From: Spirochaetia bacterium
GTDB taxonomy: Bacteria > Spirochaetota > Spirochaetia > SZUA-6 > Bin103
Reading direction: 5' to 3'
Assembly (NCBI GenBank): GCA_965203055.1
Contig: OZ241863.1
Span: 4,352,001-4,416,000 of the forward strand
DNA length: 64,000 bases
Each line of letters starts with the position of its first letter. Within the stretch, counting starts at the first letter, position 1. Under the pieces are notes generated by a model. That model was given only the letters and a program-made list of their open reading frames with translations. It had not been told where the DNA came from and searched no databases. Below are positions 1 through 64,000 of this stretch, in pieces. A program made the translations under genes and the position numbers.

Positions 1-186
1 TTGCCAACGACGTTTTTCCCCTTTGAGCAGTGCTCGCCACTCCCCTGCATGGAGATCGCGCACCACACCTTCGGTCCTCATTACGCTGCTGATCTCTCTC
101 AGGTGGAGCCGGCACACCTCCTCGTTGGAGTAAGAGTCGATGTCAAACACGTCAGGAGTGATGGTGTAGTCGGCGAGGAGCGCCAT
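1..186 (-). CDS. Hypothetical protein, N-terminal part only (runs off window); coupled partner of the DUF3696-type ATPase
   Basis: Not in ORF track. ATG at 186 directly follows the ATPase TAG (187-189); reads MALLADYTITPDVFDIDSYSNEEVCRLHLREISSVMRTEGVVRDLHAGEWRALLKGEKRRWQ with no stop before the edge. Confidence 0.7.
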   Translation of the reverse strand, partial: MALLADYTITPDVFDIDSYSNEEVCRLHLREISSVMRTEGVVRDLHAGEWRALLKGEKRRWQ

Positions 187-1848
187 CTAGAACATTTCCC
201 GCAGCCCTTCCTCAAAGAAGCCGCCGGGCCACGCCTTTACCAGCTCGCCGCGCTCGTTCAGCGGCATTTCTCGGATGATGCTCCGGGGACCGTCGGGTTC
301 CACGAACAGCACCATGACGTCTTCGGGCCGCACTGCCGGCGCTCTATCCGGCAGGTCACCGGCGGCGGTCTCGCGCAGGCGGCGCATGATGCGGAGCAGG
401 AGGTGCTCGCTGTGGGTCTCCACGAGCAAGGTGTTGCCGCGGTCGAGGGCGGACCGCAGAAAGACATCGCCCAACTCGGCCTGCAGCGCCGGGTGCAGGT
501 TCACCTCGGGTTGCTCAATCGCCAACAGATGGTCTTTCACGGCGAACGCGGACATGAGGATGGGGAGCACCTGGCTTATGCCCGCACCGACATCGCGCGC
601 GCTGACCGTAGTGCCGCTACGAGTGTCGACCAAGTGGAGGGTGTGCCGTACATCGTGGCGGGCCGCATCGCGTAGTTCGAGTCGGTACGGCGTCTTCAGA
701 AGATGTTCGGTGCCCAGCCATTCATTCACCTGCCGGCGGACATGCGAGTCGGTACGGGTGATTTCCCAGGCAGCCGCTCCGGCGAACCAGTCCAGATCTG
801 CCCGCTGCGCGAAGGTGTCGCTGCGGGCGGGCCAGTAGCGCAACGGACCGAGATAGATCAGCCGACCGAATTCGGCTTCCAGGGTGGCGCCTATGTTGTT
901 CACCACACCGTACAATATCCGCACTAGCGAATCGTCGGGGGCTGGGTCCGCGGGTGACCCAGGTCTTCCTTGATGGCGGACTTTGGATACGTGATGTTCG
1001 TTAAGTTCGAGTCGGGGGACCAGTCGATGAGGGCTGGTCGTAACCCACGGCGACTCGACGCGCCGGAGGATGTGCCTGTTCAGCCTGCTTTCGCCGAGCT
1101 GTTGGCGCACTATCTCCCCGATAGCCGGGTGGTTCCAGGCAACGTCGAACCCCCATCCCCCGTGATTGCTCAAGCACAGCAACGGCTCACCGGCAGTATC
1201 CAACGCGAAGCGTTGCAAACGTACGCCGCCGTCCCAGTCAATTTCGACCTCGGGTTGGGTATCGACAATGAGCCAGTGATCAAGCTCCTGATCTCTAGTA
1301 GGGTCCACTTCCTGCTCCGAGCCCTCGGCAACCAACACGTCTGCCGCAATGTAGGAGGCGTCGGCGAGCGTTGTGCCTGGCCGAACGGCAACCTGAAGAT
1401 GCCGCGCCTTGGGCGTGAATCCGAGGTCTACCTTGCATACTGCCGTGCGCACGCCGCGAAACGGCCGGCCCGCAGCGGCGCCGAGGTCGAGCTCGAATCC
1501 GAGTTGGACGATCCGTTGAGGGTCGCGGAGATGGACGTACTGGCGAAATCCGCCGAGATCGATCGCGTCGCCGCCAAGCCGGGTGCGTTCCACGTCGGCA
1601 TCGCCGGTATGGATGGCATGGTGCGCCAAAGCCAGGGCGTGCAACACGCTCGACTTGCCGGCGCTGTTGGCGCCGTACATCAGAGTAATGGGACGCAGCG
1701 GGACTCGCTGACTGGAAGCGAATGCCTTGAAGTTGGCCAAGTGAAGAGCGTTGAGATTCAATTCCGATATCCGGTGGCGGGCCGCAGCCTGGGGCGGGCG
1801 TGACGATCCGACGCGCGTCAGATTAAGGTCTGTTTCGGAGGTCGTCAA
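187..1848 (-). CDS. ABC/AAA_21-type ATPase with C-terminal DUF3696-like domain (defence-associated type)
   Basis: Walker A GANSAGKSS, signature-like VGAGISQVLPIL, Walker B LAIEQPEVNLHP, H-loop VETHSEHLL, C-terminal WPGGFFE. TTG start uncertain. Confidence 0.8.
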   Translation of the reverse strand: MTTSETDLNLTRVGSSRPPQAAARHRISELNLNALHLANFKAFASSQRVPLRPITLMYGANSAGKSSVLHALALAHHAIHTGDADVERTRLGGDAIDLGGFRQYVHLRDPQRIVQLGFELDLGAAAGRPFRGVRTAVCKVDLGFTPKARHLQVAVRPGTTLADASYIAADVLVAEGSEQEVDPTRDQELDHWLIVDTQPEVEIDWDGGVRLQRFALDTAGEPLLCLSNHGGWGFDVAWNHPAIGEIVRQQLGESRLNRHILRRVESPWVTTSPHRLVPRLELNEHHVSKVRHQGRPGSPADPAPDDSLVRILYGVVNNIGATLEAEFGRLIYLGPLRYWPARSDTFAQRADLDWFAGAAAWEITRTDSHVRRQVNEWLGTEHLLKTPYRLELRDAARHDVRHTLHLVDTRSGTTVSARDVGAGISQVLPILMSAFAVKDHLLAIEQPEVNLHPALQAELGDVFLRSALDRGNTLLVETHSEHLLLRIMRRLRETAAGDLPDRAPAVRPEDVMVLFVEPDGPRSIIREMPLNERGELVKAWPGGFFEEGLREMF

Positions 1849-2062
1849 ACCACCGGGGCCAACACTCCCAACGCCCTGCCGCCCCCGCCGGCCTCCCTAC
1901 GTTCACGTGACGTGACCGGGGCGGGGTCCGGCGGGGCGTTCGAGGGCGTCGCAGCGGTCTCGGCGGCGGTTGGTTGCTCCGTGCGGCCGGTTGGGCTACG
2001 CTGGCCGCCACCCCGGTGCCCGCGCCTCCCGCGGACCGCGAATTCGGAAAGGAGTGACCTCT

Positions 2063-3979
2063 ATGACTACGAGATTGCAGCGCGTATCGAGCCTGGCGCT
2101 GGCGTTGTCGATGCTTGCCGCCGCCCTGGGCTGGGCGCAGACCTACCAGGAGGCGCCGATGCTGGCCGCGATGGTCCGCGCCGGCGAGCTGCCGCCGGTG
2201 GCCGAGCGGCTGCCGTCCAACCCGCTGGTGGTGGAACCGTTCGACTCGATCGGCGTCTACGGCGGCACGGTGCGGATGATGGACGTGTCGGACCGCATGT
2301 CGATCGGCCTGCGGGTGCGCCACACCGGCCTGTTCCGCTACAACCAGACCGCCAGCCGGTTCGAGGCCGACTTGGCCGCCAGCCACGCTTGGTCGAACGA
2401 CAACCGCACCCTCACCCTGAAGCTGCGCGACGGGCTGCGCTGGTCGGACGGCGAGCCGTTCACCACCGCCGACCTGATGTTCAAGTGGGAACACGAGATC
2501 ACCAACGAGGAGCTGCACCCGCGCGGCATCGATCCGTTCTGGACGCTGGGCGGAGAACGCGCCGTCTGGGAGCCGCTCGACGACAGCACCATCCGCTTCA
2601 CCTGGGCCGCTCCCAACCCGGTGGCCATGGACCGGTTCGGGCGCACCCACTTCTCCGGCGACAACGCCCTGTTCCTGCCCGCGCACTACCTGCAGCAGTT
2701 CCACGCCGACTTCAACGACGACGCCGCGGCCCTGGCCGCGGAGCTCGGCTTCGAGGACTGGATCACGATGTTCAACGACCGCCGGGCGCAGGGCTACAAC
2801 CAGTCCGCGGTCACCGTCGGCCGCCCCTACCTGGACATGCACGTGCCGGAGGTGGTGGAGAGCAACCGCGTGCTGCTGGTGCGCAACCCCTACTACCACC
2901 ACGTCGACACCGCCGGCAACCAGCTCCCCTACGCCGACCGGCTGGAGGTCACCCACGTCGGCGACAAGCAGCTCTACGATCTGAAGGCGTCGGCCGGCGA
3001 AGCCGACTTCGTCGCCTACTACACCGGCGCCCCGAGCCTGCCCACCTACAAGGCGGGCGAGGCGCAGGGCGGCTACCGCACGGTGATCGCGCAGTCGCTG
3101 CGCACCGCCGAGCTGGTGTTGTTCATCAATCACAACGTCGCCGACCCGGTGCTGCACGACCTGTTCAACGACCGCGACTTCCGCGTCGCCCTGTCGGTGG
3201 CGTTGAACCGCCCGCAGATGAACGAAATCGTGTTCTTCGGACTGGGCGACCCGCATCCGGCCACGCCGCTGAACACCATGGAGTTCTTCGATCAGGCGTG
3301 GTACAACGCCAATCTGGCGCACGACCCGGAGCGCGCCAACCGGCTGCTCGACGCCGCCGGACTGTCCCGGCGCGACGCCGACGGCTTCCGCGTGCGGCCC
3401 GATGACGGCCGCCGCCTCAGCCTGGTGATCGAGATCGGCGTGCTGGAGGGTCCCAAGGAGGCAATCTGCGAGCTGATCGCCAATGACTGGCGGCAGGTGG
3501 GCATCGAGGGCGCCTGCAAGGTGATCGACGGCGCCCTGCTCAACGAGCGCCTCGACGCCAACGAAACCGCCATCTCGGCCTGGCACCTGGGCCGCACCAC
3601 GCTGCTCGGGCGCGGCACCCCGGATCAGTTCGCGTTCGAGCGCTGCAGCGCCAACAACTGGGGCCGGCAGTGGTGCTTCTGGTTCGTCTCCGGCGGCGAG
3701 AGCGGGGTCGAGCCTCCGCCCGAGATCAAGGCGCTCGACGCGCGCTGGCAGGCGTTCAAGCAGGCCGCCACCGGCACGCCGGAGGCCGCCGCGCTGGGCA
3801 AGGCGTACTTCGCGTTCTTCGCCGACGAGCTGCCGATGATCCCGACCATCGGGCTGGCGCCCCATCCGGTGATCATCAACGACCGCCTGAAGAACGTGCC
3901 GGCGGACAACATCTTCTGGGGCTCCGACACCAACTTCTACGCCCCCTACAAGCCGGAACAATGGTACATCGCGGAGTGA
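2063..3979 (+). CDS. ABC transporter substrate-binding protein, family 5 (peptide/oligosaccharide-like)
   Basis: SD AAGGAG before ATG 2063; signal peptide; motifs EAPML..V..GELPPVAERLP, LRDGLRWSDGEPFT. Confidence 0.9.
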   Translation: MTTRLQRVSSLALALSMLAAALGWAQTYQEAPMLAAMVRAGELPPVAERLPSNPLVVEPFDSIGVYGGTVRMMDVSDRMSIGLRVRHTGLFRYNQTASRFEADLAASHAWSNDNRTLTLKLRDGLRWSDGEPFTTADLMFKWEHEITNEELHPRGIDPFWTLGGERAVWEPLDDSTIRFTWAAPNPVAMDRFGRTHFSGDNALFLPAHYLQQFHADFNDDAAALAAELGFEDWITMFNDRRAQGYNQSAVTVGRPYLDMHVPEVVESNRVLLVRNPYYHHVDTAGNQLPYADRLEVTHVGDKQLYDLKASAGEADFVAYYTGAPSLPTYKAGEAQGGYRTVIAQSLRTAELVLFINHNVADPVLHDLFNDRDFRVALSVALNRPQMNEIVFFGLGDPHPATPLNTMEFFDQAWYNANLAHDPERANRLLDAAGLSRRDADGFRVRPDDGRRLSLVIEIGVLEGPKEAICELIANDWRQVGIEGACKVIDGALLNERLDANETAISAWHLGRTTLLGRGTPDQFAFERCSANNWGRQWCFWFVSGGESGVEPPPEIKALDARWQAFKQAATGTPEAAALGKAYFAFFADELPMIPTIGLAPHPVIINDRLKNVPADNIFWGSDTNFYAPYKPEQWYIAE

Positions 3980-4027
3980 CGCGGCAGCGCGGCGGGACCG
4001 CGGCCCGATAGCGCGGCCGGCCGCTCC

Positions 4028-4078
4028 GGGAGGACCGGGAGGATGGGCGGCGCCTTACCTGGCGCCGTCGGTCCTCCC
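4028..4078 (+). promoter_or_regulatory. Intercistronic stem-loop after the SBP gene
   Basis: GGGAGGACCG (4028-4037) pairs with CGGTCCTCCC (4069-4078); inner GCGGCGCC/GGCGCCGT stem with TTACCT loop. Confidence 0.5.
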
Positions 4079-4086
4079 TCCGGTAC

Positions 4087-5082
4087 GTGAACTACACCTC
4101 CTACCTGATCCGCCGCCTGCTGTACATGGTGGTCACCCTCATCGCCATCAGCGCGGCGGTCTTCGTGGTGATCCAACTGCCGCCGGGCGACGCGGTGGAT
4201 GCGATCGTGGCGGAACGCGAGGCGCAGGGCGACGTGATCACCGACGAGGATGAGCGCGAACTGCGCCGCCTGTACGGTCTGGACCGGCCGCTGGTGGTGC
4301 AGTACGCCGAGTGGGTGGTGAGATTCCTGACCGGCGACATGGGCCGTTCGATCCGCGGGCTGCCGGTGAGCGGCCTGATAGCCGAGCGCCTGGGCGCCAC
4401 CGCGATGCTGTCGCTGATCAGCATCCTGTTCACCTATCTGGTGGCGATTCCGATCGGCATCTACAGCGCCACCCACCAGTACCGCCTGAGCGACTACGCC
4501 CTGACCACCGTCGGCTTCATGGGACTGGCCACGCCCAACTTCCTGTTGGCGTTGATCCTGCTGTTCCTGTTCTACCGCTTCTTCGGGCTCAGCATCGGCG
4601 GCTTCTTCTCGCCCGGCATGGAGGAGCAGCCGTGGAGCGCGGCCAAGCTGATCGACCTGCTCAGCCACCTGTGGATTCCGGTGATCGTGATCGGCACCGC
4701 GGCCACCGCCGGCACCATCCGGGTGATGCGCGCCACCGTGCTGGACGAGTTGGGCAAGCAATACGTGATCACGGCGCAGGCGAAGGGGCTGCCGCGGCGC
4801 CGCCTGCTGCTGAAGTACCCGGTGCGGCTGGCGCTCAACCCGATCGTCAGCACGGTGGGCGGCGTGCTGCCGGGGCTGATCGCCGGCCAGACTATCGTCG
4901 CGATCGTGCTCAACCTGCCGACGTTGGGGCCGCTGCTGTTTACCGCCCTGCGCGCGCAGGACATCAATCTGGCGGCGAGCGTGTTGATGATGCAGAGCGT
5001 GCTGGCGGTGCTCGGGGTGCTGGTGTCGGACCTCCTGCTGGTGGTCGTGGACCCGCGCATCCGCTTCGAGCGCAGCGCCTGA
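4087..5082 (+). CDS. ABC transporter permease (OppB/DppB-like)
   Basis: YLIRRLL start, LPPGD, EAA-like motif YVITAQAKGL, ends VDPRIRF. Confidence 0.9.
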   Translation: MNYTSYLIRRLLYMVVTLIAISAAVFVVIQLPPGDAVDAIVAEREAQGDVITDEDERELRRLYGLDRPLVVQYAEWVVRFLTGDMGRSIRGLPVSGLIAERLGATAMLSLISILFTYLVAIPIGIYSATHQYRLSDYALTTVGFMGLATPNFLLALILLFLFYRFFGLSIGGFFSPGMEEQPWSAAKLIDLLSHLWIPVIVIGTAATAGTIRVMRATVLDELGKQYVITAQAKGLPRRRLLLKYPVRLALNPIVSTVGGVLPGLIAGQTIVAIVLNLPTLGPLLFTALRAQDINLAASVLMMQSVLAVLGVLVSDLLLVVVDPRIRFERSA

Positions 5083-5083
5083 C

Positions 5084-6244
5084 GTGGCGACCGACCGGCC
5101 GGCCGCGCGCGCCGAACCCGGCGCCGGCCGCGTGACCGCAACCAGCGCCGAGGAGCGCTACTTCATCGCCTCGCAGCGGCAGTTGATGTGGCGCAAGTTC
5201 CGCCGCCACCGGCTGGCGGTAATCTCCGGCAGCGCGCTGCTGCTCGCCTATCTGGCGGCCTTCAGCTACGAATTCTGCGCCCCCTACGGCTCGTTGACCC
5301 AGCATGAGGGGTTCGTCAACGCGCCGCCGACGCGCATCCGCCTGATCGACCCCGCCGGGCGCCTGCGCGCCCCCTTCGTCTACGGGCTCACCGGCACGGT
5401 GAATCTCGAAACCTTCCAGCGCGAGTTCGTCGAAGATCGATCCGTGATCCATCCGTTGCGCTTCCTGGCGCGCGGCGAGAGCTACCGCTTCTGGGGCCGC
5501 ATCGACGCCAGCCGGCACCTGTTCGACGCCGGCGAGGGGCGCATCTTCCTGCTCGGCACCGACGCCCTGGGCCGCGACGTGTTCTCGCGCGTGCTGGCCG
5601 GCAGCCGCATCAGTCTGACCATCGGGCTGGTCGGAGTGTTGCTCAGCTTCGTGCTCGGTTGCATCCTGGGCGGGGTGTCGGGTTACTTCGGCGGCGTGCC
5701 CGATCTCGTCATCCAGCGCGTCATCGAGTTCCTCGGCGCGATTCCCAACATCCCGCTGTGGATGGCGCTGAGCGCGGTCATTCCGGTCAACTGGCCGGTA
5801 ATTCGCGTCTACTTCGCCATCACCATCATCCTGTCGGTGCTGAATTGGACCGAGCTGTCGCGGGTGGTGCGCGGCAAGCTGCTGGAGCTGCGCGAGTATG
5901 ATTACGTGACCGCCGCCAAGCTGGCCGGCGCGCGCAACGGCGCCATCATCGCGACCCATCTGCTGCCCGGCTTCCTGAGCTACCTGATCGTGCGCCTCAC
6001 GCTGGCAATTCCCGGCATGATCCTCGGCGAGACCGCGTTGAGCTTCCTGGGGCTGGGCATTCAGCCGCCCGCGGTGAGCTGGGGCACCCTGCTGCAGGGG
6101 GCGCAGAACGTGACCAACATCGCCATCTATCCGTGGCTGTTGACGCCGGCGCTGTTCGTCGTAGTGACGGTGCTGCTCTACAACTTCGTCGGCGACGGGT
6201 TGCGCGACGCCGCCGACCCCTACGCCATGAGCGGCCGGGGTTAG
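5084..6244 (+). CDS. ABC transporter permease (OppC/DppC-like)
   Basis: LGTDALGRDVFSR, YVTAAKLAGA, ETALSFLGLG, GDGLRDAADP. Confidence 0.9.
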   Translation: MATDRPAARAEPGAGRVTATSAEERYFIASQRQLMWRKFRRHRLAVISGSALLLAYLAAFSYEFCAPYGSLTQHEGFVNAPPTRIRLIDPAGRLRAPFVYGLTGTVNLETFQREFVEDRSVIHPLRFLARGESYRFWGRIDASRHLFDAGEGRIFLLGTDALGRDVFSRVLAGSRISLTIGLVGVLLSFVLGCILGGVSGYFGGVPDLVIQRVIEFLGAIPNIPLWMALSAVIPVNWPVIRVYFAITIILSVLNWTELSRVVRGKLLELREYDYVTAAKLAGARNGAIIATHLLPGFLSYLIVRLTLAIPGMILGETALSFLGLGIQPPAVSWGTLLQGAQNVTNIAIYPWLLTPALFVVVTVLLYNFVGDGLRDAADPYAMSGRG

Positions 6245-6295
6245 CTCAGGTTACGCGAGGCCGTGCGCGAACGAAGGCCGGACGGAGCGAGAGGC

Positions 6296-6324
6296 TTGAC
6301 GCCGGAGTAACGTGGGGCTACGGT
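6296..6324 (+). promoter_or_regulatory. Putative sigma70 promoter of rpn
   Basis: TTGACG (6296-6301), 17 bp, TACGGT (6319-6324), 13 nt before ATG 6338; no SD. Confidence 0.5.
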
Positions 6325-6337
6325 CGCGCCGGATTTC

Positions 6338-7369
6338 ATGGCCGACGATCACGCATCGGACCAACCGCAGTCCGCGGGACCGCAGCCGCCGATCAGCCAG
6401 CGGCACGACAAGTACTTCTACGGCGTGTTCTCCGACCCCGAGAACGCCGCCGGCTTGTTGCGCTCCTGCCTCCCCCAGGAACTCGCCGGCACGCTGCGGT
6501 GGTCTACTCTCACCCGCTTGCCCAGCCGCTTCGTCAGTGACGACTGGCGCGGCCGCGAGGCTGATCTGCTGTTCTCCGTCGAGCGCGAGGTCTCCGGCCC
6601 TCCGGTGGTCGTCTACGTGCTGCTCGAACATCAGTCCACCCCCGACCGCTGGATGCGGCTGCGATTGCTGAATTACTGCCTGATGTTCTGGATGCAATGG
6701 CACCGCGAGCACGAGCAGGAGCCGCAGTTGCCACTGATCGTGCCGTTGGTATTCTATCAGGGGGCGGAACCGTGGAGATTCTCGCGGCAGTTCGCGGAGT
6801 TGGTTGCCGGCGCGGAGCCCTACCGGGGTTGGGTGCCGCAGTTCGAGCATCTGCTGATCGACCAGACCGAACAGAACCCGGAGTCGGTAGCGGGGACGCT
6901 GGGCGCGCGGCTGGGGCAGCTCGCGTTGATGGCCGAGTTCCGCCACGCGGGCTGGAAGGGCTGGGGCGACTTGCTCAACCAGGCGTTACAGTTGATGGAG
7001 GAGCTGTATCCGGCCGCAGGGTTCGACGTGGTGGCGCTGCACGTGGAGTACTTGGTGCTGGCGCTGAAGACGAATGAGCAGCAGCAGGCGTTCGCGGAGG
7101 CGCTGCGGCGGACCGTGCCGGGCCAAGGAGGAGAGATAATGACCTACGTGCATCGAATGATTGACGAGGGCCGCCGGGAAGGTGAGCTGAAGGGCCGCCG
7201 GGAAGGCATCCGGGAAGGCGAACTGAGGGGTCAGTTGCAAACCATCCAGGGGTTCCTGGGACGCGATGTACCGTGGTCGACCATCGAGGCGGCAACCGGC
7301 ATCGACGAGGCTGCGTTCCGCCGCCTCAAGCAGCAGTTCGACGACAATGGTGCCGGCCACGCCGAGTAA
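6338..7369 (+). CDS. rpn: Rpn family recombination-promoting nuclease / YhgA-like PD-(D/E)XK protein (long form, RpnL)
   Basis: HDKYFYGVFS, ADLLFSV, YVLLEHQSTPD..MRLRLLNY, LPLIVPLVFYQG; C-terminal EGRREG repeats and helical tail. Confidence 0.92.
   Translation: MADDHASDQPQSAGPQPPISQRHDKYFYGVFSDPENAAGLLRSCLPQELAGTLRWSTLTRLPSRFVSDDWRGREADLLFSVEREVSGPPVVVYVLLEHQSTPDRWMRLRLLNYCLMFWMQWHREHEQEPQLPLIVPLVFYQGAEPWRFSRQFAELVAGAEPYRGWVPQFEHLLIDQTEQNPESVAGTLGARLGQLALMAEFRHAGWKGWGDLLNQALQLMEELYPAAGFDVVALHVEYLVLALKTNEQQQAFAEALRRTVPGQGGEIMTYVHRMIDEGRREGELKGRREGIREGELRGQLQTIQGFLGRDVPWSTIEAATGIDEAAFRRLKQQFDDNGAGHAE
7139..7369 (+). CDS. Putative intragenic in-frame short product RpnS (76 aa, antitoxin-like)
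   Basis: Purine-rich SD AAGGAGGAGAG directly upstream of in-frame ATG 7139 (MTYVHRMIDEGRREG...). Confidence 0.65.
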   Translation: MTYVHRMIDEGRREGELKGRREGIREGELRGQLQTIQGFLGRDVPWSTIEAATGIDEAAFRRLKQQFDDNGAGHAE

Positions 7370-7392
7370 GGTCCGCCAGGAACAGGTTCACT

Positions 7393-8643
7393 ACGGGCAA
7401 ACGAGAGTCTGATAACAATCCGGATAATGGAGGTTGGCCTTGGGCAGCGTTGGCTGATGTCGTCGATCTACGTCTCAGCAGCGTCGACAAGAAGGCCGTG
7501 GACGGCGAACGCTCGGTAAGGCTCTGCAACTACTCCGACGTATACAATCACAGCGTCATTCGTGCTGATATGGGCTATATGGAGGCGACAGCTACTGAAC
7601 GGGAGATACGGAATTGCCGATTGGAAGTCGGTGATGTAATCATCACGAAAGATTCGGAGACCCCTGATGATATCGGCGTGCCCGCGGTAGTAGGGGATGA
7701 AATACCGAACTTGGTGTGCGGATATCATCTTGCGATTCTTCGTCCCCTGAAAACCGATCTGGACGGACGATTTCTTCATTATGCCCTTAGCGAAGGCAAT
7801 GCCAAGCGGCAGTTTGGGATGTACGCCAACGGCATTACGCGATTCGGCTTACGTGCGGATGACATCAATCGTGTAAGGATTCCGCTTCCTCCAGTCCTCG
7901 AGCAGCGCAAGATTGCGGCGATTCTTTCCTCGGTGGATGATGCTATCGAGAAGACCGTGGCGGTCATCGAACAGGTGCGGATCGTCAAGCGTGGCCTGAT
8001 GCAGGAGCTGTTCACACGAGGAGTGCCGGCGCCGGATAGCCCCGAAGGCTGGATGCCCGCGGCGTTTGGGGATGTGGCCGCGGTCGTCGGGGGAGGGACC
8101 CCGAAACGAAGTGAGCCAACCTTTTGGGACGGCAACCTGCCGTGGGCCACGCCCACCGACGTGACCGGACTCACAGGACGGATCATAGCGCAGACGGCCT
8201 CGTCGATCACCGAGGCGGGGCTGGTCAGCTCCTCCGCGACGCTTCTGCCTCCCAATTCGCTGTTGATGACGACGCGAGCGACCATCGGAGCATGCGCTGT
8301 CAATCGGGTCGCGATGGCAACGAATCAAGGGTTCCAGAGTCTTGTGCCCAAGCCGGGGACGTGTGTGGACTTTCTCTACTATCTGGTGCAGTATCACGTC
8401 CGGGGACTGGAGCAATTGGCGGCCGGCAGCACGTTCCTGGAATTGTCGAAGCGAACGGTTCGCGGCTTTCGAGTTCTTATGCCGCCTCTTTCCGAGCAGC
8501 GCAAGATTGCCGCGTTCCTTTCTTCGGTGGACGAAATCATCGAGAAGAACCAGGCGGTCATGGACAGGCTGCAGGTTGTCAAGAGTGGCTTGATGCCGGC
8601 CCTCTTGACCGGCGAACTCCGCGTGACGCCGGAGAGGGGATAG
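7393..8643 (+). CDS. hsdS: Type I restriction-modification specificity subunit (orphan); start uncertain
   Basis: Two TRDs, each followed by conserved region LPP..EQRKIAA.LSSVD; ends KSGLMPALLTGELRV. Frame is open from inside rpn; best-placed start is a non-canonical ACG at 7393, alternatives GTG 7273 or TTG 7450. Confidence 0.85.
   Translation, partial: TGKRESDNNPDNGGWPWAALADVVDLRLSSVDKKAVDGERSVRLCNYSDVYNHSVIRADMGYMEATATEREIRNCRLEVGDVIITKDSETPDDIGVPAVVGDEIPNLVCGYHLAILRPLKTDLDGRFLHYALSEGNAKRQFGMYANGITRFGLRADDINRVRIPLPPVLEQRKIAAILSSVDDAIEKTVAVIEQVRIVKRGLMQELFTRGVPAPDSPEGWMPAAFGDVAAVVGGGTPKRSEPTFWDGNLPWATPTDVTGLTGRIIAQTASSITEAGLVSSSATLLPPNSLLMTTRATIGACAVNRVAMATNQGFQSLVPKPGTCVDFLYYLVQYHVRGLEQLAAGSTFLELSKRTVRGFRVLMPPLSEQRKIAAFLSSVDEIIEKNQAVMDRLQVVKSGLMPALLTGELRVTPERG
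7899..8510 (+). repeat. Direct repeat in hsdS conserved regions
   Basis: CGAGCAGCGCAAGATTGC identical at 7899-7916 and 8493-8510; similarity continues downstream. Confidence 0.85.
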
Positions 8644-8648
8644 CGGAA

Positions 8649-9704
8649 GTGCGGCGACCGGTTCGGTTGGGTTTGATTGGCTGCGGCGGCATCGTGCGGC
8701 TCAGCCACGCGCCGGGGTACCGGGCGATTCCGGAGTTGGTGCGGGTGGCTGCGCTGGCCGATCCGGTGAGCGGCAACCTGGAGCAGGTGGGGGAGCTGCT
8801 GGCGGTGCCGCCGCAGCGGCGCTACGCCGACTACCGGGAGATGCTGGAGCAGGCCGAGCTGGATGCCGTCACCATCGCGACCCCGCACCACGTGCATGCC
8901 GAGCAGGCGATGACCGCCGCGGCCGCGGGCGCCGCGGTGATCTCGGAAAAGCCGATGGCTACCTCGGTCGAGCAGGCTGAGGAGGTGCTGGCGGCCGTGC
9001 GGCGGTACGGCGTGCCCTACGCGGTGGTGCACAACTTCCTGTTCACGCCGGGCATGGAACGGGCGCGGGCGCTGCTGGCCGGAGGCGCCGTTGGCGAGCC
9101 GTTCTTCGGGCGCGCCAAGTCGCTGTTCAACAAGACCGACGACCAGGCCGACCCGGCCACGGTGTGGCGCGCGTCGCAGGCCGCGGGCGGCGGCGCCATC
9201 AACGACACCGCCTACCACGAGATCTACCTGCTGGAGACGCTGGTGGGCTCCCCGGTGCGCTACGTCGAAGCGCGCGTGGCGACGCAGCACTTCGCCTTCG
9301 ACGTGGACGACCTGGCGCTGCTGCTGCTGGAGCATGCCAACGGCGCGCTGTCCACGGTGGCCACCTCCTGGTGCGTGCCCGGCGGCGGCGCCGGCGAGAG
9401 CGCCAACCTGGCGGAGGCGCACGGCGCGGCCGGCGGGGTGCGCGTCATGCGCCGCGGGCGCGGGCTGTGGCACTATGCGCGCGGCGCGCGGCAGTGGCAG
9501 GAGGCGGCGCTGCCGCCGCAGCCGGCCTGGGCCGAGAGCGGCCACGGGCGCTACTTCGCCGCCACCTTCGCGGCCCTGGCCAACGGCGCGCCGCCGCCGG
9601 TCGGCGGTGAGCCGGCCCTGCGCAACCTGCGCATTGTCGCCGCGGCGCGCCGCGCCGCCGCCGAACGGCGCGCCGTGGAGTTGCCGGCGCCGCCCGCCGA
9701 GTGA
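8649..9704 (+). CDS. Gfo/Idh/MocA family oxidoreductase
   Basis: GLIGCGGI Rossmann motif, IATPHHVH, SEKPMA, GGGAIND...HEIY; GTG 8649 with SD GGAGAGGGG in the hsdS tail. Confidence 0.9.
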   Translation: MRRPVRLGLIGCGGIVRLSHAPGYRAIPELVRVAALADPVSGNLEQVGELLAVPPQRRYADYREMLEQAELDAVTIATPHHVHAEQAMTAAAAGAAVISEKPMATSVEQAEEVLAAVRRYGVPYAVVHNFLFTPGMERARALLAGGAVGEPFFGRAKSLFNKTDDQADPATVWRASQAAGGGAINDTAYHEIYLLETLVGSPVRYVEARVATQHFAFDVDDLALLLLEHANGALSTVATSWCVPGGGAGESANLAEAHGAAGGVRVMRRGRGLWHYARGARQWQEAALPPQPAWAESGHGRYFAATFAALANGAPPPVGGEPALRNLRIVAAARRAAAERRAVELPAPPAE

Positions 9705-9739
9705 CTTGGCGCGTGCAGCGACGACGAGGAGGAACGACG

Positions 9740-10579
9740 ATGCGACCCTACGTCGACTGTCACAACCATATCGGACGCACCCTGAACCGGCTGCCGCCCA
9801 CCGGCCAGAGCACCGCCATGTGCCTGGCGCGCTTCGCCGAGACCAACGTCTACGCCAGCCTGTCGATGCCGACCGCCACCGGCGGCCTGATCCTGCGCGG
9901 GCTGGAAGACATCCGCGACCAGAACCGGGTGATTGCCCGCGCCCGCCGCGACTTTCCGCAGCAGGTGCCGCTGGGCTTGGCGCTGGTCGAGCCGTGCCTG
10001 GGGCCGGCGGCGGTGGATGAGGCGGAGTGGGCGCTGAGCGAGCTGGGCCTGCACGGCATCGTCTCCCATCCGCCGGTGCGCGAGGCGTGCATCCCGTTCG
10101 TGGAGATGGCCGCGGCGCGCGGCGGCCTGTGCAACGTGCACCAGCACGACGCGCTGTTCGGCGAGATCGCGCGCATGTTCCCCGGCGCCACCTTCATCAC
10201 TCACGCCAGCAGCTACGCCGCCGAGCACTTCGCCGGCCTGGATAACGTCTGGTTCGAGGTGGTGCAGTATCCTGACGAGCGCGGCAGCCGCTGGGACTTC
10301 GCCCGGCTGGCGGACAAGGTGGGCCGCGAGCGCATTCTGTTCGGCGCCGACCTGCCCTACTACGACTACCGCCTGCTGCAGCGGATCATCGAGCAGGCCC
10401 CCGTGGACGACGACCTCAAGGACCGCATTGCCTACCGCAACATGGTGGAGCTGATCCGCCGGTACAACCCGGAGTGGCAGCTCCCGGACGCCCCGCCGCA
10501 GGCGCCGCGCGTCTATGGCGCCGGCGAGCTGTGGGCCGCGGACCCGGACAAGCCGGACCGCCTGACCGTGTACGGCTAG
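9740..10579 (+). CDS. Amidohydrolase family protein (Amidohydro_2-like)
   Basis: DCHNH metal motif, ERILFGADLPY, IAYRNM; SD GAGGAGG. Confidence 0.85.
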   Translation: MRPYVDCHNHIGRTLNRLPPTGQSTAMCLARFAETNVYASLSMPTATGGLILRGLEDIRDQNRVIARARRDFPQQVPLGLALVEPCLGPAAVDEAEWALSELGLHGIVSHPPVREACIPFVEMAAARGGLCNVHQHDALFGEIARMFPGATFITHASSYAAEHFAGLDNVWFEVVQYPDERGSRWDFARLADKVGRERILFGADLPYYDYRLLQRIIEQAPVDDDLKDRIAYRNMVELIRRYNPEWQLPDAPPQAPRVYGAGELWAADPDKPDRLTVYG

Positions 10580-10650
10580 CGCGCCGCTGACGGCGCTGGC
10601 GCCGCGCCGTTTGACCGCGGCGGCCGCCGCCACTAAGGTGGGGCCGCCTG

Positions 10651-11895
10651 ATGCTGGGCGAGTTGCTGCACGATCCGATCGCGGCGATCAACGGCCATCC
10701 GCTGCTGAGCCTCGGCGTACTGATCCTCGCCGGCTATCTCCTGGGGCGCCTCTGCCAGGCGTTGCGGCTGCCCACCATCACCGGCTACATCGTCGCCGGG
10801 TTGTTGCTCAGCCACTCGGTGAGCGGCATCATCGACCGCGGTACGGTCGTGTCGCTGGGTCCGTTCACCGAGGTCGCGCTGGGCTTCATCGCGCTCACCA
10901 TCGGCGGCGAGTTCCAGCTCGCCAAGCTGCGCCGGACCGGCAGCAAGATCCTCATCATCACCCTGTTCGAAGCGGTGCTGGCCGCGCTGGTGGTGGCGCT
11001 GGCGCTGGGCCTGCTGCTGCCGTTCAGCTATGCGCTGCTGCTGGGCGCCATCGCGGCCGCCACGGCGCCGGCCGCCACCGTGGTGATCGTCCGCGAGCTG
11101 CGCGCCCGCGGCGAGTTCATCGACTACCTGTTCGGGGTGGTCGCCTTCGACGACGCGGTGAGCGTACTCCTGTTCTCCATCGGCTTCGCCGCGGTCACGC
11201 CGCTCCTGGCCGGCGCCGGCGGAAGCGGCCCGCAGGTGCTGGCTGCGCTTGGCGGCGGGCTGGCCGAAATCGGGCTGTCGGCGGTGTCCGGGGCGCTGGC
11301 GGCGCTGGCAATGCACGCGGCCGCCGGCGGCCGCAAGCGCGCCGGCGAGGTGCTGCTGATCACCCTCGGCGTCCTGTTCCTGACCACGGCGCTGGTCACC
11401 GCGCTGGGGCTGTCGGCGCTCATCGCCAACATGGTTGCCGGCTTCCTGCTGGTCAACCTGGCCCCCCGCAACCGCCGCATCTTCGCCTCGTTCGAGCCGC
11501 TCACGCCGCCGGTCTTCGCGCTGTTCTTCATTCTGGCGGGCGCCGAACTGGATCTCGGCGTGTTCAGCCGGGGACTGGTGGTACTCCTGGGGGTGGTCTA
11601 TCTGGCGGCCCGCTTCGGCGGCAAGGCGGCGGGAGTGACGCTGGGCGCGCTGCTGGTGCGCGCGCCGGCCGCGGTGCGCCGCTACCTGAGCTTTTGCCTG
11701 TTTCCGCAGGCCGGGGTGGCGATCGGGCTGGCGCTGGTGGTGCAGAGTTCGCCGTTGTTCAGCGCCGCGCCGGAGGCGGTGCGGGAGATGTTGCGGATGC
11801 TCGTCAACGTGGTGCTGTTCAGCGTCTTCGTGAACGAACTGATCGGGCCGCTCATCTCGCGCTATGGGATCCTGCGCGGCGCCAGGCGCGGGTAG
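10651..11895 (+). CDS. Cation:proton antiporter (CPA2-like)
   Basis: LPTITGYIVAGLLL, AAATAPAAT, VVAFDDA, FFILAGAEL, PQAGVAIGLA; multiple TM helices. Confidence 0.88.
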   Translation: MLGELLHDPIAAINGHPLLSLGVLILAGYLLGRLCQALRLPTITGYIVAGLLLSHSVSGIIDRGTVVSLGPFTEVALGFIALTIGGEFQLAKLRRTGSKILIITLFEAVLAALVVALALGLLLPFSYALLLGAIAAATAPAATVVIVRELRARGEFIDYLFGVVAFDDAVSVLLFSIGFAAVTPLLAGAGGSGPQVLAALGGGLAEIGLSAVSGALAALAMHAAAGGRKRAGEVLLITLGVLFLTTALVTALGLSALIANMVAGFLLVNLAPRNRRIFASFEPLTPPVFALFFILAGAELDLGVFSRGLVVLLGVVYLAARFGGKAAGVTLGALLVRAPAAVRRYLSFCLFPQAGVAIGLALVVQSSPLFSAAPEAVREMLRMLVNVVLFSVFVNELIGPLISRYGILRGARRG

Positions 11896-11923
11896 CGGCA
11901 TGAAACGGACGGAGGGGGAGCCG

Positions 11924-12745
11924 ATGGAACTTGCCGGAATACTGGATCAACGGCGCTGCACGGTGGCGCTGCAGGCGAAGACCAAGCAGGAGTGTCTGGA
12001 AGAGTTGGCCGCGCTGATGGCGGCCACCGATCTCGGGGTGCCGCGGGACGCGCTGCTGGCCGCGCTGCACGAGCGCGAGGCGCTCGGATCGACGGGTTTC
12101 GAGCACGGCGTCGCCATTCCGCATGCGCGGCTGCCCGGCCAGGTGCCGTTCGCCCTGGGTGTGGCGGTGTCGCCGGGCGGCGTGGACTACGCCAGCTCGG
12201 ACGGCTTGCGCAGCACGCTGTTCTTCGTGCTGGTGGGCCCGGAAGAATCATCCACCGAGTATCTGCGCTACCTGGCGCACATCTCCCGGGTCGGGCTCAA
12301 CCGGACCGCGCGGGACGAGATCAGCGCGGCGCCCACGCCCGCCGCGCTGCACGCCGCGGTGAGCGCGCATCTGACGCCGGTGACTCCCGCCGCGGCGGGC
12401 GCCGGCAGCGGGCGGAAGCTGCTGATCATCGTGCTGTACGAGCTGCGCTTCCTGGACGAGGTGGTGACCCTGTTCCTGGAGCGCGGCATCCAGGGGGCGA
12501 CCATCACCGAGTCCACGGGGGTAAAGAACGTCCTGTCCAACGTGCCGCTGTTCAGTGACTTCCTCAACTTCCTCGGCGACCGCCACGAGGCCAGCCGCAC
12601 CATCATGGCGGTGGTGCAGGCGCGCGAGGTGCACCCGCTGGTGGTCGATCTGGAACAGATCATCGGCGATCTGGACACCCACCGCGGCGCGGCGGTGCTG
12701 GCCGTCGACCTGTGGTACAGCAAGGGCTCGCTGGAAGCAGGCTGA
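11924..12745 (+). CDS. PTS EIIA(Ntr/Fru)-like domain fused to a C-terminal P-II-like domain
   Basis: REALGSTGFEHGVAIPHAR (phospho-His motif); C-terminus KLLIIVL...GIQGATITESTG...SRTIMAVV; SD GGAGGGGGAG. Confidence 0.75.
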   Translation: MELAGILDQRRCTVALQAKTKQECLEELAALMAATDLGVPRDALLAALHEREALGSTGFEHGVAIPHARLPGQVPFALGVAVSPGGVDYASSDGLRSTLFFVLVGPEESSTEYLRYLAHISRVGLNRTARDEISAAPTPAALHAAVSAHLTPVTPAAAGAGSGRKLLIIVLYELRFLDEVVTLFLERGIQGATITESTGVKNVLSNVPLFSDFLNFLGDRHEASRTIMAVVQAREVHPLVVDLEQIIGDLDTHRGAAVLAVDLWYSKGSLEAG

Positions 12746-12875
12746 CGCGGCGCCCGCCGCGCGCGGTCCCGCTCGGGGCTGCGCTGCCGCGAAACCGGAC
12801 CGTTGCGCGCGAGCGGTTGCCCGTGCCCGGCGGGTCGATTTTGTTCGCTCGTCGGACTAAGATGAGGCGGTCACC

Positions 12876-14318
12876 ATGGCGACGGAAATCGTAATGCCGC
12901 GGCAGGGGCAGTCGGTGGAGGCGTGCACCATCGTGCGCTGGCTCAAGCAGCCCGGCGAGAACGTCGGAACCGGCGACGTGCTGTGCGAGATAGAGACCGA
13001 CAAGGCCGCCTTCGAGGTGGAGTCCACTGCCGCCGGCACCCTGCTGGCCCAGTTCGTCCCGGAGGGGGAGGAGGTGCCGGTGCTTACCCCCATCGCTGTC
13101 GTGGGCGAGCCCGGTGAGGACGTGCCCGCGCCGGCCGCGGCCGGCGCGGGCGGCGGCGCCTTGCCGCCCGCAGGCGCGGGCCGGCCGCCGGCAGCGCATC
13201 CCGCGGCGGCGCCGGAGCCGGTGGCCGCCGCGCTTCCCGGCCAGGCGGCCGCCGTTCCCGCGCCCGCCGCCGCCGATTCGGCGCCGGCGCGCCGCGGCGG
13301 CCCGGCCAGCTCGCCGCGCGCCCGCCGGCGGGCCGGGGAGCTGGGCGTTGACTACACCGCCCTGAGCGGCAGCGGGCCGGGCGGGCGCATCATCGAGCGC
13401 GACGTGGTCGCCGCGGCCGCGGCGCGCCCGGCGCTCACCGCGGCCGCCCGCGCGGCTGCGGCCGGCGGCAGCCCGGTTCCCGCGGCCGGTAGCGGCATCG
13501 GCGGTCGCGTTACCCTGGCGGACATGGAAGCGGCGGCTGCCCCGCAGGCGGAAGCCGCGGCGGCGGCCGCGGCCCCGGCCGCCGCCGCGCAGCAGGTGAC
13601 GACCGTCCCGGTCACCGGCGTGCGCAAGCTGATCAGCGAGCGCATGCGGCAATCGCTGCTCGACAGCGCCCAGCTCACCATGCACGCCAGCGCGGATGCG
13701 GAAGCGCTGGTGGCGTACCGCGCCCGCCTCAAGAACAGCGCGGAACACCTCCAGCTCCGGCACGTGACGATCAACGACCTCATCCTGTTCGCCGCGGCGC
13801 GCACCCTGCCGCAGTTTCCGGAGCTCAACGCGGTGGTGCGCAGCGACGGCGCCGGCGATCACGTAGAGCGGCATCGCGCCGTGCGCCTGGCGTTCGCGGT
13901 CGATACCGAGCGCGGCCTGATGGTGCCGGTCATCGCCGCGGCCGAGCGCCTCTCCATTGCCGCGCTTGCCGGCCGCGCCCACGAGCTGGCGGCGGCGGCC
14001 CAGGCCGGCTCCATCAGTCCCGACCTGCTGCAGGGCGGCACCTTTACCGTGACCAACCTCGGAGCCCTCGGCGTGGAGAGCTTCACGCCGATCCTCAATC
14101 TGCCGCAGGTGGCGATTCTGGGGGTGGGAGCGCTGGTGCTGAAGCCGGCGGCGGCCGATCTGGCTCAGCCCGGCGCGCTGCGGCAGGTCAGCTACCGGCG
14201 TCACCTCGGCCTGTCGCTGACCATCGATCACCGGATGGTGGACGGCGCCCCGGCGGCCCGCTTCCTGCAGGCATTGGCGGCAGCCATCGCCGACCTCGAC
14301 CTGCTCGCGGCGCGGTAG
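12876..14318 (+). CDS. 2-oxoacid dehydrogenase E2 (dihydrolipoamide acyltransferase)
   Basis: Lipoyl motif IETDKA, E3-binding ASSPRARR...GSGPGGRI, catalytic DHRMVDGA. Confidence 0.95.
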   Translation: MATEIVMPRQGQSVEACTIVRWLKQPGENVGTGDVLCEIETDKAAFEVESTAAGTLLAQFVPEGEEVPVLTPIAVVGEPGEDVPAPAAAGAGGGALPPAGAGRPPAAHPAAAPEPVAAALPGQAAAVPAPAAADSAPARRGGPASSPRARRRAGELGVDYTALSGSGPGGRIIERDVVAAAAARPALTAAARAAAAGGSPVPAAGSGIGGRVTLADMEAAAAPQAEAAAAAAAPAAAAQQVTTVPVTGVRKLISERMRQSLLDSAQLTMHASADAEALVAYRARLKNSAEHLQLRHVTINDLILFAAARTLPQFPELNAVVRSDGAGDHVERHRAVRLAFAVDTERGLMVPVIAAAERLSIAALAGRAHELAAAAQAGSISPDLLQGGTFTVTNLGALGVESFTPILNLPQVAILGVGALVLKPAAADLAQPGALRQVSYRRHLGLSLTIDHRMVDGAPAARFLQALAAAIADLDLLAAR

Positions 14319-14372
14319 TGGCGCAACCACGGATGCGGCGCGCGCGGCGGTGCGGATGACGGAACGGCGGCG

Positions 14373-15749
14373 ATGAGTGACTTCGACGTGGCGGTGGTGG
14401 GCGGCGGCCCCGGCGGCTACGTGGCCGCGGAACGGGCCGCGGCGCGCGGCCTGCGCACGGCGCTGGTGGAACGCGAACATCTCGGCGGGGTGTGTCTCAA
14501 CTCCGGCTGCATCCCCACCAAGACCCTGATCCACTCGGCCAAGCTGTTGCAGCAGGCGCGCCACGGCGCCGCCTACGGCGTTACGGTGGAGGGCGCCCGC
14601 TACGACCTGAGCGCCGCCATGGCGTGGAAGGAGGCGGTCACCGCGCGCCTGCGTTCCGGGGTGGCGGCGCAGATGGAGCGCCGCGGGGTCACCGTGGAAG
14701 CCGGCAGCGCGCGCCTGACCGGCCGCGGCCGGTTGACGGTGGACGGCCGCGAGCTGGGCGCCCGCCACGTCATCATCGCGACCGGATCGCGCAGCGCCCG
14801 CCCTCCCATCCCCGGCGCCGGCCTTCCGCACGTGGTGGACAGCGCCGGCGCGCTGCAGTTGGAGCACCTGCCGGCGCGCGTGGTGATCGTCGGCGGCGGC
14901 TACATCGGGATGGAGTTTGCCAGCTATTTCCACGCGGTCGGCGCCGAGGTGGTGGTGGTGGAGCTGCTGGAGGAGATTCTGGCGGGCGTGGACGGCGACT
15001 TGGTGCGCCAACTCAAGAGCGCGCTGCCGGGGGTCGCCTGGCATCCGGGGTCGCGGGTGACCGCGATCAACGCCTCCGGGGTGACGGTCGAGACGCCGGC
15101 CGGTGAGCGGGAGGAGGCCGCCGACCTAGTGCTGCTGGCCACCGGCCGCGTCCCCAACACGGCCGGGTTGGGGCTGGAGGCGGTTGGCGCGCTGTTCAAC
15201 CGCCGCGGCATCACGGTGGACCAGTTCATGCGCACCAACGTGGCCGGCCTCTACGCCGTCGGCGACGTGACCGGCCGCTCGCTGCTCGCGCACGCCGCCT
15301 CGCGCATGGGCGAGGTCGCGGCGGACGTCATTGCCGGGGGGCGTCCGGGCAGCAACCGGATGCGCTATCACGCCGTGCCGTGGGTGGTGTACACCTTGCC
15401 CGAGATCGCCGGCGTCGGCCTGTCGGAACAGGCCGCGCGCGCCGCCGGCCGCCGCGTCAAGGCGGCCCGCCTGCCGCTGGCCGCCAACGGCCGCTTCCTG
15501 GCCGAGCACCTGGCGCCGGCCGGCCGCGGGCAGCCGACTCCACGCGGCCTGGTCAAGGTGATCGTGGACGCCGACAGCCACGTGCTGCTCGGCGCGCACA
15601 TGATCGGCACCCCTGCTTCCGAGATCATCTTCGGCGCCGCCGCCATGATCGAGGCCGAGTTGCGGGTAGAGGAGCTGCGCGAAATCGTGTTCCCCCACCC
15701 CACCGTATCGGAGGCCCTGCGCGACGTACTCTGGGAGGTGGATCTGTAG
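14373..15749 (+). CDS. lpdA: Dihydrolipoyl dehydrogenase (E3)
   Basis: [29 protein letters not shown]. Confidence 0.95.
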
Positions 15750-15751
15750 CG

Positions 15752-18217
15752 ATGCCGAAGTCGATGGTGGTGGCGCCGGAGCAGGTGCGGGGGGCGGGGT
15801 GGCTGGAAACCGCGCCGATTCCGCTGAATCAGTACCGCCCGGACGCGGCGGCGGAGCGGGAACGCTGGGGGGCCGAAGCGTTGCGCGAGGTCTACGCCGA
15901 CATGGTGACGATCCGCGCCTTCGAGAGCATGCTCGGCGACATCAAGACGCAGGGCTCGTTCCGCGGCATCGAATATGAGCATCCGGGCGCCGCCCACCTG
16001 TCGATCGGCCAGGAAGCGGCGGTGGTGGGCCTGTGTCTGCCGCTGGCGCCGGAGGATCTGATCTTCGGGTCGCACCGCAGCCACGGCGAGATCCTCGCCA
16101 AGTGCGCGCGCGCGATCCGTTCGCTGCCGGAAGCCGAGCTGCAGCGCACCATGGAAGCCTATCTCGAAGGCGCCGTGCTGCGCGTCATCGAACCCGCGGC
16201 GCAGTGGGATTCGGTGCGGGAACTGGCGCGTCACTTCATCCTCTACGGCGTGCTGGCGGAAATCTTCGCGCGCACCACCGGCCTGAACCGCGGGCTCGGC
16301 GGCTCCATGCACGCCTTCTTCGCGCCGTTCGGAAGCATGCCCAACAACGCCATCGTCGGCGGCTCGGCCCCCATCGCCGCCGGCGCGGCGCTGTTCAAGC
16401 GCTGCAACCGCCGGCCCGGAATCGTGGTCGCCAATATCGGCGACGCCGCGGCCGGCTGCGGGCCGACCTGGGAAGCGATCACCTTCGCCGCCATGGAGCA
16501 GTATCGGACGTTGTGGGATCCGGAGCTGGGCGGTGCCCCGCCGATGTTGTTCAACTTCCTCAACAACTTCTACGGCATGGGCGGCCAGACCGCGGGCGAG
16601 ACCATGGGTTTCGAGGTGCTGGCGCGGGTCGGCGCCGGGGTCAACGCCGAGGGGCTGCACGCCGAACGGGTGGACGGCTACAACCCGCTGGCGGTAGCCG
16701 CCGCGGTAGCCGCCAAACGCCAACTCCTGCAGGCGGGGCGCGGCCCGGCGCTGCTCGACACGGTCACCTACCGGCTGGCCGGGCACTCGCCCTCCGACGC
16801 CGCTTCCTACCGGACCCGCGAGGAGCTGGCGCGCTGGCAGGAGGCGGACTGCGTGGCCGGCTACGGCCGCTATCTGGAGCGGCACGGCCTGGCCGCCGCG
16901 GCCGAGCTGGAGCAGGAGCAGGCGCGCGCCGCCGCCAGTATGGAACTGGTATGCCGGCTGGCGGTGTCGCCGGACCATTCGCCGCGGCCGGACCGCGAGG
17001 CGCGGCTGATCGCCGGGGTGATGTTCTCCAACCGGTCGCGCGCCGCGCTTGCCGAGGGGGAGCCGGAGCTGGCCGGCTCCCTGGCCGACAACCCGCGCGC
17101 CGCGGCGATTGCCCGGCGCTCGCGCAGCGCCCTTGGCCCGGACGGCAAGCCGCTGCCGCGGTCGCGGGTGGTGTCGTTGCGCGACGCCCTGTTCGAGGCG
17201 CTGGCCTACCGCTTTACCGTCGACCCCACGCTGGTCGCCTACGGTGAGGAGAACCGGGACTGGGGCGGGGCGTTCGCGGTGTACCGCGGCCTCACCGAGT
17301 TGCTGCCCTATCACCGCCTGTTCAACTCCCCCATCTCGGAGGCGGCGATCGTCGGCAGCGCGGTCGGCTACGCCATGAGCGGCGGGCGCGTGGTGGTGGA
17401 GCTGATGTACTGCGACTTCATCGGCCGCGCCGGCGACGAGATCCTCAATCAGATGGCCAAGTGGCAGGCCATGTCCGCCGGCGTGCTGCAACTGCCGCTG
17501 GTGCTGCGGGTGTCGGTCGGCAACCGCTACGGCGCGCAGCACTCCCAGGACTGGTCCTCGCTGTTGAGCCACGTCCCCGGCCTGAAGGTGTATTTCCCGG
17601 CCACCCCCTATGACGCCAAGGGGATGCTCAACCGCGCCCTGCAGGGCACTGACCCGGTGATCTTCTTCGAGAGCCAGCGGTTGTACGACTACGGCGAGGA
17701 CTTCGTGGCCGGCGGGGTGCCGGTGGAGTACTACGAAGTGGAGGAAGGCCTCCCGGCGTTGCGCCGCGCCGGTGACGATCTCACCATCGTGACCATCGGG
17801 GCGGCGCTGTACCGCGCCCTGGAAGCGGCCGACGAGCTGCGGTCCGCCCACGGAATCGACGCCGAGGTTTTCGACGCGCGCTTTCTCAACCCGTTGGATC
17901 TGCGGCCGATCGCCGATTCGGTGCGCAAGACCGGGCGCGTGGTGCTGGCCTCCGACGCCTGCGAGCGCGGCAGCTTTCTGCACACCGTCGCCTCCAACCT
18001 GACCCGGCTCTGCTTCGAACACCTGGACGCCCCGCCGGTGGTGGTGGGGGCGCGCAACTGGATCACGCCCGGCGCCGAGCTGGAGCAGGCGTTCTTTCCC
18101 CAGAAGGACTGGATCCTGGACGCCATCCACGAGGAACTGCTGCCGCTGGCCGGACACGCCAGCCGCACCGACCCGACTCGCGGCGAACTCACCGCCCGCG
18201 CGCGCGCCGGGATCTAG
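15752..18217 (+). CDS. Fused E1 alpha/beta subunit of a 2-oxoacid (or acetoin-like) dehydrogenase
   Basis: [23 protein letters not shown] motif GDAA...NNFYG, YRLAGHS; beta part [18 protein letters not shown]. Confidence 0.9.
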
Positions 18218-18221
18218 TTCA

Positions 18222-19190
18222 GTGAGCGCGGGCCGAACCGCGGCGGGCGCGTTTCAGGTAATGCGGACGCAGGCGTTCGAGCGCATCGCTCGGCTGGTGG
18301 GCGATACGCCGCTGGTGGAGGTCTCCCAGTCGGTGGCGTCGGCCCGGATCCTGGCCAAGCTGGAGTACTACAATCCCAGCGGCTCGGTGAAGGACCGCGC
18401 CGCCAAGGCGATGCTGGAGGCCGCGCTGGCGGCGGGCGCGCTCGCCGGCCGTACCATCCTCGAAGCCACCAGCGGCAACACCGGCATTGCGCTGGCCATG
18501 TTCGGCAGCGCCCTGGGGCTGCCGGTGGAGTTGGTGATGCCGGCCAACGTCACCCCCGAGCGCAAGCGGATCATCGCCAACTACGGCGCGCGCTCCATCT
18601 TCACCTCCAACCTGGAGGGCACCGACGGCGCGCAGCGCCGGGCGGCCGCGCTGGCCGGCGCCCATCCCGAGCGCTACTTCTATCCCGATCAATACAACAA
18701 CGAGCACAACTGGCGCGCCCACTACCGCGCCACCGGGCCGGAGATCTGGCGCCAGTCGCACGGCGCCGTTACCCACTTCGTCGCCGGCCTGGGCACCAGC
18801 GGCAGCTTCGTCGGCACCGCCCGCTACCTGCGCGAACGCGGGGTGCGCTGCGTTGCCGTGCAACCTGACAATCCGATTCACGGGCTGGAAGGCTGGAAGC
18901 ACATGCCGACGGCGCGGGTGCCGGGAATCTACGACCCCGCCGCAGCCGACGAGGTGCTCGAAGCGGATACCGAGATGGCGTACCGCTATGCCATCGCCGC
19001 GGGCCGCTATCTCGGCTACGCGCTGAGTCCCAGCGCGGCCGCCAACCTGTGGGGGGCGCTGGAGGTCGCCCGCAGCGCGTCCGGCGCGGTGGTGGTCACC
19101 CTGTTTCCCGATAATTCGCTGAAGTACCTCGACGACCCGTACTGGGGGAACGATGACTACGTTACCGAAGACCCTTTTCACCGAAATTGA
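18222..19190 (+). CDS. cysM: PLP-dependent cysteine synthase family protein (CysM-like)
   Basis: VGDTPLV, KLEYYNPSGSVKDR, EATSGNTG, GLGTSGS; alternative start ATG 18261. Confidence 0.85.
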   Translation: MSAGRTAAGAFQVMRTQAFERIARLVGDTPLVEVSQSVASARILAKLEYYNPSGSVKDRAAKAMLEAALAAGALAGRTILEATSGNTGIALAMFGSALGLPVELVMPANVTPERKRIIANYGARSIFTSNLEGTDGAQRRAAALAGAHPERYFYPDQYNNEHNWRAHYRATGPEIWRQSHGAVTHFVAGLGTSGSFVGTARYLRERGVRCVAVQPDNPIHGLEGWKHMPTARVPGIYDPAAADEVLEADTEMAYRYAIAAGRYLGYALSPSAAANLWGALEVARSASGAVVVTLFPDNSLKYLDDPYWGNDDYVTEDPFHRN

Positions 19191-19605
19191 GCGGCACGCC
19201 CGCGAAGCATATCCCGAAGAGTGCGTCGGCGCCCTGATCGGGAGCGTGGCTGAGGGGAGCGGGGAGGGGAAGACCCGCACCGTCGAACGGCTGTTTCCCA
19301 TTGACAACCGCTCCGCTGCCAACCGCGAACGCCGCTACCTGGTGTCGCCCCGCGACTATCTGGCGGCCGAGCGCGCGGCCGACGCCGCCGGCAAGATTCT
19401 GCTCGGGTTCTATCACTCCCACCCGGAGCATCCGGCGCGCCCCAGCGCCACCGACCTGGACCTGGCCCAGCCCAACTTCGTCTACGTCATCGTGTCGATC
19501 AGCCGCACCGGCAGCGCGGCTCCGCGCACGGTCGCCGCCGGCGCCTTCCTGCTCGAACCGGAGCGCACCGGCTTCGCCGCCGACGAGCTGATGACCCCGG
19601 ATTGA
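19153..19605 (+). CDS. mec: JAMM/MPN+ metallopeptidase (Mec-like CysO-cysteine peptidase)
   Basis: YPEECVG and FYHSHP...PSATD JAMM motif; overlaps cysM by 38 nt. Confidence 0.8.
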   Translation: MTTLPKTLFTEIERHAREAYPEECVGALIGSVAEGSGEGKTRTVERLFPIDNRSAANRERRYLVSPRDYLAAERAADAAGKILLGFYHSHPEHPARPSATDLDLAQPNFVYVIVSISRTGSAAPRTVAAGAFLLEPERTGFAADELMTPD

Positions 19606-19666
19606 TGAGACTTCCCGGCTGCCGGCGGGGCGCCGCCCGGCTCCGGGACAGATAACCCGCCCGCTC

Positions 19667-20158
19667 CTATCCCCGGCTACCGCCGCCTGATTTGCCGCGA
19701 GAGGGGCGGGTGGGGGAATCAACCGAGACCATCTCAGCCGTAAGCCGCCGCACGAGTGCGCGCAGCCCGATCTCGTCGATGTCGATCACCGATTCGATGA
19801 ACGACCACGACACGCCGGCGCGCAACAGATCCTCGACGATGCCTACCTGTCCCTCCCGGCGCCCCTCTTTCCGGCCGTCTATCCGCCCCTCTTCCCGGAG
19901 TTGCTCTGCTACCCGGTTAAGCATCTCGATCGCGAAAGTACGCGACGGGAACGGCCATACACTTGGAGGCGGTACAGGTAAAATGGAAGTGGCAAGCGCG
20001 TCGAGAGCCTCCTGATCGATACCGGTAGCCTGTTCGATGATCGACCACTCGAGGCCGGCGCGCAGGAAGCTCTTGACCGTGGCCACCCGGCCTTCCAGTA
20101 CTGCCTTCCCGCGGGTTTCCTGACGGCCCTCCTCATGCAATATTTCCCCGGAGGTCAC
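19667..20158 (-). CDS. Stand-alone protein of two tandem Rpn C-terminal (RpnS-like) domains
   Basis: SD AGGAGG before GTG 20158; two units EEGR..G...EG....V...LRAG..WS.IE...ID matching the tail of Rpn at 7139-7369. Confidence 0.75.
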   Translation of the reverse strand: MTSGEILHEEGRQETRGKAVLEGRVATVKSFLRAGLEWSIIEQATGIDQEALDALATSILPVPPPSVWPFPSRTFAIEMLNRVAEQLREEGRIDGRKEGRREGQVGIVEDLLRAGVSWSFIESVIDIDEIGLRALVRRLTAEMVSVDSPTRPSRGKSGGGSRG

Positions 20159-20185
20159 ATCGCCTCCTGTTTCAGAGACCCCATG

Positions 20186-21775
20186 CTACATCCCCCACAC
20201 GGTGATCGGTGTGCCGGCGCTCGTCTCGGCGCGGCGGAACAGCTTGTCCTCCCAGGTCCGCTCCGGCCGGCGGTCGAACACTACCAGGTGCCCCTCCGCC
20301 GCGGAGCAGCGCTGCAGATAGGCGCGGGTCTGCGCCAGCCCTTCGCGGATGGTTTCCTCCAGCCCCCGCTGCGGGCGCACCACCTTGCATTCGATCACGG
20401 TCTTGCGCGCCGCGCCCGGCGGCGGCGCCGCCGGCCACACGAGCAGCAGGTCGGTGCGCATCCGCCCCAACCCGTACTCGCGATGGATCAGGCCGCCGCT
20501 GTTGACGATGCGCTGCAGGAACGCCTGCAACAACAACTGCGGCCCCGCTTCCTGGTACTGAAACCGCCGCACCCAGTGTTCCGAGTGCTCCCGGAAGAAC
20601 TCCTGAAACGCCCTCAGCAGCTTGGCCACGTTCAATCCTCCGCCGGCGTCCAGGTACCACACCGGCTGGTCGGTAATGCTCGCCTGCACGTGGCTGGTCA
20701 GTTCGCGCGGCACCACTTCCGCGTAGATCGGATTGGCCATGCGCAGCGGATCGTCGCGCGCGATCAGGCCCAGGTCGCGGACGTATTCGATGTCCGCCGC
20801 GGAGTACCGGCTTGCGCCGCCGCCGCTGAGCAGCGGCTCGATCACGTGGTGGACGCGCGCCTCCCGGAGCTTGTCGGCAAGTTGGTCGAGATGCGTGTCG
20901 CGGCGCAGGATCAGTTGCTCGCTCGCGCCGCGGATCGCGGCCGCGGTGACCGGGCGCCTGCGGTCGCGCCCGGTCTCGTCCTCGAAGCACGCCTGTTGGG
21001 CGAGCGCGTTCACCAGCCAGGGCTGGCCCTGCGTGAGTTCCCACACCTCATCGACCGCGTCCCCGGCCCACCGCTGGCCGGTCTCGGCGGTGTGCTGGCG
21101 CAGCAGCGCGCGCACCTCCGCCGGCGAGAAATCGTCCATGCGCAGCGACTTTACCTTGACGTTGAAGGCGCTGCCGCCGGTAACGATCTCGTTGCGGCTG
21201 GCCGAGCGGATGCGGTAGTCGCGCACGTCGCGCACGCCGCACAGGATGACGCTCTGCGGGAAGCGGCGCGGGCGGCGGGCATAGCCGGTGCGCAGTTGCC
21301 GCAACACCGCGATCAGGGTGTCGCCGATCAGCGCGTCGATCTCGTCGATCAGCAGCACCAGCGGCTTGCGGTCGGCCGCCGCCCAGCGGGCGAGCACTTC
21401 GCGCAGGCAGTTGTGCGGTCCGGCCCGGGCCAGCGCCTCCGGCCAGGTTGCCGCCGGAAACGAGTCCTCCAGCGTGGCGTACGCTTCATCGGCGAGCTCG
21501 TTGAGGATCGCGCGCATCGCCTCGGCCACGTCCTCACCCGCGGATTGGCCGCTTTCGACGTTCACGTAGACGCAGCGGCAGGCGCCGCCGGCGTTCAGCT
21601 CGTCCACCAGCGCCAGCAGGGCCGAGGTCTTGCCGGTCTGGCGCGGGGCGTGCAGCACGAAGTACTTCCAGTCGTCGATCAGGGACAGCAACTCGCCGCG
21701 GTCGAGCCGTTCCAGCGGCGGGACGTGGTAGTGCTTCTCCGGGATCATAGGTCCGGCGGTGTTGAAGAAGCGCAT
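20186..21775 (-). CDS. AAA-like ATPase with C-terminal PD-(D/E)XK nuclease-like domain
   Basis: MRFFNTAGP start, Walker A APRQTGKTS, Walker B LLIDEID, C-terminal REYGLGRMRTDLLL...VIECKV. Confidence 0.85.
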   Translation of the reverse strand: MRFFNTAGPMIPEKHYHVPPLERLDRGELLSLIDDWKYFVLHAPRQTGKTSALLALVDELNAGGACRCVYVNVESGQSAGEDVAEAMRAILNELADEAYATLEDSFPAATWPEALARAGPHNCLREVLARWAAADRKPLVLLIDEIDALIGDTLIAVLRQLRTGYARRPRRFPQSVILCGVRDVRDYRIRSASRNEIVTGGSAFNVKVKSLRMDDFSPAEVRALLRQHTAETGQRWAGDAVDEVWELTQGQPWLVNALAQQACFEDETGRDRRRPVTAAAIRGASEQLILRRDTHLDQLADKLREARVHHVIEPLLSGGGASRYSAADIEYVRDLGLIARDDPLRMANPIYAEVVPRELTSHVQASITDQPVWYLDAGGGLNVAKLLRAFQEFFREHSEHWVRRFQYQEAGPQLLLQAFLQRIVNSGGLIHREYGLGRMRTDLLLVWPAAPPPGAARKTVIECKVVRPQRGLEETIREGLAQTRAYLQRCSAAEGHLVVFDRRPERTWEDKLFRRAETSAGTPITVWGM

Positions 21776-21784
21776 CCTGCTTTG

Positions 21785-21812
21785 AGTGTGCCCCGCAGCC
21801 GGTTCCTGTCAA
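21785..21812 (-). promoter_or_regulatory. Putative sigma70 promoter of the AAA-nuclease gene
   Basis: Minus strand: TTGACA (21812-21807), 16 bp, CACACT (21790-21785), 9 nt, ATG. Confidence 0.6.
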
Positions 21813-21855
21813 CCGCTCCGGCCCTGCCGGGCGCACTTCCAAAACGTAGGTAGCG

Positions 21856-23259
21856 TCAGGCGGCCTGTGGCTGGGCCTCCTGCGGCACCGAGGCGGACAG
21901 CAGGCTCGCGTAGTCCCTTTTGAACCGCCCGCTCTTCACCGAGGTGCAGAGCTGCAGCATCCCCTGCGCCCCTCCCAACGACCAGATCATCCCGCTCCCC
22001 TTCAGCCGCGCCCCCACCATGTTCTTGCACGTACTCTCCACCGCCCCACTGCCGATCGGCAGCCCCTCCCGCCGGTACCGCCGGTAGTCCATCCGTCCCT
22101 GGTTGCTCTTCAAGTAGTTGATCTCCCCCTGCACCTCGTGCCGCTGCCGGGCACTCAACCCCCCGCCGTCGCGCAACTCCTCCAGCTCCTCTATCACTTC
22201 CCCCGCCCGACTGCCGCGCAGCATCGTCCGCCACCTCCGAAAGCATTCCTCTGCCTGCTTGCTCCTCTCCCCGTAGACGCTCCGACTCGCCTCCGCGAGA
22301 TGCTCGCAGGCGTGCCAGAAATCCAGGATGTACCACACCCGCAGCCCCCCTGCCGCCCAGGTCTCCGCCCGATCCCAAATCCATCCCGCCCCGTCGGCCA
22401 GCACTACCAGTTGCCGCGCCGCCCCCTCGCCGCAGCGCCGTTTCAGCTCCACTTCGATGCGCGGGAAGAACTGGTCGGCATGCTCGCTCGCCGCCACGTA
22501 GCTCGGCTTGCTGCTGCACTGCGCCTCCTGCTCCTCAGCGTCCCACTCCACCGCCGCCACCACCGCCACCTTGGCGTCCCGGTACTCCCGCTCGTAGCGC
22601 TTCTTCCCGGCATCATCTACCCGCTCCTTGCCGCGCACCGGCACCTTCCCCGCGTCGATGCATACCGCCACCGTCCCGCCAATCGGCTCGTGCAGCTCCG
22701 GCCCCGCCGCAGTCTGCTGGTAGTTGTCCACCTCCTGCTGGCGCTGCCGTTCCAACCCCTCCGTTACCTCCTGCACCATCGTGAACGCCTTCTTCTCCGA
22801 CACCAGCTCCCCGCCGTCGGCGCGGAACACCTCGTGAAACTGCCGCAGACTCTCTGCGTGCGCCTGGCGCGCTACGAACTGACTCAGAAAGTACTGGCAG
22901 CCCGGCGTATGGCCGCGCTTGATGCCGAGCCGCTCATCCAACGGCGCCCAGCCCTGGCCGCTACCGCTGGCGTAGTAGGCCCGTTCGTAGGGTACCGTCC
23001 CGAACAGTCCGTGCAGGGTCTTGGAGCGGTGGCCGACAAACCGATACGACACCCCGTTGCGCTGGACCGTGGCGCCGCGGTAATCGCGGCCCAGTTCCTT
23101 GAACCACTCCCCCATGGCAGCGCGGCACAGGCGCACCAAGCACTTGAGGAGACTCAGTTCTGCCCGCAACAGGTCGTGGGGACCGCTAGCGCGGCCCAGT
23201 TCGAGACCACAGGTGGCCTTGCAGTAGTTGAGAATCTCGGTTACCAATGAATCACACAT
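21856..23259 (-). CDS. DDE transposase (ISKra4/ISLre2-type, UPF0236-like)
   Basis: CIDAG, LADGAGWIW, LDFWHACEHL, RMDY..YR..GLPIGSGAVES, RLKGSGMIW. Confidence 0.92.
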   Translation of the reverse strand: MCDSLVTEILNYCKATCGLELGRASGPHDLLRAELSLLKCLVRLCRAAMGEWFKELGRDYRGATVQRNGVSYRFVGHRSKTLHGLFGTVPYERAYYASGSGQGWAPLDERLGIKRGHTPGCQYFLSQFVARQAHAESLRQFHEVFRADGGELVSEKKAFTMVQEVTEGLERQRQQEVDNYQQTAAGPELHEPIGGTVAVCIDAGKVPVRGKERVDDAGKKRYEREYRDAKVAVVAAVEWDAEEQEAQCSSKPSYVAASEHADQFFPRIEVELKRRCGEGAARQLVVLADGAGWIWDRAETWAAGGLRVWYILDFWHACEHLAEASRSVYGERSKQAEECFRRWRTMLRGSRAGEVIEELEELRDGGGLSARQRHEVQGEINYLKSNQGRMDYRRYRREGLPIGSGAVESTCKNMVGARLKGSGMIWSLGGAQGMLQLCTSVKSGRFKRDYASLLSASVPQEAQPQAA

Positions 23260-23264
23260 ATGTT

Positions 23265-23312
23265 GCCCTCCCAGTGACGGCCTGATGTTACATCACCTGT
23301 CGCTGGGAGGGC
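23265..23312 (-). promoter_or_regulatory. Stem-loop sequestering the transposase Shine-Dalgarno
   Basis: GCCCTCCCAG (23265-23274) and CTGGGAGGGC (23303-23312) are perfect inverted repeats, with inner TGATG/CATCA stem; the SD GGGAGGG is in the stem. Confidence 0.7.
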
Positions 23313-23378
23313 TTCTCTATTTGGGCCTACCTACAAATTGGAAGTGCGCCCGGCCCTGCCTGGCCTGCGCGCGTGATC

Positions 23379-24023
23379 CTACGTGCCGGCGCCGAGGTGG
23401 ATCGAGGACTCGTCCACGAACATCCGCCACACGCGGTACTTGGGGCTCTTCAAGCGCTGCGCGATGGTCGGGTTGGTACGCGGCTTGGCCGGCGTCCGCT
23501 GCAGGCGCATGTTGGCCCCCTGGGGGGTGCGGCTGCCCTTGCGGGAGTTGCAGGGTACGCACGCGGTGACCAGATTCTCCCAGGTGTCGCGCCCGCCGAG
23601 GGAACGCGGGATCACGTGGTCCACGGTGAGCTCCCGGCTCGGGAACCGCTGGCCGCAGTAGTGGCAGCGGCCGAGGTCGCGGGCATGGATGTTGCGCCGC
23701 GTCAGGCGCACCTCGCGTTGCGGCCGGCCGCTGTAGCGGAGCAGGCGAATGACGCGCGGAACGGCGATTACCAGACGCGGGGTATGCACCCAGTCGGGCG
23801 GATCATGCCCCTCCGGCTGCGCGTCGAAGCTGGAATTGGCGCGTACCAGCTCCGACCACAGAACCCACGCCGCCAGGTCGTAGGTCTGAAACTGGCCGGC
23901 GTCCGTGGTTACCACCTCCGCCGCTTCCCTGATGAGCAGAATGAAGGCGCGGCGGGCATTGGTGATCCGGACTGCGGTGTAGCCGCTGTTGAGGACAAGT
24001 ACGCTCGATTCGAGGGCTGACAC
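23379..24023 (-). CDS. HNH endonuclease (McrA-like small family)
   Basis: VLVLNSGY, TRRNIHARD..RCHYCG, TVDHVIPRSLGG..TWENLVTAC..CN..KG; GTG 24023 chosen as start. Confidence 0.9.
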   Translation of the reverse strand: MSALESSVLVLNSGYTAVRITNARRAFILLIREAAEVVTTDAGQFQTYDLAAWVLWSELVRANSSFDAQPEGHDPPDWVHTPRLVIAVPRVIRLLRYSGRPQREVRLTRRNIHARDLGRCHYCGQRFPSRELTVDHVIPRSLGGRDTWENLVTACVPCNSRKGSRTPQGANMRLQRTPAKPRTNPTIAQRLKSPKYRVWRMFVDESSIHLGAGT

Positions 24024-24167
24024 TGGTACACGCCACCTGGCCGCGAGTTGTAGCACGCGCGGGCCGCGCGATTCAAGTTAAGCGCAGCGCCGGGCGGCGC
24101 CCGCCCGGGGCCGCGCCATTCGGCGCCAGCGATGCGCGGGTACTGGATTTGATGCTACCATTCGCCT

Positions 24168-25271
24168 ATGGCCGATCCTCGTTACCAACGCTTGGCCGAC
24201 ATCATCGTCCATCACTCCTGCGCCGTAGGCGCGGGCGACAAGGTGCTGATCGAGGCGTTCGACATGCCGGAGCAGTTCCTGGAGGTGCTCATCGACGCGA
24301 TTGCCGCGGCCGGCGGCCATCCCCTGTGCGTCACCAAGAGCAACCGCGTGCTGCGCGCCCTGTACCGCAACGCCACTCCCGAACAGATGCGGGTGTGGGG
24401 CAGCGTCGAGCTCCGGCAGATGGAGCAGATGCAGTGTTACGTCGGCCTGCGCGGTACCCTGAACAGCACCGAGCTGGGCGACGTGCCGCACGAGCGCTAC
24501 GCCCACTACTCGCGCTACGTGTGGAACGCGGTGCACACCGAGATGCGCATCAAGAAGACCCGCTGGGTGGTGCTGCGCTGGCCGACGCCCTCCATGGCGC
24601 AGCAGGCGCAGATGAGCACCGCCGCGTTCGAGGATTTCTACTTCGAGGTATGCACCGTCGACTATCCGGCGCTGGCCCGCTCCATGGCGCCGTTGCAGGA
24701 GCTGATGGAGCGCACTGACCGGGTGCGCGTCGTGGGTCCGGGCACCGACCTGCGGTTCTCGATCGCCGGCATTCCGGTGGTGGGTTGCGCGGGCGAGCGC
24801 AACATCCCCGACGGCGAGATGTTCACCAGTCCGGTACGCGATTCGGTCGAGGGTACCCTGACCGTCAACACCCCCAGCCTCAACCGCGGCGTCGTGTTCG
24901 ACGGCATTCGCCTCGATTTCTCCGCCGGCAGGATCGTCAGCGCCGTCGCCAACCATACCGCCCGGCTGGAGCAGATCCTGGACACCGACGCCGGAGCGCG
25001 CTATGTCGGCGAGTTCTCCCTGGGGTTCAACCCGCGCATCATGCAGCCGATGCTGGACACGCTGTTCGACGAGAAGATCGCCGGCTCCTTTCACTTCACG
25101 CCGGGGCAGGCCTACGAGGAGGCCGACAACGGCAACCGCTCCGAGGTGCACTGGGACCTGGTGGTGATCCAGCGGCCGGAGTTCGGCGGCGGTGAGATCT
25201 ACTTCGACGACCGCCTGATCCGCAAGGACGGGCAGTTCGTGGCCGACGAGTTGCGCGCGCTGAACCCGTGA
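24168..25271 (+). CDS. Aminopeptidase, M29 family (AmpS/PepS-like)
   Basis: NIPDGEMFTSP, GEFSLGFN, LFDEKIAGSFHFTPG, N.SEVHWDLV. Confidence 0.92.
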   Translation: MADPRYQRLADIIVHHSCAVGAGDKVLIEAFDMPEQFLEVLIDAIAAAGGHPLCVTKSNRVLRALYRNATPEQMRVWGSVELRQMEQMQCYVGLRGTLNSTELGDVPHERYAHYSRYVWNAVHTEMRIKKTRWVVLRWPTPSMAQQAQMSTAAFEDFYFEVCTVDYPALARSMAPLQELMERTDRVRVVGPGTDLRFSIAGIPVVGCAGERNIPDGEMFTSPVRDSVEGTLTVNTPSLNRGVVFDGIRLDFSAGRIVSAVANHTARLEQILDTDAGARYVGEFSLGFNPRIMQPMLDTLFDEKIAGSFHFTPGQAYEEADNGNRSEVHWDLVVIQRPEFGGGEIYFDDRLIRKDGQFVADELRALNP

Positions 25272-25272
25272 G

Positions 25273-26298
25273 TCAGTCCGCCGCCGCTTCCCGTTGGCGG
25301 CTGGCGAACTGCTGCCAGGCGATCATGGCGAGCGTGGCCAATATGGGGCCGATCACGAAGCCGATCAGTCCCAGCCAGGCGAGGCCGCCGAGGGTCGCCA
25401 GCAGCACCAGAGCCGGATGCAGCCCGGAACGATCTCCGACCAGCTTCGGGCGCAGCACGTTCTGGCTCAGCACCACGCCGGCCACTCCCGCGACGATCAG
25501 GCCGACGCCGCGGCCGACGTTACCCTGGATGATCAGCACGATGCCGGCCGGCACGATCGCCACGTTGATGCCCACCATCGGCAGCGCCGACAGGACCACC
25601 ATGAGCAATCCCCACAGCGCAGGAGAGGGGATTCCGAACAGCGCGAACAGCAATCCGCCGAAGGTGCCTTCCAGCACCCCGATGAACAGGGTGCCGAGTA
25701 CCGTTGCATCCAGCGTGCGGGCGGCATGCCGTATCAGTTCGTCCGTCTTGGCGCGGTCCAGCGGCAGCAACCGGTAGAGGCGGTCCACCAGCTTGTCGCC
25801 GTCCAGCAGCAGATAGATCACCAGAAAGCCGGTCACCACCGCGCGCACCAGCCAGGCGGCGAGACTGCTCAACGCCGTCTGGGACAGGCTCAGGATCCGG
25901 TTTACCACGTTGCCCACCAGCTCGGAGAGGCGCTGCCCCAGTTGATATTGTTCCACCAGCGCTTCCACCGCGGGCAGCCGCTGCTGGAACCACGCCAGCA
26001 GCTTCGGCCAGTCCGAACGGATCGCCTGCACCCCCTGCTCCACCGAGGTAAGCACGAGCCCGAGCAGGAGAACGGGCACCGCGCCGACCAGCACCAGCGC
26101 TACCATGATCAGCGCCGTCGCGGCGCCGCGCGCGACGCCGCGACGCAGCAGCCAGGTCAGCGGGTGGCGCAGCAGCAGCGCCAGGATCACCGCCATGACG
26201 ATGGCCACCAGATAGGGCGTCAACAGCCGGATGAACGCGGCGCTGAGCGCCACCAACAGCACAATGAAGAACGCGTCCTGAACCTGCTTGCGAGTCAC
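25273..26298 (-). CDS. AI-2E family transporter
   Basis: Multi-TM; YLLLDG, NVLRPKLVG, LHPALVLLATLGG...GLIGFVIGP. Confidence 0.88.
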   Translation of the reverse strand: MTRKQVQDAFFIVLLVALSAAFIRLLTPYLVAIVMAVILALLLRHPLTWLLRRGVARGAATALIMVALVLVGAVPVLLLGLVLTSVEQGVQAIRSDWPKLLAWFQQRLPAVEALVEQYQLGQRLSELVGNVVNRILSLSQTALSSLAAWLVRAVVTGFLVIYLLLDGDKLVDRLYRLLPLDRAKTDELIRHAARTLDATVLGTLFIGVLEGTFGGLLFALFGIPSPALWGLLMVVLSALPMVGINVAIVPAGIVLIIQGNVGRGVGLIVAGVAGVVLSQNVLRPKLVGDRSGLHPALVLLATLGGLAWLGLIGFVIGPILATLAMIAWQQFASRQREAAAD

Positions 26299-26485
26299 GT
26301 CAATCGAAGGCGCTGCAACGCTGCTGCGTCAGCATAACCGTGGCATGATGGTTCCTTGCAGCCGGTGATGGTGTCAACACCGGGCGCTGGCGGCCGTGGC
26401 GGGCGCGCCGGCAGGGGGAGGACCGCTGCGGACCTGTGGGGCCCGCGGCGTAGACGCCGCCCGCGCGGTTGGGCATGCTGCGGTC

Positions 26486-27718
26486 ATGAACGCCACCGCA
26501 TCAGCGATCGCGGCCGCCTGCGACCGCCTCGCCGCGGCCCTGACCCGGAACGGGATCGACTTCGCCGCGGTCAAGGAGAAGCTCAAGGCGCAGGCCATCG
26601 AGACCCCTTCCTGGGGGTACGGCAACAGCGGTACCCGCTTCAAGGTGTTTCCCTGGCCGGGCGCGGCCCGCAACATCTACGAGAAGCTGGATGATGCGGC
26701 CTACCTCCACCGCCTTACCGGGGCCGCGCCGACGGTGGCGCTGCACATTCCGTGGGACCGGGTGGAGGACTGGCCGGCGCTCGGGCACTACGCGGCCGAG
26801 CGCGGAATCGGCATCGGAGCGATCAACCCCAACCTGTTCCAGGACGAGAGCTACAAGCTGGGCAGCATTTGCCACCCGTCGGCGGAGGTCAGGGAGCGCG
26901 CCGCGGCGCACATGATCGAGTGTTGCGGGATCATGGCCGCGGCCGGCAGCGACCTGCTCAGCGTGTGGCTGGCGGACGGCACCAATTACGCCGGCCAGGA
27001 CAGCATGGCCGCCCGCAAGGCGCGGCTGGAGGAGGCGCTGGCCGAGGTGTACCGCCACCTGCCGGCCGGCGCGCGCATGCTGTTGGAGTACAAGTTCTTC
27101 GAGCCGGGGTTCTATCACACCGATCTGGCCGACTGGGGCATCGCCTACGCCACCGCCCTCAAGCTGGGACCGCAGGCCGAGGTGCTGGTGGATACCGGGC
27201 ATCACGCGCTGTCCACCAACATCGCCCACGTCGTGAGCTATCTGCTGGCCGAGGGGCGGCTGGGCGGATTCCACTTCAACGCGCGCCGCTACGCCGACGA
27301 CGACCTGATCGTCGGCACCACCAATCCGTTCGAGCTGTTCGAGATCTTCTGCGAGCTGGTGCGGGCGGGCGAGGCCGCCGCGGCGGTGGCGTACATGATC
27401 GATCAGAGCCACAACGTCGAGCCGAAGCTGGAAGCGATGCTGGTCAGCGTGCTCAACTGCCAGACCGCCTACGCCAAGGCGCTGATCGTCGACTACGAGA
27501 CCCTGCGCGCGCGCCAGGCGGAGGGAGACGTGCTCGGCGCGCACCGCGTGTACGTGGACGCCTTCGAGACCGACGTCCGGCCGCTGCTGGCGCAAGTCCG
27601 TCTGGAGCAGGACCTGCCGCCCGATCCGCTGGCCGCCTACCGGGCGGATGACCGCGCTGCGCGCCTCGCCGCCGAGCGCGGCGTGGCGCAGACCGGCGGC
27701 GGGGGATACCCGGGGTGA
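26486..27718 (+). CDS. rhaI: L-rhamnose isomerase (RhaI, xylose-isomerase-like)
   Basis: [59 protein letters not shown]. Confidence 0.9.
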
Positions 27719-27742
27719 GGCGCCGTACGCTCCGGCTCCGTT

Positions 27743-28162
27743 TCAGTCGGTGTCGGCCGGCGGCCCCTCGCCCGCGCTGCTGAACGCAGCCACCGCCACC
27801 AGCCCGGAGACGACGGCGTTGGCGGCCAGCCAGGCGCGCTCGTCGGCAATGGTGCGCTCCAGCAGCACGCCGAAGAACGGGAACACCAGGTAGGGCGCCG
27901 GGCTCAACGCCGCGGCCGCCAGACGGACCGCCAGCGCCAGGCCCGCGCCGATGGCGGCGCCGGCGGCGAACAGGCGGCTGATCACCCCGCTCTCCTCCAG
28001 CCAGGAATTGATGAACAGCAGCAGCACCGGCAGCGACGCCGAGTAGAACAGGAAGAAGCCGCGGCCCTCCTCGCCGAGGAGGAGCGCGTCCAAATCCGGG
28101 ATGCGGTATGCGAACACGCCGGCGATTACGGCCACCGCCACCACCAGCACGAGGCGCAGCAT
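27743..28162 (-). CDS. Hypothetical membrane protein (139 aa)
   Basis: Hydrophobic tail of ORF 27743..29377 starting MLRLVLVVAVAV; fills the rhaI-alaS gap. Confidence 0.65.
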   Translation of the reverse strand: MLRLVLVVAVAVIAGVFAYRIPDLDALLLGEEGRGFFLFYSASLPVLLLFINSWLEESGVISRLFAAGAAIGAGLALAVRLAAAALSPAPYLVFPFFGVLLERTIADERAWLAANAVVSGLVAVAAFSSAGEGPPADTD

Positions 28163-28339
28163 CGCCGCATCCTGCACCGGGGGCCGCACGCAGGGAAAGC
28201 CGGCCGCGCGCCGCGCTGCGCGCCGCGCGCACCGGCCCGGTTGCGGCCCCCGGGCGACTCGCGCGCGGCCGCCGCGCGGGCCGCGCCGCGGCGGTCTGCA
28301 ACGGAACGCCCGCTTCTGGTAGGGTGCAGCTCGACAAGC

Positions 28340-31012
28340 ATGCTCAAGACCGCCAAGACCGCCCGTCAGATCCGCCAGGAGTTCTTCGACTACTTCGTGC
28401 AGCGCCAGCATACGCTGGTGCCGAGCGCCCCGGTGATTCCCGCCGACGACCCGACGCTGTTGTTCACCAACGCGGGTATGAATCAGTTCAAGGATGTCTT
28501 CCTGGGGACCGGCACGCGCAGCTACGCGCGCGCGGTAGACACTCAGAAGTGCATTCGCGTCAGCGGCAAGCACAACGATCTGGAAGAGGTGGGACACGAC
28601 ACCTACCACCACACCTACTTCGAGATGCTCGGCAACTGGTCCTTCGGCGACTACTTCAAGGCCGAGGCGATTGCCTGGGCCTGGGACCTGCTCACCGCCC
28701 ACTGGGGGATTCCCAAGGAACGCCTCTACGCTACGGTGTTCTCCGGTGACGAGCAGGATGGCCTGCCGGCCGACGACGAGGCCGCGGCGCTGTGGCGCTC
28801 CGAGACCGACATCGACCCCGGCCACGTGCTCCGCTTCGACAAGAAGGACAACTTCTGGGAGATGGCGGACACCGGACCGTGCGGCCCCAACTCGGAGATC
28901 CACGTCGACCTGACCCCGGAGGGCAGTGGCGGACCGCTGGTCAACGCCGGCGACCCGCGGGTGATCGAGATCTGGAACCTGGTGTTCATCCAGTTCAACC
29001 GCCTCGCCGGCGGGACCCTGGAACCGTTGCCGGCCAAGCACGTCGATACCGGGATGGGCTTCGAGCGGCTGGTGGCGGTGCTGCAAGGCACCGACAACTA
29101 CGGCACCGACGTGTTCGCGCCGCTCATGGAAGGGATCGGCGATCTGGCGGGGCAGCGCTACGCCGCCGCGGGCGGGGAGCAACAGGTCGCGTTTCGCGTG
29201 CTGGCCGATCACGTCCGCATGTTGAGCTTTTCGATTGCCGACGGGGCGCTGCCCTCCAACGAGGGGCGCGGCTACGTGCTGCGGCGCCTGCTGCGGCGCG
29301 CCTCCCGCTACGGCCGGCTGCTGGAGCTGCGCGAACCGTTCCTCCACCGGCTGGTATCCACGGTGGCGGAGATGCACGCCGCGGAGTTCCCCGAAGTGGC
29401 GGCGCGGGCCGACTACATCGGCGAGGTGATCAGGGCGGAGGAAGCGAGCTTCAACCGCACCCTCGGGCGCGGCCTGGACATCTTCTCAGGTATCGTGCAG
29501 CGGGTGGCGGAGCGGCGGGAGAGCGAAGTGCCCGGCGGCGAAGCGTTTCGCCTCTACGACACCTACGGCTTTCCGCTGGACCTCACCATCGTGCTGGCGG
29601 CCGAGCGCGGGCTGACGGTGGATCAGGCCGGCTTCGACGCCGCCATGGCGGAGCAGCGCGAGCGGGCGCGGCGGGCCGGCAGGTTCGCCGCCGGCGGGGT
29701 GGAAGCATCCGCGTGGGTGCCGGTCACGCCGATGCGGCGGCAGCGCTTCGTCGGCTACGAACGACTTCGGGTGGAAACCGCGGTCCACAAGTGGGCGCTC
29801 AAGGATGGCCGCTACCACGTGGTGCTGCGCGACACTCCGTTCTATGCCGAGAGCGGCGGACAGGTGGGCGACCGCGGCGCCATCGAGGCGGGCGGCCTGC
29901 TCCTCACGGTGGAGGACACCCGGCGGGAAGGCGACCTGAGCGTCTGCCTGTGCCGCCCGGCGGCGGAGTCCGGCGCCGGCGCCGCGGCGGAGCAGCTCGC
30001 GGCGGCCGCGGTGACGGCCAGCGTCGACCGTGCCCGGCGCGCGCCCACCACCGCAAATCACACCGCTACCCATCTGCTGCATGCGGCGCTGCGCCAGATC
30101 CTCGGCGACCACGTGCATCAGTCGGGGTCGCTGGTGGCGCCCGACCACCTGCGGTTCGACTTCACCCACTGGCAGCGGGTCGAGCCCGGGCAACTCGGAG
30201 AGCTCGAGCGCATCGTCAACGGCGTGGTGCAGGCCGACCACGCGGTGGAGTACTTCACCGCCGAGTTCGACGCGGCCCGGCGGTTGGGCGCTACGGCCTT
30301 GTTCGGCGAGAAGTACGGCGCCACGGTGCGCGTGGTGCGCGTGGGCGCCGAGGCGGCCCCGGTAAGCCTGGAACTGTGCGGCGGCTGCCACGTCGTCCGC
30401 ACCGGCCAGATCGGCCCGTTCGTGATCACCTCGGAGGGCAGCATCGCCAGCGGCGTGCGCCGCATCGAGGCGCTCACCGGCGCCGCCGCGGTCGGCTACG
30501 TCCAGACGCAGCGCGCCACGCTGCAGCGGGTCAGCGCGCTGCTCGGCGGCTCCGCCGCCGAGCTCGAACGGCGTACCGAGGAATTGGTGCGGCATGCGCG
30601 GCACCTGGAGAAGCGCGTCAAGACGCTGGAGGCGGAGCAGAGCGCCCAGCAGGCCGCGGCGCTGGCCGCCCAGGCGGAGGAGATCGGCGGCGCGCGGCTC
30701 ATTCTCCGCACCTTCGAGGAGGAGTCGCCGGCCGCTCTCAAGGCGTTGGCGGAACGGCTGCGCGAAGCCGCGCCGCGTACCGTGGCGTTCCTGGTCTCCA
30801 CGCGCGGCGGCGGCTTGGCCATCGCCTGCGCGGTGAGCGACGACCTGGCCGCCGGCGCCCGGCGCCTGTCCGCCGCCGATCTGGTAAAGGAGGCCGCGGC
30901 CAAGGCCGGCGGCGGCGGCGGCGGGCGGCCCACCTTCGCCACCGCCGGCGCCAAGCGCGCCGCCAACCTCGACGCGGTGCTCGACGCGGTCCGCGCCCGG
31001 CTGGCCGGATAG
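28340..31012 (+). CDS. alaS: Alanine--tRNA ligase
   Basis: DPTLLFTNAGMNQFK, HHTYFEMLGNWSFGDYFK, DTGMGFER, NHTATHLLH, ELCGGCH, GGGGGR. Confidence 0.98.
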   Translation: MLKTAKTARQIRQEFFDYFVQRQHTLVPSAPVIPADDPTLLFTNAGMNQFKDVFLGTGTRSYARAVDTQKCIRVSGKHNDLEEVGHDTYHHTYFEMLGNWSFGDYFKAEAIAWAWDLLTAHWGIPKERLYATVFSGDEQDGLPADDEAAALWRSETDIDPGHVLRFDKKDNFWEMADTGPCGPNSEIHVDLTPEGSGGPLVNAGDPRVIEIWNLVFIQFNRLAGGTLEPLPAKHVDTGMGFERLVAVLQGTDNYGTDVFAPLMEGIGDLAGQRYAAAGGEQQVAFRVLADHVRMLSFSIADGALPSNEGRGYVLRRLLRRASRYGRLLELREPFLHRLVSTVAEMHAAEFPEVAARADYIGEVIRAEEASFNRTLGRGLDIFSGIVQRVAERRESEVPGGEAFRLYDTYGFPLDLTIVLAAERGLTVDQAGFDAAMAEQRERARRAGRFAAGGVEASAWVPVTPMRRQRFVGYERLRVETAVHKWALKDGRYHVVLRDTPFYAESGGQVGDRGAIEAGGLLLTVEDTRREGDLSVCLCRPAAESGAGAAAEQLAAAAVTASVDRARRAPTTANHTATHLLHAALRQILGDHVHQSGSLVAPDHLRFDFTHWQRVEPGQLGELERIVNGVVQADHAVEYFTAEFDAARRLGATALFGEKYGATVRVVRVGAEAAPVSLELCGGCHVVRTGQIGPFVITSEGSIASGVRRIEALTGAAAVGYVQTQRATLQRVSALLGGSAAELERRTEELVRHARHLEKRVKTLEAEQSAQQAAALAAQAEEIGGARLILRTFEEESPAALKALAERLREAAPRTVAFLVSTRGGGLAIACAVSDDLAAGARRLSAADLVKEAAAKAGGGGGGRPTFATAGAKRAANLDAVLDAVRARLAG

Positions 31013-31067
31013 TCGCCGTCCCCCCAGCCGACGTCCCGATACGCCCGGCCCGGCCGGACGTATTTGC

Positions 31068-31097
31068 TTGACATTGTCGAGTTCCCGGTACGATAGT
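31068..31097 (+). promoter_or_regulatory. Putative rpmB promoter
   Basis: TTGACA at 31068-31073; -10 candidates TACGAT (15-bp spacer) or GATAGT (18-bp spacer); SD AGGAG downstream. Confidence 0.5.
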
Positions 31098-31127
31098 CCC
31101 TTGCGGAACAACAGATAGGAGTTTCAT

Positions 31128-31370
31128 ATGTCACGTACTTGCAAGATTACCGGCAAGAGGCCGATGGCCGGGAACAATGTGTCGAAGGCGCACAACAAGA
31201 CGCGGCGCGTGCAGCGGCCCAACCTGCAGCGCAAGCGGATCTACCTTCCCGAAGAGGAGCGCACGGTGCGGGTGCGGCTGTCGACGCGGGCGTTGCGCAC
31301 GGTCGACAAGAAGGGGCTGTTGAAGTACCTGCGCGACGAGGGGCTGCAACTTAGCGACGTCACGATATGA
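31128..31370 (+). CDS. rpmB: 50S ribosomal protein L28
   Basis: MSRTCKITGKRPMAGNNVSKAHNKTRR...PNLQ; lacks the full zinc-ribbon cysteines. Confidence 0.97.
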   Translation: MSRTCKITGKRPMAGNNVSKAHNKTRRVQRPNLQRKRIYLPEEERTVRVRLSTRALRTVDKKGLLKYLRDEGLQLSDVTI

Positions 31371-31936
31371 CCGGCGCCGGGGATGCTGCCGGCCCCGCCC
31401 GCGAGGCGCGTATCGGCATCATCAACGTCTCCGACCGCGCCGCCGCCGGAGTCTATGAGGACCTGCCCGGCAAGGCCATCGTCGCCGCGCTGGGGGAGTA
31501 CTTGGTGTCCCCGTGGACCCGGGAGTACCGCATCGTGCCCGACGAGCGGGACCGGATCGCGGCCACCATGATCGAGTTGGCGGACGCCAAGGGCTGCTGC
31601 CTGATCGTCACCTCGGGCGGTACCGGTCCAGCGCCGCGCGACGTGACCCCCGAAGCCACCGCCGACGCCTGCGAGAAGATGCTGCCCGGATTCGGCGAGT
31701 TGATGCGCCAGGTGAGTCTGCAATACGTGCCTACCGCGATCCTGTCGCGCCAGACCGCCGGCGTACGCGGCGGCGCTCTGATCCTGAATCTGCCCGGCCG
31801 CCCGCGCGCCATCCGCCAATGCCTGGACGCCGTATTTCCCGCGGTGCCCTACTGCGTCGACCTGATCGGCGGGCCGCGGCTGGAGGTGAACCGCGACGTG
31901 GTCAAGGCATTCCGCCCCGGCGAAACCGCGAACTGA
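31367..31936 (+). CDS. mog: Molybdopterin adenylyltransferase
   Basis: SDRA..GVYED, TSGGTGPAPRDVTPEAT, PGFGELMR, PTAILSRQ, NLPG.P; ATGA overlap with rpmB. Confidence 0.95.
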   Translation: MTGAGDAAGPAREARIGIINVSDRAAAGVYEDLPGKAIVAALGEYLVSPWTREYRIVPDERDRIAATMIELADAKGCCLIVTSGGTGPAPRDVTPEATADACEKMLPGFGELMRQVSLQYVPTAILSRQTAGVRGGALILNLPGRPRAIRQCLDAVFPAVPYCVDLIGGPRLEVNRDVVKAFRPGETAN

Positions 31937-31967
31937 TTACTGCGGCAGCCGCGTAGGCCGCTGAACG

Positions 31968-34900
31968 ATGCCTGTTGCCGATCCGAACACGCGCGCGCAT
32001 TTGGAATGGCTGGGCTTCATCCAGCCGCACGGTCTGGTGGTGTCGCCGCCGGCGCTGCTCAAGGCGGGCGCGTTCGTCAACCGGCAGGATACCCACCGGC
32101 AGGCGCTGCTCGCCGGCTGCGCCGACGAACGCGAGCTCGCTCCGGGCGGCAACCCACAGCAGTGCATCCGCGACTTCCGCGAGTTCGCCGCCGCGGTGCT
32201 CGGCTGGGGCTTCTCGCCCCGGGGCTACGCCGGCTTCACTGAAGCAGCTCCGATCCCTGAAGAACTCACGCTGCCGCTGCCCGATTACGGCGAGACCCTG
32301 CGCCCCGACTTCGCGGTGCGCGAGCGCGACCCGGCGAACGGCGACTCCCCGTGGCAACTGCTGGTGCAGGTGCTGGCCGCCGGCCAGGAGTTCGACCGTC
32401 CGGCGCCGGGCGCCGGCGGGCTGGACGCATCCGCCCAGGGGCGCGCGGAACGCCTGCTGCGCGCCACCGGGGTGCCCGCCGGCGTGCTGGTCAACGGCGT
32501 TGCGCTGCGCCTGATCTCCGCCCCGCGCGGCGAGAGTTCCGGCTGGATGGATTTCCGCTTCGCCGACCTGCTCACCACCGCCGGACGCCCGCTCTGCTCC
32601 GCCCTGCACCTGCTCCTGGGCGAGCAGCGCCTGCTGGCGCTGCCGCGCCATGAACGCCTCACCGCCGTGCTGGCCGACAGCCGCCTGTACCAGAACGAGG
32701 TGTCCGAGCGCTTGGCCGAGCAGGTGCTGCATGCGTTGTACGAACTGGTGCGCGGCTTCCAGAACGCCCATGCCGCCACCGACGGCGCGCTGCTGAGCGA
32801 GCCGCTGGCCGCCGGCCGCGACCGCAACGCCATCTACCGCGGGTTGCTCACCGTGATCCTGCGGCTGGTGTTCCTGCTGTACGCCGAGGAGCGCGGCCTG
32901 CTGCCAAAGGACGAGACCTTCGCGCGCCACTACTTGCTGGGCGGCCTCTACCGGCGGCTGCGCAAGGACGCTGCGGCCTACCCGGACACGATGGACCAGC
33001 GCTACGGCGCCTGGGCGCAGTTGGTGGTGCTGTTTCGCCTGCTCCACGACGGAATACCGGCGGGCGGCGGCGGCGCGGTAAGTCTGCCGGAGCGCCGCGG
33101 CGCGCTGTTCGATCCCGACCGTTACCGGTTCCTGGAGGGCCGTAGCGGCAGCGGGTCGCGGCAGCGGAACGCGCGGCTGGAGCCGCCGCGGGTGTCGGAC
33201 GGAGTGGTCTACCGGGTCCTGGAAAAGCTGCTGGTGCTGGACGGGGAGCGGCTCTCCTACCGGACGCTGGACGTGGAGCAGATTGGCTCGGTGTACGAGA
33301 CGATCATGGGGTTTCGGCTGGAGACTGCGACCGGGCGCTCGCTGGCGGTCAAGCCGGCCAAGAAGCTGGGGGCGCCCACCACCATCGACCTGGACGCGCT
33401 GCTGGCGCAGCCCCCCGCGCGCCGCGGGCGCTGGCTGCAGGAGCGGGCGGACCGCCCCGTCAGCGCCGCGGTCGCTCGTGGGTTGCGCGCCGCGCGGACG
33501 GTGAACGACCTGCACGCGGCGCTGGACCGGGTGCTGGATCACGCCGCGACGCCGGACTTGGTGCCGCGCGGCGGGCTGGTGCTGCAGCCCAACGAGGAGC
33601 GGCGCCGTTCCGGCTCGCACTACACGCCGCGCGAGCTGACCGAGCCGATCGTGCGCCACACGCTGGCGCCGCTGCTGGAGCGGCTGCGCGGCGAGGACGG
33701 CGGCGCGCCGCGCCCGGAGCAGGTCCTCGAACTCAAGATCTGCGATCCGGCGATGGGCTCGGGGGCGTTTCTGGTGGAGACCTGCCGCCAGTTGGCCGAC
33801 GCGCTGATCGAGGCGAGGGGCGCGCACGGCGCGCTGCCTGACATCCCGGCGGATGAAGACGAGGTGACCTTCGCGCGGCGGCTGGTGGCGCAGAAGTGTC
33901 TCTACGGCATCGACCGCAACCCGATGGCGGTGGACTTGGCCAAGGTGTCGCTGTGGCTGAGCACGCTGGCGCGCGACCATCCGTTCACCTTCGTGGACCA
34001 CGCCTTCCGCCGCGGCGATTCGCTCATCGGGCTGACGCGGCGGCAGATCGAAGCGCTGCACTGGCAGGGCGGGCAGCCGATCCTGGCCGGCTTCGGGGTG
34101 CGCGAGAAGTTGGAGGAAGCCGCGGCGTTGCGGCGCCGGATTCGGGAAGCGGACGACACCGTGACCGACCGCGAGCTGCAGCGTCTGTGGCGCCGCGCGC
34201 AGGACGCGCTGGCCGAGGTGCGGCGGTTCGGCGATCTGACGCTGGCGGCGTTCTTCGAGGGCTCGAAGTCGAAGGAGCGCGCGGCGCGTCTGGAGGCGTA
34301 CCAGGAAGCGATTTTGACGCGGCAGGCGCGGCGCTACGCCGCGGAGTTGAAGGCGCGCCGTAACACTCAAGAAAAGCCGTTCGCGCCGTTCCACTGGGAG
34401 ATCGAGTTTCCCGAAGTGTTCGAGCGGGAGAACCCCGGCTTCGACGGCTTCGTCGGCAACCCGCCGTTCGCGGGCAAGAACAACGTTGCCGCCGGCAACG
34501 TCGCCGGCTATCCGAGCTGGCTCAAGGAACTGCACGCGCGGAGCCACGGCAATGCCGACCTGGTGGCGCACTTCTACCGGCGCGCGTTCGACCTGCTGCG
34601 CGGCGGCGGCGCGTTCGGCCTGATCGCCACCAACACCATCGCCCAGGGCGACACCCGTTCCAGCGGCCTGCGCTGGATCTGCGAACGCGGCGGGGAAATC
34701 TACCGCGCCGTCAAGCGCGTCAAGTGGCCGGGCGATGCCGCGGTGGTGGTCAGCGTGGTGCACCTCGCCAAGGGCGAGTTTGCCGGCAAGAGGATGCTCG
34801 ACGGTGCCCCGGTGGAGCGCGTCACGGCGTTTCTGTTTCATCGGGGCGGGCATGCCGATCCGGTGCGGCTGGCGGCCAACGCCGGCAAGAGCTTTCAGGG

Positions 34901-35885
34901 CAGCATCGTGCTCGGCATGGGATTCACCTTCGATGACACCGACCGGAAGGGAGTCGCATCACCGCTCGCCGAGATGCGGCGGCTGATCGCTCAGGACCCG
35001 CGCAACCGCGAAGTGATCTTCCCCTACGTCGGCGGCGAGGAGGTGAACACCAGTCCCACTCATACGCACCATCGCTACGTCATCAACTTCGGCGAGCGAA
35101 GCGAGGCCGAGTGCCGTCGGGGCTGGCCGGACTTGATGGCGCTCGTCGAGGAGCGGGTCAAGCCGGAGCGACTGCGGCAGAACGACAGAGGTGCACAAGA
35201 GAAATGGTGGCAATTCATCAGACCGCGTCCCGAGCTTCACGCCGCCATCTTCCGACTGGATAGGGTATTGGTAGTCTCCCGTGTCGGCCAACAAGCGGCA
35301 TTTACCTTCCTCCCAAGAGACATGGTGTACGCGGAATCCATGATCATCTTTCCGTTGACTTCGTACGCGGCATTCTGCTCCCTCCAGTCCCGTCCCCACG
35401 AAATCTGGGCACGCTTCTTCGGATCGTCAATGAAGGACGATCTCCGCTACACCCCTTCCGATTGCTTCGAGACCTTCCCGTTCCCGGAAGGCTGGGAAAC
35501 TCATCCCGACCTCGAAGCCGCCGGCAAGGCGTACTACGAATACCGCGCCGCGCTCATGGTTGACAACAACGAGGGCATGACCAAGACCTACAACCGCTTC
35601 CATGACCTCTACGAGACCGACCCGCGCGTCGCCGAGTTGCGCGAGCTGCATGCCGCCATGGATCGCGCCGTGCTCGACGCCTACGGCTGGAGCGACATTC
35701 CCACCGCCTGCGGCCTCCTCCTCGACTACGAGATCGACGAGGCCTCCTGGGGCCGCAAGAAGAAGCCCTACCGCTGGCGTTGGCCCGACGAAGTCCGCGA
35801 CGAAGTGCTCGCCCGCCTGCTCGCCCTCAACGCCGACCGCGCCGCCGCCGAAGCCCGCGCAGGCATCGCCGCAGGCCACGGATAA
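31968..35885 (+). CDS. Large N6-adenine DNA methyltransferase with C-terminal TRD (Type IIG/Eco57I-MmeI-like; resembles DISARM DrmMI)
   Basis: GSHYTPRELT, motif I DPAMGSGAFL, motif IV GNPPF, C-terminal RYTPSDCFETFPFP and TKTYNRFHD...LRELH..MDRAV. Confidence 0.88.
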   Translation: MPVADPNTRAHLEWLGFIQPHGLVVSPPALLKAGAFVNRQDTHRQALLAGCADERELAPGGNPQQCIRDFREFAAAVLGWGFSPRGYAGFTEAAPIPEELTLPLPDYGETLRPDFAVRERDPANGDSPWQLLVQVLAAGQEFDRPAPGAGGLDASAQGRAERLLRATGVPAGVLVNGVALRLISAPRGESSGWMDFRFADLLTTAGRPLCSALHLLLGEQRLLALPRHERLTAVLADSRLYQNEVSERLAEQVLHALYELVRGFQNAHAATDGALLSEPLAAGRDRNAIYRGLLTVILRLVFLLYAEERGLLPKDETFARHYLLGGLYRRLRKDAAAYPDTMDQRYGAWAQLVVLFRLLHDGIPAGGGGAVSLPERRGALFDPDRYRFLEGRSGSGSRQRNARLEPPRVSDGVVYRVLEKLLVLDGERLSYRTLDVEQIGSVYETIMGFRLETATGRSLAVKPAKKLGAPTTIDLDALLAQPPARRGRWLQERADRPVSAAVARGLRAARTVNDLHAALDRVLDHAATPDLVPRGGLVLQPNEERRRSGSHYTPRELTEPIVRHTLAPLLERLRGEDGGAPRPEQVLELKICDPAMGSGAFLVETCRQLADALIEARGAHGALPDIPADEDEVTFARRLVAQKCLYGIDRNPMAVDLAKVSLWLSTLARDHPFTFVDHAFRRGDSLIGLTRRQIEALHWQGGQPILAGFGVREKLEEAAALRRRIREADDTVTDRELQRLWRRAQDALAEVRRFGDLTLAAFFEGSKSKERAARLEAYQEAILTRQARRYAAELKARRNTQEKPFAPFHWEIEFPEVFERENPGFDGFVGNPPFAGKNNVAAGNVAGYPSWLKELHARSHGNADLVAHFYRRAFDLLRGGGAFGLIATNTIAQGDTRSSGLRWICERGGEIYRAVKRVKWPGDAAVVVSVVHLAKGEFAGKRMLDGAPVERVTAFLFHRGGHADPVRLAANAGKSFQGSIVLGMGFTFDDTDRKGVASPLAEMRRLIAQDPRNREVIFPYVGGEEVNTSPTHTHHRYVINFGERSEAECRRGWPDLMALVEERVKPERLRQNDRGAQEKWWQFIRPRPELHAAIFRLDRVLVVSRVGQQAAFTFLPRDMVYAESMIIFPLTSYAAFCSLQSRPHEIWARFFGSSMKDDLRYTPSDCFETFPFPEGWETHPDLEAAGKAYYEYRAALMVDNNEGMTKTYNRFHDLYETDPRVAELRELHAAMDRAVLDAYGWSDIPTACGLLLDYEIDEASWGRKKKPYRWRWPDEVRDEVLARLLALNADRAAAEARAGIAAGHG

Positions 35886-35899
35886 GAAGCCCGACTATC

Positions 35900-37357
35900 C
35901 TACCGAATAGGCCGCACGCCGCCGCGTCGGCCGAGCCCATATCCTACCCGAAAGACGTCAGGAATGTTCACGCGGCCGTCACGCAACCGCAGAAAGACGC
36001 CGAGCGACTCCAGGTCCGTGCGCACGCCGTCGGATCGCTGCCCGATGTGACGCGGTGGCAGCTTCACTGCGTCCTGATCGGCTTCCTCGCGCAAGCGATC
36101 GAGAACACCCTCGCTGCGCCAGCGCTCGGCGATGTGGTCGAAGGGGCAAGGTACGACCATGCCGGCAAGCGGAGTCAGCACCCGGTCTATCCACGGATAG
36201 TCCTCCCGCATCTCGCTGACACGTATCCTCGACGCTTCCTGGACACCGCGCTTGATGCTTTCGTAATGCAGAGCGTACCGGTGCTCAGGATGCTCGTACC
36301 GGGTGTCCTCCACCGCCTTTCGCAGCGCGGCGAGAAACGAACGCGGGCTCACTCTGCCCTCCGTATCGGCAAGGTGGTTCGGGATCCACGTGTACGGAAA
36401 CCCTCGTTTGGGACCGCGACCCATCCACTCGCCGGCGATGGCATGAAACTTGCCGCGTTGTTGGTCGTCCTCCTTGAGGATGGCCCGCGGGGCGGAGAAT
36501 ACCGATTCATCGCCCGCTCTGAGCTCCGACCAGTCGTGGGAGGTGAGAAAGCCCCGAAAGCGCTTCCCATGCCGTCCGTTGGCGAGAAAGTGCCACAACA
36601 GACCGTACAGCTCGCGGCGCGGCCAACTTAGCTCGATGGCCGAGGAAAGGACCTTCGAGGCATCGGGGAAGTCGGCGATCTGGCTCTCGTCGACCTGGTC
36701 CGACCGCAGGAAGACCTTGACGCGCAGACGGCGGTACGCACGCATGTCGAGGGCGGTCTGCAGCAGACCGCGGATCGCCGGATACATCTCCTTCCAGTCA
36801 TCGGCGCAGCGATCCAGGGCGTCGAAGAGTATCACCAGATGGGCGCCCCTTCGATCGAGTTCCACATCTCGTTCGTGAAACAGTCGGTCGATAACCTCCG
36901 GATTGCGATCGACGAACGCTACACGATCCGGCCACGAACGCCGCTTCCGCAGCTCATCCGCAACGCCGGCGAGCTGCCACGCCTGCACGGTTCGCCAGAT
37001 CGACCTGGGTTCGGCGCCATCCAACATCAAAGTCCTCAACACGTCCTTGCTCGGGTATGCGTCGGGCTCCGGCCGGACGCCGAAACCGGTTCGCACCTCC
37101 GTGCTCTCGCCCATCGGGGATGGGACCGACTGCTGGCCGACCAAGTCGCGTACCGCCTCGTTCTGGAGCGCGCCCCACCAGAACGTCTTTCCCGCGCCGC
37201 GCATGCCGGTCACCAACAGGATGTCCGGATGCAACGCCTTGAGGTGAGAGCGCGGCAGGTAGACCTGCGTGGGCTCCGGTCGGTCGCCGTGGCTGGTGCC
37301 GTCCGGCAGCTCGTCCAGCGCTTCGCGTGCCGTTTCGACGTCGATCGTCTGGCTCAC
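35900..37357 (-). CDS. P-loop NTPase of unknown function (third gene of triad)
   Basis: Walker A TGMRGAGKT, Walker B LVILFDALD, KVFLRSD strand, SPRSF; GTGA overlap with upstream gene. Confidence 0.8.
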   Translation of the reverse strand: MSQTIDVETAREALDELPDGTSHGDRPEPTQVYLPRSHLKALHPDILLVTGMRGAGKTFWWGALQNEAVRDLVGQQSVPSPMGESTEVRTGFGVRPEPDAYPSKDVLRTLMLDGAEPRSIWRTVQAWQLAGVADELRKRRSWPDRVAFVDRNPEVIDRLFHERDVELDRRGAHLVILFDALDRCADDWKEMYPAIRGLLQTALDMRAYRRLRVKVFLRSDQVDESQIADFPDASKVLSSAIELSWPRRELYGLLWHFLANGRHGKRFRGFLTSHDWSELRAGDESVFSAPRAILKEDDQQRGKFHAIAGEWMGRGPKRGFPYTWIPNHLADTEGRVSPRSFLAALRKAVEDTRYEHPEHRYALHYESIKRGVQEASRIRVSEMREDYPWIDRVLTPLAGMVVPCPFDHIAERWRSEGVLDRLREEADQDAVKLPPRHIGQRSDGVRTDLESLGVFLRLRDGRVNIPDVFRVGYGLGRRGGVRPIR

Positions 37358-38655
37358 GGCGTTCCCTCGTTCCTGCTACTGGCGAGGAGCTCGTCGAACC
37401 GAGGCCGGAATTGCTCGTAGGCATTCCGTACTGCTATCTGTTCCCGCTCCAGGTCGCGTAGCGACGCACCGGCCGCAAGTCCTCTGTTCCAGTGGATGGC
37501 GATCGGGTCGTGCGGCGCGCCTTCTTCGTGGAGATCGAACGAGAACCGGTCATGGGAGTCGCCGGACGGCTCGATGTTGTCATACAGGTGTTCCCGAAAC
37601 AGGTTCCACGCCTGCTCCCGAAACCGCCGGAGGTACCGATCGGGGTCGGTCTCCGGCGTCAGGGCGGAGACGATCGACAGCCGTTCCCTGATGCTCGGAG
37701 CCAGGCCATGCGTCTGCCAGTGGCGGAACAGCACGGCGTAGTCGGTCCAGTGGCTCTCCGCGTCGACCGCGAACAGCAGGACCTGAGCACCGAGGTCGGT
37801 CACCGTAGCAGCGGCGATGTCGTGCAGGCCGCTGCGGCTTTCCAGCAGCACGATCGACGGCTTGTACGTCTCTTCCAACCGCGACAACAGTCGTTCCAGG
37901 CGAGCCGTCCAGGGAACCTTGATGTCCAGGTAGACACGGCCCAACTTCGCCAGATACTCGCCGGGTTCGCTGCCGTGAGCGGGAACCACGTGCACGTCGC
38001 CGTCGAGATCCTGCGCCCAGGCGGGAGCTGCGGCCATTCTCTCGGATACGTAGTCATCCTGTCCGACCAAGTCCTCCACGAACCAATCGGTGACGCCGAA
38101 CTCCGGGCGCGCCGCCGGATCGAGCATGGCGGACGACAACCCCGGCGATTCCAGGTCCAGATCGACCACCAGCACGCGTTCGCCGTTGCGCGCCAGATGC
38201 CATGCCAGAACCGCCGCCGTGGTGCTGCGCCCGACGCCGCCCTTGACTGAGTAGAGCGTGTACCGCGTCGCGCTCGTTGTTCGGGGAGGGGCTTTCACCG
38301 TCCACCAATCGCCGCCCGTCACCAGCCGATCGGCCAAATACACGCCGGGGTGAATCATCAGCGCTTGGTCGTCGAGATCGTCCAGCAGCGCGGCGTCCAT
38401 GAACAGCACGGCGTCCTCCGCGGGGAATCCGTGCGGGCCGAGCGTCTCGTGCAGCCTCCGGGCGAGAGGTTCGAGCACGGCGCGGACCGTCTTGCTTGTC
38501 TCCATCTCGTCCGAAACCGAAATGCGAACCCTCCCCAGGAGGTCGCGCACCAGATAGATGCGTCCGGCCTCGGACAACGCCTCGGAAGACATAGTTTCGA
38601 GTACGCCTGCTACGCGGTCCGTTAAGGCGTCAAACGCTACGAACGGATCCGTCAT
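37354..38655 (-). CDS. ParA/MinD-like ATPase with KGGVGR variant Walker A and N-terminal extension (433 aa)
   Basis: YSVKGGVGRSTT, VLVVDLDLESPGL, LLESRSGLHD; ATG 38655 overlaps the upstream stop (ATGA). Confidence 0.85.
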   Translation of the reverse strand: MTDPFVAFDALTDRVAGVLETMSSEALSEAGRIYLVRDLLGRVRISVSDEMETSKTVRAVLEPLARRLHETLGPHGFPAEDAVLFMDAALLDDLDDQALMIHPGVYLADRLVTGGDWWTVKAPPRTTSATRYTLYSVKGGVGRSTTAAVLAWHLARNGERVLVVDLDLESPGLSSAMLDPAARPEFGVTDWFVEDLVGQDDYVSERMAAAPAWAQDLDGDVHVVPAHGSEPGEYLAKLGRVYLDIKVPWTARLERLLSRLEETYKPSIVLLESRSGLHDIAAATVTDLGAQVLLFAVDAESHWTDYAVLFRHWQTHGLAPSIRERLSIVSALTPETDPDRYLRRFREQAWNLFREHLYDNIEPSGDSHDRFSFDLHEEGAPHDPIAIHWNRGLAAGASLRDLEREQIAVRNAYEQFRPRFDELLASSRNEGTP

Positions 38656-39080
38656 ACTTCTACGCCGTCCCGCAGCGCGCGCTGGACCAATTTGCGTATT
38701 CCTTCGGCTGCCGAGCGAAGTGGACTTACGCTCGCGTAATCGAAGTGCCGCCGGTGCGCGTACCGATCCTCGATCGACCAGCTCGCGAACGGATCGCCGG
38801 CCGGCAGCAACGACAGGTACTTCGCCCCTTTGTGACCGTCGACGGATGTGGCGAACTCGCTCCATAGCTTCGTGACATGCACCTTGTGTTCCGGCCTCGT
38901 CGGTACCCCATGAGGCGTCACCGGCATCATCTCTAAACCGCGCATTACCGCCTTCAAGCCGCATTCGGCGCTGAGCCCGTACAACTGATCCGCATTCGCC
39001 CAGCAATCGTTCCGAAAGAGCAGCTCGGCGTCTCGCCAGTGGCGGAGATGCGCGTCGTGGAAGTCTGCCGGGTAATCCAT
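38652..39080 (-). CDS. Small HEPN-like protein (first gene of triad)
   Basis: RHWRDAELL...NADQLYGLSAECGLKA (HEPN ExxxK helix), central HKVH, C-terminal WSIEDRY. Confidence 0.7.
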   Translation of the reverse strand: MDYPADFHDAHLRHWRDAELLFRNDCWANADQLYGLSAECGLKAVMRGLEMMPVTPHGVPTRPEHKVHVTKLWSEFATSVDGHKGAKYLSLLPAGDPFASWSIEDRYAHRRHFDYASVSPLRSAAEGIRKLVQRALRDGVEV

Positions 39081-39157
39081 GGTTCAGCGCCGAGTATCGC
39101 CGATTGCCGCATACAATGCCAGCTTGCCGGGTGAGTGCTGCCGGCGGGGATGGAGGT

Positions 39158-40414
39158 TCAGCCTTCGCCCTGCGGCGGGGGCGGCAGGCCGCGCGTCAAG
39201 CGGCGCCCGAGCAGCCGCGCCACCAGCATGAGCAGCGTGATGCCGGCGAACGCCAGAGCATAGGACAGGAACACGTGGCGGGTGCTGGCGCGGATCGAGA
39301 TCCAGCTTGCCGCCAGCGGACCGAGGCCGAAGCCGAGGCCGCCCACCAGGTTCTGCAGGCCGAACAGCACCCCCCGCCGGGCGCGCGCGCTGTGCGCCGA
39401 AAGGTAGGACTGCACGAACGGCTGCACGCTGCCGAGCGCGAACCCGCTCATCACGTAGAACAACGCGAACAGCGCCAAGTCCGAAGCGAGGAACGTGGGC
39501 AGCGCCGCCAGCGCCCCGACCCCGGCGCTGGCGGCGATCAGCCACAGCTTGTCGAAGCGGTCTCCCAACCGCGCCAGGGTGACTCCCGCGGCGGCCGCCA
39601 CCGCCGCGGCCCCGGCCATGATCAAGCCGGTGACGGCGGCGTCTCCCGACGCCGCGGCGGCGGAGGTTCCGGCGCGCAGCTCGGCCACGTAGAGGGGCAC
39701 GAACGCCGTCGGCTGGGCGCGGGCGAAGCGCAACAGGAACATCACCGCGAACAGCAGCAGGAACGGCAGGCTCAGCAGCTCGCGCAGCGGCTGGCGGGCG
39801 GCGCGCGGCCGGGGCGCGGTGAGGCGCCGCCGCAACGCCGGCTCCCTGCCCGGCTCTTCGAGGAACAGCACCACCAGTACCAGTCCCGCGGCGACCACCC
39901 CGGCGCCGATGAAGAACGAGGAGCGGAACCCCAGCAGGTCGGCGGACACCCCGCCGATCAGCGGCCCGAGACTGGAGCCGATGAAGGTGGAGGAGCTCAT
40001 CAGCCCCAGCGCCCGGGTCAGGTGCACGCGCGGGGTGCCGGCCGCTATCAGCGTCGCCGAGGCGGTGACCGTGCCGGTGAACAGCCCTTGCAGCGCCCGC
40101 AGGACGAACACCGTCTGCACCGATTGGGCGAAGCCCAGGGCCACGGCCAGCAGCATGGCCGAGGCCAGGGCGCGGACGATCATCAGCTTGCGCCCGAAGC
40201 GGTCCGACACCAAGCCCCAGAACGGGGCCGCGAGGGCCATGGCCACGCCCGGCGCGGCCGCGGTGATCCCTACCCACAGCTTGAGCGAGCCGGGGTCGCT
40301 CACGCCCAGTTCGCGGATGAACAGCGGGATGAACGGCAGAATGAAGCCGAAGCCGGTGAGCGCCAGGATCTGCGCCAGCCAAGCCAGGTAGAGATTCTTG
40401 CGCCACTGCTCCAC
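39158..40414 (-). CDS. MFS transporter (MdtG/DHA1-like)
   Basis: WRKNL start, motif A WGLVSDRFGRKLM, LRALQGLF, GPLIGG. Confidence 0.9.
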   Translation of the reverse strand: MEQWRKNLYLAWLAQILALTGFGFILPFIPLFIRELGVSDPGSLKLWVGITAAAPGVAMALAAPFWGLVSDRFGRKLMIVRALASAMLLAVALGFAQSVQTVFVLRALQGLFTGTVTASATLIAAGTPRVHLTRALGLMSSSTFIGSSLGPLIGGVSADLLGFRSSFFIGAGVVAAGLVLVVLFLEEPGREPALRRRLTAPRPRAARQPLRELLSLPFLLLFAVMFLLRFARAQPTAFVPLYVAELRAGTSAAAASGDAAVTGLIMAGAAAVAAAAGVTLARLGDRFDKLWLIAASAGVGALAALPTFLASDLALFALFYVMSGFALGSVQPFVQSYLSAHSARARRGVLFGLQNLVGGLGFGLGPLAASWISIRASTRHVFLSYALAFAGITLLMLVARLLGRRLTRGLPPPPQGEG

Positions 40415-40613
40415 GGGCGTCCTCAGCGGGCGGCGGGGGCGGCCGCGACCGGCGGCACCGCGGCCGCTCCGTCAACCGCGCGCGGCGCGGCGGCGGGCGC
40501 TACGGCGGCGCGCCGCTCCCGCCGCCGCGGGCGGGCGCGCTTGCGGGGTGCGGCCCAAGAATGAGACACTATCCATTACCGGCGGATCATACGCCGCCGG
40601 CGCCTGAACGTCT

Positions 40614-42521
40614 GTGCCCAGCACCTCCACCTCCTCCACCTCCTCCACCTCCTCTACCGCGCCCGCCGCCGGCCACACCCAGTATTCCGCGCTGCGGATC
40701 AACCGCCGCTTTCTGGCCTACCTGGCGCCGCGCTGGCGGCGCGTGGCGGCGATCTACCTGGTAATGCTCCTCGGCACGGTCACCCTCACCGCCATCCCGC
40801 AGTTGGTGCGCTGGATCGTCGACCGCGGCATCGCGGAACAGGATCTCGCGGTGGTCTGGCGCGCGGTGGGCATACTCCTGCTGCTCGCGCTGCTGCGGGC
40901 GCTGCTGGCGTTCCTCATGGGCCGCTGGAGCGAGATGGTCTCGCAGGGGGTGGCCGCCACCCTGCGGCAGCAGATGTTCACCCGCTTCACGGCGATGTCG
41001 GTGTCCCTGATCAGCCGCATGGAGTCGGGCCAGCTCCTGCAGCGCGCGGTGCAGGACGTGGAGCGCATTCGCTTCCTTACCGGCCGCGCCGTGCTGCGCG
41101 TGGTGGACGCGGCGGTACTGTTCCTGGCCACGCTGGCGGTGCTGCTCGGCATGGACCCGCTGCTGGCCGTTCTGGCGCTGGCGACCATGCCGCTGCTGGC
41201 CTACCGCGGCTACCAGTACGGGCGCCGCCAGCGGCCTCTGGCGGCGCGGCTGCAGCAGCAGCTCGGCACCCTGACCTCGCTGCTGGAACAGAATCTGCGC
41301 GGCGTGCGGCTGGTCAAGGCGTTCGCCCAGGAACGGGCCGAGATCGGGCGCTTCGACGCCGACAACGACGTCTGGTTCGGCCTTGCCGCCGACAACGCTC
41401 GCCTGACCGCGGTAAACGCGCCGTTGCTCGACCTGATCGCCAACCTGGGGCTGGTGCTGGTAATCGGCGCGGGCGGCGTGTTCACCATCAATGGGAGCCT
41501 TACCATCGGCGAGCTGGTGGCGTTTACCACCTACTTGACGCAGCTCTTCGCGCCGCTGCGCCGGGTCGGCCTGGTGATCCCGATGCTGGCGATGGCCGCC
41601 GCCTCCGGCGAACGCATCGCGGCCGTGCTCGACGCCCCCGACGGGGTTGAGGAGCGGCCCGACGCGGACGACCTGCCGCGGATTCGCGGCGCCGTAAAGA
41701 TGACCGGGGTCAGCTACCGCTACGGCGCCGACGGCGCCGCGCCCGCCAACACCGCCGCGCCCGCCGCCGGCGCGCCGCCCGCGGGCGGCGCCTGGGCGCT
41801 CCGCGACGTGGACCTGGAAGTGCCCGCCGGCACCACGGTCGCCCTGCTGGGAGCCACCGGCGCCGGCAAGACCACCCTGGCGGGGCTGGTGATGCGCCTC
41901 TACGACCCGGCCGCCGGCAGCGTCACCATCGACGGCCACGACCTGCGCCAGGTGACCGTCGCCTCGCTACGCTCCCAGATCGGGGTGGTGATGCAGGATC
42001 CGGTGCTGTTCGCCGCCAGCATCCGCGACAACATCGCCTTCGGCCGCCCATACGCCACCGACGCCGAGGTGCGCGCCGCGGCGCAGGCGGCGTGCATCCA
42101 CGACTTCGTGAGCGGGCTGGAGGAGGGCTACGCCACCATGGTGGGCGAGCGCGGCGTGACCCTGTCGGGCGGCCAGCGCCAGCGCATCGCCATTGCCCGC
42201 GCGCTGCTGGTGGAGCCGCGCATTCTGATCCTGGACGACGCCACCTCCAGCGTGGACGCGCACACCGAAGAGCTGATCCATGAGGCGTTGCGGCGGCTGC
42301 TGGCGGGACGCACCTCCTACGTGATCGCGCAGCGGCTGAGCACGCTGGAGCTGGCGGACGTGGTAGTGGTGCTGGACGAAGGGCGCATCACGGCGCGCGG
42401 CCGGCATGCGGAACTGATGGAGACCTCGCCCACCTACCGGGCCATCTGCCGCGAACAACTCCAGCGCGAGGGCGGCGAGGCGGGCGGCGGCCCGGACGGG
42501 GACGCGGAGGGCGCGGCGTGA
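40614..42521 (+). CDS. ABC exporter permease/ATPase, degenerate-site subunit
   Basis: TMD+NBD; GATGAGKT, LSGGQRQ, Walker B ILDDATS (E to D), IAQRL (H to Q). Confidence 0.92.
   Translation: MPSTSTSSTSSTSSTAPAAGHTQYSALRINRRFLAYLAPRWRRVAAIYLVMLLGTVTLTAIPQLVRWIVDRGIAEQDLAVVWRAVGILLLLALLRALLAFLMGRWSEMVSQGVAATLRQQMFTRFTAMSVSLISRMESGQLLQRAVQDVERIRFLTGRAVLRVVDAAVLFLATLAVLLGMDPLLAVLALATMPLLAYRGYQYGRRQRPLAARLQQQLGTLTSLLEQNLRGVRLVKAFAQERAEIGRFDADNDVWFGLAADNARLTAVNAPLLDLIANLGLVLVIGAGGVFTINGSLTIGELVAFTTYLTQLFAPLRRVGLVIPMLAMAAASGERIAAVLDAPDGVEERPDADDLPRIRGAVKMTGVSYRYGADGAAPANTAAPAAGAPPAGGAWALRDVDLEVPAGTTVALLGATGAGKTTLAGLVMRLYDPAAGSVTIDGHDLRQVTVASLRSQIGVVMQDPVLFAASIRDNIAFGRPYATDAEVRAAAQAACIHDFVSGLEEGYATMVGERGVTLSGGQRQRIAIARALLVEPRILILDDATSSVDAHTEELIHEALRRLLAGRTSYVIAQRLSTLELADVVVVLDEGRITARGRHAELMETSPTYRAICREQLQREGGEAGGGPDGDAEGAA
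40624..40658 (+). repeat. In-frame 9-bp tandem repeat (CCTCCACCT x3 plus partial)
   Basis: Units at 40624, 40633, 40642 and degenerate CCTCTACC at 40651; encodes a Ser/Thr tract. Confidence 0.85.
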
Positions 42522-44347
42522 GCTCGGCGTTCGGCGGCGGCGGTCCCAACAGCATGTTGCGCTCGTTCGGCGCCGCGCGCGGCGGCGGCTCCGCGGGCGC
42601 GTTGTGGCGGCTGCTGCGCTATCTGCGGCCGCATGGCGGGCGCATGGCCGCGGCGTTCGGCTGCATGATCGTCACCACCGGCCTCAGCCTGCTGGCGCCG
42701 CTGCTGATCAAGATCGCCATCGACGGCCCGATCGCCGCCGGCGACGTAGTCGGCCTGCTGGGGGTCGCCGCGGCGCTCGCCGGCACCTTCGCCGGCACCT
42801 ACGCGCTGGCGGCGCTGCAGCGCTATCTGCTCTCCTGGGTCGGGCAGCGGGTGCTCGCCACCCTGCGCGCGGAACTATTCCGCCACCTGCAGCGGCTGTC
42901 GGTGAGCTACCACGACCGGCACATCGTCGGGGTGACCATTTCGCACGTGATCGGCGACGTGGCGGTGATCAACGAGGCGCTGTCGCAGGGGCTGGTGGCG
43001 ATCGCCGGCGACACCCTGCTGCTGGCCGGCATCGTGGCGGCGATGTTGACCTTCGACCTGGAACTGGCGCTGGTCACCTTCGCCGTGGTGCCGCTGATGC
43101 TGCTGGCGACGTGGGTGTTTTCGCTGCGCGCGCGGCGCGCCTTCCGCATTACGCGGGAGCGGGTCGCCGGGGTGGTAGGCAACCTGGCCGAAGCGATTGC
43201 CGGGATGGGAGTGATCCAGGCGTTCGGCCAACAGCAGGTCGCCCGGCGCCGGTTTCAGGAGGTAAACGAGGCCAATCGCGACAGTCACGTGGCGGCCGCG
43301 TCGTTGACCTTCACCTTCATGCCCAGCGTGGAGCTGCTGGCGATGGCGGCGACCGCCGCAATCCTGCTGGTCGGCGGTCTGGCGGTGGCGCGCGGCGCGC
43401 TGACGCTGGGGGTGGTGGTGGCGTTCCTGGCCTACGTGAGCCGCTTCTTTCAGCCGGTTCAGGAGCTCAGCCAACTCTACGCCACCATGCAATCGGCCAT
43501 GGCCGGCGCCGAGAACGTGATGCGGCTGCTGGACACGAAGCCGGCGGTGCGCGACCGCCGCGGCGCCGCCGCGGGACCGGAGCCGTGGCAGCCGTGGCTT
43601 ACCGGGCGGGTGGAGCTGCGCGGCGTCGACTTTGCCTACCGCCCCGGCGCGCCGGTGCTGCAGGGAGTCGACTTGGTGATCGAAGCGGGCCGGACCGCGG
43701 CGCTGGTCGGTCCGACCGGCGCCGGCAAGACCACCATCGCCAGCCTCATCGCCCGCTTCTACGAGGTCAGCGCCGGCGCCGTGCTGCTCGACGGCCACGA
43801 CGTGCGCGACCTGGCGCAGGACAACCTGCGCCGCCACCTGGCGCTGGTGCCGCAGGAGCCGTTCCTGTTTGCCGGCACCATCCGCGACAACATCGCCTTT
43901 GGCCGGCCCGAGGCTGGCCCGGATGCGGTGGCCGCGGCCGGCGCCGCGGTGGGTCTGGACCGGTTCGTGGCCGGCCTGCCGCAGGGTTACGACACCGCGG
44001 TGACCGAGTTCGGACGCAACCTGTCGGTGGGCCAGCGCCAGCTCATCTCGGTGGCGCGCGCGGTGCTGGCCGATCCGCGCATCCTGATCATGGACGAGGC
44101 CACTTCGAGCATCGACTCGATCACCGAATCGATCATCCAGCGCGCCTTGCAGCGGTTGCTGGCGGGGCGCACCGCCATCATCATCGCCCACCGCCTGGCC
44201 ACCATTCGCAGCGCCGACGTGATCTTCGTCATCGACGGCGGGCGGGTGGTGGAGCGCGGCTCCCATGCCGGGCTGATGGCGAAGGACGGCCACTACGCGG
44301 CGCTCAACCGGCGCCAGATGACCGCTCTCGGGAGGGGCAGTCGATGA
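42518..44347 (+). CDS. ABC exporter permease/ATPase, partner subunit
   Basis: GPTGAGKT, LSVGQRQ, IMDEATS, IAHRL; GTGA overlap with partner. Confidence 0.92.
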   Translation: MSSAFGGGGPNSMLRSFGAARGGGSAGALWRLLRYLRPHGGRMAAAFGCMIVTTGLSLLAPLLIKIAIDGPIAAGDVVGLLGVAAALAGTFAGTYALAALQRYLLSWVGQRVLATLRAELFRHLQRLSVSYHDRHIVGVTISHVIGDVAVINEALSQGLVAIAGDTLLLAGIVAAMLTFDLELALVTFAVVPLMLLATWVFSLRARRAFRITRERVAGVVGNLAEAIAGMGVIQAFGQQQVARRRFQEVNEANRDSHVAAASLTFTFMPSVELLAMAATAAILLVGGLAVARGALTLGVVVAFLAYVSRFFQPVQELSQLYATMQSAMAGAENVMRLLDTKPAVRDRRGAAAGPEPWQPWLTGRVELRGVDFAYRPGAPVLQGVDLVIEAGRTAALVGPTGAGKTTIASLIARFYEVSAGAVLLDGHDVRDLAQDNLRRHLALVPQEPFLFAGTIRDNIAFGRPEAGPDAVAAAGAAVGLDRFVAGLPQGYDTAVTEFGRNLSVGQRQLISVARAVLADPRILIMDEATSSIDSITESIIQRALQRLLAGRTAIIIAHRLATIRSADVIFVIDGGRVVERGSHAGLMAKDGHYAALNRRQMTALGRGSR

Positions 44348-45168
44348 TCATCGCCACCTGGAACATCAACGGCATGCAGGCGCGGCTGGGGTTTCTGCGC
44401 CACTGGCTGCAGGCGCGGACCCCGGACCTGGTGCTGCTGCAGGAGCTGAAGCTGAGCGCCGACCGCTTCCCCCACGCCGAGCTGGAAGAGGCCGGCTACC
44501 GGGCGGTGGTCCACGGGCAGAAGAGCTGGAACGGGGTGGCGATTCTGGCCCGCGCCGCCGGCGCCGGCGCGCTGCGGCCGGTGACCCGCGGCCTGCCCGG
44601 GCTGGAGCGGCAGGGCGCCCGGCTGGTCGGCGCCGAGCTGGCCGCGCCCGGCGCCGAGCCGCTCTCCTGCATCTCGGTGTACGTGCCCAACGGGCGCAGC
44701 GCCGGGCACCCGGAATTCGCCCACAAGTTGGCGTTCCTCGATGGCTTGGCCGAGTTCCTGCGGCAGGAGTTGGCCGGTTCCCGCAACCTGGTGGTGGGCG
44801 GCGACTTCAACCTCTGTCCCGGCCCCCTCGACACCTGGGACGAGGCTGCCTGGGAAGGCCGGATCTTCCACACCGCGGAGGAGCGGGAGCGCTTCGCCGC
44901 GCTGGCCGCCCTCGGCCTCACCGACCTCTACCGGCGCCTCCATCCCGCCGGCAACCAGTTCTCCTGGTGGGACTACCGGGCCGGCAACTTCCACAAGAAC
45001 CTGGGGCTGCGCATCGACTTCCTGCTGGCCTCCGCCGCCGTGGCGGCGCGCACCCGGGCGGTGTGGATCGACCGCGAGTACCGCAAGAAGAAGGAGGGGA
45101 TGATCGCCAGCGATCACGCGCCGGTCCTCGCCGAGGTGCTGCCGTCCGCCGTTGGCGGGGAGTGCTGA
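44344..45168 (+). CDS. xth: Exodeoxyribonuclease III
   Basis: IATWNING, LLQELK, SVYVPNG, GGDFN, FSWWDYR, GLRIDFLL, SDHAPV; ATGA overlap. Confidence 0.95.
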   Translation: MIIATWNINGMQARLGFLRHWLQARTPDLVLLQELKLSADRFPHAELEEAGYRAVVHGQKSWNGVAILARAAGAGALRPVTRGLPGLERQGARLVGAELAAPGAEPLSCISVYVPNGRSAGHPEFAHKLAFLDGLAEFLRQELAGSRNLVVGGDFNLCPGPLDTWDEAAWEGRIFHTAEERERFAALAALGLTDLYRRLHPAGNQFSWWDYRAGNFHKNLGLRIDFLLASAAVAARTRAVWIDREYRKKKEGMIASDHAPVLAEVLPSAVGGEC

Positions 45169-45239
45169 GGGCGCGCGCCCGGCGGCCTGCCGGCAGGCCG
45201 GTTGCCACAACCGCGCCGCCGGTTCACCCTGTGCGGGAT

Positions 45240-45881
45240 ATGGCAGAGACAATCGCTCCCGAGGTGCACGCGTATCTGGACGGACTGGTGCCGCCGCGCC
45301 ATCCCGAGCTGGCCGCCATGGAACAGTGGGCGCGGGAACACCGCTTCCCGATCGTGGGGCCCGCCTCGGGCAACCTGTGCTACCTGGTGGCGCGCCTGAG
45401 CGGCGCGCGCCAAGTGTACGAATTGGGCTCCGGCTACGGCTACTCCACCGCCTGGTTCTGCCGCGCGGTGCGCGAGAACGGCGGCGGCTGCGTGCATCAC
45501 GTGGTCTGGAACGAGGACCTTTCGCAACGCGCCCGCGAGCACTTGGCAGCGCTGGGCTACGCCGACCTGGTGCGCTACCACGTGGGCGAGGCGGTGCAGG
45601 CGCTGCGCGCCGAAGCTGACGCCAGCTTCGACCTGATCTTCAACGACATAGACAAGGACGGCTATCCCGCGGCGCTGCCGGTGATCGCCGCCAAGCTGCG
45701 CCCCGGCGGCGTGCTGATCATCGACAACATGCTGTTGCGCGGGCGCATCTTCGATGCCCAGGCAAGCGGCGCCGATCTCGACGGGGTGCGCGAGTTCACC
45801 CGCATGATCACCGCTGACGATGCCTGGATCACCTCGCTGGTGCCGATCCGCGACGGCCTGATCGTCGCGCGGCGGCGTTGA
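45240..45881 (+). CDS. SAM-dependent O-methyltransferase
   Basis: ELGSGYGYST, FDLIFNDIDK..YP, LRPGGVLIIDN, PIRDGL. Confidence 0.9.
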   Translation: MAETIAPEVHAYLDGLVPPRHPELAAMEQWAREHRFPIVGPASGNLCYLVARLSGARQVYELGSGYGYSTAWFCRAVRENGGGCVHHVVWNEDLSQRAREHLAALGYADLVRYHVGEAVQALRAEADASFDLIFNDIDKDGYPAALPVIAAKLRPGGVLIIDNMLLRGRIFDAQASGADLDGVREFTRMITADDAWITSLVPIRDGLIVARRR

Positions 45882-45947
45882 CCCGCCGCGGGCCGCGGCG
45901 CCGCGCGCTTGCTTGCATGCGCCGGTCCGGCATGGCATAACGAGGCC

Positions 45948-46784
45948 ATGCCTGTTACCGATGCTCATCCGGGAATGGGGCGCGACCTGCGCTTCTTCCC
46001 GGTGGTCAACGACCGGCCTCGCCGCCTGACTCCCGAGCAGATCGCGCACTTCAATGCGCGCGGCTTCCTCTTTCCGCTGGAGCTGTTCGACGCCGAGGAG
46101 ACCGCCGCGCAGCGCGCCTACTTCGACCGGCTGCTGGCCATGGCGACCGCGGCCGGCCTGGACAACTACGCCGTCAACGGCTGGCACGACCACTGCCGCG
46201 GGCTGTACGACCTGGTGTGCCACCCGCGCGTGCTCGACTACGTGGAAGATCTCATCGGTCCCGACATCATCTGCGTCATGACCCACTACTTCTCCAAGAA
46301 CCCCACCGACAGCAAGGCGGTCTACTGGCACCAGGACGCCCAGTTCTGGCCCCTGACGCCGAGCAAGGTGGTCACCGCCTGGATCGCGATCGACGACGTG
46401 GACGCCGGCAACGGCGCCATGCAGCTCTGGCCCGGCACCCACCTGCGCGGCGTCATTCCGTTCGAATACGTCACCGACGAAGAAAACGGGGTGCTCAACG
46501 AGCACGTTCACAACCCGGAGCGGTTCGGCGCGCCGGTGCCGGTCGAGCTGCGCGCCGGCCAGCTCTCGCTGCACACCGACATGCTGCTGCACGGCTCGCT
46601 GCCCAATCGTTCCGGCCGGCGCCGGTGCGGCCTGACCATTCGCTACATGCCGCCGGACGTGCGCCGCGGCGACGAGGCGGAGCCGCGCGCCATCATCGCG
46701 CGCGGGCGCGATCCCGGCGGATACTGGCGCGCGGTGGAGCGCCCGGAGGCGGATGCCGTGCCCCCGCACCAACTCGCCGGGTAG
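45948..46784 (+). CDS. Phytanoyl-CoA dioxygenase (PhyH) family protein
   Basis: WHQD, TAWIAIDD...NGAM..PGTH, HGSLPN.S..RR. Confidence 0.9.
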   Translation: MPVTDAHPGMGRDLRFFPVVNDRPRRLTPEQIAHFNARGFLFPLELFDAEETAAQRAYFDRLLAMATAAGLDNYAVNGWHDHCRGLYDLVCHPRVLDYVEDLIGPDIICVMTHYFSKNPTDSKAVYWHQDAQFWPLTPSKVVTAWIAIDDVDAGNGAMQLWPGTHLRGVIPFEYVTDEENGVLNEHVHNPERFGAPVPVELRAGQLSLHTDMLLHGSLPNRSGRRRCGLTIRYMPPDVRRGDEAEPRAIIARGRDPGGYWRAVERPEADAVPPHQLAG

Positions 46785-46796
46785 CCGGCCGGGCTG

Positions 46797-47681
46797 ATGA
46801 GGCTCTACCTCGTCGACGGCACCTACGAACTGTTCCGCGCCTACTACGCCGACTTCCGCAACCACTCGGGAGCGGAGCAACGGCGCGCGGCGAACGGCGC
46901 GGTGCGCGGGTTGGTGCAGTCGCTGTTGGCGCTGCTGCGCCGCGAACGGATCGACCACATCGCGGTGGCGTTCGACCACGTCATCGAGTCGTTCCGCAAC
47001 GACCTCTTTTCCGGCTACAAGTCGAGCGCCGGCATGCCCGCCGAGCTGCTGGCGCAGTTCGCCGCGGCCGAAGAGGCGGTGCGCGGGCTCGGCGTGGTGG
47101 TGTGGCCGATGATCGAATTCGAGGCCGACGACGCGCTGGCCACGGCGGTCGCCCGCTGGGGCGGTCATCCGGCGGTCGACCAGATCATCATCTGTTCGCC
47201 GGACAAGGACCTTGCCCAGTTGGTGCAGGGCACCCGGATCATCACCCGCAACCGGCGGCGCGCCAGCGACCTGGACGAGGAGGGCGTGCGCCGGAAGTTC
47301 GGCGTGCCGCCGGTGTCGATTCCCGACTACCTCGCCCTGGTGGGGGACAGCGCGGACGGCATCCCCGGCATCCCGCGCTGGGGCGCCAAGTCCGCCGCCG
47401 CGGTACTGTCCCACTACGGGACGGTGGACGCGATTCCGCACCACGCCGCGCGCTGGGAGGTGGCGGTGCGCGGCCGGGAGGCGCTGGCCGACAACCTGCG
47501 CGCCGCGGTGGAAGACGTGCGGCTGTACCGCATGCTCACTACCCTGCGGCAGGACGTGCCGCTCGCCGAGGAGCTGGCCGATCTCGCCTGGGAAGGGGTG
47601 CCGCGCGCGCCGTTCCTGGACCTGTGCTCGCGTCTCGGCTTCCCGGAACTGAGCACTCGCCCGCATCGCTGGCGCGCCTGA
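46797..47681 (+). CDS. Stand-alone 5'-3' exonuclease / flap endonuclease
   Basis: LVDGTYELFRAYY, FEADD, SPDKD, ALVGDSADGIPG...GAKSA. Confidence 0.92.
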   Translation: MRLYLVDGTYELFRAYYADFRNHSGAEQRRAANGAVRGLVQSLLALLRRERIDHIAVAFDHVIESFRNDLFSGYKSSAGMPAELLAQFAAAEEAVRGLGVVVWPMIEFEADDALATAVARWGGHPAVDQIIICSPDKDLAQLVQGTRIITRNRRRASDLDEEGVRRKFGVPPVSIPDYLALVGDSADGIPGIPRWGAKSAAAVLSHYGTVDAIPHHAARWEVAVRGREALADNLRAAVEDVRLYRMLTTLRQDVPLAEELADLAWEGVPRAPFLDLCSRLGFPELSTRPHRWRA

Positions 47682-47715
47682 AACCCGCGCGGCCGGGCAG
47701 GGCCGGCAGCCCCTG

Positions 47716-47775
47716 AAAAGACCGTCAAAAGACCGTCCGGGCGCGCTTTGCAAAACGCGCGATACGGTATAGATT
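47716..47775 (+). promoter_or_regulatory. aapJ promoter region with 11-bp direct repeat and palindrome
   Basis: AAAAGACCGTC x2 (47716-47737); GCGCGCTTTG/CAAAACGCGC palindrome (47741-47760) over -35 TTGCAA; -10 candidate TAGATT (47770-47775). Confidence 0.55.
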
Positions 47776-47833
47776 AGTGGCAACCTGGGCTGTTCCAGGA
47801 TGATAGATCATACCGTTTCCGACGGGAGGTAAG

Positions 47834-48865
47834 ATGATGATGATGAGAGCTCACGTGAAGGTGGCGTTGCTCGCCGCCGCAGTGGCGCTCGCAGGGGTCG
47901 TCGCCGCGCCGGCGCAGACCTTGGATGAGGTGCAGGCGGCAGACGAGTTGAAGTGCGGGATCAACACCGGTCTCGCCGGCTTCGCCTTTACCGACGACAT
48001 GGGCCGCTGGACCGGCTTCGACGTGGCCTACTGCCGCGCGCTGGCGGCCGCCGTGCTGGGAGATCCCGACAAGATCGCGTACGTCAACCTGACGGGCACG
48101 AACCGCTTTCCGGCCCTGCAGTCAGGCGAGGTCGACGTGTTGTCGCGCAACACTACCTGGACCATCTCGCGCGACGTCGATCTGGGTTTCACCTTCATCG
48201 GCGTCAGCTACTACGACGGGCAGGGCTTCATCGGGCGCCGCTCGCTGGGCGTGATGAGCGCCACGGAGCTGGACGGCGCGTCGGTGTGCATTCAGACCGG
48301 CACCACCACCGAGCTCAACCTGGCGGACTTCTTCCGGGTCAACAACATGAGCTACGAGCCGGTGCCGATCGAGACCAACGCCGAGGCGCGCGCCGCCTAT
48401 GAGGCCGACCGCTGCGACGTGTACACCACCGACGCTTCCGGCCTGGCCGCCACCAAGGCGACCTTCGACGATCCGGACGCGCACATCGTCTACCCGGAGA
48501 TCGTCTCCAAGGAGCCGTTGGGGCCGCTCGTACGGCAGGGCGACGATCAATGGGCGGACATCGCCCGCTGGACGCTCAACGCGCTGATCATCGCCGAGGA
48601 GCTGGGCGTGACCCAGAGCAACGTGCGGCGTCTGGCGCGCGGCACCGACCATCCGGAGATCAACCGCATGCTCGGCAGCGAGGGCAGCTACGGCGAGATG
48701 CTGGGGCTGGACTCCGATTGGGCCGTGCGCGCGATTGCGGCGGAAGGCAACTACGCCGAGATCTTCGAACGCTACGTAGGCCCGAACACCAGGCTGGGAC
48801 TGCAGCGCGGGCTGAACGCGCTGTACAAGGACGGAGGCATTCTCTACGCACCGCCGTTCCGCTAG
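47834..48865 (+). CDS. aapJ: General L-amino acid ABC transporter substrate-binding protein
   Basis: GFDVAYCRALAAAVLGD, RFPALQSGEVDVLSRNTTWT, SKEPLGP.VRQGD, GGILYAPPFR. Confidence 0.93.
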   Translation: MMMMRAHVKVALLAAAVALAGVVAAPAQTLDEVQAADELKCGINTGLAGFAFTDDMGRWTGFDVAYCRALAAAVLGDPDKIAYVNLTGTNRFPALQSGEVDVLSRNTTWTISRDVDLGFTFIGVSYYDGQGFIGRRSLGVMSATELDGASVCIQTGTTTELNLADFFRVNNMSYEPVPIETNAEARAAYEADRCDVYTTDASGLAATKATFDDPDAHIVYPEIVSKEPLGPLVRQGDDQWADIARWTLNALIIAEELGVTQSNVRRLARGTDHPEINRMLGSEGSYGEMLGLDSDWAVRAIAAEGNYAEIFERYVGPNTRLGLQRGLNALYKDGGILYAPPFR

Positions 48866-48932
48866 ACCGCCGAACCGCGGAGGACCGCTCACCGGCGGTC
48901 CTTCGCGCGGCGCCGCCCTGCAGCTCCTGCTG

Positions 48933-50024
48933 GTGCTGGGGGTGGCGCTGGTAATCGCCTTCATCGTTTCGAACACGATCCGCAACCTGCAGCAAGCCGG
49001 ACTGACGGCAGGTTACGGGTTCCTCTTCGATACGTCCGCGTTCGACATCAACCAGCGGCTCATCGCCTACGATTCCACCTCCACCTATGGGCGGGCGTTC
49101 ATCGTCGGCGGGCTCAACACGCTCCTGGTGGCGGCGCTGGGTATCATCGCGGCCACCGCCATCGGCTTCCTGGCGGGCGTGCTGCGGTTGTCGCGCAACT
49201 ATCTGATCAGCCGCATCGTCACGATCTACGTCGAGTTCGTGCGCAACGTGCCGCTGCTGCTGCAGATCATCTTCTGGTGGGTAATCATGCTGGCGCTGCC
49301 GCGCGTGCGCGACAGCCTCGATCTCGGCGGCAGCGTGTACCTCAACAACCGCGGGGTGCGGTTGCCGGCGCCGGTGTTCGCGGACGGCGCGGAGTGGCTG
49401 GTGATCGCCTTCGCCGCCGGGGTCGCGGCCACCGTCGCCATAGCGCGCTGGGCCAGGCTGCGCCAGGACGCGACCGGACGCAAGTTCCCCGTCGGCTGGA
49501 CCGGTCTGGGGCTGGTCGTCGGGTTGCCGCTGGCGGCGTTCTTCCTCCTTGGCCGGCCGATCGGGCTGGACCTGCCGGTAATGGGCAAGTTCAACCTGGA
49601 AGGCGGCTTCAACGTCACCCCGGAACTGGTGGCGCTGTGGTTCGCGCTGGCCACCTACACCGGCTCGTTCATCTCCGAGATCGTACGCGCCGGCATTCGG
49701 GCGGTGAGCAAGGGCCAGACCGAAGCCGCGGGGGCGCTGGGGTTGCCGGCCGGGGTCACCCTGCGCAAGATCATCCTGCCGCAGGCGTTGCGTACCATCG
49801 TGCCGCCGCTGACCAGCCAATATCTGAATCTGACCAAGAACTCCTCGCTGGCGGTCGCCATTGGCTACCAGGATCTGGTATCGATCGGCGGCACCATCCT
49901 CAACCAGAGCGGCCAGGCGCTGGAGGTGATCTCCATTTACATGCTCACCTTCCTGATCTTCAGCTTGCTCACCTCCACGTTCATGAACTGGTATAACAGG
50001 CGCATCGCGCTGGTGGAACGGTGA
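48933..50024 (+). CDS. aapQ: Amino acid ABC transporter permease; true start uncertain
   Basis: RAFIVGGLNTL, RNVPLLLQI, NNRG, GQTEAA, SQYLNLTKNSSLAVAIGY. Confidence 0.9.
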   Translation: MLGVALVIAFIVSNTIRNLQQAGLTAGYGFLFDTSAFDINQRLIAYDSTSTYGRAFIVGGLNTLLVAALGIIAATAIGFLAGVLRLSRNYLISRIVTIYVEFVRNVPLLLQIIFWWVIMLALPRVRDSLDLGGSVYLNNRGVRLPAPVFADGAEWLVIAFAAGVAATVAIARWARLRQDATGRKFPVGWTGLGLVVGLPLAAFFLLGRPIGLDLPVMGKFNLEGGFNVTPELVALWFALATYTGSFISEIVRAGIRAVSKGQTEAAGALGLPAGVTLRKIILPQALRTIVPPLTSQYLNLTKNSSLAVAIGYQDLVSIGGTILNQSGQALEVISIYMLTFLIFSLLTSTFMNWYNRRIALVER

Positions 50025-51196
50025 CCGATTCCGACCCCGCCGGCGGCCGGCCAAGGTCACGGGCGGCGAGCGCGGTGACCGATTCCGACCCCCGCCCCTT
50101 CTTCCGCAACCGCGATCAGATGCTTCCCGGCCGCCCGGCGCCGGTGACCACCGTCGGGGTGCTCGGCTGGCTGCGTGCCAACCTGTTCTCCAGTTGGCTC
50201 AACACCCTGTTGACCGTGGGGGCGCTGCTGCTGCTGTGGCGCATCGTGCCGCCGCTGCTGGGCTGGGCGCTGTTCGACGCCGACTTCAGCGGGGTCACCG
50301 GCGAGGAGTGCACCACCGCCGGCGCCTGCTGGGCGTGGCTGGATCAGCGCATCAACCAGTTCCTCTACGGGTTCTACCCGCAGCGCGCCTACTGGCGGGT
50401 CAACGTGGCGCTGCTGCTGTTGATTCCCGCGGTGGCGTACGTGCTGTTCGACAAACTGCCCTATGCCCGCTACGGGCGCTGGTACTCGGTCGCCTACCCG
50501 GTAATCGCCGCCATCCTGCTGGTCGGCGGCTTCGGCCTCGAGACGGTGCCTACCGCCCAGTTCGGCGGCTTCATGCTCAACCTGGTGGCCGGACTGGCCG
50601 GCATCGCGCTGTCGTTGCCGATCGGCATCCTGCTGGCGCTCGGCCGCCGTTCGCGGCTGCCGGCGGTGCGCTATGCCTCGATCACGTTCATCGAGGTAGT
50701 GCGCGGCGTGCCGCTGATCACCCTGCTGTTCGTGGCGATCATCATCCTGGAGCTGTTCCTGCCGCCCGGGCTTTCGCTGGATCAGCTCGTGCGCGTCATG
50801 ATCATGATCACCGCGTTCGCCTCCGCCTACATGTCGGAGGTAATCCGCGGCGGCCTGCAGGCAATTCCCGCCGGCCAGTATGAGGCGGCGCAGGCAATGG
50901 GCCTGAGCTACTGGAAGATGATGCGCCTGGTGATCCTGCCGCAGGCGCTCAAGATCGCCATTCCGGGGATCGTCAACACCTTCATCGGCCTGTTCAAGGA
51001 CACCACGCTGGTAGTTACCATCGGGCTGTTCGACATCCTCGGCCAGGCGCGGCTGCTGCAGACCAATCCGGAGTGGATCGGCAAGGTCGATTACGAGACC
51101 TTCCTGATCGCTTCGGTGTTCTTCTTCGTGATCTGCTTCTCCATGTCGCGCTACTCGATCAACCTCGAGAAACGGCTGGATACCACCCGCCGCTGA
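50021..51196 (+). CDS. aapM: Amino acid ABC transporter permease
   Basis: WLRANLFSS, GACW, RGVPLITLLF, GQYEAA, FIGLFKDTTLV; alternative start GTG 50075. Confidence 0.92.
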   Translation: MTDSDPAGGRPRSRAASAVTDSDPRPFFRNRDQMLPGRPAPVTTVGVLGWLRANLFSSWLNTLLTVGALLLLWRIVPPLLGWALFDADFSGVTGEECTTAGACWAWLDQRINQFLYGFYPQRAYWRVNVALLLLIPAVAYVLFDKLPYARYGRWYSVAYPVIAAILLVGGFGLETVPTAQFGGFMLNLVAGLAGIALSLPIGILLALGRRSRLPAVRYASITFIEVVRGVPLITLLFVAIIILELFLPPGLSLDQLVRVMIMITAFASAYMSEVIRGGLQAIPAGQYEAAQAMGLSYWKMMRLVILPQALKIAIPGIVNTFIGLFKDTTLVVTIGLFDILGQARLLQTNPEWIGKVDYETFLIASVFFFVICFSMSRYSINLEKRLDTTRR

Positions 51197-51226
51197 GACC
51201 GGAGCAGGTAACAGGAGCATCTACCT

Positions 51227-51982
51227 ATGTCAGCCAACGCCAGCGCCGCCGCCGAGCCGATCATCCGCATCGCCGGCCTCAACAAGTGGTTCGGGACGCT
51301 CCACGTCCTGCGCGACATCGACCTCGCCGTGTCGCAGCAGGAACGGATCGTGATCTGCGGGCCGTCGGGGTCGGGCAAGTCGACGCTGATCCGCTGCATC
51401 AACCGGCTCGAGGAACACCAGAGCGGCTCGATCGTGGTGGAGGGCACCGAGCTCACCAATGACCTGAAGAACATCGACGCGATCCGCCGCGAGGTGGGCA
51501 TGGTATTCCAGCAGTTCAACCTGTTTCCGCACCTCACCGTGCTGGAGAACTGCACCTTGGCGCCGATCTGGGTCCGCAAGATGGCGCGCAGCGAGGCCGA
51601 GGAGCAGGCGATGCGATTTCTCGAACGGGTGAAGATTCCCGAGCAGGCGAGCAAGTATCCCGGCCAGCTCTCGGGCGGGCAGCAGCAGCGGGTGGCAATC
51701 GCGCGCTCGCTGTGCATGCGCCCCAAGATCATGCTGTTCGACGAGCCCACCTCGGCGCTCGATCCCGAAATGATCAAGGAAGTGCTGGACGTGATGGTCG
51801 ACGTCGCGCAGTCGGGCATGACCATGCTGGTGGTGACCCACGAGATGGGCTTCGCCTCGCAGGTGGCCGACCGGGTGATGCTGATGGACCAGGGCCAGAT
51901 CGTCGAGCAGAACACCCCCGACGAGTTCTTCAACAACCCCCAGTCCGACCGCACCAAACTCTTCCTGAGCCAGATCTTGTAG
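51227..51982 (+). CDS. aapP: Amino acid ABC transporter ATP-binding protein
   Basis: [38 protein letters not shown]. Confidence 0.95.
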
Positions 51983-52009
51983 TGTTGTTACGATGCGGAG
52001 GCTAGCGGA

Positions 52010-53119
52010 GTGATCCAGACTCTGGAACTCGCACGTGAGCGCCTGCGTTCGGGGCAACTGCGCAACGAGGCGCAGATAAAGGCGGTCGTTATTCTGCCGA
52101 TCCTGCGCGCCCTTGACTGGGACGATACCGACCCTGCGGAGTTTGTACACGAGCACCCGGTAAGGAGGCAAGATGGTACCCATGGATCGGTAGACTACGC
52201 ACTGTTCGGGGAAGAACTTGGTGGAGAAAGGTCTCCCATGGTATTTGTCGAAGCAAAGCGGCAAGGGAACGTCACGGAAGCCGGCGAGGATCAAGTCTTC
52301 ACATACGCGGCGAACCGCGGCGTCCCATTTCTCATATTGACTGACGGCAACATCTGGAACTTCTATCTCAGCATGGCGGCCGGCATTCCTGCGCAGCGAC
52401 GATTTCATCGCATCGAGTTGAAAGGTGATGACCGGCTCACCGACCACGCTCAATTCCTGGATCAGTATCTCCGTAAGGACCGTGTCGGCCTGGCGGAAAC
52501 GAGACTAAATGCGGAGGCACTGCTACGTAACGACCAGCAGAGGAGGGTAGCGCGAGAGGCTATTCCCGTGGTCTGGCAGGCCCTGTTGGAATCACCTGGT
52601 GAATCACTTATTCGTTTGATCACGGATGCGGTAGCGAGCAGGTGTGGTTTCTCACCGGCGCTTGATGACGTAACGAGGTTTCTCAAGGGGCGCGTGCCGT
52701 CACCTCCTATCAATGAGGTTAAGCGTCCTGATCCTGTAATAGCCCGACCGTCACCGCCGCCACCGTCGGGACCGCAGCGCCCGCCAAGAATCCGCGGATT
52801 CGTGCTTAATGGGGAAAGTACAGTTACAGGATCAGCTAGGCAAACACTGATTCAAATAATCAAGAGGTTTCATCGCTTGGACGAGATGTTCATGGAGCAA
52901 TTTGCACTTCGGACGTCAGGACGTACCCGACGACTCGTGGCCACGGAAAGAGATCAACTGTACGACAAACGTGACTTCGATAAATACTCCGAAGACCTCA
53001 ATAACGGCTGGTGGATTGGAACCAACCTCAACCAAGATATGATCCGGAAGCATATTGTTACCGCGTGCGAAGTCAAAGGAATATCCTTTGGCTCCCGCTT
53101 GACGTTGATAGAACGCTGA
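52010..53119 (+). CDS. HsdR-N-like PD-(D/E)XK nuclease fused via a Pro-rich linker to a SeqA-like C-terminal domain
   Basis: NEAQIK..VILPIL..LDW, VDYAL, FVEAKR, QVFTYA, ILTDG..WNFY; C-terminus GRTRRLVA...WWIGTNLN; visibly AT-richer than flanks. Confidence 0.75.
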   Translation: MIQTLELARERLRSGQLRNEAQIKAVVILPILRALDWDDTDPAEFVHEHPVRRQDGTHGSVDYALFGEELGGERSPMVFVEAKRQGNVTEAGEDQVFTYAANRGVPFLILTDGNIWNFYLSMAAGIPAQRRFHRIELKGDDRLTDHAQFLDQYLRKDRVGLAETRLNAEALLRNDQQRRVAREAIPVVWQALLESPGESLIRLITDAVASRCGFSPALDDVTRFLKGRVPSPPINEVKRPDPVIARPSPPPPSGPQRPPRIRGFVLNGESTVTGSARQTLIQIIKRFHRLDEMFMEQFALRTSGRTRRLVATERDQLYDKRDFDKYSEDLNNGWWIGTNLNQDMIRKHIVTACEVKGISFGSRLTLIER

Positions 53120-53128
53120 CTATGTGTG

Positions 53129-54436
53129 TCAGCGGTCGAACTGTTCGAACTCGGCAACCGCTTCGGGACGCCTGGCCAGACAGAGGCGGTCGATCAGATC
53201 AAGCGAACGAGATCCCCATTCGTCGTTCTGATGTTGCTGGTAGGTCCGGAAGATGAGCTTCGCGACGGTGTACACGTCCACGTAACGAATAGTCCCAATG
53301 TCTTGTGCTTCGGGGGAACGATCGAGAATTAGCTCGCAAACCATGCACGTCATCCCTGGCAGACGCTCCCGTGAAGTCTCGAGCGCATTAAGGAGCCAGA
53401 ATGCACCGTCAGCGAACTCATTACTGTTGCAGAACGCTGTGATCAGTTCTACATATGACGCGAGAGACTGAGTGCCTATACCGTCACTGTCGAAACATGA
53501 GGCCGCTTCTCTCCGTATCTCGGCAACGCAATCGTCGAAGAGAACCGTGAGCTTCGCCTCGCACCACGCTCGACACTCGGGCACTCCGAGGTTGGCGGCA
53601 GCCACCTGGGCCACGCCGAGGCGCTGGCTTGGGTCGCCTCGCAGGGCCTCGGCGACCAGATATGCGGCGCCGTCGTGGTCCAGAGCGGCAAGGCTTGCCA
53701 TGCGCGCGCCGGCTTTGCGAACCGCCGGTGCGGACGATCGAAGCATACGCTCGACGATTGGTTGCAGTGTCGGAAAGCGGTCGCGGAGGCCGCTACGGAT
53801 GAATTCGCGCACGTGATGCGTTGCCAGTAGGCGGTCCTCAGCCAAGTTCATGCTTCTAAAGAGCCGCATGCCGAGCGCACGATCGTGGTAGGCCACGGCG
53901 CGGAGTGTCCCGGCGACGCAGGAGAGCACGGCGGCGCTGCGATCCTGGATCATTCGGTCGATGGCGGGTTTGAATCGTGGTATGTATTCCGGATCAGTGA
54001 GGATAAGGTCTCGCATGGCATCGGCCGCCCGCCCGCGCGTGGTGTTGATGCCGTTCATGTGAATGTCGTAAGGCTGGCCTCTGCCAGCATCCGTGTTCCA
54101 TGCTTCACTGGCAGGATCTTCGTGCTCCGTCGCAATACAGTGCAGTATTCGAACGGCGTCGTTCGGAAGCGGGTCTTCAATACTTCCGAGGAGGTCGGCA
54201 ATCGCCTTACCGCATGGTCCCGGAGACTCCTCATATGCCTTGCGACAGACCTGCAGTTTGAGATCGCTGCTGACAGCGGCGGCCTTCAACCCGGCGAGCG
54301 TATGCTCGAGGTACACGGGATTCGCGTCTGCAGGGAACTTCAGACTGAGCCGTGCGAATCGATCGGGCTGCTCTTTGACCCGCGCTTCGAGGACGCGCGC
54401 CAGTTCCAAAGCGCCGCCTTTGAGCGGGTCAGCCAT
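53129..54436 (-). CDS. C-terminal helical-repeat part of an Avs-like STAND protein (separated by frameshift or genuine split)
   Basis: Starts within the last 8 nt of the upstream ORF (ATGGCTGA); helical HEAT/TPR-like sequence, GINTTRG. Confidence 0.65.
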   Translation of the reverse strand: MADPLKGGALELARVLEARVKEQPDRFARLSLKFPADANPVYLEHTLAGLKAAAVSSDLKLQVCRKAYEESPGPCGKAIADLLGSIEDPLPNDAVRILHCIATEHEDPASEAWNTDAGRGQPYDIHMNGINTTRGRAADAMRDLILTDPEYIPRFKPAIDRMIQDRSAAVLSCVAGTLRAVAYHDRALGMRLFRSMNLAEDRLLATHHVREFIRSGLRDRFPTLQPIVERMLRSSAPAVRKAGARMASLAALDHDGAAYLVAEALRGDPSQRLGVAQVAAANLGVPECRAWCEAKLTVLFDDCVAEIRREAASCFDSDGIGTQSLASYVELITAFCNSNEFADGAFWLLNALETSRERLPGMTCMVCELILDRSPEAQDIGTIRYVDVYTVAKLIFRTYQQHQNDEWGSRSLDLIDRLCLARRPEAVAEFEQFDR

Positions 54437-57400
54437 GATATATGTCCGGATCGTGATACTTGTCGATTGCGCGCAGCCACTGGTCGTCGGTCATCTTATC
54501 AGCGGATGACTTATCGATCGGCGATAAAACTTCCTCCATGATAATCCCCTGCGGCTCGCCGTCCGGTTTACTGAACTTCCTTTTCAGCACTTCGTAATCC
54601 GTGTTTGCGCGGACGCTGCGCAGGTCATTTGGAATCGCCGAGAGCAAGTTGAATCGAGTATGTCCGACCTGCTTGTACCGGATTCCGGCGATCGTGCGCT
54701 CGAACGGAGATCGGTAGCGCAAAATCGTGGTCTCAAGCTCCTCTCGATTGCGGGCGGCGCAGTACGGTACCACAGTCCGAATCAGTTGCATCGCGCACCA
54801 GTTCGGGCTGTCCGAATACCCGCACTGAAATCGCCACGGCTCAGCGCACAGCAACAGAACCGCGTCGTCCGCGTAGCGCTCAGCCGCGCCGCCGTAGAGG
54901 GCGAGCAGAAGGTAGTTCGCGACACGTGTGTTGCGGCGGCGCAGCTTAGCGATGGCATGCCCCATCGGCGCGGCGCCTTCCTGCGCAAGCGCGGCCAGCG
55001 CCCCGGCCAACCCCGTGAGGCACGCATCCTCACCTGTCGGATGCTCGGTTTCGATGAGCATAGGCCACACGGCGTCGCGCTTCGGAGGCTCATCATCGGT
55101 CAGCGTTGAGTCGGAGATGTGGAGAACCGCGGGCAGTACGTGTTCGACGAACTCGGCGGGGGCTTCCGCTGCGGATTTGGCGATCATCCTCGCCGCGCTG
55201 TCGTCGTGGCCGATAAGCGAGTTTCCGAACATGTCCGGGGCCTTGCCGGCGGTTCGGATGACCTCAAGCCGCCGTCGGAGGCGGTGGGCCACAACCTCCG
55301 GGATCCACTCCGGGCGTTTCTTACCCAGCTCGTATAGCGTCAGCCAGAACGTGGCGTTCACTACGACCGACCTGCTGACCTCATCAAGCGTCCCATTGTC
55401 CACGAGACGTAGCAGGAGATCGAAGAAGCGGCGGTTGGTGTGGTGGACGGCCCGCTCCATCAGCGTTCGCAGGCGCTGCGTCCACTCGCCGCCCCCGTCG
55501 GCGAACGGTTCGAGCAGGGCCGCGACGCGGTTCGGTGAGCGGCGCTGGTGGACGTTCAGGTAGGTCACCGCCATGTCGACGAGCCTGCCGTTGTCTGATG
55601 CCAACCACTTCTCAATGAGGCCTCGTCGGTCGATTTCCGCGAACCACGACCGCGACCCGAATATCCGCTGCCACGCGATGGCAGACAGCCGGTCGGTATT
55701 TGTGGTTCCGTCCTCGACGGCCTTGAGCGCCGGCGCCGTCCACCGTTCCGCGATAGCCCACTCTTTCTCGGTCGGGTCATTTACTTCGGCAAGCAGCGCG
55801 AACGCCAGGTCCTTGAGATGCGGGCGTACTCTGTCGTCGGCGAGCAGGGCGTCAAGTTCCTCCGCGTACCTGTTGGAGTCAGCTTCACGGAGATAGGCCA
55901 GCACCTGCCGCACTTGGGAGCGGCGGAACAGATGTTGATCCGATCCCTTGAGGAAGGACACCAGCGAGTCCGATCGACTACGGAATACGCGCGCGAAGCA
56001 GTAGTCGAAGAAGCTCTCGTGGCCGAAGCCGTAGCGGCGGTCATCGAAGGTAAGGACGCCCTCCGACGTGAGCTGTTCCAGGTACGCCGGCAAGAAATCG
56101 TCGAGGCACTCTCTGGACGCCGAGAGCTGCTGAGTTGTGGTCATCCTCTCACAAAGCGTCCTCATGATGTCCATCCAACGATCCGGGGCGGGCGAGATTC
56201 GCTCAGCGACCGACTGCCGTTTCACATCCCAGTACCGGTCGAAAAGCTGTGTTGCCGTACTAAACGTGGGCGTGCTCGCGGTATCGAAGTTGGCGCCGAG
56301 CAAAAGGGAGAGGTTCTGCGGCAGGCGCAGCAACGCCAACTGGCGACTCCGGAACAGCGCCGCATCGAATCCTGCCCTCGTGAGAATGGTCTTCACCTCG
56401 TCGACCGGGAACTCGCCGACGCCGACCTGTGCGGCCGCTTCCGGCATGAGCCGCCGCAGGCCTGAATCGTTCTCCCAGTCGAACGCACGACAGACCACGA
56501 CGGTGTGAAGCGCCGCCCGCGCGCGGGAACCCCGCGCCTCGTGCAGCAGCTCCTCGATCAGATCGAATGCGCCGGAGCTCCTGCCGGACATGGTGCTCAC
56601 GGCATCCAACTGATCCACGACCAGGACGCCCGGACGACCGGCGGCCGCTGCCGCCGCTGCAAGTGTCAGGACCGGAGACTCTTCGAGACCGAGTTGGTGT
56701 CCGAGCTCCACGGTGGTGGATGCCGAAAGTACGCGGTCGAGCCGGAATGCCAGCACCGGCGCTCCGAGTGCGCGCAGGCGGTCTACGACCTCCACGACGC
56801 AGGCCGTCTTCCCCGCCCCGGCACTTCCGGTCATGACGCTGTCCGTTGCCGCCGCACCGTCCAGCCGCGACAGCAGCGTATCTGCCGCCGCTCTCGGAAC
56901 GAGCTGGTCCTGAATGAGCTGTCTGCGTGCGCCACCCAGGTACCGGTCCGTCACGTTCTCCACCGCCATTCCGGCGCGTTCCGGCGTCACGAGTCGTAAC
57001 CGATAGCCGCGGGAGGCAAGTTCGTCACGGAGCTCTTGACGCCTAATCGTGCGATGCACGGAGTCTTCGACCAGACGCAGAAGTTCCGCCAGCGTCTTCT
57101 CCGGGTCCGCCAAAAAGAGCGCCTGCGCTCCCAAACGCGCCTGTCGTTGGAGATTGCGCTCGTCGATCGTGTGAACTTCGATCCTTCGCAGGAGATCGAA
57201 CGCAGTCGGAACGTCGCACTTCCAGCAGGCCCGGAGCCTCTCGAACCCGTCATTCCGGTTTTTGGCTGCGAGAAAGGAGCGCTTGAACTCCTCCATCGAT
57301 TTGGCGTCCACCGCCGCTTCGCACAGATCGGCCAGTTCACGGGCGTCGCTGGTCGACGCGAAGACGAACCGATCCTCATTTCCCGTCAGTTGCTCGCCGA

Positions 57401-57647
57401 TGGCCTGCAGCAATCCGCCGGCGCGGAGCGAAGCAAGGCTCCACTTGCCGCTTGGATGGCTGCGCTTCACCTGATGAAGTTCCCGCCGCGCGCCGACTGA
57501 CACGACAAACTCCGCCTTCTCGAAGTTGGGGTCCTCAATGCGAATCGCATCCGTGGCGCCATGGAGCATTCGCACGAACTCTGACACCGTCCACCACTTC
57601 TCGTAGCGGTTGCCGAGTTTGTTGGCAGCTCCACCGGGAAGCATCAT
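54429..57647 (-). CDS. Avs-like (AVAST) STAND NTPase with N-terminal PD-(D/E)XK/Cap4-like nuclease
   Basis: N-terminus GGAANKLGNRYE...AEF...HQVK; Walker A GSAGAGKT; Walker B LVVDQLD; PQNL and FGHESFFDY STAND motifs. Confidence 0.8.
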   Translation of the reverse strand: MMLPGGAANKLGNRYEKWWTVSEFVRMLHGATDAIRIEDPNFEKAEFVVSVGARRELHQVKRSHPSGKWSLASLRAGGLLQAIGEQLTGNEDRFVFASTSDARELADLCEAAVDAKSMEEFKRSFLAAKNRNDGFERLRACWKCDVPTAFDLLRRIEVHTIDERNLQRQARLGAQALFLADPEKTLAELLRLVEDSVHRTIRRQELRDELASRGYRLRLVTPERAGMAVENVTDRYLGGARRQLIQDQLVPRAAADTLLSRLDGAAATDSVMTGSAGAGKTACVVEVVDRLRALGAPVLAFRLDRVLSASTTVELGHQLGLEESPVLTLAAAAAAAGRPGVLVVDQLDAVSTMSGRSSGAFDLIEELLHEARGSRARAALHTVVVCRAFDWENDSGLRRLMPEAAAQVGVGEFPVDEVKTILTRAGFDAALFRSRQLALLRLPQNLSLLLGANFDTASTPTFSTATQLFDRYWDVKRQSVAERISPAPDRWMDIMRTLCERMTTTQQLSASRECLDDFLPAYLEQLTSEGVLTFDDRRYGFGHESFFDYCFARVFRSRSDSLVSFLKGSDQHLFRRSQVRQVLAYLREADSNRYAEELDALLADDRVRPHLKDLAFALLAEVNDPTEKEWAIAERWTAPALKAVEDGTTNTDRLSAIAWQRIFGSRSWFAEIDRRGLIEKWLASDNGRLVDMAVTYLNVHQRRSPNRVAALLEPFADGGGEWTQRLRTLMERAVHHTNRRFFDLLLRLVDNGTLDEVSRSVVVNATFWLTLYELGKKRPEWIPEVVAHRLRRRLEVIRTAGKAPDMFGNSLIGHDDSAARMIAKSAAEAPAEFVEHVLPAVLHISDSTLTDDEPPKRDAVWPMLIETEHPTGEDACLTGLAGALAALAQEGAAPMGHAIAKLRRRNTRVANYLLLALYGGAAERYADDAVLLLCAEPWRFQCGYSDSPNWCAMQLIRTVVPYCAARNREELETTILRYRSPFERTIAGIRYKQVGHTRFNLLSAIPNDLRSVRANTDYEVLKRKFSKPDGEPQGIIMEEVLSPIDKSSADKMTDDQWLRAIDKYHDPDIYHG

Positions 57648-57734
57648 GACTTCGTGGGATGGTCCGACCGGCGGAACCGAAAGCTGCGCACGGCCATAGT
57701 CATCTGATTGGCAGCATGGAGGGCAGCCAACGGG

Positions 57735-58035
57735 TTATGGGAACAACCACGCCATCACCCGTTGAAGCGTGGGAATCAATACCGCGGCGCCGACCATGAC
57801 TGTCAGAATCCAGCGAGTTTGCGTAGTGATTTCCTTGCGTGCCTCGGCGGTTTCCTTGCTGACGTCGGTGCGCAGGACGCCCATTTGACGTTGGAGATCC
57901 AGAAAGCCGGCCTGCATTTTCGCTGCGCAGGCGGCCTTCGCTCTCCGCGACGTGGCGCAGGAACCGATCCTCAACTGACCGCCGATTGTGGCTCCGGCCG
58001 GCGGCCGGGTGGTCAGGGTCAAGCAAGCTCATCAT
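57735..58035 (-). pseudogene. Small coiled-coil protein with C-terminal TM anchor, frameshifted
   Basis: VEDRFLRHVAESEGRLRSE in one frame continues as MQAGFLDLQRQM...TQTRWILTVMVG in another; removing one A from the A4 run (57917-57920) joins them. Confidence 0.55.
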
Positions 58036-59518
58036 GCCGCCTTCTTTCCTGGTCTGGCGGCCAGGTGAGCACCGGGCGGCGCGCCGCGGCCACTTCGTCG
58101 AGCCGGCCTACCGGCGTGGAGTGGGGCGCGCCCCGGACCAGCTCGGGGGTGGCGGCCGCTTCGTCAAGGATGGCGCGCAGCGCGGCCACGAAGTGGTCCA
58201 GGGTGGCCTTCGACTCGGTTTCGGTCGGTTCGACCATCAGCGCCTCCGGCACGATGAGCGGGAAGTAGATGGTCGGCGGGTGGATGCCGTAGTCGATCAG
58301 CCGCTTGGCGACATCCAGCGTGCGAACGCCGTGTTGCGCCAGCCGCCGCGCGCTGAACACTACCTCATGCTTGCAGGCGCGCGGGTAGGGCACTTCCAGC
58401 GCCTCCTGCAGGCGGACGCGCAGGTAGTTGGCGTTGAGCACCGCCAGCCGGCTGACTTCCGCCAGGCCGCCGCGGCCGAGCGAGCGCAGGTAGGCGTAAC
58501 CGCGCACCGCGTTGTTGACGTTGCCGTGGAACGCGCGCACGCGGCCGATCGACTGCGGGCGGTCGTAGTCGTAGCGGAAGCTGCCGCCCGCGCGGCGCAG
58601 CACCGGCGCCGGCAGGAACGGCGCCAGTTCCGCGGTGACCGCGATCGCCCCGGCGCCCGGGCCGCCGCCGCCGTGCGGGACGCTGAAGGTCTTGTGCAGG
58701 TTGAAGTGCAGAATGTCCATTCCCAGGTCGCCGGGCCGGGCGGCGCCGAGCATGGCGTTCATGTTGGCGCCGTCCAGGTAGACCAGACCGCCGGCCGCGT
58801 GCACCGCGGCCGCGATTTCCAGGATGCGTTCCTCGAACAGCCCCAGCGTGTTGGGGTTGGTGATCATCAGGCCGGCGACCCGCTCGTCCAGCGCCGCCTG
58901 CAGGGCGGCGAAGTCCAGGTTGCCGTCGGCGCCGGTGGGCACCGTGCGCGTGCGGTAGCCGGCCATGGTGACGGTGGCCGGGTTGGTGCCGTGGGCGGAG
59001 TCGGGTACCAGCATGGTGGTGCGCGGGTCGCCGGCGGCCTGCTGGCGGGCGCGGATGATCAACGCGCCGGTCAGCTCGCCGTGGGCGCCGGCGGAGGGCT
59101 GCAGCGAAACGGCCGGCAGCCCGGCGATTTCGCTCAGCCACTCCTGCAGCTCGCCGAGCAGGCGCAGCATCCCCGGTACGGTGGCTTCCTCCTGGTAGGG
59201 ATGGAGCAGGGCCAGGCCCGGCAGATCGGCCACCCGGTCGTTGATCTTGGGGTTGTACTTCATCGTGCACGAGCCGAGCGGATAGAACCCCTGGTCGATG
59301 GAAAAGTTGCGCCGCGAGGTGTTGGTGAAGTGGCGCACCACCTCCGGTTCCGACAGCTCCGGCAGCGGCAGCTCGGCGCGCAGCAGGGCCGCCGGCAGGG
59401 GAGCGGCGCGCGGTACGTCGAGGGCCGGCAACTGCACCCCGGTGCGGCCGGGAACCGATTGCTCGAACAGCAGGGGCTGGTCGGGCAGCAGCGCGCCGCC
59501 GGCCGGGGCCCGCGTCAC
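58019..59518 (-). CDS. gcvPB: Glycine dehydrogenase (decarboxylating) subunit 2
   Basis: YPLGSCTMKYNP, SAHGTNPA, HFNLHKTFSVPHGGGGPG, MVEPTETE; GTGA overlap with gcvPA. Confidence 0.96.
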   Translation of the reverse strand: MTRAPAGGALLPDQPLLFEQSVPGRTGVQLPALDVPRAAPLPAALLRAELPLPELSEPEVVRHFTNTSRRNFSIDQGFYPLGSCTMKYNPKINDRVADLPGLALLHPYQEEATVPGMLRLLGELQEWLSEIAGLPAVSLQPSAGAHGELTGALIIRARQQAAGDPRTTMLVPDSAHGTNPATVTMAGYRTRTVPTGADGNLDFAALQAALDERVAGLMITNPNTLGLFEERILEIAAAVHAAGGLVYLDGANMNAMLGAARPGDLGMDILHFNLHKTFSVPHGGGGPGAGAIAVTAELAPFLPAPVLRRAGGSFRYDYDRPQSIGRVRAFHGNVNNAVRGYAYLRSLGRGGLAEVSRLAVLNANYLRVRLQEALEVPYPRACKHEVVFSARRLAQHGVRTLDVAKRLIDYGIHPPTIYFPLIVPEALMVEPTETESKATLDHFVAALRAILDEAAATPELVRGAPHSTPVGRLDEVAAARRPVLTWPPDQERRRHDELA

Positions 59519-60867
59519 GCCGCCGGCTCCGCCAGCGCGGCGGCCAGCCGGTCGAGGTCGGCGCGCGCATTCAGCTCGGTCGCCGTCAGCAGCCAGCAGC
59601 CGTCCAGGCCCAGGTCGAAGCGGCCCAGGTCCAACCCCCCGACGATGCCGTGTTTCGCCCACAGCCGCCGGTTGAGGTCCGCCGGCGGGCGCGGCGTCCG
59701 GAGCGTGAACTCGCGCAGGAACGGGCGGTCGAAGCGCGCCTCGAAGCCGGGGAGCCGCGCCAGCTCCGCGGCCAGGTAGTGGGATCGGTGGTAGCACTGG
59801 TCGGCCACCTCCCGCAGGCCGCGCGGGCCGAGGGCGGCCAAGTAGATCGCCACCGCGGTGGCAATCAGCGCCTCGTTGGTGCAGATGTTGCTGGTCGCGC
59901 GTTCGCGGCGGATGTCCTGCTCGCGCGGCTTGAGGGTAAGCACGTAGCCGCGCCGGCCGGCGGCGTCGTACGCCGCGCCCGCCAGCCGCCCCGGCATCTG
60001 CCGCACGTTGCGCAGCGAGGTGGCCAGCAGGCCCACGTAGGGGCCGCCGTAGAACAGCGGGATGCCGAGCGGCTGCCCCTCGGCGGTGGCGATGTCCACG
60101 CCCAGTTCGCCCGGCGGGCGGAGCATGGCCAGCGCCACCGGATCGGCCGAGGTGACCGCCAGCGCGCCCGCCGCATGGGTCAGCTCGACCAGCTCCGCCA
60201 GCGGTTCGATTACCCCGAAGAAGTTGGGGTATTGCGTCAGCACCGCGGCGCTGTCGGCGTCGAGCGCGCGCCGCAACGCGCCGCGGTCGGTCTCGCCGGC
60301 GGCGCGGTCGAAGGGTACGGTGACGATCCGCAGCCCGATCCCCGACAGGTAGGTGGCGAGCACCTGCCGGTATTCGGGATGGACCGCCTCGCTGACCACT
60401 ACCGTCTGCCGCCCGGGCCGCAGCCGCGCGGCCATCAACGCGGCCTCGGCCAGCGCCGTGGAGCCGTCGTACAGCGACGCGTTGGCCACCTCCATGCCGA
60501 ACAGCCGGGCCACCATGGTCTGAAACTCGAAGATGGTCTGCAGCGTGCCCTGGCTCACCTCCGGCTGATAGGGCGTGTACGCGGTGTACAGCTCGCTGCG
60601 GAACAGGAGATGCGGTATCAGCGCCGGCGTGTAGTGATGGTAGGCCCCGGCCCCGAGGAAGCAGCTATGCGTGTCCAGCGCCCCGTTGGCGCCGGCGCGG
60701 CGCCGGAACAGCGCCGCCACCTCCGGCTCGCTCAATCCGTCCGGCAGGTCGAGGCGCGGGAACCGATGCGCGCGCGGCACGTCGGCGAACAGCTCGTCGA
60801 GCGACGCGGCGCCGATCGCCTCCAGCATGGCCGCCTGCTCGGCCGCGGTGTGGGGAGCGTAGCGCAT
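59515..60867 (-). CDS. gcvPA: Glycine dehydrogenase (decarboxylating) subunit 1
   Basis: FLGAGAY, TAYTPYQPEVSQG, ANASLYDG, REQDIRRERATSNICTN. Confidence 0.96.
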   Translation of the reverse strand: MRYAPHTAAEQAAMLEAIGAASLDELFADVPRAHRFPRLDLPDGLSEPEVAALFRRRAGANGALDTHSCFLGAGAYHHYTPALIPHLLFRSELYTAYTPYQPEVSQGTLQTIFEFQTMVARLFGMEVANASLYDGSTALAEAALMAARLRPGRQTVVVSEAVHPEYRQVLATYLSGIGLRIVTVPFDRAAGETDRGALRRALDADSAAVLTQYPNFFGVIEPLAELVELTHAAGALAVTSADPVALAMLRPPGELGVDIATAEGQPLGIPLFYGGPYVGLLATSLRNVRQMPGRLAGAAYDAAGRRGYVLTLKPREQDIRRERATSNICTNEALIATAVAIYLAALGPRGLREVADQCYHRSHYLAAELARLPGFEARFDRPFLREFTLRTPRPPADLNRRLWAKHGIVGGLDLGRFDLGLDGCWLLTATELNARADLDRLAAALAEPAA

Positions 60868-60876
60868 GGTGCGCGC

Positions 60877-61260
60877 TCAGGGCAGGAGTTGGCGGTAGGC
60901 GGCGGCGGCGAGCAGCGCGGCGCGCTCTTCCGCCAGGCGCGCGGGGTTCAGCTTGAGCAGCCAGCCGGCTCCGTAAGGGGATTCGTTGACCTGCTGTGGC
61001 GCCGCCTCCAGGGCGCCGTTCACCGCGGTCACCGTGCCGCTGACCGGCGCGAACAGGTCGCTGACCGCCTTGACGCTTTCGATCACGCCGCAGGAACCGC
61101 CCCGGGTGACCTCATCCCCCACCGCCGGCAGCTCCAGGTAGACGACGTCGCCGAGCTCGGCCTGAGCGTGATCGGTGATGCCGACGGTGACCGTGCCGTC
61201 CGCTTCCTCGCGCAGCCATTCGTGCTCCTCGGTGTACCACAGCTCATCTGGAACCTTCAT
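60877..61260 (-). CDS. gcvH: Glycine cleavage system H protein
   Basis: YTEEHEW, GITDHAQ.ELGDVVY, lipoyl motif [16 protein letters not shown]. Confidence 0.97.
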
Positions 61261-62378
61261 CCTTCCTCCCGCCGATAGAACGGCCGCGCTACCACCGCGG
61301 CGCCGTGCGGGCGCCCGCGGATCAGCACCGCCAGCTCCCCGCCGACCGCGGCATGCTGCCGCGCAACCAGGCCCATTGCCAAGCTGCGCTGCAGCCACGG
61401 CCCGTAACCGCCGCTGGTGACGCTGCCGACCGGGGTTCCCGCGGCAGTGGTGATCGGGTATCCGGCGCGCGCCACCGCGCGCCCGTGAAGCTGCAGATGG
61501 ACCAGCGCGCGCGCCACCCCCTGCTGCCGTTGGCGGCGGAGCGCCGCGGCGCCGATATAGCCGCCGGCGGCGGAAACGAACCGCCCCAGCCCCGCCTCCA
61601 GGGGGGAGACCTCGGGGGTAAGCTCGTGGCCGTAGAGCGGCAGCGCCGCCTCCAGCCGCAGCGTATCGCGCGCGCCAAGCCCCGCCGGCGCCAGACCGGC
61701 GCCCGCGCCCGCCTCCAGCAGGCGCGTCCACAGCGCCTCGGCCTGCTCCGCGGCCACGAACAGTTCGAAGCCGTCCTCGCCGGTATAGCCGGTGCGCGCC
61801 GCCAGTACCGGAACGTCAGCCACCGCGGCGCGCCGGCAACGGTAGCGGCCAAGCGCGGCGAGGGCGCTGCCGCCGGCCTCCTGCGCGATCGCCGCGGCGC
61901 GCGGGCCCTGGAGCGCGAGCAGGCTCAGCTCGGCGCTGGCGTCGCGCACCTCGGCGCCGCCGGCGCCGGCCGCGGCGGCAACCCGGCGGGCGTGGTCGGC
62001 CATGGCGGCGGCGTTGGCGGCGTTCACCACGATGCGGTACCAGGCGCCGCCGAGGCGGTACACGATCACGTCGTCGAGGATGCCGCCTGCCTCATCGAGA
62101 ATCAGCGAGTACCGCGCCTGCCCCACCGCCAGCCGTTCCACCGCCAGGCAGGTGAGCCGCGCCACGCCGGCCGCGGCGCCGGGGCCGGTGCACTCCAGCT
62201 CGCCCATGTGACTCACGTCGAACAGGCCGGCGGCGCTGCGCACGGCCCGGTGCTCGGCGATGATGCCGCGGTACTGCAGCGGCAGGCTCCAGCCGGCGAA
62301 CGGCGTCATGCGCGCGCCCAGACGGATGTGCGCGGCATGGAGCGGGGTTCGTTGCAGGTCTGCCGGCGGCGTCGTCAC
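61257..62378 (-). CDS. gcvT: Glycine cleavage system aminomethyltransferase
   Basis: [43 protein letters not shown]. Confidence 0.97.
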
Positions 62379-62531
62379 GTGACGTTACTGGTACTCGATT
62401 GCGCGCAAGAATGCCACCGGGCGCCGCCGGAACCCGCCGGAAACCCGCCGTGGCCCGCCGCGGCCCGCCGCGGCGGGCACGGGTCGGCACGGAGCGCGCG
62501 CATCGGTACACTAAGGCAGCGGAGAGTCGAG

Positions 62532-63134
62532 ATGGCGCAGGATCGATTCAGCGAACCGGACGACGGGCGCACGCCGTCGGAGTATGGCGTGCCGAAGCTG
62601 CGGCGGCAGATCCTGCAGCGGCTGGCGGACGCCTACGCCGACGACAACCTGGAGCTGACCGAGTATGAGCGCCGGGTGCGGGCCGCCGAACACGCCGCCA
62701 CCATCGCTCAACTGCAGGCGCTGGTGGCCGACTTTCCGGGCGCGCCCGGCGCGCCGCCGCCCGCGTCTGCCGCCCCGGCCCCCACCGCCGGCGCCAGCGT
62801 GACGATCATGGGGGAGCGCAAGCTTGAGGTGCAGGCGGCGCAGGACCTGCCGCGGCAGGTCATCAACGTCATGGGAGCGACCCGCATCGACCTGAGCGAC
62901 GCCCCGCCGGGGGTGTACGAGTTGCGGGTCTACAACCTGATGGGAGAGCTGCAGGTAGCCGTCCCCTACGGCACCCGGATCAACCGTACGCTGTTGGGTC
63001 TGTTGAGCGACGTGTCGGTACGTCCCTGGAAGGTCAAGCGCACCGCCGCGCCCGCCCGCTTCACCAGCCACCAGGTCACCCTTGCCGGCGTCAGCCTGCT
63101 GGGCGAGGTAACCATTCGCGAGGAGTCTTCATGA
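62532..63134 (+). CDS. DUF1707 (SHOCT-like) domain protein with C-terminal LiaF/DUF2154-like beta domain
   Basis: R..ILQRLADAY..DNL.L.EYE.RV..A..A.T..QL..LVADF; later VMGATRIDLS, LMGELQVAVP. Confidence 0.7.
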   Translation: MAQDRFSEPDDGRTPSEYGVPKLRRQILQRLADAYADDNLELTEYERRVRAAEHAATIAQLQALVADFPGAPGAPPPASAAPAPTAGASVTIMGERKLEVQAAQDLPRQVINVMGATRIDLSDAPPGVYELRVYNLMGELQVAVPYGTRINRTLLGLLSDVSVRPWKVKRTAAPARFTSHQVTLAGVSLLGEVTIREESS

Positions 63135-64000
63135 AACGATTGCAACTGACGGTCGACGGGCGCTACCTGATCCTGCCGGTGCGGCGGGGGCCGGTGGCAG
63201 GCCGCATGCGGGTGCGCGCGCCCGGCCTGCCGGTGCGCGAGTTCGACCTCGAGCTCGGCGACGCGGCGCGCGCTGACTACGAGGTGTTCACCGATCTCGG
63301 CGACGCGGCCGCCGGCGCGGTGGTGGAGCTGGAGTATGAGGGCGCTGCCGGCCTGGACGGCGTGCGCAGCGCGGCGCAGCCGCCGGGCGCGGCCGATCTC
63401 TACCGCGAGGCGCTGCGCCCGCAGTTCCACTTTTCCTCGCGCCGCGGCTGGCTCAACGACCCCAACGGCCTGGTCCATTACGCCGGTACCTATCACATGT
63501 TCTATCAGCACAATCCCTACGGCACCGAGTGGGGCAACATGCACTGGGGCCACGCGGTGAGCCGGGACCTGGTGCATTGGCGCGAACTCCCGGCAGCGCT
63601 CTACCCGGATGCCATGGGGACCATGTTCACCGGCTGCGCCGTGGTGGACCACCACAACAGCTCCGGCCTAGGGGACGGGTCGCAGCCGCCGATCGTCCTG
63701 GTGTATACCGCGGCCGGGGAGCACGCGCGTCCGCGCGAGTTCTACACCCAATGCCTAGCCTTCAGCGCCGACGGCGGTTCCACCTGGCACAAGTACGACG
63801 GCAATCCGGTGCTCCCGCATCAGGTGGGCCAGAATCGCGACCCCAAGGTGATCTGGCATCCGCGGAGCGGGCGCTGGGTGATGGCGCTCTACCTGGAACA
63901 CACCGCCTACGCCCTGTACACCTCGCCCAACCTGATCGACTGGGAACTCACCTGCGACCTCATCCTGCCGGAGTGCACGGAGGTGCCCGACTTCTTCCCG
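63131..64000 (+). CDS. Glycoside hydrolase family 32 (levanase/fructosidase), runs off window
   Basis: Not in ORF track. ATG 63131 (SD AGGAG, ATGA overlap); RPQFHF, WLNDPNG, YHMFYQHNP, MHWGHAVS.DL, RDPKV. Confidence 0.93.
   Translation, partial: MKRLQLTVDGRYLILPVRRGPVAGRMRVRAPGLPVREFDLELGDAARADYEVFTDLGDAAAGAVVELEYEGAAGLDGVRSAAQPPGAADLYREALRPQFHFSSRRGWLNDPNGLVHYAGTYHMFYQHNPYGTEWGNMHWGHAVSRDLVHWRELPAALYPDAMGTMFTGCAVVDHHNSSGLGDGSQPPIVLVYTAAGEHARPREFYTQCLAFSADGGSTWHKYDGNPVLPHQVGQNRDPKVIWHPRSGRWVMALYLEHTAYALYTSPNLIDWELTCDLILPECTEVPDFFP

Follow-up and report, generated by a model that had tools for sequence, protein, structure and literature searches.

Two descriptions, both computational, come closest to the gene cassette analyzed here. 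The phage defence candidate PDC-M28 is one of 145 untested candidates included in PADLOC-DB v2.0.0 (Payne et al., bioRxiv 10.1101/2024.01.29.577857), the name being absent from the main text of that preprint. The HINPO architecture (Li, Burroughs and Aravind, bioRxiv, Oct 2026) comprises a small HEPN protein, a ParA that has an N-terminal domain and whose P-loop Lys is replaced by Arg, and an ORC/CDC6-STAND AAA+ ATPase. Among the features that the same preprint gives for the ParA clade ConB2 are the replacement of the second Walker A Lys with Arg and a PG motif following sensor-1, and it describes the N-terminal domain of the HINPO ParA as an inactive Pol-beta-type nucleotidyltransferase (iNTase). 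Neither PADLOC nor DISARM is mentioned there, and BREX appears in another section only. In the literature searched, no bench test of the PDC-M28/HINPO cassette was found and PDC-M28 was named in no main text. A published experimental test of PDC candidates covered other candidates, PDC-M28 not among them.

The window, the whole stretch of 64,000 nucleotides that was analyzed, contains three adjacent genes designated A, B and C (genes 1, 2 and 3 of an earlier note on this DNA), which are an intact and typical copy of the widespread candidate cassette PDC-M28. The features of the locus are as follows.

Gene A, 38652-39080, minus strand: 142 aa, ATG start; stand-alone HEPN-fold protein; PDC-M28A, or PA-HEPN1 in HINPO terms.
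Gene B, 37354-38655, minus strand: 433 aa, ATG start; ParA-like NTPase whose P-loop carries Arg (KGGVGRST), with an additional domain at the N terminus and an extension at the C terminus; PDC-M28B.
N-terminal domain of gene B, 38281-38655, minus strand: aa 1 to about 125; named iNTase in the HINPO preprint.
Gene C, 35900-37357, minus strand: 485 aa, GTG start; ORC/STAND-type AAA+ P-loop NTPase; PDC-M28C.
Methyltransferase neighbour, 31968-35885, plus strand: 1305 aa; DrmMI-like; convergent to the triad; membership in the system not proven.
MFS transporter gene, 39158-40414, minus strand: adjoins gene A.
Lower-GC island, 31968-39080: 7.1 kb; methylase plus triad; missing at the same site in two genomes of the same genus.

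The PADLOC profiles PDC-M28A, PDC-M28B and PDC-M28C matched the proteins encoded by genes A, B and C with E values of 1.2e-45, 1.9e-137 and 7.6e-176 respectively, and nearly the whole of each profile was covered. The arrangement is that of PDC-M28, with A, B and C adjacent in this order on one strand and with an overlap of 4 nt at both junctions. The locus shares with HINPO the small HEPN gene upstream of the ParA gene, the ParA that has a PG motif and in which Arg replaces the Walker A Lys, the additional N-terminal domain on the ParA, and the ORC-CDC6/STAND AAA+ gene downstream. Occasional ParA-ORC fusions reported for HINPO were also found among relatives of the genes described here. The triad therefore fits the HINPO system and is real but not a new kind of system; the earlier note had regarded it as undescribed, a claim overtaken by its prior listing as PDC-M28 and description as HINPO. 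It differs from PDC-M28 in lying outside any complete system; housekeeping genes surround it, and the orphan DrmMI-like methylase faces it in convergent orientation.

The gene layout described in the earlier note was confirmed. At the A/B junction the ATG of gene B lies inside the end of gene A (...GTA TGA), producing an ATGA overlap at 38655-38652 of the minus-strand sequence, and at the B/C junction the GTG of gene C lies inside the end of gene B (...CCG TGA), producing a GTGA overlap at 37357-37354; all three genes are intact. The methyltransferase stop codon (TAA, 35883-35885) and that of gene C (35900-35902) are separated by 14 nt. The GC content of the triad is 0.61-0.67 versus 0.69-0.75 across 39000-40499 on the side of the MFS gene, as calculated for windows of 500 nt. 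All of the quoted motifs were located, namely AECGLKA and W-x4-RY in gene A, KGGVGRST in gene B, and GMRGAGKT and FDALD in gene C. No ParB-type partner or replicon was detected by Pfam and PADLOC scanning of the ORFs located at 12.6-47.8 kb of the window, in agreement with the same note. A scan of 35700-39300 for promoters and terminators returned one promoter-like and one terminator-like site, both on the opposite strand and neither scoring above shuffled sequences. A 550-aa ORF with a TTG start that reaches 39006 was considered as gene B and rejected as a frame artefact, the gene being the 433-aa ORF with an ATG start.

Gene A encodes a protein with the HEPN fold, as the earlier note had proposed. 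The structural neighbours were 5yep, 7ae2 and 8xdj, all from HEPN-MNT toxin-antitoxin pairs, and the gene A paralogue of a second-subtype triad in the same genome scored 27.3 bits against the Pfam HEPN family for which the cut-off is 22. A search of PDB at the level of sequence returned one chance match (E 0.06). Residues E39, K43, R106 and Y107 are invariant in the family. The AECGLKA helix, put forward previously as the ExxxK helix of HEPN, is present with both charged residues invariant, although ExxxK is not known as a HEPN-defining motif. Canonical HEPN RNases and the HEPN-MNT toxins have an Rx4-6H motif of which no conserved counterpart was found in the gene A family; R106 is invariant, but the residues H109 and H112 are variable among subtype 1 members, and in subtype 2 no His is located 4-6 residues past R106. 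Since the motif is not conserved, RNase activity of the proposed effector is an assumption, and this part of the earlier interpretation was not supported. A further difference from the HEPN-MNT pairs is that the partner is a ParA-fold protein with a nucleotidyltransferase-like domain said to be inactive (Li, Burroughs and Aravind), which makes control by AMPylation unlikely.

Gene B was matched by PADLOC PDLC04559 (E 1.9e-137) and, over aa 130-314, by NCBIfam NF047398, the 'KGGVGR-motif variant AAA ATPase', with 172.8 bits versus a cut-off of 90. Canonical ParA/MinD proteins contain a deviant Walker A motif, KGGxxK[ST], that includes the P-loop Lys, and a Walker B Asp (hhhD). Gene B departs from this pattern in having KGGVGR[ST]T with an invariant Arg, and 'ESRSG' at the hhhD position with Glu for the Walker B Asp. 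Alignment of 32 sequences revealed invariant K138, G139, G140, G142, R143 and T145, the stretch S170-P171-G172 and the stretch E272-S273-R274; the motif of the family is an invariant KGGxGR[ST]T with S-P-G following a DxDxE stretch. Matches to ArsA, Soj, MinD and Mrp at the P-loop, together with the Pfam and NF047398 matches and the invariant R143, identify the core of gene B as a ParA/MinD fold in which the P-loop Lys has been exchanged for Arg, as had been noted previously. The features of ConB2 are present as R143 and S170-P171-G172, where the placement relative to sensor-1 is a reading of the text of the HINPO preprint. With Arg for Lys in the P-loop and Glu for Asp in Walker B, the protein may not hydrolyze NTP. 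The N-terminal domain of approximately 125 aa had no Pfam match and is fast-evolving, with a mean column identity of 44% versus 63% for the whole of B. Searching PDB sequences with a profile built from 26 sequences gave four matches at E<=10, all unrelated and none a nucleotidyltransferase; the putative iNTase fold of this domain is an assignment taken from the HINPO preprint only.

The second P-loop NTPase reported in the earlier note is gene C, which contains GMRGAGKT and has the ORC/STAND AAA+ fold. Foldseek matched it to BrxC with an E value of 1.5e-5, with archaeal ORC2/Cdc6 alongside, indicating an ORC/Cdc6/BrxC/STAND-like protein; a search of PDB sequences returned no matches at E<=1. 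BrxC of BREX and other ORC/Cdc6-like defence ATPases (9zll, 9zdx) are thus among the closest known counterparts. Unlike BrxC, to which there is no match at the level of sequence, gene C is found with other partner genes and no PglZ or PglX is present at the triad. Among long relatives (850-2425 aa, E<=1e-20), 62 of 65 contain ParA Pfam domains. One fusion, the 915-aa protein P0245, was verified residue by residue and consists of an entire B (59% identity) with C (60%) joined behind it, and natural fusions of B and C therefore exist.

The order and translational coupling of the three genes are conserved. The neighbourhood survey recommended in the earlier note covered 80 loci of other genomes and revealed the order A-B-C at 57 of them, with the three genes on one strand and each covered to at least 80%, and an estimated A/B overlap of 4 nt in 41 of these 57. 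Genes B and C were present without a full A at 12 of the 80 loci and C was alone at eight. Gene A may therefore be dispensable; no substitute effector was seen at the loci lacking A, the upstream genes of which encode a sulfatase, an AI-2E transporter, an IS transposase or DUF499. The gene C family comprised 2388 matches at E<=1e-3, while that of gene A, in a search of 1.84 billion representatives, comprised 1016 clusters at 50% identity. Within the host's family, 13 of 23 genomes have a member of the C family, and none was found in the 37 genomes that represent the order's other families. The cassette has spread horizontally across phyla with identities of 60-70%, and some copies show decay, either by in-frame deletions in A-B or by insertion of an IS.

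A neighbour recognized by PADLOC as a defence gene was present at no fewer than 30 of the 80 loci, a lower bound since the scan covered 81 of 112 representatives of multi-locus clusters and 0 of 676 singletons; no recognized defence neighbour was present at 50 of the 80 loci among the clusters scanned. The neighbours were DrmMI (11 loci), DrmA (5), HEC-01A/PDC-M07A (5), DrmD (4) and ThsB (3), with Hma, Dsr1, SoFic, IetS and AbiLi also represented. Copies were found inside DISARM and Hma operons, as predicted from the 'guilt-by-embedding' origin of PDC-M28 given in the Payne et al. preprint. The distribution is thus patchy, horizontally spread and in defence-rich neighbourhoods. Since the cassette occurs in defence contexts elsewhere, a role in defence, as suggested in the earlier note, is the best reading. 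Overall, the explanation we consider probable is that the triad is a PDC-M28/HINPO cassette with a defence mechanism of the HINPO type for which the neighbouring methylase is not generally needed.

The methylase is the basis of one alternative, according to which the four genes form a methylation-linked system. In it the methylase would mark host DNA, gene C would recognize incoming DNA that lacks the methylation and activate B and A, and the triad would serve an orphan DISARM-type methylase as its effector arm. The protein is a DrmMI-like, MmeI-family, type IIG-like N6-adenine DNA methyltransferase (PADLOC DrmMI PDLC02643, 1306.5 bits; Pfam Eco57I, MmeI_Mtase, MmeI_TRD and N6_Mtase). The island lies between a group of genes comprising alaS, rpmB and a MoCF gene and, at its other end, the MFS gene, and contains no recombinase or plasmid genes. 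In genomes G008 and G001 of the same genus the MoCF-domain gene is followed by the MFS gene within about 85-105 bp and the island is absent. The 7.1-kb indel consists of exactly four genes, methylase plus triad, and the cassette was gained or lost here jointly with the methylase; this exact gene content favours a four-gene system. Also in favour, the second triad subtype in the genome, although only about 25% identical, is likewise convergent with a DrmMI-like paralogue, a pairing kept in another genus (G011; nucleotide identity 89.6% for the triad and 89.2% for the methylase). DrmMI-like genes are the commonest neighbours elsewhere, and no DrmA, DrmB, DrmC or DrmD lies beside either copy in this genome.

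Other results argue against a four-gene system. No such methylase was found within about 10 kb at 69 of the 80 loci elsewhere or at 17 of 18 loci in relatives, which indicates that the cassette in general does not need one and leaves without general support the suggestion of the earlier note that the triad guards the neighbouring methylase. DrmA or DrmD was also present at six of the 11 DrmMI-positive loci, where the triad is then simply embedded in DISARM. The genome encodes five full-length DrmMI-like copies (84-90% mutually identical) and one of 1032 aa (84-95% for the set including it), and no recognized defence neighbour is present beside two of the full-length ones (0.980 and 1.766 Mb). 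The two methylase loci are homologous at the DNA level only as far as the ORF ends. A four-gene system is therefore unlikely. Class 1 DISARM (DrmD, DrmMI, DrmA, DrmB, DrmC) is shared to the extent of the DrmMI match and of the embedding of the triad in DISARM at a minimum of six of the 80 loci, whereas the window has the DrmMI-like gene alone. Membership of the window methylase in a local DISARM was considered and ruled out, as the complete DISARM of the genome is located at 2.586-2.622 Mb, with DrmD, DrmA, DUF1998 (DrmB) and DrmC at 2.588-2.621 Mb.

A further proposal is that HINPO cassettes and DrmMI-like paralogues work as pairs in this lineage, the ORC-like sensor being tuned by the mark of the adjacent methylase and each paralogue having its own target-recognition region. 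This we regard as rather improbable. If true, two anciently diverged subtypes would each be wired to a recently duplicated methylase, and the pairing would constitute a minimal, DISARM-independent, methylation-guided abortive-infection system.

A second alternative holds that the cassette plays no part against viruses and is instead mobile-element cargo or a selfish module of the addiction or toxin-antitoxin-like type, kept by post-segregational killing or exclusion of competing elements. HEPN proteins commonly act as the toxins in HEPN-MNT pairs, among which the structural neighbours of gene A are found, and both the horizontal spread across phyla and the decay by deletion in close relatives are consistent with such a module. 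This explanation is nonetheless unlikely given the island without recombinase or plasmid genes, the repeated embedding in DISARM and Hma operons, and three large components including an AAA+ protein of the DNA-sensor type, which exceed the needs of a toxin-antitoxin pair. A housekeeping role in positioning or partition of DNA or protein complexes, with the HEPN and AAA+ proteins as accessory factors, is suggested by the membership of gene B in the ParA/MinD superfamily and is highly improbable in view of the patchy distribution within the order, the absence of the cassette from the same site in sister genomes, the replaced P-loop Lys, the lack of a ParB-type gene among scanned neighbours, and a control search of 14 model genomes in which no copy of gene C was found.

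In the favoured PDC-M28/HINPO explanation, gene C would bind foreign or replicating DNA in an ATP-dependent manner, according to the model of the HINPO preprint, and would act jointly with B as one unit. Gene B would be a nucleotide-dependent, multimerizing switch that, given the odd P-loop, is probably slow or non-hydrolyzing. Gene A would then be released or activated as the effector and would stop the infected cell, probably by cutting RNA, with dormancy or abortive infection as the outcome.

The novelty of the finding is small since cassettes of this kind had already been catalogued (2023-24) and described (2026). Its significance is that the cassette joins three switch and effector types and is widespread across genomes, and that the copy described here is well suited to a first functional test because it is intact and compact and resides in a complete 4.56-Mb genome together with a second subtype and a family of closely related methylases.

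The triad consists of three intact open reading frames on the minus strand, convergent with the methylase gene:

38652-39080, minus strand, A, HEPN-fold protein, 142 aa
37354-38655, minus strand, B, ParA-like NTPase, 433 aa counted from the ATG overlapping the stop of A
35900-37357, minus strand, C, ORC/STAND-like P-loop NTPase, 485 aa, GTG start
31968-35885, plus strand, DrmMI-like methylase, 1305 aa, ending 14 nt from the stop of C

The genes are coupled by an ATGA overlap (A/B, 38655-38652) and a GTGA overlap (B/C, 37357-37354), both read on the minus strand, and their GC content is 0.61-0.67 compared with 0.69-0.75 for the adjoining MFS gene. The earlier note had described this anatomy and the lower GC content correctly, and every motif it named was found in the reading frames (AECGLKA and W-x4-RY in A, KGGVGRST in B, GMRGAGKT and FDALD in C).

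The triad had been proposed as an undescribed system; it has in fact been described twice, each time in silico alone. All three proteins matched one phage-defence candidate of PADLOC-DB, PDC-M28, over nearly their full length (E = 1.2e-45 for A, 1.9e-137 for B and 7.6e-176 for C), a name absent from the main texts searched. The second description is HINPO (Li, Burroughs and Aravind, bioRxiv 10.64898/2026.10.19.760177, 22 Oct 2026). According to that preprint, an uncharacterised HEPN gene lies upstream of a ParA gene of clade ConB2, in which arginine replaces the Walker A lysine, a PG motif is present and a catalytically dead, fast-evolving nucleotidyltransferase domain of the Pol-beta type is fused at the N-terminus; the downstream gene encodes an ORC-CDC6/STAND AAA+ protein, in some cases fused to ParA. 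The triad matches gene for gene. All but one of these features were seen here as well; the exception is the N-terminal nucleotidyltransferase fold of B, assigned by the preprint, to which sequence profiles gave no match. It is almost certain that the triad is an intact, typical member of this catalogued and recently described candidate defence system. The descriptions are computational, no experiment on the cassette was found, and a cold-seep study reports tests of eight PADLOC candidates, PDC-M28 not among them (10.1101/2024.09.26.614923).

Protein A itself had no Pfam match, and relatives reached 25.4 and 24.8, just short of the 27.1 required for HEPN_AbiV. A second cassette in the host genome, of another subtype, encodes an A paralogue above the Pfam HEPN cut-off (27.3 against 22). 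Foldseek with the predicted structure of A (pLDDT 94.1) ranked HEPN proteins first, with a best E of 0.067, no match at 1e-3 or better, and Z scores of a size that helical bundles can give from arrangement alone. Since the HEPN ranking was uniform and the paralogue matched Pfam HEPN, assignment of the predicted structure to the HEPN fold is sound, in agreement with the earlier note. Conservation in the family does not extend to the canonical Rx4-6H motif; histidines following R106-Y107 vary and are absent in subtype 2. Residues invariant in both subtypes are H14, D17, E39, C40, K43, H68, W101, R106 and Y107.

The ParA-like nature of B, proposed together with the Walker A arginine, was upheld by a score of 172.8 bits against a cut-off of 90 for the NCBIfam model of the KGGVGR-motif variant AAA ATPase, the likeness to ParA/MinD/ArsA/Mrp being confined to the surroundings of the P-loop. 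The arginine, an S-P-G following DxDxE, and ESRSG at the position of the ParA Walker B aspartate were all invariant in 32 sequences. Protein C contains Walker A and Walker B motifs, as expected of the second P-loop NTPase proposed. It had no sequence match in the PDB; its predicted structure (pLDDT 88.6) gave 15 Foldseek matches at 1e-3 or better, including archaeal ORC2/Cdc6 (1.1e-5) and the BREX ATPase BrxC (1.5e-5). C-like domains were also seen in P0307 (994 aa) and P0308 (1328 aa), of which one has a Pfam reverse-transcriptase domain and the other metallophosphoesterase and NACHT domains.

The C family is large (2388 matches) and unusually well conserved (64-70% identity across phyla). 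In 80 loci from species-representative genomes, with genes counted at 80% coverage or more, A, B and C occurred on one strand in that order at 57; the remainder had B and C only (12), C only (8), or B only, A and C, or none (one each), misses that include frameshifted or merged frames. The A/B overlap was estimated at 4 nt in 41 of the 57 complete loci, and the B/C junction lay between -13 and +2 in 58/69. ParA domains were found in 62 of 65 long C relatives (850-2425 aa), and the one long fusion checked comprised a complete B followed by C; such fusions argue that B and C act as one unit. Across the host's order, 13 of the 23 genomes belonging to the host's family carry the cassette, and none of the 37 genomes representing other families does. 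Among close relatives of the window's cassette, an in-frame internal deletion joins A and B at three loci, C being intact (L008 8001-10001, L048 9462-10001, L065 8976-10001), and an insertion sequence with a DDE_3 transposase lies upstream of B in the place of A at a fourth (L069 7374-8561), which suggests that the A-B part has been lost repeatedly.

Neighbours vary between loci. From 1224 clustered flanking ORFs, PADLOC scanning of 81 of the 112 multi-locus clusters and no singletons recognised a neighbour at no fewer than 30 of the 80 loci. A DrmMI-like methylase was commonest (11/80), followed by DrmA and a HEC-01A/PDC-M07A-type ATPase (5/80 each), DrmD (4/80), ThsB (3/80), and Hma, Dsr1, SoFic, IetS, AbiLi and HEC-03B (two loci each). 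Public runs containing the window stretch are labelled as sponge and marine metagenomes. The host genome has 20 matches to the DrmD (SNF2 helicase) model and four to DUF1998 in 4.56 Mb, and its defence load is therefore unusually heavy.

The window's methylase scored 1306.5 bits with DrmMI of class 1 DISARM and has MmeI-type domains, with no DrmA, DrmB, DrmC or DrmD nearby; the bordering genes are alaS, rpmB, one with a MoCF domain and one for an MFS transporter. In two same-genus genomes, ~85-105 bp is all that separates the MoCF gene from the MFS gene, and the stretch 31968-39080 with its four genes is therefore a single 7.1-kb indel. Another same-genus genome bears a different ~3 kb insert at this junction, with two long ORFs and no PADLOC match (L134, G005:C3:70000-87000, ~1447-4404), so the junction may be an insertion hotspot. 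The second cassette, ~22-27% identical to the window's in A, B and C, is also convergent with a DrmMI-like gene, a pairing kept in another genus. With its flanking genes it occupies 7733-19019 of L007 (G000:C1:2052000-2071999):

7733-8917, minus strand, flanking Schlafen AlbA_2/HATPase_c_4 gene
9114-9539, A'; to 10840, B'; 10837-12417, C'
12990-14672, minus strand, flanking extra AAA_22/AAA_35 ATPase gene
14958-19019, minus strand, convergent DrmMI-like gene

An AAA_22/AAA_35/AAA_16 ATPase gene in the window (20186-21775, minus strand), 74% identical in nucleotides to this extra ATPase gene, adjoins a transposase-like UPF0236 gene (21856-23259, minus strand), with which it may form a mobile pair.

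The two cassette-linked methylases are 90% identical, with DNA homology ending at the ORF ends and differences clustered within the target-recognition domain of the MmeI type, at about residues 1070-1140. The genome holds five full-length DrmMI-like copies and one of 1032 aa, 84-95% identical (G000:C1 at 0.980, 1.402, 1.766, 2.067, 2.595 and 4.384 Mb, the last in the window), a family that looks recently expanded or homogenised, with specificity apparently diversifying. Two have no recognised defence neighbour. One lies inside a complete class 1 DISARM (2.586-2.622 Mb) spread over ~35 kb with many nested genes (L154-L155, G000:C1:2586000-2625999): DrmD, two NsnB/HEC-03B-like ATPases, DrmMI, a ThsB-like TIR protein, a PDC-S20/QatA-like protein, a PDC-M38A fragment, AbiEi, DrmA, DUF1998 and DrmC. 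Because the genome has six copies, and no DrmMI-like gene lies within 10 kb at 69/80 loci elsewhere or at 17/18 loci in relatives, the methylase is treated as a frequent, here co-inherited, neighbour rather than an established component, and the idea that the triad guards it is not supported.

A mechanism can be proposed largely after the HINPO preprint; what this analysis itself shows are the folds and motifs of the proteins, the coupling and fusions of their genes, and the context and mobility of the cassette. The ORC/STAND-like C would bind invader DNA and assemble with B, which, given its altered nucleotide site, could be a slow switch or a multimerising scaffold, its N-terminal domain perhaps sensing nucleotide; A would be the effector that halts the cell. 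This C-B-A chain of events is tentative and rather doubtful, its weak points being that A is devoid of the standard HEPN catalytic motif and missing from a fifth of the loci. The broader idea of defence advanced earlier is reasonable, given the PADLOC-recognised neighbours, and the cassette is probably a defence system.
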